Part shown: positions 1 to 32,000 of the stretch, one piece after another | How positions within the stretch are numbered: position 1 is the stretch's first letter | How the letters are laid out: every line of letters starts with the position of its first letter | Assembly (NCBI RefSeq): GCF_002214165.1 | Contig: NZ_CP019964.1 | Location: 420,001-452,000 of the forward strand | Direction of reading: 5' to 3' | Length of the DNA: 32,000 nt | DNA from: Candidatus Saccharimonadota bacterium | GTDB taxonomy: Archaea > Micrarchaeota > Micrarchaeia > Micrarchaeales > Micrarchaeaceae | Notes under the pieces: generated by a model | What the model was told of the DNA's origin: nothing | Database searches by the model: none | What the model saw: the letters and a program-made list of their open reading frames with translations, nothing else | Position numbers and translations under genes: made by a program

Positions 1-672
1 TTATTTTTTGAATGCAAATATGGTAGTGCATCAAAAGATCAACTTGATAGATACAAACTTCTTACTAAGGATGATATAAAACGTAGCCATACAATAGAGT
101 TAGCTTCTAATGAATTTGACTTTGATATATCGTATATTGGAATGACGGATAAGGAGCAAAAACTTAATATAAGTTTAGAAGATTCTATAGATAGATTTCC
201 ATTACTCATATTAGGTAATAACTCTGTATACTTTTCACAAAACTCTTGTAAATTTAAAATGGAGGAGCTAAATGAAATATTTAGTAATCTAAAAATTCCG
301 AATGATTTTCCTAGAAGTTTTATCCCATTCACAGTGGATGATAATGAAGAAATAATTTTAGAAGATATAATTCAACACTTTACGACAAAAACTGGTTATG
401 ACTTTAAACCATACGACCTTCTAAAAGAACTCTTACCTTCTATGTATAATTATTATTCACAGGAGGGTCAAAAAAGTTTAATAGGTCGTATAAAAAATAT
501 ATTGGATAAACTAATAATGGACGAAGATTTTAAGGAATTTATTACATTTACTAATGGAAAATACAGATTAGATGTAAATGAAAAAATTAAAAAATTTCAC
601 AAAGTGTGTTATAAATTTATAAATAAATATGAGAAAAATAAGAATCAGGTACCTCTAGAAGAATTTTTATGA
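1..672 (+). CDS. Hypothetical protein, 5'-truncated by window edge; possible PD-(D/E)xK/RecB-like nuclease-fold C-terminus
   Basis: Frame 1 is open from base 1 (LFFECKYGSASKDQLDRYKLL...) into tracked ORF 142..672, so the gene begins upstream of the window. E-x-K followed by Q-x-x-x-Y resembles the last nuclease motifs of RecB/Cas4-type folds. The rest is unrecognised. Confidence 0.5.
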   Translation, partial: LFFECKYGSASKDQLDRYKLLTKDDIKRSHTIELASNEFDFDISYIGMTDKEQKLNISLEDSIDRFPLLILGNNSVYFSQNSCKFKMEELNEIFSNLKIPNDFPRSFIPFTVDDNEEIILEDIIQHFTTKTGYDFKPYDLLKELLPSMYNYYSQEGQKSLIGRIKNILDKLIMDEDFKEFITFTNGKYRLDVNEKIKKFHKVCYKFINKYEKNKNQVPLEEFL

Positions 673-864
673 TATACTTCTATATCATTTAGATAGATTT
701 TTAGAGATAATTTTTAAATCATTTTGGTATATCCTCTTAATTCAATCTAATTCTCATAAAGTAAGAATAAAAAAGAGAAATTTTATTTAAATTCGATCTT
801 ATTTTTTATTTTTGGCAACAATATATCGTTTATCATATCAGATATAATTTTATTTTCCTCTTCA

Positions 865-1590
865 TTGAATCTGACTGATGAAGATTGCCATTCAGGTGCA
901 ATATGTAATTTTGGCGTTCATTTCTATCAGGGAATGTCTTACCACGAGGTATATCCTCCGCCCTCATCAATACTAGAAACCCCAAACAGCGCAACACCGC
1001 CAACCCCAAATACCGCTTATCAAACATTAAATTCAACTCTATACGTATTTTCCCCACAAAACATAGTATTAAATTATAGTTATTACATACCTATATATGT
1101 CGGAGGAAATGCTAATTATAGCGGCTATTGCGATGGCGGATATTATAATGCTTCATATAGCACATTAAATAGCTCCTTAGAAAATGCGGGTTCTGGAATA
1201 AAAGATAATGTTTATAACGTTAGTTGTTATGATCCAGATCTTGACCTTAACATAACTGGCAAAGGTCACTCCATATTAAACGTGGACTGGTTCAACGTTA
1301 AAAGCGAATCATCCACATTTATAGTAACCGATTCGCCTGTAGAATATACCGAAACAAAAATTATAGATACACCGTCTTATGATGAAGTACCTGGAGACCA
1401 ACCAGTAAATTACACTTATTATAATCTTTATAATAGCCCAGATCGTTTCACCAACAACCCGCTTATAGCCGATGATGGGTCAAGTCTTGAAAATCCGTTT
1501 CAAAATGGATATACAATAACAGCATTATATCCATCATCATCTTCTGTTAATGGATATGTATTTTATGAGTATGATAAAAATCCAAAATAA
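865..1590 (+). CDS. Hypothetical Asn/Tyr/Ser-rich protein with many N-x-S/T sequons (possible surface glycoprotein; start doubtful, may be a pseudogene)
   Basis: 726-nt ORF. The only in-frame canonical start is TTG 865. The frame stays open back to 760 with no ATG/GTG. At least 9 sequons (NLT, NST, NYS, NAS, NSS, NVS, NIT, NYT). No signal or anchor after the TTG. Confidence 0.45.
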   Translation: MNLTDEDCHSGAICNFGVHFYQGMSYHEVYPPPSSILETPNSATPPTPNTAYQTLNSTLYVFSPQNIVLNYSYYIPIYVGGNANYSGYCDGGYYNASYSTLNSSLENAGSGIKDNVYNVSCYDPDLDLNITGKGHSILNVDWFNVKSESSTFIVTDSPVEYTETKIIDTPSYDEVPGDQPVNYTYYNLYNSPDRFTNNPLIADDGSSLENPFQNGYTITALYPSSSSVNGYVFYEYDKNPK

Positions 1591-1593
1591 TAA

Positions 1594-2319
1594 TTAACGA
1601 GCAGGGAACAGAATTTCTGTGCCATTATAATATATACCAATTACTCCAGAGATGCCTTTATTAAATATTGTATTGTTTGCATCAAGAATGTTTATTGCAG
1701 TAGAATTTGGTATTCCGGTTGCTTGAGTTAAATACCACGATACATCTGCTCTATCTATTGTTTCTGATTGGACTTTATATGGAATTTGTAATGTACTGTT
1801 ATTATAATTAGAATCTACAAATTCAACATAAACGACTTTACCAAGAAGTGATGGTAAATAACTTGAACCATTAAAATACTCATCTGAAATATTTTCATAT
1901 GTTGGAACATAGAAACCACCATATTTTATAACATAAACACTTGACCCTTGAACTGAAAATTCTTCTTCTGCACTCATTTCTATTGCTTTATTTGAGGAAT
2001 TTCCAGTGAAAAGTATCAATTTCTTTATTGTTTCATTATATTTCTTTGTTATGTTCTCAGCAAAAGCATATTGAGATTTATATTCTGCATTAGGGTTATT
2101 GCCTAATAAATTATTTATTATTTGTGAAGGAGGTGCTGTTTTACTTGTTGAGTTGGTTGTTGTTGGTGTAGAGCATCCTAACGCTTTGCCAACACCCGGA
2201 CTTACACTATTAACTAAACTACAAGTCATTAGTTTATCATAATAATAGACTATTGAAAACACGATTACCATAACCATTATAATTCCTATAATCTTTCCTA
2301 ATATTCCCATGTTTGTCAC
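1594..2319 (-). CDS. N-terminally membrane-anchored, sequon-rich extracellular protein (hypothetical)
   Basis: N-terminal hydrophobic helix ILGKIIGIIMVMVIVFSIVYYY, then a Thr/Ser linker and several N-x-S/T sites. ATG start, TAA stop. Confidence 0.7.
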   Translation of the reverse strand: MTNMGILGKIIGIIMVMVIVFSIVYYYDKLMTCSLVNSVSPGVGKALGCSTPTTTNSTSKTAPPSQIINNLLGNNPNAEYKSQYAFAENITKKYNETIKKLILFTGNSSNKAIEMSAEEEFSVQGSSVYVIKYGGFYVPTYENISDEYFNGSSYLPSLLGKVVYVEFVDSNYNNSTLQIPYKVQSETIDRADVSWYLTQATGIPNSTAINILDANNTIFNKGISGVIGIYYNGTEILFPAR

Positions 2320-2505
2320 CTAAATTTAGGAAATTACATTCATAAACACTTATGTATACTAATAGATTAGGACTTTTCACCTTTTTATATTTATAATTTA
2401 AAAAAGCAGCGTATAGTCTGCACCAGAAAAGACAAACTTGCTTTAATCAAAGATTATCTACATAAAGCCTGCTGTTTAGCTATACTTTAGTCTTTCATTC
2501 TTTTA

Positions 2506-2991
2506 TTAATTTAAGTATACAAGTTGAATAATTCTTATTAACTTATTTATATTTGTTCGTTTAAAAGGATAATTAGAAGGGAAGGAGCCTCCTGCCAATG
2601 GAGCACCACCTGGAGTTCCAGGATTAAGTATTGTGGTGAATGGTCTTACGAGGCTACCTACTGTGGAGACGATATCTCCTAAATATTGCAAGGGTGTAAC
2701 ACCAGATGAGGAAGTTTGAGTTGTATTTGTATATAGTGTTAATGGTGATTGCATTATTGCCTTTCTTATTCCTTCATTTGATGAACCAAGAGGAAGCTCT
2801 CCAAGTTGCCCGTTATACTGCCCTGCCGTTCCTTGCATGGATATGTCTAACGGTCTACTACTCATTGAGATACCTGTATTATCATATAAGGAAGAATAAA
2901 GATTCTGTGGAGATGTCAACAGATAATAAGTGACTGCAGGTGTAGATGAAGTTGATTTTGTAAAGTTCCATCCTTCTGGATGTTCTTTCAT
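2506..2991 (-). CDS. Hypothetical Ser/Thr/Gly/Pro-rich protein
   Basis: 161-aa ORF with low-complexity S/T/G/P composition and no recognisable motif. A 75-aa hydrophobic ORF lies antisense (2706..2933), so strand choice is not certain. Confidence 0.4.
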   Translation of the reverse strand: MKEHPEGWNFTKSTSSTPAVTYYLLTSPQNLYSSLYDNTGISMSSRPLDISMQGTAGQYNGQLGELPLGSSNEGIRKAIMQSPLTLYTNTTQTSSSGVTPLQYLGDIVSTVGSLVRPFTTILNPGTPGGAPLAGGSFPSNYPFKRTNINKLIRIIQLVYLN

Positions 2992-3677
2992 AATCTCGCT
3001 GCAATATATTGAAACATAATGCTTTAATATATATCATTATTTTTTTATATAATAAATTTTAGTAATTGCTTATTCAAGTAATTTAACATATAGCATTTTG
3101 TAGCACACTAAATGAAGCATTGGCTATTGTTCCAATCTTCAAACCTGATAACTGCTGCAAATCTCCCTTTCAAATACGCTTGGCAACAAGCTTCCAATTT
3201 TATCCTCTATGCTATATACAATACATGATTCCGGTTGTACTTTAGCTTCCGGTGCAATTCCTTAAGCAGGCATAGGGTAGGCGGCATTGCGGCCTATAAA
3301 GCTTTATCTTAGTACTTATAAAGGTTAAGCTGGGCTATGCAAGTACATATCTATTGCAGCAGGATGCCTTTTTGCTAATTCCATAAAGGCTTATCATTAT
3401 TGGCTTGTGACATATGGATAAAGCGGGCTTTGCAGCTACCATCAAGCATTTTGTATAAAAAGTTCAGCAATTATAATGAACAATAATGAAAAATAACTAA
3501 AGGATCTATCATTTATTTTGACTCTGGGGCAAAAGCCAACAGATAATGAAGATTTAAAATTAGTATCTTCATCTGCAGCATTGCTTATGTCATCCAGCAT
3601 CCGATATTAATCTTGATTTACCACTCATTTTCTTATCAGAAATATACTTTAAAGAATCAAATGTAGATTACAAATCC

Positions 3678-4031
3678 TTATTTCCTATTATACCCAAACT
3701 TTTTATCATATTCATCATGATCTATTATATCAAGTATAAATGCAATTACAATTACTTCTGTTTGATCATCTGTAAGAGTATATAGCATACGCCAAAAATT
3801 AGATAGCTCAATGCGAAATAAATTTGTAATATCATATTTTATAGCATACTCTTTAGGTATAAGTTTCTTGGCTATAGGATCTCCATAATGGGGGTTTATT
3901 TTAATCAAATCTATTTTCTTTTTTATTGAATTAAGTATGCTTTTATCTATTTTGGAATTTTTTGCCAGTTTATTAAGTTCTTTATAAGCTGCCTCTGCTT
4001 CAGGAGAAAGAATAACCTTTATAGGTTTCAT
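3678..4031 (-). CDS. Putative type II toxin, RelE/ParE-superfamily-like
   Basis: 117 aa, small and basic. Second gene of a two-gene unit with an ATGA stop/start overlap (4028..4031). The core FRIELSNFWRMLYTL...VIVIAFILDIIDHDEY resembles the RelE/ParE beta-sheet core. Call by eye only. Confidence 0.5.
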   Translation of the reverse strand: MKPIKVILSPEAEAAYKELNKLAKNSKIDKSILNSIKKKIDLIKINPHYGDPIAKKLIPKEYAIKYDITNLFRIELSNFWRMLYTLTDDQTEVIVIAFILDIIDHDEYDKKFGYNRK

Positions 4032-4315
4032 AATTCAGGGCCATTTTTAATAGAATCCTGTAGTTTCTTATTCGAATTGTGTATCCATGTTATTCCTTTT
4101 ATCGTTACTAAAATCTTTCCACTTTCTTCAAGATATTCAAGGATAACCATAAGGGTTCTATGATTTACCTGTTTTGGCAGTAAACGCTTTATTTCTGGTA
4201 TTGTAATAATTGAATTTTCTGAGTTTTTTATAACGGATTCTACCATCAGAACTGTGTTTAATGTAGGAGAATGTGTTAATTTTTCCATTGTTTCATTTTC
4301 TGACATATTAATCAC
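4028..4315 (-). CDS. Putative antitoxin / small winged-helix DNA-binding protein
   Basis: 95 aa, first gene of the pair, translationally coupled to the toxin-like ORF. IPEIKRLLPKQVNHRTLMVILEYLEESGKI looks like an HTH plus wing. Confidence 0.5.
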   Translation of the reverse strand: MINMSENETMEKLTHSPTLNTVLMVESVIKNSENSIITIPEIKRLLPKQVNHRTLMVILEYLEESGKILVTIKGITWIHNSNKKLQDSIKNGPEL

Positions 4316-4558
4316 TAATATTTATATATATGCATATTTAAATATAAATATGTATTAATTAGTTACATAATAGTTACATTTATAAAACTCATTTAAATCT
4401 CTTTGTTTATTATTTACAAAATTTTATTTAGCTGTCTGAAATAGCATATTTACATTTATTTTTCATATATAATTATAGATATTTGGAGCACCCCGGAATT
4501 TCGGACGAGGTATGCTCCGCCTAGCAGAATTTCGTCGCGAATTTCCTTCTAAGGGCTT

Positions 4559-6475
4559 TCAACCAAAATTAGATTTTGTTATCTCCCCGTACTTTTTATT
4601 CCCTATTTTTTTCTTTAATTCCGACGCTGCCTGCTCTTCGAGATCCATCATTGAATAATCTGCGTTTTCATCCGCTGCATTGCTTATATCATCGAGCATT
4701 GAGATTAGCTCCTTCCTAAGGCCTATTAGCTTGCCTTTGCCCGTATCGCTAAAACCATTGTACAACTCCGCATCGGATATTAAGCCGGATCTAGCACTCA
4801 TCTCCCTGCCAAAGATGTATTCCGCATAATCAAATGCGGAGTTCCTTATGGCATTGAAGAAGATGTAAGCCTTTACCGAATCTATATACGTATTGATGAG
4901 CTCGCTTAAATCCTTAGACCTCTTGTAATTGCTATATGATGCCTTGGCACTTTCATAATGCTTGGCCATATTGCTCTTTGCTTCATTGTAAGCTGACCTA
5001 AATTTGGCGGAATTTCTTTCGTCCAATGCCTTGACGAATGCTTCCTTGAAACGCTTTATGCCATCGACCTTCGCATTGATGCTCCTGAATAGCAGCCAAT
5101 ATGAGGTATAAACATCTGAGGGTCCGGATAGTTTTATAAGATTCGGTAAGCCTTTATTAAATGCCTCTTCGATACTTCTGTCGTCATCCAAATACAATAT
5201 TGCAAATCTGCCTGATCTCCTAATCAAACCATTAGCTTCATTAAGGTATTCTATGTTCTTTATGCCCTTGTGGATCCATTTGAATGTTCTGGGGGCTGTA
5301 TTCATTATTTGGGCAAGCCTTCCATCATTGCCTTTCACCTTGATCACTCCTGTGCTGCCATCCATATATACCTCTTTTGAATTAAGCAGCTTGCCAAAAT
5401 CATTCACTCCTGTAATGTACGGTATTTTAAGCTCCCTTGCGAGTATGCTCACATGGGACAGCATCCCATCATACCTTGAGATTATGCCTGCCACATTCTT
5501 ATTATCCAAGTATTTGATATCGCCTAATTCCACTTCCTCCTTTATAATTATAACAGGGCTTTCGGGTATGTTCCTTATATCTTCCCACGGAATGCCTTTG
5601 CCTATCCCGGCAGATACAGGTATATCGCCCATATTATCCTCAAACTTAAGCTTAGGCAAATCGGATGTTATCGGCCTTGACTGCAGGATAAAAATATCGT
5701 TTCCTTTTATGCACCATTCAACATCTTGCGGGGAATTGAATATCCTGTATATCTTTATGGCTTCTTTTACAAGCTTGTGTATCTCGCTGCTGAGCAATTT
5801 CCTGGAATAGGAAACCTCCATAGGCAGCTTCCTATCGTGTCCTTTGACGTTGGCATACAACTGGAAATTCACGGTTATGCCTGGAGTTGATTTCTTTTTG
5901 GTTAAATCTATTTTATACAAGTCTCCAACTTCCTTTCCGGAGACAAACCTCTCTCCTTGGCCTATTATCGCATTTATTATTACAGCATCTTTGGTTACGA
6001 AAAGGACACCCGATTTCTCCGAGTCTATCTGCTTCTGTATCACTACTGCCATCTTTGGATGTTCGCTGCTGTATCCAAAATCTTTTATCCTGTAAAGGGA
6101 TGCGTAAACATCTTTTACGGATTTTGGCAAATTCCCTTTGGTTACGAAAAGATCCGTTTTGAACTTTCCTGCATAACTGTATTTTGATGAATCCTCCACC
6201 GTTGCCGAACTCCTGACTGCGACCTTTCCCTTCTTTATGTATTTAGAATATGATTCCATTACTTCATTAATTATTTCCTTTGGCAATTCTATATTTGTTT
6301 TAGATCTTTGGTTAGCTTTTATATAGGAATCAAATGCGTTTGCATTTAGTATAAAAAATTCCGGTACTCTTATGCCTTCTTTCTTAAGCTTTAGCAATGA
6401 GTATCCTTTTCCGCCAACAATATTGGGATTCAGGGCCCCTTCAGAAATTATGTATTGGCTTTTCATAGAGAACAT
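4559..6475 (-). CDS. PEP-utilising enzyme / pyruvate,water dikinase-like protein (PPDK_N ATP-grasp + phospho-His swivel domain + unknown helical C-terminal domain)
   Basis: N-terminus GGKGYSLLKLK...VAVRSSATVEDSSKYSYAGKF (PEP/pyruvate-binding ATP-grasp). Mid region VAGIISRYDGMLSHVSILARELKIPYITGV (mobile-domain phospho-His motif). The last ~250 aa are helical with no TIM-barrel motifs. A TATA-like tttatata sits just upstream, so the start may be Met4 (6466). Confidence 0.85.
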   Translation of the reverse strand: MFSMKSQYIISEGALNPNIVGGKGYSLLKLKKEGIRVPEFFILNANAFDSYIKANQRSKTNIELPKEIINEVMESYSKYIKKGKVAVRSSATVEDSSKYSYAGKFKTDLFVTKGNLPKSVKDVYASLYRIKDFGYSSEHPKMAVVIQKQIDSEKSGVLFVTKDAVIINAIIGQGERFVSGKEVGDLYKIDLTKKKSTPGITVNFQLYANVKGHDRKLPMEVSYSRKLLSSEIHKLVKEAIKIYRIFNSPQDVEWCIKGNDIFILQSRPITSDLPKLKFEDNMGDIPVSAGIGKGIPWEDIRNIPESPVIIIKEEVELGDIKYLDNKNVAGIISRYDGMLSHVSILARELKIPYITGVNDFGKLLNSKEVYMDGSTGVIKVKGNDGRLAQIMNTAPRTFKWIHKGIKNIEYLNEANGLIRRSGRFAILYLDDDRSIEEAFNKGLPNLIKLSGPSDVYTSYWLLFRSINAKVDGIKRFKEAFVKALDERNSAKFRSAYNEAKSNMAKHYESAKASYSNYKRSKDLSELINTYIDSVKAYIFFNAIRNSAFDYAEYIFGREMSARSGLISDAELYNGFSDTGKGKLIGLRKELISMLDDISNAADENADYSMMDLEEQAASELKKKIGNKKYGEITKSNFG

Positions 6476-6582
6476 TAATATATTATATAAAAGTTTATTA
6501 ATTTTAACCTTGAAGAATTTTTATATTCTCTAACGGTATATGTAAATAAATTTGTAATTTATAAAAATAAAGGATTGATAAA

Positions 6583-6936
6583 ATGGGCAAGCTTAATGCC
6601 TCTGAAAATATAGACTACATCAAGCCTTTGAACAGTTATGCTGAACCAAATGAGGTTGGAGGAAAGGCCTATAACCTTATGAAACTTTCTCATGCTCATT
6701 ATAATACTGTAGTGGGATTTGCCATAACCACAGAAGTATATAGGTATTGGAAGAAAAACGGGAAATTGCCAAAAGAGTTCTTCGATAAACTTAATGAATA
6801 CCTGAAATGGTTCAGTTACGGTATGAAATTCCCTGTTATAGTAAGGAGTTCAGCTACAGTAGAAGATGCCAAAAAAGCAAGCTTTGCAGGATTATTCGCC
6901 TCCTATCCTAATGCAAACTCAATATTAGATAGGGTA
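6583..6936 (+). pseudogene. Truncated N-terminal fragment (~118 aa) of a PpsA-like paralogue
   Basis: EVGGKAYNLMKL...FPVIVRSSATVEDAKKASFAGLF parallels residues ~20-105 of the intact gene 4559..6475. Similarity stops near 6936. The remaining ORF tail to 7062 overlaps the fic 3' end and looks non-coding. Confidence 0.7.
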
Positions 6937-6961
6937 TTATTTACAGATTCAAATACAGCAA

Positions 6962-8143
6962 CTATTTATATTGTTCTTTATATATCTCCCTTATCCCTTT
7001 TGCAACAAACAGCTGATTCCTTGCCTTGCCTGTTTCTAATGGCTGTATTACACCTTCCTTGATAAGGTTATCAATAGCTCTTTTTGCAGTTGGATAGGTA
7101 ACATTTAGTATGTGTGATGTCGTATTTGCACTTATGATATAGGAAGCGAACAGCTGCTGAAAAAGTACATATGTTGACTTGCTGTACTTTTCTTCTATAT
7201 CCTTGCCTTTCTCATTATAATACTGGCTTAATTTGCTTATCTTGTCCAATACTATTTTAGATTGCGATATCGCTCCGATTAAAAAGAATTTTAGCCATTC
7301 TGAATAAGTTGAATTTTTGCTTATATCCCTGAGAAGCGAATAATATGCACTTCTGTTCTTCTCAAAGTAATCGCTCATATATAATAATGGGAGCTTTAAG
7401 GCCTTATTCTTTATCAGGTAAAGTATCAGCAAAAGCCTGCCTATCCTTCCATTGCCATCCAAAAATGGATGTATCGCTTCAAATTGGTAGTGCATAAGTG
7501 CAATTTTAACCAATATGGGATCATTGCTGCTATCCATATAATCAAGCATATTGGCAAGCAGCTCTTTTACCCTCTCTGGAGGTGGCGGTATGTAGGTTGC
7601 GTACTCTATGCCTATAGCGTTTTGATAATGCGAAATATAGTTCTGCACTTCCCTTATAGATCCTGGCTTTGCTTTCTCACCCCTGACATGCTGCAGCAGT
7701 ATTGAATGCAGTTTGGTTATCAGCTGCAAATCTATAGGTATTTGCTCGTTCATAAGGTTTATTCCTATTTCCTGGGCTTTTATATAATTCCTAACTTCCA
7801 ATATGTCATTCCTTTTCTCTTCGTCCAATATCTTTTGGCCTGCCTGCTCCTTGAACATGTCATCAAGGTTGCTCAAAGTGCCTTCTATCCTTGAGCTTTC
7901 AACAGCCTCGTTTTCAAGCTGCGGCCTTATGAACAGGTTTACATTATTGTGCAATACCTTATTTAGCTCAATTCCCGCACCATCCAATCTACCAAGCCAA
8001 GTGCTGGCCTCCGATAGTAATCTCAATAGTTCATTATCGTAATCTATCTTTACTGGAAGATTATCAGGTACGAATGTATAATATTGATTAGCACTATCGG
8101 GAAGAAGCTTGCCAGAAGGATTTTTAAATTCTTCAATATCCAT
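6962..8143 (-). CDS. Fic family protein (class II, N-terminal inhibitory helix, C-terminal wHTH-like domain)
   Basis: Canonical Fic motif HPFLDGNGRIGRLL. Upstream S-x-x-x-E-G inhibitory motif in VESSRIEGT. TAG stop. Confidence 0.9.
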   Translation of the reverse strand: MDIEEFKNPSGKLLPDSANQYYTFVPDNLPVKIDYDNELLRLLSEASTWLGRLDGAGIELNKVLHNNVNLFIRPQLENEAVESSRIEGTLSNLDDMFKEQAGQKILDEEKRNDILEVRNYIKAQEIGINLMNEQIPIDLQLITKLHSILLQHVRGEKAKPGSIREVQNYISHYQNAIGIEYATYIPPPPERVKELLANMLDYMDSSNDPILVKIALMHYQFEAIHPFLDGNGRIGRLLLILYLIKNKALKLPLLYMSDYFEKNRSAYYSLLRDISKNSTYSEWLKFFLIGAISQSKIVLDKISKLSQYYNEKGKDIEEKYSKSTYVLFQQLFASYIISANTTSHILNVTYPTAKRAIDNLIKEGVIQPLETGKARNQLFVAKGIREIYKEQYK

Positions 8144-8170
8144 TTTATCATTTAACTTTTAAAATAAAAC

Positions 8171-8310
8171 CTTTAAAATCTTTCTTTTTTATTAAAGTTT
8201 TTAAGTATTTCCTTTAATAAGTATTGCATTTATTAAAGATTTTCTCAATTTTCTTTAATAACTGATGTTCTTGTTAAAGGTTTCTTTAATAACTAAGGGC
8301 TTTATTAAAG
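8171..8310. promoter_or_regulatory. Array of four 27-bp inverted-repeat sites (CTTTAATAA-N9-TTATTAAAG) in the divergent fic/vapB intergenic region
   Basis: Sites at 8171-8197 (imperfect left arm ctttaaaat), 8212-8238 (perfect), 8253-8279 (1 mismatch) and 8284-8310 (perfect). Start-to-start spacing is 41, 41 and 31 bp. A separate 7-bp-arm palindrome tttccaa-catt-ttggaaa lies at 8313-8330. Confidence 0.6.
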
Positions 8311-8428
8311 ATTTTCCAACATTTTGGAAATCTATTGTTCTTCCAATTTAGAATAAGCAGATGATCTACTTAATGTATACATACGTAATACATAAATATA
8401 TTTTTGGTATACATAATACCGTGAGCAA

Positions 8429-8656
8429 ATGACAGAGGATACTGCAATTATAACAGTGAGAGTGCCTAAAAAAGTAAAAATTGCCATGAATAAAGCAAAC
8501 ATAAATATCAGTAAAGAGATTAGGGATTACTTAGAGGCAAAAACAAGGTCTCTTGAATTATATGCCTTACTTCCAGAAATCTCTAAAAGAGCAAAAAATA
8601 GGAAAGTGACACTAAATAGCACTAGAATAATAAGAAAATATCGTGATTCCAGATGA
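8429..8656 (+). CDS. vapB: VapB-type antitoxin (ribbon-helix-helix-like)
   Basis: 75 aa. N-terminal ITVRVPKKVKIAM is typical of an RHH beta-strand. ATGA overlap with the downstream PIN gene. Confidence 0.7.
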   Translation: MTEDTAIITVRVPKKVKIAMNKANINISKEIRDYLEAKTRSLELYALLPEISKRAKNRKVTLNSTRIIRKYRDSR

Positions 8657-9069
8657 TGGTATTGGATGCCTCTGCAATTGTAAAACTAATTATAAATGAA
8701 TCTGAATCTGATTTTGTAAGGAAAAAAGTTGTATCAGAAGCAAAGAAAAGTGAACCTATTTATACACCAGATATCGCTTTGGCCGAATCTTTAAATGTCA
8801 TATGGAAGTATTCCAGCTTAAAAAGCCAAAATAACATCAATCAATATAAATTATTATCAGATCTGATGCTCTTATGGAATACCTTAACCGTTGTAAATAC
8901 AGCTACATTAGCCTCTTTAGCTATGAAAATTGCGGTAGATAATAAAATAACAATTTATGATGCATTATACGCAGCATTGAGTAAATTGGAAAATGCTCCT
9001 TTATTAACTTTTGACAAATACCTTAAAAGCAAAGCAACTGATATAGAAATAAAAGTAGTTACAATATGA
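8653..9069 (+). CDS. vapC: PIN-domain ribonuclease toxin VapC
   Basis: 138 aa. N-terminal MVLDASAIVKLIINE (first acidic PIN residue), later acidic residues, and size and context match VapC. Confidence 0.8.
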   Translation: MMVLDASAIVKLIINESESDFVRKKVVSEAKKSEPIYTPDIALAESLNVIWKYSSLKSQNNINQYKLLSDLMLLWNTLTVVNTATLASLAMKIAVDNKITIYDALYAALSKLENAPLLTFDKYLKSKATDIEIKVVTI

Positions 9070-9101
9070 ATCTTAATAGGTTATTTTTATTTTGAAGATG
9101 A

Positions 9102-9440
9102 TTACAACTGAAATTCCAAACTTTTATAGTCCTCTATTAGCCATTTCCATATTGGGACTAACTTTATTTTCCTTTTTATGCTTGTTGTATCCTCTATATA
9201 TCATTTTATTATAATTAAATTTCCACAATTCTGCTCAATGCTGGCTTTTACCAATGAATTGGTTTCCCTTTCTTTAATCTCATCGATTGACGATGCATAA
9301 GTTACCTGTATCAATGAATTCGTTTTGTCCTATTTCCTTAATAAGAAATCTATCTCCATGTTTGGTGCACTCTTCCAATATATCCGAAACGATAACTGTA
9401 TCAGGCCTTTTCTTTAATATTTCTTATTATTACTAACTTT
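9102..9440 (-). pseudogene. Decayed C-terminal remnant of a DUF4143-type ATPase paralogue
   Basis: The minus-strand translation gives [72 protein letters not shown]. The intact-looking copy at 24229..24666 reads [66 protein letters not shown]. The remnant has TGA in place of Trp plus an upstream frameshift. Confidence 0.7.
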
Positions 9441-9503
9441 TAATTATTTTATAATTATTAAATAATATTAAATAATTAATTAATATTTTAATTTAAAACA
9501 TTA

Positions 9504-10292
9504 TTATTTTAAAAGCGCTAGCAGGTAGCTTTTGACTTCGTTGTAATCTGGCGGGTTCCTTACCAGCCTGGACATTTCAGAATCCCACACCTTTCCTACA
9601 ATCTCTATTTTCTCTTTCAATCTCTCTAATGAAAATTCTTCATTATCTGTCCTGCCATAAAGTTGCATCTTTTTGCCGACAAGTTCAAGATTTGGCTTGG
9701 TATCGTATTTCCTGCACAGTATCCACGAATCGTACATATCCCTAGCTACCGGCTCCGTTCTCTCCATCAATGCTTTTATCTTGTCCGCCAACAGCTCGTT
9801 AACATCGAGCGAATTGATTATATAGGAAGGTATATCAGAATATATAGGCATCCTTGGCATATGCTTAACATCCATCATAGGTCTTTCAAATAGATTCATA
9901 TCTAAACCCAATGTTTGCACTGATTGCGGATTATTGGATATTGCATATAAAGGGCCCTTTATTTTAATCGTGTATTTTAACATATTCTTGTATTTTTCAA
10001 CTTTGAAATTTGCGTTGTACTGTAAGTTAATGCCTTTTATTGCCCTATTTATTAATTTTTTGATAACCTCAACTTCAGTAGGATTTTGTAATATGAAATC
10101 AAGGTCCTCTGAAAACCTTCCAGAGCCATACAATTTGGATATTGCCGTTCCTCCTCTAAATATTATATTTGTTGACCTATTGAATATTTGATATAGCATA
10201 AGCTCCTGTAAATAGTCTTTTTCGGCATCTTGTGTTTTAGGGAATCCGAGCCTATCCGCATAGGCCCTCCATTCTTTTGTCTCGTCTATCAT
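9504..10292 (-). CDS. abiEii: AbiEii/AbiGii-family nucleotidyltransferase toxin (type IV TA / abortive infection)
   Basis: Motif FRGGTAISKLYGSGRFSEDLDF is characteristic of the AbiEii NTase family. It follows the AbiEi-like gene directly (1-nt gap). Confidence 0.88.
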   Translation of the reverse strand: MIDETKEWRAYADRLGFPKTQDAEKDYLQELMLYQIFNRSTNIIFRGGTAISKLYGSGRFSEDLDFILQNPTEVEVIKKLINRAIKGINLQYNANFKVEKYKNMLKYTIKIKGPLYAISNNPQSVQTLGLDMNLFERPMMDVKHMPRMPIYSDIPSYIINSLDVNELLADKIKALMERTEPVARDMYDSWILCRKYDTKPNLELVGKKMQLYGRTDNEEFSLERLKEKIEIVGKVWDSEMSRLVRNPPDYNEVKSYLLALLK

Positions 10293-10293
10293 A

Positions 10294-10911
10294 TTATGAC
10301 CTAAATTTGATTTCTTTTACTTCTTTTTCAATTTTATTTATCTTTTCTTTTAGGTCCTTTGAGCCTATCCTCTTTATATATGATGAAAGCCTGCCTTTTT
10401 CAAGGATCCTTGATTCTTTTGCGTTTTCGTATGCTTCTTCTATATACGGAATCGGTAAATTGCCTATCAAAATTGCATCTATGATCGCTTTCTCAACATA
10501 TGCCACGAATGTGCCATCCTCTTTTGAGCGGTAGAACCCGAACATAAGCCTTCTTGGTATTTTGGTAAATATTATATTGTAACCTCCTATGCTAATGCCA
10601 TTGCTATGCCTTGCATCTGTCAATATATCAATTGCCGACAGGTTCTGCGTCGTTATCCCATAGTACTTGAACGCAGACATCATGCTAACATATGAAGGGT
10701 ATATTATATTGGATGCCACTGCATAAGGATTAGCATCTTTAAGATAATACTTGCCTTTTTCAATTCTTGAAATCTCTCCTCTATTTAACAATCTTGACAG
10801 GTAAAGCGATGTATATTTGATATCTTTATTCACAATCATTGAAGCTTCCTTAGTACTAAAAACAGGGATATTTAATGACTTTATCTCCTTTATAAATTGT
10901 AATTGATTCAT
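10294..10911 (-). CDS. abiEi: AbiEi-family antitoxin / transcriptional regulator
   Basis: 205 aa with an N-terminal wHTH-like segment (FSTKEASMIV...SLYLSRLLNRGEISRIEKGKYYL). Position upstream of abiEii. Confidence 0.75.
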   Translation of the reverse strand: MNQLQFIKEIKSLNIPVFSTKEASMIVNKDIKYTSLYLSRLLNRGEISRIEKGKYYLKDANPYAVASNIIYPSYVSMMSAFKYYGITTQNLSAIDILTDARHSNGISIGGYNIIFTKIPRRLMFGFYRSKEDGTFVAYVEKAIIDAILIGNLPIPYIEEAYENAKESRILEKGRLSSYIKRIGSKDLKEKINKIEKEVKEIKFRS

Positions 10912-10972
10912 TTTATCAACAATTATATATTATATTATTTATGCATCAAATAAATATATAAATAGTTGATTT

Positions 10973-10996
10973 ATTTCTATCAAAAATGATAGAAAT
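10973..10996. promoter_or_regulatory. Perfect palindrome ATTTCTATCA-aaaa-TGATAGAAAT upstream of abiEi (candidate operator)
   Basis: 10-bp arms with a 4-bp spacer, 62-85 bp upstream of the abiEi start (10911). Confidence 0.45.
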
Positions 10997-11103
10997 AATA
11001 TTATTTTTATGAAGAAAGCTTTGTTTAGATATGAAAATTAAACATTTTGTTATCTCTCCACTGATAAAGTCAACTTCATCCAAGAGAATAAAGTTATTTT
11101 TAC

Positions 11104-12168
11104 TCAGTACGCAGTGGTTATAGTAAGATGGTGGTTTGCAGTTTTTATTTGCCTTCCTGCGGACCAGAGCAGATAGTCTATACCAAGCTGGTTTATCTTT
11201 GAACTCTTGTTAAAGCGCTTTATTTCTTCCTCAATACGATCTGCAGCTAGTATAGTAGCAGCACGCAGCTCTACCTCCTCTTTGCTTCCACTTTTAAGAA
11301 GCACTCCATTGTTTATATCATTGCTCAAACTCTCATTATAATTTAATATACCTATTGAGTTGAGTACCTTTGGCAGCTCGTAATCTGCGAACACTGAAAG
11401 CTTCTCTTCTTCTCCTTGCTTAAATATATTTTTTCCAAGCCCTAAAAACTTTTCAAAGGTCATTGCAGCTGTAAGTTGTGCTCTCTTATCAAATTTTATC
11501 TTTATTTCTTTGTAATCGCTTTCATCTCTGAAAGATGGAAAATCAGAAACGAGTAATTCAACAAATCCTTTGCCGTTATCAAACATCATTTCCTTACCCA
11601 ATTCATAACCTTTTAATATATTGTAAAATTTACCATCATATTTCTTGCATAATACATTTCCTACTTCATTGAGTATATCAAGTCTCTCTTGCAGCATTGG
11701 TATTTTTGACTTGGAGTTGTAAATTTCTTCTAATTCTTTGTAGGATATAGTTGAGAGGAATTCGCCATCAAGCAATGGTACACCTCTTTCTATAGCCTTT
11801 TTAATGGATGCCCACATACCCATAGCACCAACATAATCACTACCTTTGTACTCTGCAACGTATTTTTGCTTTGTTATAAAATCAGTAAATGCGAAATTCT
11901 GTGTATTACCTAATATTATGAAACTAATTGTAGCTTTATTCGCCTTTTCAGGGAAAACAGGTAGGTCCCATTTTGGCAATGAAACTTTAGAAAAGGCGTT
12001 ATTCTTTGCAAAATCCAATAAAGCTTTATTATTTATACTTACATATTCGGCTACATTCATTATCTTTTCTGCATCCTTGTTAAGCTCTTCTCTGAAAGCA
12101 CCCTTTTTAAATTCGATCCTTTTTTCCTTGCTAACCATATATTCACCAAAACTTTCAATATGCACCAA
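11104..12168 (-). CDS. QNG1/DUF2419-family protein (queuosine-5'-phosphate N-glycosylase/hydrolase homologue)
   Basis: Colinear blocks match human QNG1 (C9orf64) recalled from memory. Examples: FPSFRDESDY..FDKRAQLTAAM vs FPSYRDVTLF..FYKRAQILVAD; VFADYELPKVLNSIGIL vs MFADYRLPQVLAHLGAL; EVELRAATI vs EVEIRGCSL; IDYLLW vs LDYYLW. The tracked start is TTG 12168; ATG 12138 is an alternative. Confidence 0.82.
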   Translation of the reverse strand: MVHIESFGEYMVSKEKRIEFKKGAFREELNKDAEKIMNVAEYVSINNKALLDFAKNNAFSKVSLPKWDLPVFPEKANKATISFIILGNTQNFAFTDFITKQKYVAEYKGSDYVGAMGMWASIKKAIERGVPLLDGEFLSTISYKELEEIYNSKSKIPMLQERLDILNEVGNVLCKKYDGKFYNILKGYELGKEMMFDNGKGFVELLVSDFPSFRDESDYKEIKIKFDKRAQLTAAMTFEKFLGLGKNIFKQGEEEKLSVFADYELPKVLNSIGILNYNESLSNDINNGVLLKSGSKEEVELRAATILAADRIEEEIKRFNKSSKINQLGIDYLLWSAGRQIKTANHHLTITTAY

Positions 12169-12242
12169 ATAAAATCTTATCTATTATTAATTTATCAGTT
12201 AGTATTAAAAATTAATGTTAAATGTTTTTTAATTTTAAATTT

Positions 12243-12370
12243 ATTTTGTCCTATTTCTTAATAAGTGATTTTCCTATATGCTAAATGAATTTTTCCAATA
12301 CATTAAAATGATAAGTATCAAGCCTTTTCTTTAATAATTCTTTACTATCATTAAATCTTTTTCAATTCTA
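12243..12370 (-). pseudogene. Short remnant homologous to the upstream part of the 9102..9440 ATPase remnant
   Basis: ttttgtcctatttc(c)ttaataag...ccaata...agcc/ggccttttctttaata is shared with 9331-9445, roughly 70-75% identity by eye and in the same orientation. The translation carries stops. Confidence 0.5.
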
Positions 12371-12501
12371 TTTAGTAGATATTAACTGATAAATTTTATA
12401 AATCAATTAAAGGCAAAGCGACTAACATAAGAATGTAGGTAACCAAAGCATGGGTTTTAATAAATTATTTTTATTTAAAGGATTATAAATAAGACAATAT
12501 A

Positions 12502-13716
12502 TCACTTTCCCCTTATTATCCGGATAGCTTTATCCAATACGGGATCTTTTCCATCTCTTATATCTTTAAGTGTTGGATATACAACGATATCCGGCTTTAT
12601 GCCAATCCCTTCAAATTCGCTTCCGTCAGGTAGCCAGCACCTGTAAGCGCCTATTGTTACCCTTATATCGCCAAATTCAAGTGGGTAAGGCTCTCCAGTA
12701 GTCCCCGCAGTGGTCGAACCTATAATCACGGCTCTCTTGCTCATCTTGAATGGCATAAGGAAGTTCTCAGCCGCGGAGATAGTTCCGTGATCCATAAGCA
12801 TGAACAGTCGCCCCTTATAATGATTCGCGGAAGGCTTGTAATGCTCCTGCCTTTCGTAAGCATATTCGTGGGATTTCAGCTTCTTTCCTGAATATGTGCT
12901 TTCTATCACATCCTTCGTGCTATTCTGCTTCGTGTAAGCGAATATCTCGCCTTCCCACTCCCTGTCCATAAGCAGCCTCATCAGCCTTCTCGGTGTGGAG
13001 CCGCCGTTATTGCCCCTTACGTCTATTATCAGCGATTCGCAGTCCATCATGCCCTTTACCGCTTTTATTGCCTCCGCTTCCGAATTAATGCCATCCTCGG
13101 TACAGAAGTCTTTTATCCGCAAGTATCCGATATTCTCATCAATCCTTGAATGGCTTATCCTCTTCCTTTTTAATAGCTCCCTTGGATAACTCCGCTTTTT
13201 TACTTCTATTGCTTTTCCATTTCCAAGCCCAACCTTAAAGCTTTCCGGAAAGTATATCGGCCAGAATAAATCGTTGCGCCTCATCCTTTCGCTTGAGCCA
13301 TAGATATGCTTGCTCAAACGCTTGTAAAACCTTTCCACAGGGATTCCATCAACGGACTTTATTGTATCTCCAGGCACGATTCCCGCGACAACGCTCCAAT
13401 GTACTACCCATTTCCTCAGCCTGTCATGGTAGAATGCTAAAAATCCTATGTGCTTTGAGCCTAATATGTCATCGAAGTACATAGAGTGCCCATTATTGAG
13501 GTCCGCGATTAGTTTTGACATTGCCATGAAAAGGCGATGCCGATCCTTGGCCTCAATGACCTTGTTTATATACCTGTCGTAAAGCTCGTCCGTATCCTTG
13601 AATGAAACCCCTTCCCAGTGCCCAAAATACCTGTCTATCGCATATAGGGTCTTTGAGAAAATTTTGATCCTTTCCTTGAGTGGAATTTCCGATAATGCCG
13701 TTTTGCTCTTTGCCAT
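12502..13716 (-). CDS. S41-family serine peptidase (tail-specific/C-terminal processing protease-like)
   Basis: DVRGNNGGS and DHGTISAAENF motifs (S41 catalytic Ser region), with a PDZ-like segment GDTIKSVDGIPV. No signal peptide. Confidence 0.8.
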   Translation of the reverse strand: MAKSKTALSEIPLKERIKIFSKTLYAIDRYFGHWEGVSFKDTDELYDRYINKVIEAKDRHRLFMAMSKLIADLNNGHSMYFDDILGSKHIGFLAFYHDRLRKWVVHWSVVAGIVPGDTIKSVDGIPVERFYKRLSKHIYGSSERMRRNDLFWPIYFPESFKVGLGNGKAIEVKKRSYPRELLKRKRISHSRIDENIGYLRIKDFCTEDGINSEAEAIKAVKGMMDCESLIIDVRGNNGGSTPRRLMRLLMDREWEGEIFAYTKQNSTKDVIESTYSGKKLKSHEYAYERQEHYKPSANHYKGRLFMLMDHGTISAAENFLMPFKMSKRAVIIGSTTAGTTGEPYPLEFGDIRVTIGAYRCWLPDGSEFEGIGIKPDIVVYPTLKDIRDGKDPVLDKAIRIIRGK

Positions 13717-13755
13717 GGATTTGCCCCGATTATTTGCTTATTTGTCTAATGCCTT

Positions 13756-14652
13756 TTATTTTGTTGCGAATTCATCTCCCTGTATTGAGCCAACGCTCTT
13801 GCAGTACGCCTCGTCCGTATCGATTACGCTTGAATTCGTAGAGTATTCGCATATGATTGATCTTGCGTTAAGCAGCACCTGTATTGATGTGTACTTTGAA
13901 GTTGGATAGTTGGTGGTCTGGTAGTTTATCGAATTAGGTATGCCGCTTCTACTGTTGTAATGCACTTCCGTCCATAAGCTGGTAGGCGTATCCTCTGTGC
14001 CATTCTGCATAAGCCCTAGGTAGCTGTTGGAGTAAAGGAAGTTCTCCGTCTGCCCGTCTTTGAGGTTCGTGACGCTGAATATTGCCCCGGTGCCGTTTAT
14101 TATATGGATGTGGAGCTCGAAATGCTGGGCAGTCCCTTCCGTATTCGGTATAATCTTTACGTGATTGTTTACCATCTGGTTATCGTTCCATATCTGCTCG
14201 TCTATATAATATGAATCGTTGTAATTTGCCATCTTATTCCTTGTTATGCAGTCCTGCAGCCAGTATCCATTCGAATAGCCGTTCAGGCAGATTGCTATGT
14301 CAGAATTTGAAAGGTTGATTGAGAAATTTTTTATCGTGATATAGCTTGTCAAGTTATATGTTTTATTTGGAACTGTTATCCTTCTGTCCATCAGAAGGTA
14401 TTTTGAGAATTGCCCTCCCTCCTCATATAGCACTCTTGGCGTATTCACTATGCAGGAATAATTGTACTGGCCGCACATGAAATTCGTTATTCCTAGCATA
14501 TTGTTGGCATCGTCCATAAATGAGAATACGGGCCTTGCCGCCGTAAATGCCGTAGATTGGTCAATCAAGTAATAATATATCTGGGTAGGGTACATTAGGA
14601 GCATCACAAATGCAAATGCAACTATTATCGCAAACCATCCTTGCCATCCCAT
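13756..14652 (-). CDS. N-terminally anchored, sequon-rich extracellular protein (hypothetical glycoprotein)
   Basis: N-terminal helix WFAIIVAFAFVMLLMY, more than 12 N-x-S/T sequons and several Cys. Lies divergent from the GT2 gene. Confidence 0.7.
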   Translation of the reverse strand: MGWQGWFAIIVAFAFVMLLMYPTQIYYYLIDQSTAFTAARPVFSFMDDANNMLGITNFMCGQYNYSCIVNTPRVLYEEGGQFSKYLLMDRRITVPNKTYNLTSYITIKNFSINLSNSDIAICLNGYSNGYWLQDCITRNKMANYNDSYYIDEQIWNDNQMVNNHVKIIPNTEGTAQHFELHIHIINGTGAIFSVTNLKDGQTENFLYSNSYLGLMQNGTEDTPTSLWTEVHYNSRSGIPNSINYQTTNYPTSKYTSIQVLLNARSIICEYSTNSSVIDTDEAYCKSVGSIQGDEFATK

Positions 14653-14774
14653 AAAATACCAATTTGCATGAGGATTTTAATTTTAAATAACTTTTTATTT
14701 TTGATGGATTTTGTTGCAGCTTGTAATGACCTAATATACTGGTTATTAGACAAAAAACGAACATATTTATATTC

Positions 14775-16235
14775 ATGCTCCCATTTTTTACTAAAATTCT
14801 GTATCTCATTTTTAACGTGACTAACATGATAACAACGATAGACGATATTGTAGCAGCATATAATGTGGCATGGGCATCGGTAAATACTTACAACCTCTAT
14901 CCAATGCTTAGGAGCAGTAAGGCAACGGATGACCCTACTGAGAAGGAACTTAACACATTCAGGAAGGAATACTGGGGAAAGCTCGATAAAATGACCATAC
15001 TCGTGCCTGCATATAAAGAGCAAAAGACGTTATATTCATGCGTAAAAGCAATAAACGAATCCAGTTATCCAAAGAGCAAGCTGGAAGTGATCATCCTATT
15101 GGAGAAGGATGACACAAGCACTATAGAAGTAGCCAACAGGATAGCTTCAAAATTCAAGAACGTCAAAAGCATCGTGGTTGAAGATGAAGTAAATAAAAAA
15201 GGAAAGCCACGAGCTCTTAACTACGGCTTGAAGATGGCAACAGGGGATGTTATAGGAATCCTTGATGCTGAAGATATGGTATCGAAAGACGCATTCATAA
15301 GGACTGCGTATATGATGCAGAATAAGGATTACGGTGTTGTCCAAGGAATACTTGACATGGTAAACGAGGGTGATGGATGGAAGAACCTTATGCTTAGGGC
15401 GGAGTATGGCTACTGGTTTAACACGTATCTTAAAGCCCTTAAAAGGGCGGACTATCCTTTGCCTTTCGGAGGCACGACCAACTTCTTTAGGAAGGACACC
15501 CTCCAAAAGCTAGGAGGGTGGGACTCCAATAACCTGACTGAGGATTTTGAGCTTGGGATGAAGATATTTGCAAATAATTCCAAGATAAGGGAGAATGTTA
15601 GGAAGAATGCAGGCAAGTTGAATACTAACGGAAATGCTTCCTCGGAGGATCCTATAAAGCTCGGCATTATCAGGTCGGTAACAAGGGAGGAATCACCCCC
15701 CACGATGAAAGGATGGATGAGGCAGAGGACAAGATGGCAGCAGGGAAAGATACAGACCCTTCGCAAGGAGATGAATGACGACCAATTGAGCCTAAGGACA
15801 AAAGCGCATATATTCTTTTCATCTGTCCAGCCCCACATCTCTGTCATAAACCTTACAGGAATAGGGATAAGTGTATATGCTTATCTCGACAAAGCCCTCA
15901 GCCTTCCTGTTGAGATAGTAGCAGGCTTCAATGCTGTTATGGTTGCATTCTATGCAACGATGAATGCGGCAGGCTACCTTTGGGTTACAAAGCCGGAAAA
16001 GGAGACCATAAAGTACAGGCATCTTAAGGCGGTTGTTACGGCTGTCACACTTCCCGCTTACTGGGCTATGCAGTGGGTTGCTGACATGAAAGCGCTTAAG
16101 CTTGAGTACATTGACAAATCCAATGTATGGTACAAGACGGAGCATTTCGGAAGGCACATAGATGATAGGCAATTGGAGAAGACACTTGCAGAGGATATGC
16201 ATCCCGCAACCGTAAACAATTCGGATAATAAGTAA
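14775..16235 (+). CDS. Family 2 glycosyltransferase, processive-type, with C-terminal membrane helices
   Basis: ILVPAYKE..., GKPRALNYG, DAED (DxD) and QRTRWQQG (QxxRW) motifs. Hydrophobic helices after residue ~370. A TATA-like atttatat at 14764-14771 suggests the real start may be ATG 14826. Confidence 0.85.
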   Translation: MLPFFTKILYLIFNVTNMITTIDDIVAAYNVAWASVNTYNLYPMLRSSKATDDPTEKELNTFRKEYWGKLDKMTILVPAYKEQKTLYSCVKAINESSYPKSKLEVIILLEKDDTSTIEVANRIASKFKNVKSIVVEDEVNKKGKPRALNYGLKMATGDVIGILDAEDMVSKDAFIRTAYMMQNKDYGVVQGILDMVNEGDGWKNLMLRAEYGYWFNTYLKALKRADYPLPFGGTTNFFRKDTLQKLGGWDSNNLTEDFELGMKIFANNSKIRENVRKNAGKLNTNGNASSEDPIKLGIIRSVTREESPPTMKGWMRQRTRWQQGKIQTLRKEMNDDQLSLRTKAHIFFSSVQPHISVINLTGIGISVYAYLDKALSLPVEIVAGFNAVMVAFYATMNAAGYLWVTKPEKETIKYRHLKAVVTAVTLPAYWAMQWVADMKALKLEYIDKSNVWYKTEHFGRHIDDRQLEKTLAEDMHPATVNNSDNK

Positions 16236-16330
16236 ATGCAATATTTCATTTTGTGTTCTTGAATTTTGAAACCAGAAGTAAATTCTGCCTGGGTGCCTGT
16301 CTTTCAAGGGCAAGCTTATCGAAATTCCGT

Positions 16331-16711
16331 TTAAGGCATTTCTAGGGAGCCCTTCAGATTTTGGAATAAACCGGAAATCTGGTCAATAATATCTTTATTA
16401 TCCAAATTGTACTCTTTAGATATTTGAGCGTAGTCTTTATATATAACGTAGCACCTTTTATTCTGCTCAATAATTAATATCTTCAATGGCAGTTCTATCC
16501 CCAATTCCGCATTTTTCTTCATAAGGATAGTCCCACCTTTGGCATTTCCGAATATGATAAGTTTGGAATTTATAAAATCCAATCCGGCATCCTTGGCGTT
16601 TTTACCATGATCCACGACACAGAATATTGTGAATCCTTTGGAATTTAAAAAATTTGTGATATTGTCAAAAGTACCTTCAAAATCATATTTGCTCTCAATT
16701 CTTACGTTCAT
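16331..16711 (-). CDS. DUF302 domain protein
   Basis: FTIFCVVDHGKNAKDAGLDFINSKLIIFGNAKGGTILM...LPLKILIIE matches the DUF302 pattern. I trimmed the tracked ORF (16831) to Met41 (ATG 16709-16711) because the upstream part overlaps the arsR promoter and start. Confidence 0.8.
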   Translation of the reverse strand: MNVRIESKYDFEGTFDNITNFLNSKGFTIFCVVDHGKNAKDAGLDFINSKLIIFGNAKGGTILMKKNAELGIELPLKILIIEQNKRCYVIYKDYAQISKEYNLDNKDIIDQISGLFQNLKGSLEMP

Positions 16712-16751
16712 TTTAACCAATATGAAAATGAAAAAGAAAAGTTTAATAATA

Positions 16752-16773
16752 CATATGATAAATTTATCATATG
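16752..16773. promoter_or_regulatory. Perfect 22-bp palindrome CATATGATAAATTTATCATATG in the DUF302/arsR divergent promoter (candidate ArsR-type operator)
   Basis: Read directly from the sequence. It overlaps the first candidate ATG of arsR (16771); a second in-frame ATG is at 16780. Confidence 0.6.
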
Positions 16774-17154
16774 ATAAAAATGTCATATAATAAACTTGAT
16801 GATCAATCCATTTCACTATTCTTTGGGGCAATAGCCAATCCCAAAAGATTTAGGATACTGGTAACACTAAATGAAAGAGGGCCAATGTGTGTTTCCCAGC
16901 TTGAAGAACTCCTTGGCATAGAGCAGTCCGATCTTTCGCATAACCTGCAGTGCCTGCTCAATTGCAGGTTTGTCAACAGGGAGCAGAGGGGAAAGGAGAA
17001 GGTCTACAGCTTAAACGAAGACATGAAGGTATTGGTTGATTCGATAAATAGCCATATAGAGGCTTATGACAGGTATATCAAATCATGCGAAATTGTAAAT
17101 GATAAAAATTTGGTCAAAGGCGTTGATAATGGAAAATTATCAAATTTGGCGTAA
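16771..17154 (+). CDS. ArsR/SmtB-family metalloregulator (likely mer-operon regulator)
   Basis: LFFGAIANPKRFRILVTL...MCVSQLEELLGIEQSDLSHNLQCL...VYSL is a typical ArsR wHTH. It lies directly upstream of merA on the same strand. The last 4 codons and the stop are supplied by the IS left end (see findings). Confidence 0.85.
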   Translation: MIKMSYNKLDDQSISLFFGAIANPKRFRILVTLNERGPMCVSQLEELLGIEQSDLSHNLQCLLNCRFVNREQRGKEKVYSLNEDMKVLVDSINSHIEAYDRYIKSCEIVNDKNLVKGVDNGKLSNLA

Positions 17155-17156
17155 AA

Positions 17157-17177
17157 CCCACACGCTTCAGCGGTGGG
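17157..17177 (+). repeat. IS left-end subterminal hairpin
   Basis: cccac-a-cgc-[ttca]-gcg-gtggg: 5+3 bp stem with an A bulge and a 4-nt loop. Confidence 0.7.
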
Positions 17178-17220
17178 ATATAAGCCACCGCAACAGTAGA
17201 AATAATTAGTATAAATAAAT

Positions 17221-18441
17221 ATGATCGTCATGAAAACTGCATACAAATATCGTGCATATCCTTCAAAGGAACAGAAGGGAACTCTGAATAGACAGATGTA
17301 TCTTTCAAAGGAACTATACAACCTGCTTCTTGAAAAGTCAAAGTCATACTATAATGAGACAGGAAAAACCTTAACGGAATTCAGGATGAACGTTTGGATA
17401 ACCAAATTAAAGAAGGAAAAACCGGAATTTGCGGAAATCCATTCTCAGGTGCTTCAGAATATCTCAAAAAGGGTGTCAGATGCATACAAACATTTTTTCT
17501 TGAGGTGCAAGGAGAAGAAGCAAGGAAAGAAGGTAAAGGCGGGATTTCCAAGATACAAGAAGTTCGTATCATCTTTGACATATCCTCAAACCAATGGCTT
17601 CAAGATAGAGAAGAAGAAGGTTGAACTTTCAAAAATAGGGAGGATAAATTTCGTGAACCACAGAAATATTGAAGGAGGAATAAAAACATTAAATATAAAG
17701 AAGACAAAATCACAGGAATGGTACATCACGATTGCTGTTGAAAAGGAGGACAAGCCATTCATTTCAAACGGTAAACCGAAGGTTGGTATTGATTTAGGAA
17801 TAATGCAATATGCCGCGCTTTCGGAAAATACAATACTCCAAAACGCAAAGATAACAAAACACCAGAGGAAACATTCAAGAGTCCTTCAACAAAACATATC
17901 GAGGAAAGAGAAGGGATCATCCAACAGAAGAAAGGCAGTGACAAGATTTGCAAGATACTCAGAGCATATTTCAAGGATAAGATTGGATTGCATACACAAG
18001 CTTTCAAATGAATTGGTGAATTCTTATTCATTCATTGCATACGAAGATTTAGAGATAAACAATATGGTGAAGAACCACAGATACGCAAAATCGATAAGTG
18101 AATCTTCTTGGGGAAATTTCACACAATTGCTGCAATACAAGGCTGAAAGCGCTGGTTGCGTGGCAATGAAAGTGAATCCTCAATACACATCAATGACATG
18201 CAGCAAATGTGGCAATGTGCAAAGCATATCGATATCCCAAAGAACATTCGTCTGCGAAAAGTGCGGGATGTCAATGGACAGGGATGTGAATGCGGCACAG
18301 AATATACTAAAGAGAGCTTTGAACTCCATCAGTCCAACTACCGAAGGGCATTCGGGAAGTCAAGCCTGCAGAGACGACATAAGACCTTCCGCAAGGGGGG
18401 CAGTTGCCTATGAAGCAGGAACTATATGGGTGGCATCATGA
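17221..18441 (+). CDS. tnpB: TnpB (OrfB) RNA-guided endonuclease of IS200/IS605 family
   Basis: N-terminal YKYRAYPSKEQ. RuvC triad contexts VGIDLG, IAYEDL and DRDVNAAQNI. Zinc finger CSKCG...CEKCG. Confidence 0.93.
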   Translation: MIVMKTAYKYRAYPSKEQKGTLNRQMYLSKELYNLLLEKSKSYYNETGKTLTEFRMNVWITKLKKEKPEFAEIHSQVLQNISKRVSDAYKHFFLRCKEKKQGKKVKAGFPRYKKFVSSLTYPQTNGFKIEKKKVELSKIGRINFVNHRNIEGGIKTLNIKKTKSQEWYITIAVEKEDKPFISNGKPKVGIDLGIMQYAALSENTILQNAKITKHQRKHSRVLQQNISRKEKGSSNRRKAVTRFARYSEHISRIRLDCIHKLSNELVNSYSFIAYEDLEINNMVKNHRYAKSISESSWGNFTQLLQYKAESAGCVAMKVNPQYTSMTCSKCGNVQSISISQRTFVCEKCGMSMDRDVNAAQNILKRALNSISPTTEGHSGSQACRDDIRPSARGAVAYEAGTIWVAS

Positions 18442-18517
18442 CGACAAATCATAACCACCTTGGAAGCCCACACTGTTTACAGGTGGGAGGATGTCACGAT
18501 TACATAATAATAGGGCA
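18330..18517 (+). ncRNA. Predicted TnpB omega RNA (reRNA): scaffold over the tnpB 3' end and RE, plus a ~20-nt guide read into merA
   Basis: By analogy with characterised TnpB systems. Extra stem ggtgg(18429-18433)/ccacc(18454-18458) plus the RE hairpin. The 5' limit is a guess and no expression data are available. Confidence 0.3.
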
Positions 18518-19898
18518 AGGAGCTGCTGCATTCTCCGCCGCCATAGAAGCCAATTCATTAGGGGCAAGGACATTGATGATTGGCAAGAACGAGACGGAAG
18601 GATCGCTCCTCGGTGGCACTTGCGTCAATGTTGGGTGCGTGCCAAGCAAGAGGCTTATCACGGTGGGGGAGTTCATCGATGATGTAAGGAAATCCAGATA
18701 TTACGGCGTTGATGCAGATGCAATCGTGGATTACTCAAAAGTGGTAGCGGAAAAGGACAAGCTTGTAAGCGGGATGAGATCCAAAAAGTACAAGGAGGTA
18801 CTGGACAAGCTTGCCAATGTTGATTTCGTAGATGGATTCGGTTCGTTAGGGGACTCTCATACCGTAATCGCCAATGGCAAGGAATACCATTCCAACCATA
18901 TACTTATAGCAACTGGAGCAAGGGCTTACATCCCGAGTATAAAAGGATTGGAAAGCATAAATCCACTGACCAACGAAGAAGCTCTTTCATTGAAAGACCT
19001 TCCCAGATCATTGATAATAATAGGGGGCAGGGCGATGGGGCTTGAATTCGCGCAGATGTTTTCGCATTTTGGCTCAAAGGTCACGGTCCTGCAGAGAAGC
19101 GGCACCATAATACCTGGATGGGAGCCCGTGCTGATAAGCAAGCTTGCCAATTATTTGAAGGATGACGGCATATCGGTAAACACCAATACTGCGATAAACG
19201 AAGTTGGGAAAGATGGCGGTGAAGAGTTTGTCAAGGCATCGGTAAACGGCAAGGAGGCAATATTCAAGGCCGAACGCATAATGTTTGCAACAGGAAGGCA
19301 GCCGAATGTAGAAAAGCTAAACTTGGGCGCAATCGGCTTGAAGACCGATGAAAAAGGGTTCATACAAATAAACAGCAAAATGGAAACAAACGTGCCCGGG
19401 ATATATGCGGCAGGCGATGTTACAGGAGAGCCAATGCTAGAGACTCTCGCAGGCAAAGAAGGTAAGATAGCGACGGACAACATGTTCACAAGGAATACCA
19501 AAGAGATAGATCTTAATGAAGTGCCACAGGCGATCTTCACGATGCCAGAGGCAGCGATGGTCGGATTGACAGATGACCAGGCACACGGGAAGGGGATAAA
19601 GTGCAGCTGCAATTCAATACCTTTTTCGATGATCCCCAAGGCCTCGATAATCGGGGATGAGAGAGGTGTCATAAAGGTTGTAATAGACTATGCAACCAAG
19701 CGCATATTAGGAGTCAGCATACTTTCTAGGAATGCGGCGGACTTAATAGCCGAAGCCACTTTGGCGGTGAAGTTCAAGCTTACAATAGATGACATCATAG
19801 ATACGGTGCACGTGTTTCCGACACTGAGCGAAGCGTTCAAGCTCGCATCGCAGAACTTCTACCAGGATATATCGAATATGAGCTGCTGCACAGCATAA
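18426..19898 (+). CDS. merA: Mercuric reductase MerA (core enzyme, no NmerA domain)
   Basis: DYIIIGQGAAAF (FAD fold), redox-active GGTCVNVGCVPSK, and a C-terminal vicinal Cys pair NMSCCTA diagnostic for MerA. Start is uncertain (ATG 18426, ATG 18438 or GTG 18483); all three lie inside the IS right end. Confidence 0.9.
   Translation: MGGIMTTNHNHLGSPHCLQVGGCHDYIIIGQGAAAFSAAIEANSLGARTLMIGKNETEGSLLGGTCVNVGCVPSKRLITVGEFIDDVRKSRYYGVDADAIVDYSKVVAEKDKLVSGMRSKKYKEVLDKLANVDFVDGFGSLGDSHTVIANGKEYHSNHILIATGARAYIPSIKGLESINPLTNEEALSLKDLPRSLIIIGGRAMGLEFAQMFSHFGSKVTVLQRSGTIIPGWEPVLISKLANYLKDDGISVNTNTAINEVGKDGGEEFVKASVNGKEAIFKAERIMFATGRQPNVEKLNLGAIGLKTDEKGFIQINSKMETNVPGIYAAGDVTGEPMLETLAGKEGKIATDNMFTRNTKEIDLNEVPQAIFTMPEAAMVGLTDDQAHGKGIKCSCNSIPFSMIPKASIIGDERGVIKVVIDYATKRILGVSILSRNAADLIAEATLAVKFKLTIDDIIDTVHVFPTLSEAFKLASQNFYQDISNMSCCTA
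18467..18487 (+). repeat. IS right-end subterminal hairpin
   Basis: cccac-a-ctg-[ttta]-cag-gtggg: same architecture and feet as the left-end hairpin. Confidence 0.7.
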
Positions 19899-19909
19899 GG
19901 TGAAGATCT

Positions 19910-20440
19910 TTGATTGGTTCGGCATTGAAATTTGTTTACAGCGAAAAACGCTATCTCCTATCAACCATAGCTATTGCAATCCTTATGGGTGCCCTTTATT
20001 ACTATTTAGTCCATATTGGAGGGCTATTCTACCCTATAATATTCGGCTCTATAGCGCTTGGCGAAATAACTGATATAGCAGGGTTCGCCTTGATATCCGT
20101 GTTGATGGGAATATCAATATCAATGCAGATATACTCCTATAAATTGACAAGATTGGACGATTCAAAGGGCGAGACTGCGATCGCGGTGATAACAGGGGTT
20201 TTTGCGCAAGGGCTATGCTGCACCCCGATAGTGGGAAGCCTCTTGGCCATGCTTGGGCTGTCAACATCTGCCTTGCTAACACTATCCGGCGCTATAAGCC
20301 ATACCTTTGCAGTGCTTGAGCCTATCCTGATAATCGCATCCATATTGCTCCTTCTTTACAGCATAAGGTCAACGGCAAAATCCCTGCTTTACTGCAGCAA
20401 GAGGGAGCTAAAGATTTCGCAAAAGACAAAAGGCGGATAA
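19910..20440 (+). CDS. Polytopic membrane protein with intramembrane vicinal cysteines (GLCCTPIVG); candidate Hg(II) transporter-like protein
   Basis: 4-5 predicted helices. The CC-x-P motif inside helix 3 resembles the MerT/MerF/MerC CCxxP signature. TTG start 11 nt after the merA stop. Confidence 0.65.
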   Translation: MIGSALKFVYSEKRYLLSTIAIAILMGALYYYLVHIGGLFYPIIFGSIALGEITDIAGFALISVLMGISISMQIYSYKLTRLDDSKGETAIAVITGVFAQGLCCTPIVGSLLAMLGLSTSALLTLSGAISHTFAVLEPILIIASILLLLYSIRSTAKSLLYCSKRELKISQKTKGG

Positions 20441-20441
20441 A

Positions 20442-21011
20442 ATGAAAAAGGTAAAAACTTTGTATAAACTAATGGCAATCGTGGTGATAATTGCGGCGGC
20501 CGTACTGCTGTACATGTATTCGGCAGGCACGTTTTCGCATAAAGTGTCCGCGGAAATCCTTTCCGCCGGAGAAAAGGCCCCAAATGAAAGCTTCACTCTG
20601 CTGAATGGGTCAACCGTGAATATAGGCAATTACCGAGGTAAGCCAATACTTGTCTGGCTTATGACCACTTGGTGCAGCTCCTGCGCCCAAAGCACATCGA
20701 CAATAGCGAATAATATGACCTTCTTCAAAGACCACAATGTAACAGTCTTTGAAATTGAAAATTACGAGGATCTTGGCCAAAGCGGCATGGCAATAGGCCC
20801 GTTTATAGATTATTATGCGCATAATTCGACAGGAGCGGATATGATAAAAGGAGGAATATCGTCAAAAGGGCTTACATTCACTTACAACCCTAAAGGATAT
20901 CTTGACATATACTACCTCATAGCCCCAAACGGAACAATCTATTATATAAATGGGAGCCCGGTGATAACGATGAATGATTTGAAGCAGGAGGTAACAAGGC
21001 TGGAGAGCTGA
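20442..21011 (+). CDS. Membrane-anchored thioredoxin-fold protein (TlpA/ResA/redoxin-like, WCxxC)
   Basis: N-terminal anchor LMAIVVIIAAAVLLYMY. GKPILVWLMTTWCSSCAQ active-site motif. The start lies 1 nt after the preceding stop. Confidence 0.8.
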   Translation: MKKVKTLYKLMAIVVIIAAAVLLYMYSAGTFSHKVSAEILSAGEKAPNESFTLLNGSTVNIGNYRGKPILVWLMTTWCSSCAQSTSTIANNMTFFKDHNVTVFEIENYEDLGQSGMAIGPFIDYYAHNSTGADMIKGGISSKGLTFTYNPKGYLDIYYLIAPNGTIYYINGSPVITMNDLKQEVTRLES

Positions 21012-21155
21012 TTTACGTCATTTCGAAGGTTCTGCCTCTGCTTTAATAATTAAAGCTTTGGTGCCCTTGCAGCAAGATTACAGGGTTCTTAACTTATACG
21101 GATGGACATTGCACAAAAATATTAATATTGTATAAATTCAAACATATTTGATTTT

Positions 21156-21725
21156 ATGTATTTTGAACCGACAAGCTTCAAATTGAAGGATGGAAGGGAG
21201 GCAGAGATAACAGACATAAAACCGGAGTACCGAGAAGATATGATAAACAATTATTTCTCTTACTTTGATGAAGTCGAAAAAGGTGAAAGCGCATACGGCT
21301 CCGATATAGGCATACTACTGTCCTATACCAAGGAGAGCTATGAGGATGAGGTTGAATGGTTCAACAAGAAGCTCAAGAAAGTCGAAAGCGACGAGCAGAT
21401 CGCGAGAGTGGCAATAGTTGACGGCCACCCTGTTGGGTTGATTGACATAAGAAAGGGAGGGCTTGGGAGGAAGCATATCGGCGAGCTTGGAATCGCAATA
21501 AGAAAGGACTACAGAGGGCTTGGAGTGGGCAAGGCCCTGATGGAAGACGCTCTGAGGCTTGCCAAAGGCTGGGTAAAGATAGCAACCCTTGCGTTATTCG
21601 AAGGCAATAAATCTGCATATACCCTTTACAAAAAGCTTGGGTTTGAGGAATACGGAAGGCTGGAGGATGCAATGGAGCTGAGGAACAAAAGCCTTACCGA
21701 GATATTGATGTTCAAAAAGCTGTAA
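21156..21725 (+). CDS. GNAT-family N-acetyltransferase
   Basis: Motif A: IAIRKDYRGLGVGKALMEDALRLAK, followed by NKSAYTLYKKLGFEE. Confidence 0.85.
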   Translation: MYFEPTSFKLKDGREAEITDIKPEYREDMINNYFSYFDEVEKGESAYGSDIGILLSYTKESYEDEVEWFNKKLKKVESDEQIARVAIVDGHPVGLIDIRKGGLGRKHIGELGIAIRKDYRGLGVGKALMEDALRLAKGWVKIATLALFEGNKSAYTLYKKLGFEEYGRLEDAMELRNKSLTEILMFKKL

Positions 21726-21861
21726 GGGCCGTCTTTTAAGGTATGCCTAAGACATACCTATATATCTTGTTTTCAGTTATCCTGAGATTTTTAGCAAACA
21801 AGATGCATGCTTATCCCAGCTTGGTGTTGCCGCTTCTCTCGCTTGCGGGCATTTTTAAAGA

Positions 21862-23232
21862 TTACAGTATTGACCTTGCCGCAGCAGATATGCCCTCGTT
21901 TGTTGTTGGGTGCTGGTCCGCGTAATCCGCGATCTGCCTTGCGCCCAATCCGTTTGCAACGGCAATCCCCAATTCGTTTATCAATGATGGCGAGTCTATC
22001 CCTATGACCCATGCTCCTATAGCCCTCAATGATCCTTTTTCAAAGAATATCCTTATCTCTCCCGGCAACTCATCGTACATCTGCGCTTTTGCGTCATTCT
22101 TGAACTTATAGATTCCTTCAAGATAATCTATCCCTCTTGCCTTTGCCGTGATTGGCGTAATTCCCACATATGATATTGGAGGGAATGTGAATATTGTAAT
22201 AGGTACCGCATCTGAATCAAAATAATCGATAGGCTTCCCGTTTGCCATTATATTGTTGGCAGCAACTATCGATTGCCTTACAGCCGAATGGAAATACGGC
22301 GACTTTCCATTGACATCCCCTGTTGCATAGATGTTTTGGATATTGGTTTTCATAGATTCGTTTACCTTCACAAATCCTCTTCCATCAATCTCCACTCCCG
22401 CTTTTTCTATTCCCTCTGGAAGCACGGGCTTTCTTCCTGTTGCCAATAGCACCATATCAGCAGCAAGCCACTTCTTGTTGCCTTGGCCGTCGGAGTAATG
22501 CACTACCTTCCTGCCCTCCTTTTCTTCCACGTTCTCAAGAGGCGAATTCATCTGTATGTCTATACCTTTGTCCATGTTGTCATTCAGGCCCGAAACCAAA
22601 TAAGGCTCAACCCTGCCCAATAGATTTCCACCCCTTACCAACATATGCACTTTTGATCCCAGTATAGTGTACATTGTTGCAACCTCCAATGCAATATATC
22701 CTCCGCCTATTATCGCTATTTCAGATGGCAGTGATCTTATACTTGATTTGTAAGTGAACAGGTCATCGCTTGTTATACAGTATTCTGATCCTGGAAATTC
22801 TACCTTGTTTGGTGTGGTGCCTGTCCCTATTATAATGTATTTTGCTTCGACTTCGTTGTCTCCTATCAATGCATGGTTCGAATCTTTCAATACGGCCTTT
22901 TCCGCTATGAACCTTATGTTCTTAAAATTCTTCAAGTCATTGGAATGCTGCAAGAAACGCGTCTCCTGCACATAATCTTTATGGTCCTGTATAAGGGAAT
23001 AGTCGATGCTTATCTTCTGCTTTAAGACTCTCTCCGTCCTTTCCTTAAGCTGCGCCATCTCCCTTACTGTTTTTGAAGGTATGCACCCCATGTAAAGGCA
23101 GTTTCCGCCAAGCTTGCCTTTTGGGTCTGCCATTATCACATTATACCCTGACTCGGCTAGCCTAAAAGCGGCAGGATAGCCGGCACCTCCTCCACCGATT
23201 ACAAGAACATCTGCTTTCTCCATTTCAATCAC
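21862..23232 (-). CDS. FAD-dependent pyridine nucleotide-disulfide oxidoreductase, dihydrolipoyl dehydrogenase-like
   Basis: VLVIGGGGAGYPAAF, redox CxxxxC GGNCLYMGCIPSK, NAD fold IAIIGGGYIALE, and C-terminal H-P-T-x-x-E (HPTTNEG). It lacks the MerA C-terminal CC pair. Confidence 0.85.
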   Translation of the reverse strand: MIEMEKADVLVIGGGGAGYPAAFRLAESGYNVIMADPKGKLGGNCLYMGCIPSKTVREMAQLKERTERVLKQKISIDYSLIQDHKDYVQETRFLQHSNDLKNFKNIRFIAEKAVLKDSNHALIGDNEVEAKYIIIGTGTTPNKVEFPGSEYCITSDDLFTYKSSIRSLPSEIAIIGGGYIALEVATMYTILGSKVHMLVRGGNLLGRVEPYLVSGLNDNMDKGIDIQMNSPLENVEEKEGRKVVHYSDGQGNKKWLAADMVLLATGRKPVLPEGIEKAGVEIDGRGFVKVNESMKTNIQNIYATGDVNGKSPYFHSAVRQSIVAANNIMANGKPIDYFDSDAVPITIFTFPPISYVGITPITAKARGIDYLEGIYKFKNDAKAQMYDELPGEIRIFFEKGSLRAIGAWVIGIDSPSLINELGIAVANGLGARQIADYADQHPTTNEGISAAARSIL

Positions 23233-23371
23233 TTATATTAATAGATGGAATTTTATAAAAAATTAACATTTAAAAATCAAGTATTCTAAATTAAACTTTA
23301 TTTTATATTTTGCAGTAAATAAAGGGATACAGGAAGCTTTATAATTAGGATTGCCAATTATATTGATAAGC

Positions 23372-24232
23372 ATGAAAATTTTGTCACTGCCCTCTTCAAT
23401 AGGGCTTGCTTCTAAAATTGCAAAAAATATAGGCTGTGGCGTGGCTGATTATAAATTGACAAGATTTCCGGACAATGAGATCTACACCAAGATAGATACG
23501 CCACTTGATGGAGAAGACGTTGTAGTTATCGGGAATACCAACACCGATTCCGATATAATGTCTTATTTATTCCTGCTTGATGCGGCAAAAGAGCAGAACC
23601 CGAAGAGATTAATTGCATTAATGCCATATTTTGGATACGCAAGGCAGCACAGGGTTTACAATAGAGGGTAGGCAATCGCGTCAAAGGTGATGGCACAGTC
23701 TATAGCGAACTCAGCGGACATGATGGCTGCGATAGAGCTCCATGATGAGCAGACTTTGAGCTATGTCTCCAAGCCCTTTGCAAACCTTAAGATAAAAAAC
23801 CCAATATATAATTTCTTCAAAGGCAAATCCATTGACTACGTAATATCCCCGGATGACGGCGGCTATTCCAGATCTCTTGACATGGCAAACCTTTTGGGGC
23901 GCAAGGCCTACTACATAGACAAAAAAAGGATGGATGCAAATACCGTGGAAATGAGACTGCCGGAAGTTGAATTCGAGGATAAGAACATACTTCTATTGGA
24001 TGACATGATATCAACAGGAAATACGATGGTTAGCGCTATAGACCTGATTTCGGACAAAGGAGCGGGCAGCATATACTGCTGTGCCATCCATGGGATATTT
24101 GCGGGAGAAAGCGATAGGAGGATAAAGGAAAAGGCGGACGGGCTTGTTGTCACAGATACGATACAGAGTGAGTACAGCAAGCTTTCAGTAGCCGAAGATG
24201 TAATTGCATACCTCAGGTCCATTGGCATTTAA
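23372..24232 (+). pseudogene. prs: Ribose-phosphate pyrophosphokinase (PRPP synthetase) interrupted by one in-frame TAG at 23669-23671
   Basis: Tracked ORFs 23351..23671 and 23687..24232 are in the same frame. Read-through gives PYFGYARQHRVYNRG*AIASKVMAQSIAN, with the stop where the family normally has Glu. Downstream motif ILLLDDMISTGNTM (PRPP loop). The likely start is ATG 23372. Confidence 0.85.
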
Positions 24233-25693
24233 GTGCTGAAATCAACGCTTTTGTGGTCCTCCGTAAGCCACTTCCATATAGGGACCAGCTTTATTTTTTT
24301 ACCTTTTATGCTTATCTTATCCTCTATATCCCAGGTTATTATTATTAAATTTTTACAATTCTGCTCGGTGCTTGCTTTTACCAAAGAATTGGTTTCCCTT
24401 TCCTTAATCTCATCAATTGATGAAGCATAAGTTACCTGTATCAAAGAATCTGTCTTGCCATCTTTTCTAAGCAAGAAATCAACTTCCAAATCTGAAGCAT
24501 CCTTCCAATAATACAATGAATAATTATTATTCCAATACTTGATTCTCCTCATCAATTCAACAGCGACTACATTTTCCATCAACCTTCCTTTGTCCTCCTT
24601 GCTCTTGAAATTTACAGCACATGCTATTCCAGTATCTGTAACATATAATTTCCTTGGCGCTTTCATGCTCTCTTTGAGCTTTGCTGAGAACCTTTCAATT
24701 CTGACATCATCCCACGATTAAATATCGTGGGCTTTCTGCTATGCATTTTGTAAATATAAGATAGGAATTTGAGATATAACTTACCCATTTGCTTATCGTG
24801 TTTGGTGTTTTCATGCCAACTATATTTTTTAGCTTGTTGTAAGTTATTTCATTTGAAAAGTTGGATAGAAGGTAATCTGAGAGCAATTTAAATTCGCTTG
24901 GATAACTGATTGAATATCTATGAGGGACATCTCTCTGAATTATATCTGAGTATAATTGCAATAGGTAATTGCTGCCTTCAACTAGAGCTAATGGAATGCC
25001 TCCTATCTGCATGTACTCCTGCAGGCTATCAATGATCTTTGAATGCCATTCACTCGTATATCTTTTCGTTTTTATATCAAATGATTTGTAATCTAGAAAT
25101 TCCTTAAAACTAAATGGGAATAATATAAAATCTATATGCCTGCCAACAAGATATGTAGCTAACTCTTTGTTCATTAGCCTTGCATTGCTGCCTGTTATTA
25201 TAACTTTTTTAGATATTGAGATTGAATTTACAAATCTCTCCCATCCTTATATGTTCTGTATTTCATCAAATATTATATTTTCAGTATTGCTATTCAATTA
25301 GTACATAGCTTCCAATACCTGATTTAGATCTTCAGCCTTTATGGAAATCCCAGGATCATCAAAATTTATATAAGAAAACTTACCTTCTGAGAATATCAAT
25401 TCCGCCAGTACCGACTTGCCGCACCTTCTTATCCCTGTTATTATCCCCACAATACCGTTTCCAAGTAAATTTTCATTTATCGACAGATAACTTTTTATTA
25501 TATGCCCTGAGAGCAGTTTATTAATTGATTCGTTCTGATCCGCAATAACTCTTACAATGATATCCTTAGGCACTATGATAATGTTATAGGTATAAATTTT
25601 TAATAATCTTTGTAGCGGCATTGCAAAGATTAGATAAAATATTTGTATTGACATTACTAAGATTGATAAGATTGTATGTATTATACCATACAT
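24229..25693 (-). pseudogene. AAA ATPase with DUF4143 C-terminal domain, disrupted (two in-frame TAA stops plus one frameshift)
   Basis: Walker A GIITGIRRCGKS. IIFDEIQNI*GWERFV has its stop at 25247-25249, and a further stop lies at 25298-25300. ...ITGSNARL...GRHIDFILFPFSFKEF. A frame change near 24706-24745 precedes RFSAKLKESMKAPRKLYVTDTGIA. The likely original start is ATG 25621. Confidence 0.8.
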
Positions 25694-25746
25694 TAATTTT
25701 ACTTCCGCCCGATACCTGCTATTAACACAAAAAATCGATTACCTGT

Positions 25747-26463
25747 CTACAGATGTTTTTCTTTTTTCTCTTTCCTCAATAAATTTTTTACTCCAAATTT
25801 CTTTTTATCTAATTTCCTGATAACGATTAGTTCTGGAAAGCGCCCCGTCATAAAACCTATCACTTCTTTCCTTAACTCCCCATTTATGGATTTGTAATAA
25901 TCGCTTGGCACAGGGAAACTTTCAATTTCTATAGTCAACTTGTTAGGGCTTATTCCATTATAGCTTAAATATTTGTTTACATCCTTGATTGTTTTCCGGA
26001 AAAATTCATAAGCAGGCACGTTATTGGGATTGACATTGCCTTTTCTTATAGTTGATGAAAGAAGATGCAATCTGATATGGGTATTTGATGCAAACAGCAA
26101 AGTATCAAATTGCCCATCATTTATAATCTTATCGTCTATCTTTTTTATCTTTACTTTGAATCCTTCGTATTCTGGAAATATGTACCAATATTCGTGCTTT
26201 TTCTTAGCCATGCTATATGGGGATATTACACCGTATTCGGCATTATGCTTATCTTGGAGTTTATATTCGAATCTATCAAATCCCAGCCCGAGATTATGCC
26301 TCAACAGATCAAATTTTTGGTTGTGTTTTGGCTTATAACTCATTTCAAAATTAATTAATTTATTGTTTTCAAAATCCATGGTAAGAATAAAATCCTTATT
26401 ATTTTCTCTTAATTCACTTATCTCTTTTTTGAATTTATCCTTAATAGTTTTGTATTTTTCCAT
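25747..26463 (-). CDS. Hypothetical protein (238 aa), no recognisable motif
   Basis: Long ORF starting 36 nt downstream of the 145-aa ORF on the same strand. Lys-rich N- and C-termini. Confidence 0.6.
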   Translation of the reverse strand: MEKYKTIKDKFKKEISELRENNKDFILTMDFENNKLINFEMSYKPKHNQKFDLLRHNLGLGFDRFEYKLQDKHNAEYGVISPYSMAKKKHEYWYIFPEYEGFKVKIKKIDDKIINDGQFDTLLFASNTHIRLHLLSSTIRKGNVNPNNVPAYEFFRKTIKDVNKYLSYNGISPNKLTIEIESFPVPSDYYKSINGELRKEVIGFMTGRFPELIVIRKLDKKKFGVKNLLRKEKKEKHL

Positions 26464-26499
26464 AAACCTAAACCTTTTCTTATTTTATATTTTCTAGAT

Positions 26500-26937
26500 T
26501 TAATTCTTTTTTTCATTTCCGGGGTAAATAAGCCAAGAGCTCTTGTCCATCTCAAAATATACCGCTTTCTCTGATAAGTACTTCCCTATATCGGCAATAA
26601 AAGATTCCAGCTTTTTGATCTTCTCGTTATCTTTTACCGCAACTGTGTACTTTATGTGGTTTGTATGGTCGACGCTCTTGCCATCCATCCAGTAACCCAA
26701 TATGAATCCTTTTTCTGCGGTATACCCTCCGAATTCTTTAAGAAGAAACATGTCTAATTTGTCTTCCACCACTCTGTCCTTGTCCGTCTCAATCTTGATT
26801 GATGGAAGATAGAATACTATGGGCTTTCCCAGGTATGTTTTTTGATAATTATTTTCGCTTATATATTTCCGGTCCTCTGTGTTGGCTCTGATTATCTTTG
26901 CTATTTCGGCATTTTTATTTTTGCTCTTTACTGTCAT
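26500..26937 (-). CDS. Hypothetical protein (145 aa), small alpha/beta-looking
   Basis: ATG start with a TATA-like tttttatatttt ~35 nt upstream. Contains FGGYTAEKGFILGYW. No family recognised. Confidence 0.6.
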   Translation of the reverse strand: MTVKSKNKNAEIAKIIRANTEDRKYISENNYQKTYLGKPIVFYLPSIKIETDKDRVVEDKLDMFLLKEFGGYTAEKGFILGYWMDGKSVDHTNHIKYTVAVKDNEKIKKLESFIADIGKYLSEKAVYFEMDKSSWLIYPGNEKKN

Positions 26938-27188
26938 TTTATTACCTTAGTCTCTATTTATTTACCAAAATATAAAAATGTAATTTTATTGCGGGTTTTT
27001 AAGGTTTTATAATTTTGGCAAATAGGACACAATGGCATTATATTTATCTGCAAATGTACAAATTTTTAGCTTATTTTGCGAAATACCTCTGGATTGATAT
27101 GCTCTGGATATAGGCAATGCACCAGCCAACAACAAGTGCCAAGAAGAACTATCGATAGTAAATAGAAAAAGATTAAGTTATCGGTTAA

Positions 27189-30100
27189 TCAGGGTGCTAC
27201 GAAATACTGCTCTTTCCTTAGTAAGCTTGTTTCTATATGCTCTGCAAACACATCATTTCCAAGCTTCTTGATGGAGATTGTTTTTTTGTTGAACCCCGCA
27301 TTGCCAATCACATCATTTACCCACTCCCTGTTTGATACACGCCCCGTATTGATTACCACAGGGACATTGAAGTGCTTTGCAAGATCCTTAATCATTTCTG
27401 GAAGTGCCTTTTGTACTTCTATCCCTGGATAGAATGAAGAGAGGAACTCAAGCGAATCTATGAAAAGCATGGGCTTTCCGTCAACCTCCGCCGCAAAGCA
27501 GTATGTCCTTCCTATTGGCTGAGGTACATCCTCAAGCTTCTCCTTCCAGTAGAAGTTCAGTATCAATGTCGCAGGATCCTTTACCCATCTAAAGTTTGCA
27601 TCGAAGTGGATTCCCGAATAATCACTTTCGTTCGGTGGGGCTGTGCAGTCTCCGCTGTACCTGCCCCCGAATATATCATCCAGTGACCTTTTCCAGCTCT
27701 TTATGGTGAGTACTCCTGCAGTTGGCAGGGATTTGTCAAGCTTTTCCGAATCCTCGGATATTGTATTGAGGTATAAACCGAACAGCATCCTTCTTCCAGG
27801 CGAGTCCACGATGAACATGTCAGGATCAGTCATGTATTGGTATATATTGCTCAGCGCCTCGTCCGCCTTCTTTATATATAATTCCATTTCCTCTTTTGGC
27901 ATCTCCGCCCCTTCCATTAACGACCTCCTCGCTTCCTCCAATGCATTTTCCTGATCGCCTATCTTCTCCCTGTAATATTTGGATGCCATTACACCTTCAA
28001 CGGCATTTAGGATCCTCCCGTATGAGTATAGGGCATCGCCTTTGTTCTCATCCGCAATGTTGTTAATGTCTTTTTCAATTTTTTTCAGGCCTTTTGCAAG
28101 GAATATTGCCTTTTGGAAATTGACACTTTCGGGGTTGTCATCAATATCAGATTTTCCGACAATATAGTCGATCCTGCTGCGTAGGCCTCTTCCAACGCTA
28201 TTTCTGAGGGACGCAAGTTCGGTTTGGATTTGCCCCAGTGCCTGTGGTACGTCAACCGCATTTTCAGGAAAAACCCCTTTTATGATGCTTATAGAATCGG
28301 AGATTATTTTACTGGTCTCTTCTCTTGTGAGCTCTTCAGTTTTCTTTTCCTGATGAAGATCATATGTCTTAATATACTGTTTGTTGAATTCTGGCAATAA
28401 GCTATCTATATGTTTGAATTCATCGATGTGCAGTTCACTCGGGTTGCTTCTTCTTTTCAATGACTCGACCAAAAATTCAGGGGTGAACATATTCTTGTTT
28501 TCCCAAACAAGTCTCAGAATCTTTATCCCTCCCCACCCTTCAACAGATTTTGGCAAACCCTTGAGGTTATTGAAATAGGAATTTGCCCCATTTACTATTA
28601 TATTGTCTATTTTCCCTTTTTCTCCTGAGAACAAGGTTTCAAAATCCTCTTTTGTTTTGATGAAATTGGATGCAATAGATAGGTACTCTACGGACCCTCC
28701 CGTCCTGCTGTAAAGTTTCACTATCCTGTCAAATTTTGCTTCGTCAATGCTGCCTAGATTACCATTTTCTATAGTTTCGAGGTTTTTTATTAGATTTGAC
28801 CATCCTAGCACTTCAGCTTTAAACCTATTGGGGTCTTTAGATGCGTTCTCAAATTTGATAAGCCTAATAATTGGATCTTCCAAGAAAGTAAGGCCTTTGT
28901 TAAGATTATGGTTATCCGAATAATATAGTATATTAGCTATTCCCGTTAAGATATCCATAAAATCGTTCATGGTATATGAATCCTTTAGCCATGAAAGAAA
29001 TACTTCATCAGTTAGCTCTTTGGCAGCCTTTGTCTTTCTTATCGCACGGAAGTATTCGAAGGAAGCATTATAGCCAACATACCTTGCAAAGTCCCTTACC
29101 CGTTCACTGGTGAGCTCCGCGACTGCCTTTGTCATACCTATCGCATAGAAGTATTGATAGGAAGAGTCTCCACCAATCGAATCTACAAAATTTGTTATTG
29201 TCTCGTTGATGACTTCACCGCTTGTGAGCTCAGCGACTGCCTTTGAGTCGGCCATTGCACGGAAGTAGCCATATACATTATTGTTGCCTAATGAAATTGC
29301 AAAGTCCCTTACTCTTTTGCTGGTGAGTTCCTTTACGGCTCTAGTCATGCCGATCGCATAGAAGTATCTATTTGAACCATAACTGCCTATGGATTTTATA
29401 AAATTTACCGTTCCTTCATTTACGACTTCACCGCTTGTGAGCTCCGCGACTGCCTCTGTGTACCCTATCGCATTGAAATATTCCGAAGCGGAAGTTCTTC
29501 CTATCAGATTGATGAAATCTGCTATCCTTTTGCCGATAACCTCTTTGCTGGTGAGCTCCTTGACGGCTTTGGTGCTTTCTATTGCACTGAAATATTTATC
29601 GATATTGCTTCCGAGAGACTTTGCAAAGTCTATTACTTCACCGCTTGTGAGCTCCTTGACGGCTTTCGTCTTTCCTACTGCTCCAAAATATTCATATCCA
29701 AAACTGTTATTGGACAGATTTATGAAATCTGCTATTCTCCTATTGGCAATTTCCTCACTGGTGAGCTCCGCGACTGCCTTGGTGCTGCCCACTGCATAGA
29801 AATATTTATCGACGTTTATGCCGATTAATTTTGCAAAATCAAAAACTCTTTTGCTAGTGAGCTCCTTTACGGCCTTGGTGGTCCCAACCGCATTGAAGTA
29901 TTCAAAATTGGAATAATTACCTATTAGATTTATGAAATCTGCAGTTTTCTTATTGGTGAACTCCTCGCTTGTGAGCTCCTTGACTGCCTTTGTATTTTCG
30001 ATTGCATAGAAGTATCCGTAGGAATTATTTACACCGATTGAATTTGCAAACTTCATTGTCCTTTCGCTGGTGAGCTCCTTGACGGCCTTGGTGCTCCATA

Positions 30101-30344
30101 TTGCATGGAAGTATCTATATCTAGTGTCTCTTTGGTCTAAAGACTCGACAAAGTCTAGAATCTCGGATAACCTCTTATCCGCTTCACTTGGATCAAAATT
30201 TTCCTTAAGGTAATCCGTAATCAGTTTAGCGGTATCGTTATCACTTAATCTGGATAAGCCGGCAATTTTTGCATTGGTATCATCTAATAATTGCCTTTCG
30301 GTAAAGCCATCATTTATTTTGGTTTTATTCTTGGGCATTTTCAT
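27189..30344 (-). CDS. Large (1051 aa) cytoplasmic tandem-repeat protein: 11 helical repeats + ~350-aa helical middle + ~250-aa C-terminal alpha/beta domain of unknown function
   Basis: No signal peptide or TM helix and no P-loop. Repeats have the core YFxAIxxTKAVKELTS. The C-terminal region contains FGGRYSGDCTAPPNESDYSGIHFDANFRW and GKPMLFIDSLEF. Confidence 0.8.
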   Translation of the reverse strand: MKMPKNKTKINDGFTERQLLDDTNAKIAGLSRLSDNDTAKLITDYLKENFDPSEADKRLSEILDFVESLDQRDTRYRYFHAIWSTKAVKELTSERTMKFANSIGVNNSYGYFYAIENTKAVKELTSEEFTNKKTADFINLIGNYSNFEYFNAVGTTKAVKELTSKRVFDFAKLIGINVDKYFYAVGSTKAVAELTSEEIANRRIADFINLSNNSFGYEYFGAVGKTKAVKELTSGEVIDFAKSLGSNIDKYFSAIESTKAVKELTSKEVIGKRIADFINLIGRTSASEYFNAIGYTEAVAELTSGEVVNEGTVNFIKSIGSYGSNRYFYAIGMTRAVKELTSKRVRDFAISLGNNNVYGYFRAMADSKAVAELTSGEVINETITNFVDSIGGDSSYQYFYAIGMTKAVAELTSERVRDFARYVGYNASFEYFRAIRKTKAAKELTDEVFLSWLKDSYTMNDFMDILTGIANILYYSDNHNLNKGLTFLEDPIIRLIKFENASKDPNRFKAEVLGWSNLIKNLETIENGNLGSIDEAKFDRIVKLYSRTGGSVEYLSIASNFIKTKEDFETLFSGEKGKIDNIIVNGANSYFNNLKGLPKSVEGWGGIKILRLVWENKNMFTPEFLVESLKRRSNPSELHIDEFKHIDSLLPEFNKQYIKTYDLHQEKKTEELTREETSKIISDSISIIKGVFPENAVDVPQALGQIQTELASLRNSVGRGLRSRIDYIVGKSDIDDNPESVNFQKAIFLAKGLKKIEKDINNIADENKGDALYSYGRILNAVEGVMASKYYREKIGDQENALEEARRSLMEGAEMPKEEMELYIKKADEALSNIYQYMTDPDMFIVDSPGRRMLFGLYLNTISEDSEKLDKSLPTAGVLTIKSWKRSLDDIFGGRYSGDCTAPPNESDYSGIHFDANFRWVKDPATLILNFYWKEKLEDVPQPIGRTYCFAAEVDGKPMLFIDSLEFLSSFYPGIEVQKALPEMIKDLAKHFNVPVVINTGRVSNREWVNDVIGNAGFNKKTISIKKLGNDVFAEHIETSLLRKEQYFVAP
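29004..30113 (-). repeat. In-frame tandem coding repeats (11 units of 32-33 or 38 aa)
   Basis: Repeat starts (YF) fall at residues 78, 111, 149, 181, 219, 251, 289, 327, 360, 398 and 431. At DNA level there are recurring gtgagctcc(t/g)(t/c)gac(g/t)gc blocks. Confidence 0.85.
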
Positions 30345-30494
30345 GCTTATAGCCTCTTTGCACCTTATCTTTTACCTCCAGCATTTGCCTGATGTTTCTG
30401 ATTGCCAATCATTATTTTAAGGGCCCTTGCAATGTTTATTATATAAACCGCTTTTAATATTTAAGACTTGCCACTATTTCCTCTGAAGTCGTTT

Positions 30495-31007
30495 TTAGCT
30501 CTCGCGAAAGCTTTCATTCCAATAAAATTCCAATAGCATCATCTTTTTGAACGCTCTCATCCCGTATCCGTACTTCTTTATTGCATCTTTTGTTGCGTCC
30601 TCGGATAGCTTTTCCATAATCCCTTTGTCTTTTTGGAGCATCTCGCTTATCTCGTTGTCTGAAAGCCTGTAATTCGACTTTATCCTCCTGACTCCGTTGT
30701 AGATGTTGTAGCCATCCCACGGGCTTTTAAAATCAATTCCCATGGCAAACCTCAAGTCCGTGTATCCTCCAAAGCCTCCTGATGCCAATCCCTTTTTTCT
30801 CATACCTAAGCTTATTCCCCCTTCCCAAAAGAAATCGACTTCCAGAAAGTAAGTTTTTATCTCTTCGGGATCCCTGTCCTTGAATACCTCTTTGTTTATT
30901 TCATCCAGCTTGCCACTTGCCAGATTGTCAAGCCATAATTTTATTTTTTTCTTTCTTATGGTATTTTTCCTTTTTTCCGCAGGTGTAAGCTTTGCCATAT
31001 GGATCAT
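30495..31007 (-). CDS. Hypothetical protein (170 aa)
   Basis: ORF co-oriented with and 150 nt upstream of the repeat-protein gene. Basic N-terminus, GGFGGYTDLRFAMGIDF segment. The start may be Met4 (30998). Confidence 0.55.
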   Translation of the reverse strand: MIHMAKLTPAEKRKNTIRKKKIKLWLDNLASGKLDEINKEVFKDRDPEEIKTYFLEVDFFWEGGISLGMRKKGLASGGFGGYTDLRFAMGIDFKSPWDGYNIYNGVRRIKSNYRLSDNEISEMLQKDKGIMEKLSEDATKDAIKKYGYGMRAFKKMMLLEFYWNESFRES

Positions 31008-31147
31008 CTTTGCCTTTGCATCTGGACACTGTCACCGTTCAAATTAATAAAGCTTGTGGCAAGAGGCGGGCTCGTGGATTCCCAATTAATTAGTGAATAT
31101 TCAGATAGAATAAATAATTGATTATTCATAGTATTAGTAGTGGTAAA

Positions 31148-31495
31148 ATGGATGCAAATGAAAAGTTGAAGGAGGTCAACAGGGTAGTCAAGGAATTGGG
31201 CGCGGACCAGCCAAATGTGCAGGCAGGATTTATGAAGCTTTTAACTTCTTCGGAATCGGATGGGAAGCTCCCCACTAAGGTAAAGGAACTGATAAGCTTG
31301 GCTCTGGCTATCAATGTCAAATGCGAATGGTGCATAGCGTACCATATGAACAACTACCTTAAGGCAGGTGCAACAAAGGATGAGATAATGGAAACTGCGA
31401 GCGTTGCAATACTTATGGGAGGTGCGCCATCACTGATGTACTTGAACCCTGTGCTTGACGCTTTTGAACAGCTGGGAGGGGATCAACAGCAGTAA
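31148..31495 (+). CDS. Carboxymuconolactone decarboxylase (AhpD-like) family protein
   Basis: KELISLALAINVKCEWCIAYH carries the CxxC..H motif of the CMD/AhpD fold. I chose ATG 31148 over the tracked TTG 31118. Confidence 0.82.
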   Translation: MDANEKLKEVNRVVKELGADQPNVQAGFMKLLTSSESDGKLPTKVKELISLALAINVKCEWCIAYHMNNYLKAGATKDEIMETASVAILMGGAPSLMYLNPVLDAFEQLGGDQQQ

Positions 31496-31526
31496 TCGTT
31501 GTGCAAATAGATAAAAAGAAGCACGG

Positions 31527-31553
31527 AGCGGCAGTTCCCGCTTTATTTTTTTT
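31527..31553 (+). terminator. Hairpin (agcgg-cagttc-ccgct) followed by a T8 run between convergent genes
   Basis: Read directly from the sequence. It lies 32 nt after the CMD stop. Oligo-T is the usual archaeal termination signal. Confidence 0.4.
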
Positions 31554-31568
31554 CTTTGTTCCTGTTTT

Positions 31569-31973
31569 TCAAAGATCCTTTGTATTTTCATCCGGCTCCT
31601 TATGCTCGTACAAGAATATTGCTTCCTTGAGAGCTTTCAATGATATCGTGGCGCAATGTAGCCTCGCAGGGCCTGGTTCTATTCCAAGCAGGTCAATCAT
31701 GTCCTTTACCCCCATCCCGCTCAGCTCCTCTATGCTCTTACCCTTTACGTAATCCGTGAGCATGCTTGCCCCTGCTGTGCTTATCGAGCATCCCTCACCA
31801 TCGAACTTTGCATCGTCGACCTTGGCCTCCGAAATCTTCAAGTATACTTTGATGTCGTCTCCGCATACCGGATTGTGCTCTTCAAAGCTCGCATCCGCAT
31901 CTTCCATTTTGCCCTTGTTGTGGGGGTGTTCATAATTCGATATTATTTCCTCTGCATAAAGATTTGTAGACAT
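31569..31973 (-). CDS. sufU: SufU/IscU-type Fe-S cluster assembly scaffold
   Basis: NPVCGDDIKVYL, FDGEGCSISTAGASM and ARLHCATISLKAL give three conserved Cys in SufU-like contexts. Start chosen at ATG 31971-31973 (MSTNLYAEE...). Confidence 0.85.
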   Translation of the reverse strand: MSTNLYAEEIISNYEHPHNKGKMEDADASFEEHNPVCGDDIKVYLKISEAKVDDAKFDGEGCSISTAGASMLTDYVKGKSIEELSGMGVKDMIDLLGIEPGPARLHCATISLKALKEAIFLYEHKEPDENTKDL

Positions 31974-32000
31974 TGTAACACCTTTTGAATACGCTTGCAC

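Follow-up and report, generated by a model that had tools for sequence, protein, structure and literature searches.

A TnpB-only IS200/IS605 insertion sequence in the arsR/merA overlap of Candidatus Mancarchaeum acidiphilum

Within a 32,000-nt window, the whole stretch of DNA analyzed here (features lie on the forward strand unless stated otherwise), the segment 17141-18497 is, judged from its sequence, a 1357-bp TnpB-only insertion sequence (IS200/IS605 family, IS1341 type) of Candidatus Mancarchaeum acidiphilum, a tiny archaeon of acid mines. The element sits 3´ of a TTAT within the 14-nt arsR/merA overlap of a conserved operon. We are strongly confident in the reading as a whole, namely that a non-autonomous TnpB-only IS occupies this overlap, with a TTAT target, a predicted omega-RNA and a consequence for merA. 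The element is a fresh example, in Micrarchaeota, of a known element type and involves no new mechanism. The IS1341 group, the TnpB-only IS200/IS605 elements, is common in archaea, and the subgroup is defined by its lack of tnpA. As in that group, a single tnpB (orfB) lies between IS200/IS605-type ends and several copies occur in one genome; counting annotated TnpB proteins in the Mia14 genome gave at least six paralogues, with six distinct proteins, 95.6-97.8% identical, in the same 952 kb.

The limits of the element were set by similarity to other copies. In blastn comparisons, similarity to about 20 related copies in other Micrarchaeota MAGs covered 17137-18497 and the flanks were unrelated, and L039, a copy 95% identical in sequence but inserted elsewhere, has ends identical to those of the element at 17141-18497. 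The sequence-only reading had placed the termini at 17141 and 18497 and expected the hairpins in other copies; the same limits were found in these copies, and the hairpins are present there by alignment and covariation. About 20 independent copies at unrelated loci repeat these ends, hairpins and guides, which is more than chance would give. Metagenomes also contain tnpB-less mini-elements of 371-385 nt, plus one of 155 nt, with identical left and right ends at four or more TTAT sites. These share both ends and retain the omega-RNA scaffold, like PATE/MITE-like tnpB-less IS200/IS605 derivatives, and were found in other metagenomes, with none in the 32-kb window. The family is widespread in acidophilic Micrarchaeota, and the Mia14 genome paper makes no mention of it.

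Both ends carry subterminal imperfect palindromes, not terminal inverted repeats. On the left, TTAT (17137-17140), the insertion target, left cleavage site and predicted TAM, is found 5´ of the left end in all 13 aligned copies; in metagenomes, all 71 instances of the left-end motif (70 loci) have it too, at a distance of 16 to 18 nt from the hairpin. The left guide tetranucleotide AAAA (17153-17156), invariant in alignment A3 and assigned by a published pairing rule (PMC5934647), directly precedes the left palindrome IPL (17157-17177, CCCAC-A-CGC-TTCA-GCG-GTGGG), which is followed by a conserved ATAT (17178-17181). Across the family 95% of IPL cells are paired, a value equaled by none of 500 shuffles, and the pair at columns 28/35 covaries TA/CG/GC. 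The lowest-energy single-stranded DNA fold of the left end of the present copy instead has a rival, overlapping hairpin (17170-17176 with 17185-17191), which has no covariation support across the family. On the right, the guide GAAG (18463-18466; 16/19 copies, with AAAG in L005 and L009 and GAAA in L012) precedes the palindrome IPR (18467-18487, CCCAC-A-CTG-TTTA-CAG-GTGGG), which doubles as the last omega-RNA stem (helix 6) and shows compensatory changes at six of its eight pairs. The element closes with the right cleavage site, TCAC (18494-18497). Each of the 20 right ends terminates at the equivalent of 18497, 19 with TCAC and L018 with CCAC, and GGAGGATGTCAC ends nearly all of them, with a one-base difference in two copies.

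The guides are complementary to the cleavage sites, AAAA with TTAT and GAAG with TCAC, in the register of IS608 (T-4:A, T/C-3:A/G, and a last base pair changed from C:G to T:A and from A:T to C:G); among the 19 aligned copies, 3 have one mismatch in the right guide. For the last guide position, the pairing is taken in part from the structural literature. In IS608 of Helicobacter pylori, TTAC lies 19 nt 5´ of IPL and TCAA 10 nt 3´ of IPR, with the guides AAAG and GAAT (PMC3201880, PMC5934647). The sequence-only reading had given these sites, spacings and guides correctly, and the two 21-nt hairpins, cleavage sites and guides that it placed around tnpB all match the sequence. In both elements, the subterminal hairpins are imperfect and contain a single unpaired base, a 4-nt guide directly precedes the 5´ foot of each hairpin, and the left hairpin is followed on its 3´ side by an AT-rich tetranucleotide (ATAT here, ATAC in IS608). 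Both also have a left cleavage site outside the element that equals the insertion target, and a right site formed by the last 4 nt, 10 nt past the hairpin. They differ in target (TTAC versus TTAT), right site (TCAA versus TCAC), guides (AAAG/GAAT versus AAAA/GAAG) and left spacing (19 versus 16 nt), and the present element lacks tnpA and has an archaeal host. Neither duplicates its target; here, in silico excision is seamless and leaves zero duplicated bases.

The tnpB gene (17221-18441) encodes 406 aa, or 403 aa from the RefSeq start at ATG 17230, and was identified by Pfam, NCBIfam and structure matches. The HTH_OrfB_IS605, OrfB_IS605 and Cas12f1-like_TNB domains all score above their cut-offs, NCBIfam guided_TnpB matches at 274 bits (cut-off 100), and the protein aligns over its full length (residues 4-379, E 2e-55) with the TnpB structures 8h1j and 8exa of ISDra2 from Deinococcus radiodurans. 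As in ISDra2, the RuvC triad is intact (D191, E275 and D355 align to D191, E278 and D361), as are the zinc-finger motifs (CSKC327, CEKC345). In contrast to ISDra2, the present element has no tnpA. The gap between the left end and tnpB is only 80 nt. Window ORFs of 110 aa or more showed no Y1_Tnp domain, and tnpA was absent from the element, from the whole 32-kb window and from the surroundings of every related copy examined; a tblastn probe for tnpA hit nothing but a disrupted tnpA (L054) and, beside a distant subfamily in L041, one tnpA-like sequence. By analogy with the IS1341 group, mobilization presumably occurs in trans. Upstream of tnpB, sequence comparison points to a TATA-like box position (17196-17204), possibly a promoter, that reads GTAGAAATA here and GTATAAATA in L039; it is the present copy that carries a T-to-G change relative to the box of the family.

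The last 161 nt of the element (18337-18497) form a predicted omega-RNA (reRNA) scaffold, with helices at 18337-45/18351-60, 18373-76/18492-95, 18385-90/18395-400, 18429-34/18454-59 and 18467-75/18480-87. In a covariation test that scored six helices, with RNAalifold and with slid-partner and shuffle controls, compensatory changes were seen at 15 of 34 pairs; 97.5% of cells were paired, compared to 32-47% when the partners were slid, and none of 500 shuffles was equal. The mini-elements retain precisely the equivalent of 18337-18497. The single-sequence RNA fold of the right end is unexceptional (z = -1.0), so that support for the scaffold comes from covariation, and no Rfam family matches it. 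In ISDra2, whose RNA scaffold likewise overlaps the right end together with the 3´ end of tnpB, the guide derives from flanking DNA and the TAM corresponds to the transposon target (PMC8612924). By this rule, and consistent with the covarying scaffold, the predicted guide would be GAUUACAUAAUAAUAGGGCA (18498-18517, 16-20 nt), corresponding to codons 5-11 of native merA, and the predicted TAM is the 4-nt TTAT, versus TTGAT in ISDra2. Exact matches to the guide 16-mer occur nowhere else in the window, and only two sites match with 3 mismatches.

The gene for the arsR-family metalloregulator (16771-17154; Pfam HTH_5, NCBIfam HTH_metalloreg 71.9 bits) today ends ...VDNGKLSNLA-TAA, with the last four codons and the stop encoded by the IS. 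Reconstruction and orthologue N-termini indicate that the native merA start, ATG GAA AAT TAT (MENY, 17129-17140), has been orphaned. Removing 17141-18497 joins ...GATAATGGAAAATTAT to GATTACATAATAATAGGG, upon which arsR ends ...VDNGKL-TGA, merA reads MENYDYIIIGQGAAAF and the 14-nt overlap ATGGAAAATTATGA is restored. The rebuilt MerA N-terminus, MENYDYIIIGQG..., fits the ME-x-[YF]-[DE]-Y start of the orthologues, which begin MEEYEY, MEEYDY, MENFDY or MERFDY followed by xIIGQG and have 471 aa, compared to 470 aa in the reconstruction. In the closest orthologous operon, ArsR ends ..DKNGKI before its stop, the same 14-nt overlap is found (ATGGAAAGATTTGA) and the downstream genes are alike. Checks of the sequence thus bore out the earlier proposal of a MerA start at ATG 17129, a TGA ending arsR at VDNGKL and an arsR/merA overlap at the empty site, and the orthologues show the resemblance to MENYDYIIIG that it anticipated (ME-x-[YF]-[DE]-Y-x-I-I-G). 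Since a same-species empty site was not found (the exact 27-mer gave 0 matches in metagenomes) and the next-closest MerA is only 65% identical, the reconstruction rests on orthologues. The reconstructed uninterrupted junction reads ATGGAAAATTAT followed by GATTAC.

Divergent from arsR lies a DUF302 gene (16331-16711, reverse strand, ATG at 16711; Pfam DUF302, E 1.4e-13), and the intergenic region holds AT-rich repeated palindromic CATATGATAAA motifs (16746-16791, no strand assigned, repeat family D6) that are candidates for the ArsR operator and promoter. Downstream of merA are genes for a 176-aa membrane protein with a GLCCTP motif (19910-20440), which has no Pfam or NCBIfam match but has homologues after merA in two of three orthologous operon types, and, as the last operon gene, a redoxin/AhpC-TSA thiol-disulfide oxidoreductase (20442-21011; Pfam Redoxin). 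The gene order is the same in L033 and L036, whereas in L038, the third type, the two genes are upstream of arsR; in all three, a Redoxin gene adjoins the gene for the homologue, of 166-170 aa. The conserved operon order is arsR-merA-membrane protein-redoxin.

As it stands, merA is annotated as 486 aa from the GenBank start at ATG 18438 (18438-19898), with a product 100% identical to P0001, and its ORF can be read from ATG 18426 onward. The native coding sequence resumes at 18498, leaving 466 native codons intact. The TIGR02053 MerA equivalog matches at 531 bits (cut-off 454) from ORF residue 25, the first residue past the element, and the translation contains both the redox motif CVNVGC (GGTCVNVGCVPSK) and the C-terminal Cys pair ...MSCCTA. 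The in-frame starts ATG 18426, ATG 18438 and GTG 18483 are all inside the element and, because the next ones, TTG 18573 and ATG 18576, would remove the GxGxxA FAD motif, so are all usable starts, in agreement with the earlier placement of the possible starts in the IS right end, with ATG 18438 overlapping the tnpB stop as ATGA. N-terminal extensions are natural in the MerA family, given that the long form NF010311 carries about 100 residues before the equivalent point.

A real but silencing insertion, with merA a young pseudogene whose intact ORF reflects a recent event, is a possibility to which we assign a substantial minority share. The native ATG and first 4 codons are now 1357 bp away and the regulated promoter context is lost, no convincing ribosome-binding motif precedes the in-element start candidates, and these lie inside the predicted structured omega-RNA (helix 5, 18429-18459, and helix 6, 18467-18487), a scaffold that TnpB is expected to bind and process; the 95.6-97.8% identity of the paralogues is likewise consistent with recent activity. 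Against silencing, however, all the remaining codons are intact and the MerA motifs complete, with a score that clears the equivalog threshold, the frame is already open within the element with an ATG overlapping the tnpB stop, and other copies also lie directly upstream of co-directional genes. There is no terminator-like T-run between tnpB and merA; indeed no run of 5 or more Ts occurs between 17499 and merA, making read-through plausible, while a T6 run at 17493-17498 could terminate transcripts from the arsR promoter.

Among the starts themselves, GTG 18483 (leader MGGCH) or ATG 18426 could be used in place of the annotated ATG 18438, which we regard as somewhat less probable still. All three are in frame with no stop between them, and GTG 18483 would give the protein length nearest to native, but it sits within the right hairpin, on the 3´ arm, and lacks an upstream purine-rich motif, whereas the ATGA stop/start overlap at ATG 18438 is typical of coupled translation and this is the GenBank-annotated start. 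Nuclease-dead TnpB-like regulators are known as TldRs, and a comparable domesticated TnpB/omega-RNA unit regulating the mer operon, rather than a mobile insertion, would fit the location of the element, which separates a regulator from the gene it controls, and a guide that complements the 5´ end of merA, but is very improbable given the intact RuvC triad, two intact transposon ends with the architecture of many mobile copies at unrelated loci, orthologous operons without the element, an occupied site with TCAC instead of the TAM TTAT beside the target, and no arsR-tnpB-merA arrangement found to be conserved in several diverged species.

For the mobile insertion that we favor, IS608 and ISDra2 biology suggests that a Y1 (HUH) TnpA supplied in trans would recognize both subterminal hairpins, cleavage would be positioned by base pairing of AAAA and GAAG, 5´ of the hairpin feet, with TTAT and TCAC, and the top strand would move by single-strand "peel and paste". 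TnpB would bind an RNA that comprises 18337-18497 (about 160 nt) and some 16-20 nt of adjacent merA sequence. Its expected substrate is TTAT+GATTACATAATAATAG..., the joint that excision leaves in the donor, and cutting there would lead to restoration of the element by homologous repair; the occupied site would escape cleavage, since its target follows TCAC instead of TTAT. Upon insertion, ArsR has gained 4 residues and MerA has lost its own start and first 4 codons. Production of MerA can now begin only within the right end, with ATG 18438 as the likeliest start, and the protein would carry a leader of about 20 residues. Its transcript would begin at the arsR and/or tnpB promoter and exit the element, and the omega-RNA would need the same read-out transcription. 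We infer that the MerA leader is encoded by the IS, that merA depends on read-through and on translational coupling, and that the RNP would target the unoccupied site.

The reading frame that begins at the ATG overlapping the tnpB stop continues without interruption to the final base of the element in 19 of 20 copies, in three different phases, and an omega-RNA guide taken from flanking DNA means that transcription must leave the element. The right end of this IS family might thus be built for read-out, as a portable promoter and start-codon cassette with ribosomes re-initiating after tnpB, a notion that we consider rather unlikely. If true, the element could settle at the 5´ ends of genes, mercury reductase would be under transposon control, and binding or processing of the omega-RNA by TnpB would compete with merA translation on a shared transcript. 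The metal-responsive control of the mer operon may have been lost. The analysis provides a fully delimited IS200/IS605 family for DPANN (Micrarchaeota), with ends, TTAT target, guides, scaffold and mini-derivatives, and the compact (403-406 aa) acidophile TnpB, with a predicted short AT-rich TAM, is a candidate editing nuclease. The annotation also needs correction in that the N-terminus of the annotated 486-aa MerA is transposon sequence, which matters for inferring resistance potential from the genomes of acid-mine communities.

The gene order in this part of the window is DUF302 (minus strand), arsR, tnpB, merA, a gene for a 176-aa membrane protein and redoxin. The merA ORF is 100% identical to a 'heavy metal reductase' of Candidatus Mancarchaeum acidiphilum in a protein search. 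This organism, from acid streamers at Parys Mountain, is a DPANN archaeon (Micrarchaeota/ARMAN-related) whose genome is assembled as a single 952,257-bp contig; the genome paper makes no mention of transposases, IS200 or mercury (PMC5498576). A sequence-only reading had placed a TnpB-only (IS1341-type) IS200/IS605 insertion between arsR and merA, with coordinates that all proved correct when checked against the sequence. A left hairpin (CCCAC-A-CGC-TTCA-GCG-GTGGG, 17157-17177) and a right hairpin (CCCAC-A-CTG-TTTA-CAG-GTGGG, 18467-18487) flank tnpB (17221-18441), the sole gene between the element ends; since the left end is separated from tnpB by only 80 nt, there is no space for tnpA. The tetranucleotides AAAA (17153-17156) and GAAG (18463-18466) each lie directly 5´ of their hairpin foot, TTAT (17137-17140) lies 16 nt ahead of the left hairpin, and TCAC (18494-18497) forms the last bases of the 10 nt 3´ of the right hairpin. 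The TnpB protein carries all three Pfam domains of IS605 OrfB/TnpB, scores 274 bits against the NCBIfam 'guided_TnpB' model and aligns full-length with ISDra2 TnpB structures (E 2e-55), with D191, E275 and D355 aligned to the ISDra2 RuvC triad and both CxxC pairs kept. A repeat search found no second copy of the element in the 32-kb window.

The element ends were located by comparison with other copies. A TnpB protein scan of one genome per species gave 32 loci, nearly all from Micrarchaeota MAGs and 37-87% identical at the protein level, the source genome itself being absent from this set. When the window was compared with these loci by blastn, all copies whose left end is complete showed similarity starting at 17137, and nearly all that have a right end showed it stopping at 18497, within a few bases attributable to chance. 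Twelve related left ends, 13 sequences when the window is counted, read flank, TTAT, C/A-A-A...GGCGTAAAA-CCCAC. All 20 right ends, window included, stop at one base, 18 of them reading ...GGAGGATGTCAC before the flank and the other two (L018 and L023) each differing by one base. The flanks, set side by side, are completely unrelated, and L039, a copy in a JGI metagenome that is 95% identical, sits at a different locus with identical limits. Since these shared limits recur in copies with unrelated flanks, we take termini of 17141 and 18497, and an element length of 1357 bp, as established by sequence comparison; coincidence of termini among copies was the main test of the sequence-only reading, and the blastn limits, the L039 copy and the 20 right ends all bear it out. 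The hairpins expected in other copies were likewise present and covarying, with compensatory changes in 6 of 8 pairs of the right hairpin, and with pairing in 95% of cells and one covarying pair for the left. An alternative left hairpin (17170-17176/17185-17191) is energetically preferred in the window copy but has no covariation support and was rejected as a conserved element.

Scanning metagenomes with the left-end core revealed 70 further loci (71 occurrences), with TTAT 16-18 nt before the hairpin in each. In this set (L040-L109, for example L042, L045, L047, L076 and L100), the core GGCGTAAAA-CCCAC-hairpin-GTGGG-ATATAAG beside TTAT also precedes TnpB genes only ~28-33% identical; the end architecture is far better conserved than the protein. 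Several of these contigs come from soil and other non-acidic metagenomes.

The element ends are predicted to work as in IS608. In that element the final guide base pairs with the final cleavage-site base, as known from earlier structural work. The IS608 cleavage sites (TTAC 19 nt 5´ of the left hairpin, TCAA 10 nt 3´ of the right hairpin) and guides (AAAG left, GAAT right) are documented (PMC3201880, PMC5934647), as is the pairing of A+16 with T-3 and A+17 with T-4 (PMC5934647), and the published sites and guides match those given in the sequence-only reading. Applied here, the IS608 register retains every pair of AAAA/TTAT and GAAG/TCAC, such that the two cleavage-site differences from IS608 are offset by complementary guide differences, as had been claimed. 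Across the aligned copies AAAA and TTAT are invariant, and GAAG/TCAC is found in 16 of 19, the remaining three having one guide mismatch each. ATAT 3´ of the left hairpin, also invariant in the family, is the positional counterpart of ATAC in IS608.

Given six distinct TnpB paralogues (95.6-97.8% identical) in the Ca. Mancarchaeum acidiphilum genome, and tnpB-less mini-elements with the same ends occupying four or more distinct sites in another metagenome, the family is mobile. Neither the element nor the window encodes a Y1 transposase, and none lies beside related copies apart from tnpA-like matches in two metagenome loci (L054 and L041). When an approximate IS608 TnpA sequence was used as a tblastn probe, nothing matched in the window or the first 39 loci, and across all 109 loci only these two did. 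The L041 match adjoins a distant subfamily, and the Y1 (HUH) tnpA in L054 (3846-4221; ...DHVHLF...TVERY) is itself split by a member of the element's family, inserted 3´ of TTAT within the CGT-TAT (Arg-Tyr) codons (...VERY) near the tnpA C-terminus. Mobilisation in trans would be the only reasonable reading.

TnpB and its predicted RNA resemble ISDra2. A single-sequence fold of the right end of the window copy was no better than shuffles (z = -1.0), and we therefore turned to an alignment of the last ~162 nt of 19 copies. RNAalifold gave six helices with compensatory changes in 15 of 34 pairs and 97.5% of cells paired, against 32-47% with partners displaced by 1-3 columns, and the observed values were not reached in any of 500 column shuffles. 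Two of the predicted helices fall within tnpB coding sequence (18337-18360 and 18385-18400), one surrounds the tnpB stop (18429-18459) and another is the right hairpin (18467-18487), and a long-range 4-bp helix (18373-18376 with 18492-18495) falls directly ahead of the guide. Four mini-elements at separate insertion sites (L053, L082, L095 and L104; 371-385 nt, each from its TTAT, and ending in TCAC) retain the left end and a 26-nt piece of tnpB together with precisely the final 161 nt, corresponding to 18337-18497; a fifth tnpB-less one with the same ends (L064) spans 155 nt from its TTAT. The 371-385-nt mini-elements are independent support for the predicted omega-RNA scaffold at 18337-18497. 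Rfam was searched with the whole window at gathering thresholds and with 17000-18700 at E values up to 10; neither search returned anything meaningful, indicating that no curated family covers this RNA.

Since TnpB elements in general are thought to target the empty donor joint, empty-site targeting is expected here as well. In ISDra2, a ~150-nt RNA from the tnpB 3´ end and right end is followed by ~16 nt of flank as guide, and the TAM is the transposon target (PMC8612924). The predicted omega-RNA layout of the element has this same architecture, from which the guide is predicted to be GAUUACAUAAUAAUAG(GGCA) and the TAM TTAT. An exact match to the guide 16-mer occurs nowhere else in the window. 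The excised donor joint would be the only TAM-plus-target combination, and the occupied site would be immune, TCAC rather than TTAT preceding the target.

Deleting 17141-18497 in silico joins ...GTTGATAATGGAAAATTAT to GATTACATAATAATAGGGCAAGGA, and the uninterrupted allele so reconstructed, 1357 bp shorter, reads ATGGAAAATTAT followed by GATTAC. Its MerA starts with MENYDYIIIGQGAAAF and has 470 aa; among the 119 best non-self orthologues, most have 471 aa and most N-termini read MEEYEYAIIG, MEEYDYVILG, MENFDYAIIG or MERFDYIIIG. The MerA equivalog model TIGR02053 matches at 531 bits (cut-off 454) from the first residue encoded past the element. The closest orthologue found by the protein search (P0003, 65% identity) lies in an operon of the same order, arsR, merA, a gene for a 166-aa protein and redoxin, with a 14-nt arsR/merA overlap (ATGGAAAGATTTGA) and an ArsR ending in ..DKNGKI before the stop. 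The overlap in the reconstruction is also 14 nt (ATGGAAAATTATGA), with ArsR ending in ..DNGKL; in other orthologous operons the two genes overlap by 4 nt or are separated by 7 nt. The reconstructed empty site agrees with the orthologous junction at the resolution of single bases, and the orthologue N-termini and P0003 overlap support the junction as originally rebuilt. The exact 27-mer GGAAAATTATGATTACATAATAATAGG had no match in metagenome contigs, and the protein search found no MerA more than 65% identical outside the source genome; lacking a same-species empty allele, the empty site is a reconstruction by orthology.

The insertion lengthens ArsR by four residues (SNLA) and deprives MerA of ATG-GAA-AAT-TAT. 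As had been noted, all in-frame merA start candidates (ATG 18426, ATG 18438 and GTG 18483) now lie within the right end of the element. ATG 18438, the GenBank start of a 486-aa protein, overlaps the tnpB stop as ATGA, the next starts (18573 and 18576) would cost the GxGxxA FAD-binding motif, and an IS-encoded leader would include MTTNHNHLGSPH... The insertion might have silenced merA, which we consider rather unlikely. The 466 remaining merA codons are intact, with the CxxxxC and C-terminal CC motifs kept, and in the NF010311 alignment ~100 residues precede this point in long-form MerA, an N-terminal extension here being, by this alignment, normal for the family. The sole T-run of at least 5 between arsR and merA is the T6 at 17493-17498 inside tnpB, with none from there to merA, and transcription would have to exit the right end to make the guide. 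The intact codons, open start, natural extensions, lack of a later T-run and required read-out make continued expression of merA, as an IS-gene fusion, plausible. A TATA-like box (17196-17204), ~25 nt upstream of tnpB, reads GTAGAAATA in the window copy, GTATAAATA in the 95%-identical L039 and ATATAAAT in most other copies, and the T-to-G change in the window copy may weaken the tnpB promoter; given this change, dependence on the arsR promoter is conceivable.

Right ends were also compared for reading frames. In 19 of 20 copies (window, L002-L039) no stop codon interrupts the ORF from the ATG overlapping the tnpB stop (MTTNH..., 18438-18497 in the window) before the element ends; hairpin indels place it in three different phases, and the terminal GTGGGAGGATGTCAC is stop-free in all frames. 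Co-directional open frames of at least 90 codons occur within ~200 nt after ~15 of the 20 copies, counts that come from non-independent copies and a crude ORF criterion. In L039 a GTP_EFTU_D2 gene, extended by the gene caller into the right end, has a candidate start ATG 22 nt past the element. AT-rich, TATA-like promoters also contain TTAT, a possible explanation of the co-directional bias. The open frames hint that genes downstream may be expressed by read-out from a right end that tolerates or even promotes it, a speculative idea to which we attach little probability.

G+C content is 44.8% in the mer operon without the IS (16771-21011), 39.7% in the IS and 37.6% in the window overall, as would fit lateral acquisition of the operon. 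The divergent DUF302/arsR intergenic region (16746-16791) has overlapping, partly palindromic CATATGATAAA(T/A)TT repeats, probably the ArsR operator and promoter region. The 176-aa multi-pass membrane protein (19910-20440), unmatched in Pfam and NCBIfam, carries vicinal cysteines in a GLCCTP motif; homologues of 166-170 aa are encoded after merA at two other loci (L033 and L036) and upstream of arsR at a third (L038), and the protein is a candidate Hg(II) transporter. The window also has a toxin-antitoxin and defence gene cluster (3678-10911), with ParE-like (3678-4031), Fic (6962-8143), PIN (8653-9069) and AbiEii/AbiEi (9504-10911) genes and two PPDK_N-containing ORFs (4559-6475 and 6583-7062). 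The orthologous mer operon in L033-L035 likewise has an AbiEii gene upstream. A 217-nt repeat (9164-9380 and 24294-24510, 81% identity) has its second copy within a 145-aa DUF4143 fragment, with an AAA_14 fragment close by and 25298-25693 also involved, which points to an AAA/DUF4143 ATPase gene present in decayed or split copies. A 1051-aa ORF on the minus strand (27189-30344) has no Pfam matches and contains diverged tandem repeats of ~210 nt (29011-30130, 66-72% identity); it probably encodes a repetitive surface protein.

Every testable defining feature of TnpB-only (IS1341-type) IS200/IS605 elements was found in the insertion; the sole missing feature is tnpA in cis, the absence of which defines the non-autonomous subgroup. 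The element is a new and well-delimited example, in a DPANN archaeon, of a type already known.

Follow-up and report, generated by a model that had tools for sequence, protein, structure and literature searches.

The window (the whole 32,000-nucleotide stretch of DNA that was analysed) carries a mercury(II) reductase gene, merA, closely followed on the same strand by two genes, ORF1 and ORF2, that are the subject of this analysis. A metalloregulator gene lies upstream, and an insertion element separates it from merA:

16771 to 17154, plus strand: arsR, an ArsR/SmtB-family metalloregulator (Pfam HTH_5, NCBIfam HTH_metalloreg)
17137 to 18497, plus strand: TnpB-only IS200/IS605-type insertion (tnpB at 17221-18441), separating arsR from merA
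18426 to 19898, plus strand: merA, mercury(II) reductase without an NmerA domain (assigned from TIGR02053, CVNVGC, SCCTA and a start-site comparison)
19910 to 20440, plus strand: ORF1 ("CC-4TM"), a four-transmembrane (TM) protein whose family has no annotation, proposed to relay Hg(II) in the membrane
20442 to 21011, plus strand: ORF2, an N-terminally membrane-anchored, extracytoplasmic ResA/TlpA-like thioredoxin fold, proposed Hg(II) capture protein (MerP analogue)

The gene upstream of ORF1 is a bona fide merA: its product scores 531 bits against the MerA model TIGR02053 (cutoff 454) and carries the active site CVNVGC and a C-terminal SCCTA. The first 24 annotated merA codons are IS-derived, located inside the inserted element. 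Because related MerAs begin MEFDYAIIGQG and the IS covers the annotated 5' codons, the native start has been replaced, and a GTG at 18483 may be the functional start. The inserted tnpB matches NCBIfam guided_TnpB (274 bits), and similar subterminal hairpins occur near 17157-17177 and 18468-18488. The element is 77% identical over 1,392 aligned columns to an IS copy that breaks a GT2 gene in a related locus (L003), while arsR directly abuts merA, with no IS between them, in another (L005). The insertion is outside the module, yet it affects the module's expression. The final 6 codons of arsR are also IS-derived. The encoded regulator has conserved cysteines at positions 61, 65 and 106, and this signature (C-x3-C plus a C-terminal Cys) is common to the mer-operon ArsRs of Mycobacterium marinum pMM23, a Pseudonocardia plasmid and a Halobacterium plasmid, and is kept also in relatives that lack merA. 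On these motifs, the ArsR is likely the Hg-responsive repressor of the cluster.

ORF1 (TTG start, 176 aa) begins 11 nt past the merA stop codon and is preceded by a Shine-Dalgarno-like GGTGA, and ORF2 (ATG start, 189 aa) begins 1 nt past the ORF1 stop codon; these gaps indicate co-translation of merA, ORF1 and ORF2. The positions and tight packing given by a first-pass annotation of this DNA were thus confirmed. The same annotation had seen no merT, merP, merC or merF, and we likewise detected no homologs of MerT, MerP, MerC, MerF or MerE among window ORFs of at least 50 aa. The window also contains no HMA-domain ORF and no small two-TM ORF of the MerF/MerT type.

Two sites in ORF1 are central to its interpretation:

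20213 to 20227, plus strand: LCCTP motif (ORF1 residues 102-106), at the TM3 helix break, towards the outer leaflet
20393 to 20395, plus strand: Cys162, in the K/R-rich cytoplasmic tail of ORF1, about 10 residues past TM4

The protein carries AQGLCCTPIVGSLL, which includes Cys103 and Cys104. An AlphaFold2 model built from a 47-sequence alignment (pLDDT 80, pTM 0.70) predicted a short N-terminal helix followed by four long helices, the third of which is broken exactly at CCTP into segments 87-104 and 107-114. The model and the hydropathy profile therefore yield four TM helices rather than five, where "4-5" had been proposed from the sequence, and place the vicinal cysteines in a helix, as had been claimed, at its break. 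From the distribution of Lys and Arg residues, the N-terminus, the 78-86 loop and the C-terminal tail with Cys162 were assigned to the cytoplasm. We propose that the vicinal dithiol of LCCTP is an Hg(II)-binding site and that Cys162 is a cytoplasmic hand-off thiol. Conservation of the CC pair among orthologs, on which the first-pass annotation had made its proposal depend, was borne out: Cys104 is present in 100% and Cys103 in at least 90% of 47 family representatives, and the CC motif was found in all 65 locus copies examined. At least one tail cysteine occurs in 63 of the 65 copies, as C-x5-C (16 copies), C-x4-C (12), CC (6) or a single Cys (22), the last being the form in the window. In the N-terminal half of the family, Tyr30 is the sole near-invariant residue.

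ORF1 had no Pfam or NCBIfam match, and no relative in the PDB was found by sequence profile or by fold (Foldseek search with the model; no hit below E=1.3). The family comprises 46 representatives (clusters at 50% identity, E≤1e-3), with 172 matches to the family profile, and all named entries are labeled "hypothetical protein". A literature search found the four-TM CC family nowhere described.

ORF2 was described at first pass as an N-terminally anchored thioredoxin fold with TTWCSSCAQ, and the profile matches, an N-terminal helix and Cys78 and Cys81 all agree with that description. Its relevant sites are as follows:

20466 to 20522, plus strand: signal-anchor helix of ORF2 (approximately residues 9-27), behind the N-terminal MKKVK; hydropathy maximum 2.47
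20670 to 20684, plus strand: WCSSC active-site motif (ORF2 residues 77-81); W, C and C invariant in 54 partner sequences
20904 to 20906, plus strand: Asp155 of ORF2, invariant, directly before the beta-strand IYYLI, the strand that follows the cis-proline in ResA

The protein matches Pfam Redoxin (31 bits, cutoff 26.6) and AhpC-TSA and NCBIfam ResA, although its NCBIfam scores are below the cutoffs for ResA (49.5 bits vs 170), TlpA (22 vs 230) and DsbE (15.6 vs 123). Matches in the PDB were ResA (hhalign 98.9%), TlpA and Etrx, with DsbF also among the closest solved relatives. A single-sequence AlphaFold2 model was poor overall (pLDDT 40), yet helix 2-27 was confident, and relatives carry cytoplasmic zinc-finger extensions N-terminal of the anchor helix. 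ORF2 contains 7 N-x-S/T sequons (3.7 per 100 aa, compared with 0-1.4 in ten other window proteins counted), a richness that fits an extracytoplasmic domain. In haloarchaea, the thioredoxin partners are fused to DUF3105 and zinc fingers.

A distinctive feature of ORF2 is Asp155, which is also invariant in a diverse 17-sequence alignment. Alignment with hhalign pairs it with the cis-proline of ResA (Pro141), while HMMER treats it as a one-residue insertion adjoining, and after, that column; sequence comparison thus places it at or beside the cis-Pro position of ResA. Most family members, including ORF2 (YLDIYY), lack a Pro at the cis-proline site, and a few have Pro-Asp. Replacement of the cis-proline by Asp near a CxxC motif should favor metal binding over disulfide exchange.

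To place the pair in context, we surveyed 61 non-redundant loci (65 locus copies) from six lineages, namely Thermoplasmata, Marsarchaeota, Halobacteria, Actinomycetota, Dormibacterota and Pseudomonadota. Neighboring genes were identified by homology searches of all ORFs in the loci. The loci were gathered with narrow alignment subsets, so that sampling is biased to the LCC[TS]P[VI][VI]PT and CCT[TS]xxPS subfamilies. In 57 of 61 loci, the CC-4TM gene has an ORF2 homolog as its immediate same-strand neighbor; of the remaining four, three are cut off by the end of the contig and in the fourth a gap of 337 nt intervenes. The pairing is in effect obligate. With 61 loci preserving both the pairing and the CC motif, the arrangement is not a product of chance.

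The loci are also enriched in mer genes. True MerA (at least 255 bits, with CVNVGC and a C-terminal SCC) was found within 6 kb in 28 of 61 loci, where a rough chance expectation is about 0.1 locus, and in 17 of the 35 loci with at least 2.5 kb of sequence on both sides. MerB (8 loci) and MerR (8 loci) were also detected, such that 31 of 61 loci have MerA, MerB or MerR nearby. Hence, the homologs do not lie mainly away from mer genes; a location overwhelmingly away from them had been named in advance as evidence against a role in mercury handling. The other 30 loci have none of these three genes nearby; in 19 loci, a BlaI/BlaR1-like pair takes their place beside the module. The loci have almost no canonical MerT, MerC or free-standing MerP: the MerT HMM gave one weak match (1.4e-4, one locus copy), MerC gave none, and the sole matches to MerP came from NmerA domains within MerA.

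Gene order varied considerably among loci. The window and L005 share arsR-merA-CC-trx, while the window's two closest relatives (L001 and L003) have arsR-CC-trx with merA absent. Elsewhere, the order is CC-trx-arsR-merA (L051-53, L059), arsR<>CC-trx-merA (L048, L055), merR<>merA-trx-CC (L064, L065), merA-small2TM-CC-trx-trx (L010, L011, L018) or merB-merA<>arsR-small2TM-trx-CC (L043). These shuffled orders argue for functional coupling of the pair with mer genes. On plasmids of cultured Acidithiobacillus ferrooxidans and Acidiphilium multivorum, merR<>merA-trx-CC is the whole mer operon, and the trx-CC pair is its sole transporter candidate. On the plasmid of A. ferrooxidans, the gene after the pair encodes a Met-rich protein. 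A small two-TM protein resembling MerT/MerF (94% and 92.5%) is also encoded in 23 of 61 loci, many of them bacterial. As both proteins are encoded in those loci, the small proteins and CC-4TM are not interchangeable, and CC-4TM need not be the transporter there.

Taken as a whole, the results somewhat favor a reading in which ORF2 captures Hg(II) and ORF1 relays it to MerA, the two proteins together being a counterpart of MerP and MerT in ArsR-regulated and some MerR-regulated operons. Metal binding by the pair, the direction of transfer and its phenotype are what we infer from the features described above. The ArsR repressor would free the operon once Hg(II) binds its three cysteines. Outside the cell, the thioredoxin fold of ORF2 would bind Hg(II) between Cys78 and Cys81, with the invariant Asp in place of the cis-proline favoring metal binding. 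The ion may then pass by thiol ligand exchange to Cys103-Cys104 of ORF1, which the model locates at the proline kink of TM3, within the membrane's outer half. If MerT and MerF are a guide, Hg(II) would move on to Cys162 in the ORF1 tail and from there to Cys487-Cys488 at the C-terminus of MerA, which would reduce it to Hg(0). The pair thus probably hands mercury to the reductase. A candidate uptake and hand-off module analogous to MerT plus MerP had been suggested at first pass, and the suggestion gains support from conservation of the CC pair, linkage to mer genes, the status of the pair as sole transporter candidate in minimal plasmid operons and the ArsR signature.

The principal competitor is a reductant relay, in which ORF1 does the work of CcdA/DsbD in minimal form, passing electrons from the cytoplasm (via the tail Cys) through the CC pair to ORF2. 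The latter would keep or repair exofacial thiols under Hg or oxidative stress, with Hg as the inducer and not the cargo. The nearest solved relatives of ORF2 (ResA, TlpA, Etrx and DsbF) are CcdA-dependent reductases, whose usual partner is a membrane electron carrier encoded by a neighboring gene. ORF1 occupies the slot of that carrier, in a classic CcdA-ResA layout; in a mer locus of Pseudonocardia, where the thioredoxin is of the same subfamily, a true CcdA fills the slot, and half of the surveyed loci lack mer genes. ORF1 itself, however, resembles neither CcdA (1.7%) nor DsbB (0.1%), and Foldseek recovered no membrane oxidoreductase from the PDB. Its vicinal CC-x-P is the signature of MerT, MerF and MerH and not of a known carrier type, its single cytoplasmic cysteine makes the window protein poorly suited to two-electron transfer, and the ORF2 family lacks a cis-proline aligned to ResA Pro141. 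Even the mer-linked CcdA bears a C-terminal CC tail like that of MerF. We consider this relay unlikely, though still a serious contender. The generic CcdA/VKOR-like disulfide relay that had been offered as an alternative at first pass is therefore weakened but keeps some weight.

Doubtful to a greater degree is a general module for soft-metal or envelope thiol stress (Cu(I), Ag(I), Cd(II), As(III) or electrophiles) that was occasionally recruited to mer operons. Such a role would suit the 30 of 61 loci without MerA, MerB or MerR and the 19 beside BlaI/BlaR1-like regulators. The DUF3105 and zinc-finger fusions of the haloarchaeal thioredoxin, the Met-rich protein of the A. ferrooxidans plasmid and the names of many source MAGs, which suggest acid-mine and other multi-metal sites, also speak for it. 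Nonetheless, mer genes are the only recognizable metal-specific neighbors, with no Cu, As or Cd genes among the ten largest conserved neighbor clusters. Neighboring ArsRs keep the mer-type three-Cys signature even where merA is missing, and the co-encoded small two-TM proteins are of the MerT/MerF type. The idea that ORF1 and ORF2 are unrelated housekeeping genes that happen to lie behind merA has a very low probability and is effectively refuted by the context survey. It could draw on the two closest relatives, in which no merA separates arsR from ORF1, and on the rearrangement of the window locus by the IS insertion. The pairing in 57 of 61 loci across six lineages, MerA nearby in 28 of 61 loci in several gene orders and the 11-nt and 1-nt gaps indicative of co-translation all contradict it.

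If the Hg(II) capture and relay reading is right, it bears on a known gap. Mer transporters have been reported as absent from Archaea, and ArsR in mer operons correlates negatively with every transport function known (PMC3466566). Should the pair be the missing uptake system, this gap in archaeal Hg transport closes. We tentatively extend the capture and relay reading, with rather less than even confidence, to a second, MerP/MerT-independent route of Hg(II) entry that would be the main one in archaea, acidophiles and ArsR-regulated operons. This route would combine a thioredoxin-fold Hg(II) metallochaperone, in which an invariant Asp beside WCxxC stands in for the cis-proline, with either of two unrelated membrane relays: one is a CcdA derivative whose C-terminal tail carries CC, as in Actinobacteria, and the other is the four-TM CC family, which would be an ancient offshoot or a convergent copy of the MerT hairpin. 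A second route of this kind would overturn the view of archaeal mer systems as lacking dedicated transport. If the pair does relay Hg(II), a large unannotated membrane family would gain a function, and a thioredoxin subfamily would be recast as metal-handling proteins. Metagenomes from acid-mine, geothermal and hypersaline sites would be better annotated on the basis of mer genes, and new parts would become available for bioremediation or biosensing of Hg at low pH. The hypothesis is directly testable, since the same module is found on plasmids of the cultured Acidiphilium multivorum AIU301 (pACMV1, genes ACMV_RS17230, ACMV_RS17225 and ACMV_RS17220) and Acidithiobacillus ferrooxidans.

A CC-x-P motif in a TM helix is the signature of MerT, MerF and MerH, and the closest functional comparison is with MerT and MerP of Tn501/Tn21 (PF02411 and an HMA-fold MerP). 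There, too, a CC pair with a Pro in a TM helix is partnered by an extracytoplasmic CxxC protein, and both pairs are encoded in mer operons beside merA. MerT has CC-x-x-P and, about 10 residues past its second helix, the cytoplasmic cysteines of WRRIYRPAQAC76-x5-C82, and the CC-4TM tail carries C-x4/5-C or a single Cys at a comparable spacing. In hhalign comparisons, TM3-TM4 of ORF1 aligned with TM1-TM2 of MerT, which places LCCTP on Cys24-Cys25. With one family alignment (A2), the match reached 84% with a score of 38.6; reversed controls scored 21.6-23.1, and 60 block shuffles averaged 15.3 (SD 3.7, maximum 25.2). The probability dropped to 42% when all loci were aligned and to 1% when the alignment was limited to bacterial sequences, although the register was the same each time. 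The MerT profile is shallow (Neff 1.5) because the MerT sequences found were all at least 82% identical, and the Pfam MerT model (PF02411) matched one of 47 CC-4TM members (E=0.0047) and not ORF1. Judged from these profile comparisons, the similarity of ORF1 to MerT is not robust and the homology signal is unstable.

The architectures also differ. MerT has three TM helices with the CC pair in TM1, whereas ORF1 has four, with the CC hairpin at TM3-TM4, two additional N-terminal helices and no counterpart of MerT's third helix. MerP is a soluble ferredoxin-like HMA domain with GMTCxxC, and ORF2 is a membrane-anchored thioredoxin fold. The earlier statement that the folds differ from those of MerT and MerP therefore holds for ORF2 but needs qualification for ORF1, where the CC hairpin resembles that of MerT in the hhalign comparison. 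MerF (PDB 2M67, 2LJ2) and the small actinobacterial "MerT" proteins (e.g., on pMM23) likewise have CC in a hairpin helix and C-terminal cytoplasmic cysteines, but are two-TM proteins of 80-145 aa with CC-x-x-P in the first hairpin helix. The CC-4TM family aligned with MerF over the CC helix (hhalign 65%) and gave no match to the small actinobacterial MerT-like proteins (2.6%). MerH of M. marinum pMM23 is also about 170 aa long, with four TM helices and a CC pair, and is encoded directly downstream of merA; unlike in ORF1, the pair is in TM1 and not TM3, and there is no thioredoxin partner. Identity of ORF1 with MerH (hhalign 0.7%) and with MerC or MerE (at most 2.3%) was rejected. The SAO selenoprotein system of Haft (bioRxiv 10.1101/2022.07.06.499078) is a different system.

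The pair also has the layout of CcdA-ResA, CcdA-TlpA and CcdA-Etrx, in which a gene for a membrane protein lies beside one for a membrane-anchored TlpA/ResA-like thioredoxin. CcdA and DsbD have a six-TM inverted repeat with one Cys each in TM1 and TM4 (PCxxP motifs), whereas ORF1 has four TM helices with a vicinal CC. The membrane electron carriers known to us use CxxC or cysteines on separate helices, not a vicinal CC. Candidate identities of ORF1 as CcdA (the 1.7% above being against the mer-linked CcdA, with no Pfam DsbD match in the family and an unlike fold) and as DsbB were both rejected. ResA has a cis-proline, where the ORF2 family has the invariant Asp at or beside that position. The genomic context differs as well: mer genes accompany the pair, and no cytochrome c or Msr genes were noticed in passing. 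The surveyed loci contain a single CcdA-like ORF (L032), about 5.3 kb from the CC gene.

Actinobacterial mer loci offer the nearest parallel on the thioredoxin side. In Streptomyces lividans, divergent merAB and merRTP operons have been described (PMC5312570), and the label "mercury transporter" has already been given to a thioredoxin-like partner in mer operons of Actinobacteria, entries under that name in actinomycetes bearing TrxA or CcdA domains (PMC12195606, Table 4). The Pseudonocardia mer locus is ArsR-regulated, with the merAB/merRTP layout reported for S. lividans, and encodes a thioredoxin of the ORF2 subfamily partnered by a CcdA with a C-terminal ACCP tail. We take S. lividans MerT to be CcdA-like and MerP thioredoxin-like, a correspondence checked on the Pseudonocardia locus only. 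The Pseudonocardia thioredoxin aligns with the ORF2 family (hhalign 98%) and also has LD in place of the cis-Pro motif, while the aromatic residue before C-x-x-C is Y in that protein and W in ORF2. The membrane partner in merAB/merRTP-type actinobacterial loci belongs to the CcdA family, whereas here it belongs to an unannotated four-TM family with a vicinal CC.

The gene coordinates proposed in a first-pass annotation were borne out by a six-frame ORF list of the window. In line with that annotation, no relative of MerT, MerP, MerC or MerF was detected among window ORFs of ≥50 aa, nor was a MerE relative. The remaining main ORFs have unrelated functions according to Pfam scans. The mer cluster comprises the following features:

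17137-18497: TnpB-only IS200/IS605-type element of 1.36 kb (tnpB, 17221-18441), exactly between arsR and merA
18426-19898: merA, mercuric reductase, 490 codons (TIGR02053, 531 bits versus a cutoff of 454)
19910-20440: ORF1, small membrane protein, TTG start, 176 aa
20442-21011: ORF2, thioredoxin-fold protein, 189 aa

The merA product, with CVNVGC at the redox site and SCCTA at the C-terminus, is a bona fide mercuric reductase. A gap of 11 nt separates the merA stop from ORF1, which is preceded by a GGTGA motif, and a gap of 1 nt lies between the ORF1 stop and ORF2. The vicinal cysteines previously noticed in ORF1 are Cys103 and Cys104 (AQGLCCTPIVGSLL), and ORF2 indeed has a hydrophobic helix at its N-terminus and the motif TTWCSSCAQ. 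The IS element, which has similar imperfect hairpins near its ends (CCCACACGCTTCAGCGGTGGG and CCCACACTGTTTACAGGTGGG), provides the last 6 arsR codons, replacing the 3' end of that gene, as well as the start codon and first 24 codons of merA in place of the native start; this merA extension holds a C-x5-C (CLQVGGC). A copy that is 77% identical disrupts a GT2 gene in the related locus L003, and arsR and merA abut directly in another relative (L005).

Further observations in the window were:

6962-8143 and 9504-10911, minus strand: Fic/DOC protein and AbiEi/AbiEii toxin-antitoxin pair, in a region with several ORFs lacking Pfam matches and a GC content of 0.27-0.34 (0.42-0.47 around the mer cluster), which together suggest a mosaic or mobile region
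16331-16831, minus strand: DUF302 protein, divergent from arsR; the TTG start as listed gives a 61-nt overlap with arsR, which makes an internal Met (MNVRIES...) the probable start
21862-23232, minus strand: second pyridine nucleotide-disulfide oxidoreductase, convergent to the mer cluster (587 bits on NF004943, dihydrolipoyl dehydrogenase), lacking a C-terminal CC and conserved in position in L003, a locus without merA
23351-23671 and 23687-24232: ribose-phosphate pyrophosphokinase divided between two ORFs, Pribosyltran_N followed by Pribosyltran, which points to a pseudogene or to a frameshift from sequencing
24229-25174, minus strand: AAA_14/DUF4143 ATPase broken into at least two ORFs, with an intact homologue at the syntenic position in L003
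27189-30344, minus strand: 1051-aa ORF with no Pfam match

ORF1 matched nothing in Pfam or NCBIfam. A word-indexed search returned only four close relatives, an exhaustive phmmer search 46 representative clusters of homologues, and a profile search 172 proteins (here CC-4TM, for four TM helices and a vicinal CC pair), of which all named ones are labelled "hypothetical protein". In a 47-sequence alignment, Cys104 is invariant and Cys103 ≥90% conserved, the consensus around the pair is LCCTPxxPSLLAxxGxST, and the consensus C-terminus is Cys or CC. The AlphaFold2 model made from this alignment (pLDDT 80, pTM 0.70) has four long helices, with a break in TM3 exactly at CCTP, so that of the four to five helices originally suggested, four stands and five does not. 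From the K/R distribution, the N-terminus, the C-terminal tail and the loop at residues 78-86 are assigned to the cytoplasm, which puts the vicinal cysteines in the outer half of TM3, with Cys162 on the cytoplasmic side. Neither sequence profile searches nor Foldseek found an ORF1 relative in the PDB.

To assess genomic context, loci around CC-4TM genes were collected from species-representative genomes (37) and metagenomes (19), with one Halobacterium plasmid and two proteobacterial plasmids added, and all their ORFs were examined by local HMMER searches. The co-occurrence with merA, which the first-pass annotation had put forward for checking across Thermoplasmata, was found in nearly half of the non-redundant loci.

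Gene content near CC-4TM genes (61 non-redundant loci)
ORF2 homologue adjoining, same strand: 57 (three of the remaining four loci stop at a contig edge; the fourth shows a gap of 337 nt)
True MerA within 6 kb: 28 (17/35 where ≥2.5 kb is available on both sides)
MerA, MerB or MerR: 31
MerB: 8
MerR: 8
ArsR adjoining: 27
BlaI/BlaR1-like pair: 19
Small 2-TM MerT/MerF-like protein: 23
Canonical MerT: 1, weak
MerC: 0
MerP: 3, each the NmerA domain of MerA

MerA matches of ≥255 bits in complete ORFs all had a C-terminal SCC, and nearly all had CVNVGC. Gene order was arsR-CC-trx (L001/L002, L003/L004) or arsR-merA-CC-trx (L005) in the three closest relatives of the window, where CC and trx denote CC-4TM and ORF2-type genes. 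Across all loci, orders included arsR-merA-CC-trx, CC-trx-arsR-merA, arsR<>CC-trx-merA, merR<>merA-trx-CC, merA-small2TM-CC-trx-trx and merB-merA<>arsR-small2TM-trx-CC (<>, divergent). A neighbourhood kept despite reshuffling is a classic sign of functional coupling. The loci belong to Thermoplasmata, Marsarchaeota, Halobacteria, Actinomycetota, Dormibacterota and Pseudomonadota, and on plasmids of the cultured Acidithiobacillus ferrooxidans YQ-N3 and Acidiphilium multivorum AIU301 the entire operon is merR<>merA-redoxin-hypothetical, with the 173-aa "hypothetical" being a clear CC-4TM member (E=6e-32 and 2e-34). In A. ferrooxidans, the plasmid-borne CC gene is followed by a Met-/His-rich secreted protein (L064 6048-6641, MMNGMMGQSMSHMDMHGMM...) that looks like a Cu/Ag-type methionine-rich metal binder. 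In 19 actinobacterial and Dormibacterota loci (L006-L036), the pair is flanked by a BlaI-like (Penicillinase_R) repressor together with a membrane protease of the M48/M56 type that resembles BlaR1, often with no mer gene at all.

In the ArsR proteins of the window, L001, L003 and L005, the recognition region contains a C-x3-C, and a further Cys is C-terminal; the ArsR regulators of the mer loci of M. marinum pMM23, Pseudonocardia and Halobacterium have the same three-cysteine signature. This suggests that arsR-CC-trx clusters, even those without merA, sense Hg(II) or another soft metal like it.

ORF2, a thioredoxin fold of the ResA/TlpA type, matched Redoxin and AhpC-TSA in Pfam and, with a score under the family cutoff, ResA in NCBIfam; its best PDB sequence matches were ResA, Etrx, TlpA, DsbF and Mpt53, and its family matched ResA at 98.9% in hhalign. 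An N-in, domain-out topology is indicated by the MKKVK-anchor helix and by seven sequons for N-glycosylation (3.7 per 100 aa, versus 0-1.4 in ten other counted window proteins). W77, C78 and C81 are invariant in 54 ORF2-type partners, as is Asp155 in a diverse 17-sequence alignment. Asp155 falls on ResA cis-Pro141 in hhalign and one residue after that column in HMMER; with both aligners, the pre-beta-strand residue is Asp, not Pro, in most family members, ORF2 included (YLDIYY). To our knowledge, this cis-proline is near-universal among redox-active thioredoxin folds, and its loss reportedly allows metal binding at CxxC. Directly 3' of the first thioredoxin gene, many bacterial loci (L007-L035, e.g., L010 7130-7777) encode another paralogue that is more divergent (GGCASC, ...PDDYFLID). 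Archaeal partners can carry extra domains (L043 3593-4918, L039 5174-5905, L041 4922-5914, L042 2463-3905): C2H2-type zinc fingers that precede the anchor on the cytoplasmic side in haloarchaea and in two MAGs of Thermoplasmata, DUF3105 at the C-terminus in haloarchaea, or a second domain with CxxC in Marsarchaeota.

The most likely mechanism, in which we place moderate confidence, is a Hg(II) relay from ORF2 through ORF1 to MerA. Outward-facing ORF2 would capture Hg(II) on Cys78 and Cys81 and hand it to Cys103-Cys104 of ORF1, from where it would pass to the cytoplasmic Cys162 and then to the C-terminal cysteines of MerA. The main rival is a CcdA-like relay of reductant that keeps exofacial thiols reduced, which is favoured by the proteins ORF2 most resembles and by the arrangement of the genes. 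We regard it as rather unlikely: ORF1 has no similarity to any electron carrier and its CC is vicinal, the cis-proline is missing from ORF2, and only one tail cysteine is present in the window ORF1. A wider role of the pair in soft-metal or thiol stress, which would explain why half of the loci have no mer genes as well as the BlaI/BlaR1 contexts, seems distinctly improbable.

The thiol layout of ORF1 resembles that of MerT. In hhalign, ORF1 TM3-TM4 aligns with MerT TM1-TM2, placing CC on CC, GxS on GFSG and EP on LEPY. The family matched a single MerT sequence at 68% probability and a shallow MerT profile at 84% (score 38.6, versus 21.6-23.1 for reversed controls and a mean of 15.3, SD 3.7 and maximum of 25.2 for 60 block-shuffled ones); other alignments gave 42% and 1% with the register unchanged. 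MerF was matched at 65%. For MerC, MerE, MerH, a mer-linked CcdA and DsbB, the probability was ≤2.3% in each case. The MerT tail reads FAWRRIYRPAQAC76-x5-C82, and bacterial CC-4TM members continue after the hairpin with WWSLRRVAxAAC-x5-C; among 65 CC-4TM copies, the MerT-equivalent position holds C-x5-C in 16, C-x4-C in 12 and a single Cys in 22, including the window. Homology to MerT is plausible but unproven, as the sequence signal is not robust; the parallel in function rests on firm ground.

The gene immediately 5' of CC-4TM in 23 loci (L006-L036, e.g., L015 5543-5884 and L010 about 5580-5850; L043 3008-3241; L066 2257-2601) encodes a small protein with two TM helices (LCCGGP in TM1, RRRR, CC at the C-terminus). 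This protein has no Pfam or NCBIfam match but matched MerT at 94% and MerF at 92.5% in hhalign, and it resembles the one that carries the annotation "MerT" on M. marinum pMM23; the window showed no ORF of this kind. The ORF1 family did not match these small MerT-like proteins of actinobacteria (2.6%).

The Pseudonocardia mer locus (merB-merA-small2TM-arsR<>TlpA-CcdA), in which a thioredoxin of the same subfamily as ORF2 (LDTKIF, YCVPC) is encoded next to a CcdA with a C-terminal ACCP tail, resembles the merAB/merRTP arrangement of Streptomyces lividans (PMC5312570, PMC3698927) and fits GenBank "mercury transporter" entries with TrxA or CcdA domains (PMC12195606, Table 4). The locus and these entries provide precedent for a thioredoxin-like component of mer operons. 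Unlike that component, its four-TM partner is without precedent; full-text literature searches found no description of the family. Boyd and Barkay (PMC3466566) reported Mer transporters to be absent from Archaea except for one MerP homologue, and ArsR to be inversely correlated with all transport functions. We interpret the pair as a putative Mer transport module that combines a modified thioredoxin fold with a MerT-like membrane protein from a family so far unannotated.

Follow-up and report, generated by a model that had tools for sequence, protein, structure and literature searches.

A stand-alone helical-repeat protein with a probable GNAT-fold domain, set among apparently unrelated genes, in the DPANN archaeon Candidatus Mancarchaeum acidiphilum

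Four co-oriented genes in Candidatus Mancarchaeum acidiphilum Mia14

The window analyzed here, 32,000 nucleotides of the genome of the DPANN archaeon Candidatus Mancarchaeum acidiphilum Mia14, contains four contiguous minus-strand open reading frames (ORFs) whose coordinates, lengths and intergenic gaps (150, 251 and 36 nt) agree with those given in an earlier note on this DNA. These are Mia14_0487 (30495..31007, 170 aa, with a basic N-terminus and a native-like GC of 0.40-0.41), Mia14_0486 (27189..30344, 1051 aa), Mia14_0485 (26500..26937, 145 aa, GC 0.30-0.35) and Mia14_0484 (25747..26463, 238 aa, GC 0.30-0.34), the last of which is very basic, with a net charge of +15. The small ORFs are longer than chance allows, since shuffles of the same base composition reached the length of the 238-aa ORF in 0 of 2000 cases and the lengths of the 145- and 170-aa ORFs in 1 of 2000 each. 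For Mia14_0486, comparison with the sister strain gave a dN/dS of about 0.13 from 27 differences, which indicates that this gene is under purifying selection; the small ORFs differ from their counterparts at only 1-3 sites per gene, so the same test is uninformative for Mia14_0484, Mia14_0485 and Mia14_0487.

The cluster spans two blocks of base composition, with Mia14_0485, Mia14_0484 and an adjoining ATPase gene at 30-35% GC versus 39-47% for Mia14_0486 and the 170-aa gene. The ATPase, of the AAA_14/DUF4143 type by Pfam on its fragments, is a frameshifted pseudogene (24229..25693, minus strand, GC 0.30-0.36): in tblastn an intact homologue aligns to it as pieces in frames -2 and -3, so it had rightly been called dead, and it is also broken up in the sister strain. 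Direct repeats marking an insertion were sought at the edges of the low-GC block and none were found, and Rfam and tRNA scans of the window returned nothing. Oligo-T tracts act as transcription terminators in archaea, and a T5 tract on the minus strand (27166..27170), 19-23 nt past the stop codon of Mia14_0486, is a candidate for one. A TATA-like TTTATA on the same strand (26971..26976) matches the consensus 39 nt upstream of the Mia14_0485 ATG. Together with the gaps, these elements suggest separate transcription units, and the earlier caution that this is a cluster rather than a proven operon was well placed.

Absence of a conserved gene neighborhood

None of the four proteins matched a Pfam, NCBIfam, PADLOC or PHROG family at threshold. 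The previous description of them as having no recognisable family thus stands for sequence profiles; it does not extend to fold, as the C-terminal domain of Mia14_0486 appears GNAT-like (see below). The three small proteins appear to be ORFans, without detectable relatives among the related loci and the sequence collections searched: tblastn against the 14 loci related to Mia14_0486 gave nothing below E = 2, and searches of phage records, PDB sequences, viral contigs, plasmids and JGI metagenome contigs returned no significant match, the first four of these holding no relative of Mia14_0487. Clustering at 90% identity puts the small proteins in groups of 1-3 members, and every named source is M. 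acidiphilum. The 170- and 145-aa proteins do share the pentapeptide FGGYT, as had been noticed, but no other similarity, and by our estimate chance alone would yield about 0.5 shared pentapeptides across the whole set of protein comparisons.

Relatives of Mia14_0486 occur in about 10 Micrarchaeota lineages, and the neighborhood is different in every independent one (as seen at loci L001, L002, L006-L008 and L010-L015). An all-versus-all comparison of 125 neighbor ORFs found genes in common only between recently diverged pairs, with no neighbor family recurring across the 14 related loci and no conserved downstream gene. We therefore consider it very likely that this is not a conserved four-gene system. 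The overall best explanation, which we hold to be somewhat better than an even prospect, is a chance juxtaposition of three parts: a single conserved stand-alone gene, Mia14_0486; a species-specific ORFan upstream of it, Mia14_0487; and a low-GC decaying segment, apparently a separate acquisition, that would comprise Mia14_0485, Mia14_0484 and the frameshifted DUF4143 ATPase.

The rival reading, which starts from the earlier note's candidate for an undescribed system, is that the four genes make up one probably anti-virus system, in which the array protein would sense and its partners regulate or execute. The genes are indeed contiguous and co-oriented, none has a curated family match, and toxin-antitoxin (TA) and abortive infection (Abi) genes (ParE, Fic, PIN and AbiEii/AbiEi) are present in the window, as stated, with the DUF4143 ATPase adjoining the cluster; these TA/Abi genes, however, lie at least 15 kb away with housekeeping genes between. 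The same four-gene order is kept in the sister strain, but at 99.6-99.8% identity this synteny is uninformative. In PADLOC-DB 2.0, valid matches were zero: Mia14_0486 had only a spurious repeat-region match (RT_III-A, E = 5e-4) and ten family members had none. With no co-occurrence alongside the large gene in any other lineage, an outcome that the earlier note had itself named as counting against such a system, a cluster that spans two GC blocks, 150- and 251-nt gaps, and a T5 tract and separate TATA-like box within it, the proposal is largely refuted and we regard it as very improbable.

Repeat array and anatomy of Mia14_0486

The layout read earlier for the large protein, with a repeat array, a helical middle and a compact C-terminal domain, was borne out by unit listing and by AlphaFold2 (AF2) models, which are of medium confidence (pLDDT 70.5 and 68.8) and were built from shallow alignments of 6 and 8 sequences. 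The N-terminal ~77 aa before the array (30114..30344, minus strand) form a helical cap that is partly of low confidence, with helices at residues 16-30, 35-49 and 52-67 and pLDDT below 50 for residues 1-36 in the model of aa 1-475; by our reading of the sequences, a similar pre-array segment is found in family members P0010, P0005 and P0011. The array itself (aa 78-463; 28956..30113, minus strand) consists of 11 units of 32/33 or 38 aa with three helices per unit, anchored on YFxAIxxTKAVKELTS and with the consensus LTDERVL(+3/5)xFAKSIGxxAAxxYFxAIGxTKAVxE. DNA identity between units is 66-72%, and there is a super-period of ~210 nt; the units are old as DNA, yet conserved as protein. A helical middle or linker of ~400 aa follows (aa 464-870; 27735..28955, minus strand), conserved in the family according to alignments A1 and A2 and mostly helical in the AF2 model, with pLDDT below 50 over its first ~90 residues.

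In the model of aa 1-475 the array is an all-alpha solenoid with tandem helical units stacked as in ARM, HEAT and PPR proteins, and Foldseek ranks designed ARM proteins, both designed and natural PPR proteins, karyopherins and beta-catenin highest, the best match being a designed armadillo protein (4rv1, probability 0.99). TM-scores for the array are low (0.17-0.37), so the ARM/HEAT/PPR superhelix geometry is not matched, and the array, unlike these proteins, has its own unit length (33/36/38 aa) and consensus and matches no Pfam repeat model, those for ARM, HEAT and PPR included. In three lineages there are alleles whose only difference is the gain or loss of complete repeat units; the assemblies behind this observation are short-read metagenomes, in which repeats may have collapsed artificially. 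The repeat is a previously undescribed 33-38-aa helical type, apparently variable in copy number. A TALE-like DNA-binding array came under consideration because of the ~33-aa unit and a first helix, LTxExVxxxAxxxG, that we read as superficially like the TALE LTPEQVVAIASxxG; it was rejected because the modeled units have three helices where TALE units have two, because no TALE stands among the top 50 Foldseek matches, and because the array is charge-neutral, with a net charge of +1.

We detected neither a signal peptide nor a transmembrane (TM) helix in Mia14_0486 (maximum Kyte-Doolittle 19-residue mean 0.98), in agreement with the earlier note, and its rejection of a secreted polymorphic toxin holds: besides this absence, conservation in the protein is highest in the C-terminal domain, where a polymorphic toxin would be variable, and a conserved downstream gene is lacking. 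An array with interchangeable C-terminal effectors was likewise considered for relatives P0005-P0009, which matched the array alone in BLAST and HMM searches. The C-terminus of P0009 falls in the Mia14_0486 C-terminal domain family (hhalign, probability 77%, E = 2e-5), and on that ground the modular-effector idea was dropped in favor of one old, diverged architecture. That common architecture is proven for P0009 alone; the C-termini of P0007 and P0005/6 align in register, though without significance.

A GNAT-like C-terminal domain

The C-terminal domain (aa 871-1051; 27192..27734, minus strand) very probably has a GNAT fold, judging from the AF2 model. Its order of elements, b1-a1-a2-b2-b3-b4-a3-b5-a4-b6-b7, is the canonical GNAT topology, and Foldseek placed NatD/Naa40 (4u9w, 7kd7), Naa50 (7oju) and PatZ (9isq) at the top of its PDB matches (probability 0.99-1.00, TM to target 0.51), with an N-acetyltransferase as the best match in BFVD (probability 0.95). 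A distant DPANN member, P0034, was recovered by the family profile from a search of 1.84 billion proteins (E = 2e-6). Its homologous region exceeds the Pfam PF00583 threshold (21.9 bits versus a cutoff of 20.7; E = 3e-5 in a further search), and NCBI names it a GNAT family N-acetyltransferase. Curated GNAT profiles in Pfam and NCBIfam did not match Mia14_0486 or its close relatives, the family profile found no solved GNAT among PDB sequences, and hhalign of the domain against the window's own canonical GNAT was insignificant.

In common with GNAT N-acetyltransferases, Mia14_0486 has, besides the fold and strand/helix order, a loop and then a long helix a3 after strand b4. An N...GF element on a4 resembles motif B. 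Classical GNAT motif B is of the N..A...Y.k.GF type on helix a4; most members of the family carry [SG]-N-x3-[VL]-x3-[IV]-x3-4-G-[FY], with a spacing off by one from the classical motif. The acetyl-CoA pyrophosphate-binding motif A (Q/R-x-x-G-x-G/A), expected after b4, is degenerate: most Micrarchaeota members carry [FL]-x-x-G-x-[EGSNA] in its place and distant members of the domain family nothing comparable. The domain may therefore be inactive or depend on a different donor. A further difference from those enzymes is a nearly invariant cysteine in the a1-a2 region. This residue, Cys900 (codon at 27645..27647, minus strand; motif FGGRYSGDCTAPP; C48 of alignment A3), is the most conserved of the domain family, present in no fewer than 90% of the 21 diverse sequences aligned, and lies in a loop with pLDDT below 50 (residues 434-458 of the C-terminal model). 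A D-S-x-E on strand b4 is also conserved, and among DPANN members of ~20% identity there is strong conservation at the positions of Cys, G, P, D and E. The domain also differs from known GNATs in its setting, behind 870 aa of helical protein. That setting does not fit a GNAT toxin of a type II TA system (TacT/AtaT/KacT), which would be a small single-domain protein and not the last part of one of 1051 aa; Pfam found no RHH/DUF1778 or other antitoxin family in the neighbors, which are themselves not conserved.

The family is very small: of 1.84 billion representative proteins, only 27 were hit at E <= 1e-3. All genome hits of the Mia14_0486 family are Ca. Micrarchaeota, with two paralogues in one metagenome-assembled genome (MAG), and the named distant members of the domain family belong to Diapherotrites and Undinarchaeales; no relative of the large protein was found in viral contigs or JGI metagenome contigs, the array alignment being too variable for use in such scans. 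By these searches the Mia14_0486 family is small and Micrarchaeota-specific, and the GNAT-like domain is spread across several DPANN phyla.

Proposed function of Mia14_0486 and its alternatives

We tentatively propose, as the likeliest of the readings, that Mia14_0486 is an active array-guided acyltransferase, a reading to which we give somewhat less than even weight. As an earlier reading also had it, the protein joins a variable array of a binding type to a compact, effector-like C-terminal domain. The cytoplasmic solenoid would bind a macromolecule and bring it to the GNAT-like domain, which would transfer an acyl group to it, with acetyl-CoA as the simplest donor; as the array is charge-neutral, a protein or peptide is likelier in the role of partner than a nucleic acid. 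A change in repeat number might then retune partner binding. Catalytic activity, acyl donor and the nature of the target are all points that we infer. In eukaryotic NatA/NatB-type complexes a helical-repeat auxiliary subunit such as Naa15 wraps the GNAT catalytic subunit, and a solenoid positioning a GNAT module on its substrate may, by analogy, be a common logic. Mia14_0486 departs from NatA and NatB in being one polypeptide, in having a new 33-38-aa type of repeat that is not TPR and in having no known ribosome link.

A more specific reading is that of a DPANN-specific, rapidly retunable class of recognition-plus-modification proteins, in which switching of repeat number would alter which foreign or host protein is bound and the divergent GNAT domain would use the invariant Cys to modify it covalently, in single-gene antiviral immunity or in manipulation of the Thermoplasmatales host; we consider this rather improbable. 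Equally doubtful is defense by the single gene, in which the array would sense a viral protein and release a toxic GNAT-like effector to cause abortive infection, for example through acetylation of aminoacyl-tRNA by analogy with the TacT/AtaT toxins. The model here is DSR2, which likewise has an enzymatic domain, a long helical-repeat region and a variable neighborhood; it is among the matches of the solenoid, though weakly so (probability 0.30), and the effector of Mia14_0486 is GNAT-like, not SIR2, and comes without a PADLOC hit. The lineage-restricted family does sit at variable locations, often near TA, restriction-modification (R-M) or DUF4143 genes, but TA genes are so common in these genomes that such proximity may be no enrichment. 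Repeat number is polymorphic, one MAG has two paralogues, and the gene diverges by 1.2% between the sister strains versus 0.2-0.5% for its neighbors, all of which would suit a defense gene; a dN/dS of 0.13, however, is ordinary purifying selection, the canonical acetyl-CoA motif is missing, PADLOC models match no member and relatives are absent from the viral contigs searched.

Mia14 is an obligate episymbiont of Cuniculiplasma (PMC5498576), and this lifestyle raises the possibility of a host-directed effector, passed by the symbiont through cell-cell contact to its Thermoplasmatales host, where the array would bind and the GNAT-like domain modify a host protein. Confinement of the domain family to DPANN archaea wherever members are named, the polymorphic array, and top structural matches that are protein N-terminal or lysine acetyltransferases are consistent with such a role, but signal peptide, TM segment and known translocation signal are all absent and no locus shows linkage to pilus or secretion genes, which leaves this reading unlikely. 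We give a similarly low probability to a non-catalytic scaffold, in which the protein would serve purely as a helical adaptor and its GNAT-like domain would be a pseudo-enzyme or would bind a ligand. The protein is mostly helical repeat or linker, motif A is degenerate and not kept in distant members, and no curated GNAT profile is reached; against this, the strong conservation of Cys, G, P, D and E together with the motif-B-like element is the usual mark of an active or ligand site that has been maintained.

Conclusions

Attachment to a host is the way of life of Mancarchaeum and other such DPANN archaea, most of whose lineage-specific proteins are unread. The analysis removes the false lead of a four-gene system and puts in its place a concrete, testable protein family, one that joins an undescribed repeat with a divergent domain, probably of GNAT fold, carrying a nearly invariant cysteine. 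Should Mia14_0486 not be active, it would be an ordinary lineage-specific hypothetical protein. As an active acyltransferase targeted by its array, it would offer a candidate route by which these symbionts modify one specific partner protein of their own, of their host or of a virus. And if the reading as a retunable recognition-plus-modification class were true, a new class of helical repeat and a new GNAT subfamily would underlie an interaction mechanism specific to DPANN archaea.

Four genes without matches to sequence-profile families

The four minus-strand open reading frames (ORFs) reported in the earlier note are present at exactly the positions it gave: Mia14_0487 (170 aa, 30495-31007), Mia14_0486 (1051 aa, 27189-30344), Mia14_0485 (145 aa, 26500-26937), and Mia14_0484 (238 aa, 25747-26463), with successive gaps of 150, 251, and 36 nt. 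At 100% identity, the 1051-aa ORF matches Mia14_0486, annotated as a hypothetical protein in Candidatus Mancarchaeum acidiphilum; this DPANN archaeon (Micrarchaeota) lives as an episymbiont of Cuniculiplasma and has a genome of 952 kb (PMC5498576). No mention of the locus tags Mia14_0484-0487 was found in the literature searched. None of the four proteins had an above-threshold match in Pfam, NCBIfam, PADLOC, or PHROGs, so the claim that they belong to no recognisable family holds for sequence profiles, and hydrophobic segments compatible with a signal peptide or transmembrane (TM) helix were absent from all four, as had been claimed for the large protein. Shuffles at local base composition reached 238, 145, and 170 aa in 0, 1, and 1 of 2000 trials, respectively. 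Because the ORFs are in place, are rarely reached by shuffles, and lack family matches and TM segments, the original observation is confirmed.

The three small ORFs are probably real genes without assigned function. Their 90%-identity clusters hold 1-3 sequences each, from M. acidiphilum throughout where the source is named, and no significant match was found in PDB sequences, phage records, plasmids, viral contigs, or JGI metagenome contigs. Each differs from its sister-strain counterpart by 1-3 substitutions, too few for a selection test. The 238-aa protein is strongly basic (net charge +15), and the 170- and 145-aa proteins do have the FGGYT pentapeptide in common, with no further similarity between them.

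Gene neighbourhoods of the relatives

Relatives of the large protein were gathered by word-indexed searches, by HMMER against 1.84 billion representative proteins, and from a scan covering 185,579 species genomes. Clear homologues escaped the word-indexed protein search (P0010-P0012 once, P0001-P0004 another time), so its negatives do not equal absence. We compared 14 related loci (L001-L008, L010-L015), drawn from about 10 lineages, and found that the neighbours of the large gene differ in every independent lineage, ranging from a PIN gene and ParE pair beside housekeeping genes to an MFS transporter with an aldehyde dehydrogenase, or glycosyltransferases with a DUF87 ATPase. When the 125 ORFs lying no more than 4 kb from the large gene were compared all against all, neighbours were shared solely by the recently diverged pairs L001/L013 and L006/L010; an MFS gene recurred at three loci, about 2 kb from the large gene. 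The three small proteins gave no tblastn match better than E = 2 at any of the 14 loci. Gene order is the same in the sister strain (run SRR15116022), which is uninformative because the two are 99.6-99.8% identical. With neighbours that differ between independent lineages and small proteins that lack detectable relatives at related loci, the four-gene system proposed earlier is not supported, and the locus is not a four-gene unit.

A T5 tract lies about 20 nt downstream of the large gene's stop codon and a TATA-like box 39 nt upstream of the 145-aa gene, which together suggest separate transcription units. Base composition is also uneven: the DUF4143 fragments and the 238- and 145-aa genes form a low-GC block (24200-27200, 30-35%), whereas GC content is 39-47% in the large gene, in the 170-aa gene, and in the CMD/NifU and PRPP-synthase genes on the flanks. 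The block looks like a segment that was acquired separately and is decaying; direct repeats were not found at its edges.

Repeat array of Mia14_0486

The array of the large protein (residues 78-463) comprises 11 units, each 32/33 or 38 aa long, with the family-wide consensus LTDERVL(+3 or +5)xFAKSIGxxAAxxYFxAIGxTKAVxE, and the variable positions of the unit concentrate between helices across the family. The Mia14 units are 66-72% identical at the DNA level and show a super-period near 210 nt, and third codon positions are identical at a frequency of 0.55 where amino acids are identical; this divergence indicates that the array is old and maintained as protein. An AlphaFold2 model of the array (pLDDT 68.8) forms an all-alpha solenoid to which each unit contributes three helices; its best PDB matches are generic solenoids (designed armadillo, designed and natural PPR, karyopherins, and beta-catenin) at low TM-scores, with no TALE structure among the top 50 fold matches. 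The net charge of the array is +1.

Three other lineages, represented by the P0005, P0002, and P0012 clusters from Micrarchaeota metagenome assemblies, have alleles that are 100% identical over the first 60 and the last 450 residues and vary in unit number alone (4/5/6/9, 7/9/11/13, and 4/6). This variation reflects either real polymorphism in copy number or collapse during the assembly of short reads. The large proteins of Mia14 and the sister strain have no length difference across the first 775 aa.

C-terminal domain

The C-terminal domain of Mia14_0486 very probably adopts a GNAT fold. The model of residues 460-1051 has a pLDDT of 70.5, with most of the final 180 residues at 75-92, and the domain follows the order b1-a1-a2-b2-b3-b4-a3-b5-a4-b6-b7. 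Foldseek searches of the PDB placed N-acetyltransferases on top, with NatD/Naa40 first (probability 0.99-1.00, TM to target 0.51) followed by Naa50, PatZ, HAT1, and p300, and in a viral structure library an N-acetyltransferase again ranked first (probability 0.95), with further phage and giant-virus GNATs listed. At the sequence level, comparison with solved or canonical GNATs was insignificant. The distant member P0034 matches the family profile at E = 2e-6, exceeds the Pfam GNAT threshold in the homologous region, and is named a GNAT family N-acetyltransferase by NCBI; no other member reached curated GNAT models through this domain.

Among 21 diverse members, conservation reaches 90% or more at Cys900, within the motif FGGRYSGDCTAPP, at a Gly on b3, at a Pro, and at Asp963 and Glu966, which sit in KPxxFIDSLEF on b4. 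A motif-B-like element is conserved in most members of the domain family; most Micrarchaeota members have a degenerate motif A, and distant members lack it. One distant metagenomic member, P0027 (1307 aa), has an extra canonical N-terminal GNAT (Pfam Acetyltransf_1, residues 147-252) and so carries two GNAT-type domains in one protein, the second being the C-terminal Cys-GNAT-like domain.

Family extent and selection

The family profile retrieved 27 proteins at E <= 1e-3 from the 1.84 billion representatives. Distant members have the C-terminal domain alone in common, and the named ones belong elsewhere in DPANN (Diapherotrites, Undinarchaeales). An initial impression that P0005-P0009 have just the array in common with the family was set aside, as profile-profile comparison placed the C-terminus of P0009 in the domain family (probability 77%, E = 2e-5); P0007 and P0005/6 aligned in register with the Cys aligned, below significance. 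Arrays are degenerate in P0023 and other more diverged full-length members. Read most simply, these proteins share a single old architecture within Micrarchaeota, with an array followed by a linker and a GNAT-like domain that bears the Cys. Two paralogues of the large protein occur in one MAG. The Mia14 large gene is under purifying selection (dN/dS 0.13 against the sister strain), and its nucleotide divergence is 1.2% versus 0.2-0.5% for its neighbours (L016, the sister-strain locus, 9942-12266 vs window 28020-30344).

Surroundings of the locus

The toxin-antitoxin and abortive-infection genes put forward as the setting of the quartet are real: we detected a ParE toxin whose gene is preceded by a small ORF (3678-4315), a Fic/DOC protein (6962-8143), a PIN-domain protein (8653-9069), and an AbiEii/AbiEi pair (9504-10911). 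These genes and an intact TnpB (IS605 OrfB, 17221-18441) are separated from the quartet by 7-22 kb that include housekeeping genes, and they are themselves interspersed with such genes (PPDK-like, queuosine salvage, S41 peptidase, and glycosyltransferase). The adjacent AAA_14/DUF4143 ATPase is indeed dead, a pseudogene frameshifted into three ORFs (24229-25693, minus strand, frames -2 and -3) that is fragmented in the sister strain too; another DUF4143-like fragment (9132-9380) occurs close to the PIN gene. At L003 (5654-12133; also L004 and L005), the array protein P0008 comes immediately after a group of genes with an N6_N4 methyltransferase and MjaV restriction pair, an AAA_14/DUF4143 ATPase that is intact, and an MJ1491-like gene, which echoes the dead DUF4143 gene beside the Mia14 cluster.

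The ribose-phosphate pyrophosphokinase (PRPP synthase) reading frame (23351-24232, plus strand) is broken by a TAG codon in frame at about 23669-23671 (...YNRG*AIASKV...), and gene calling divides it into a Pribosyltran_N gene and a Pribosyltran gene. A pseudogene, an error in sequencing, or read-through of the stop codon may account for this. Beside the gene for a 638-aa protein that has PPDK_N and PEP-utilizers domains (4559-6475, minus strand), an opposite-strand 159-aa ORF matches PPDK_N (6583-7062, plus strand) and may be a duplicated gene fragment.

Possible function

Our preferred reading, which we hold tentatively, is that Mia14_0486 may be an array-guided acyltransferase, in which the solenoid array would bind a partner and the GNAT-like domain would acylate it. 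In eukaryotic Nat complexes, GNAT catalytic subunits are positioned by helical-repeat auxiliary subunits; by analogy, the logic would be alike, with a solenoid positioning a GNAT module. It is unlikely that the protein instead acts as a single-gene defence with sensor-plus-effector logic, as no family member matched a PADLOC model and no relative was found on viral contigs. An effector directed by the symbiont at its host is similarly improbable, and so is a non-catalytic scaffold. The original four-gene system is highly improbable.

Mia14_0486 belongs to a very small family, restricted in lineage, in which a new helical repeat type is joined to a divergent GNAT-fold domain, and its importance would rise if the target were a host or viral protein.
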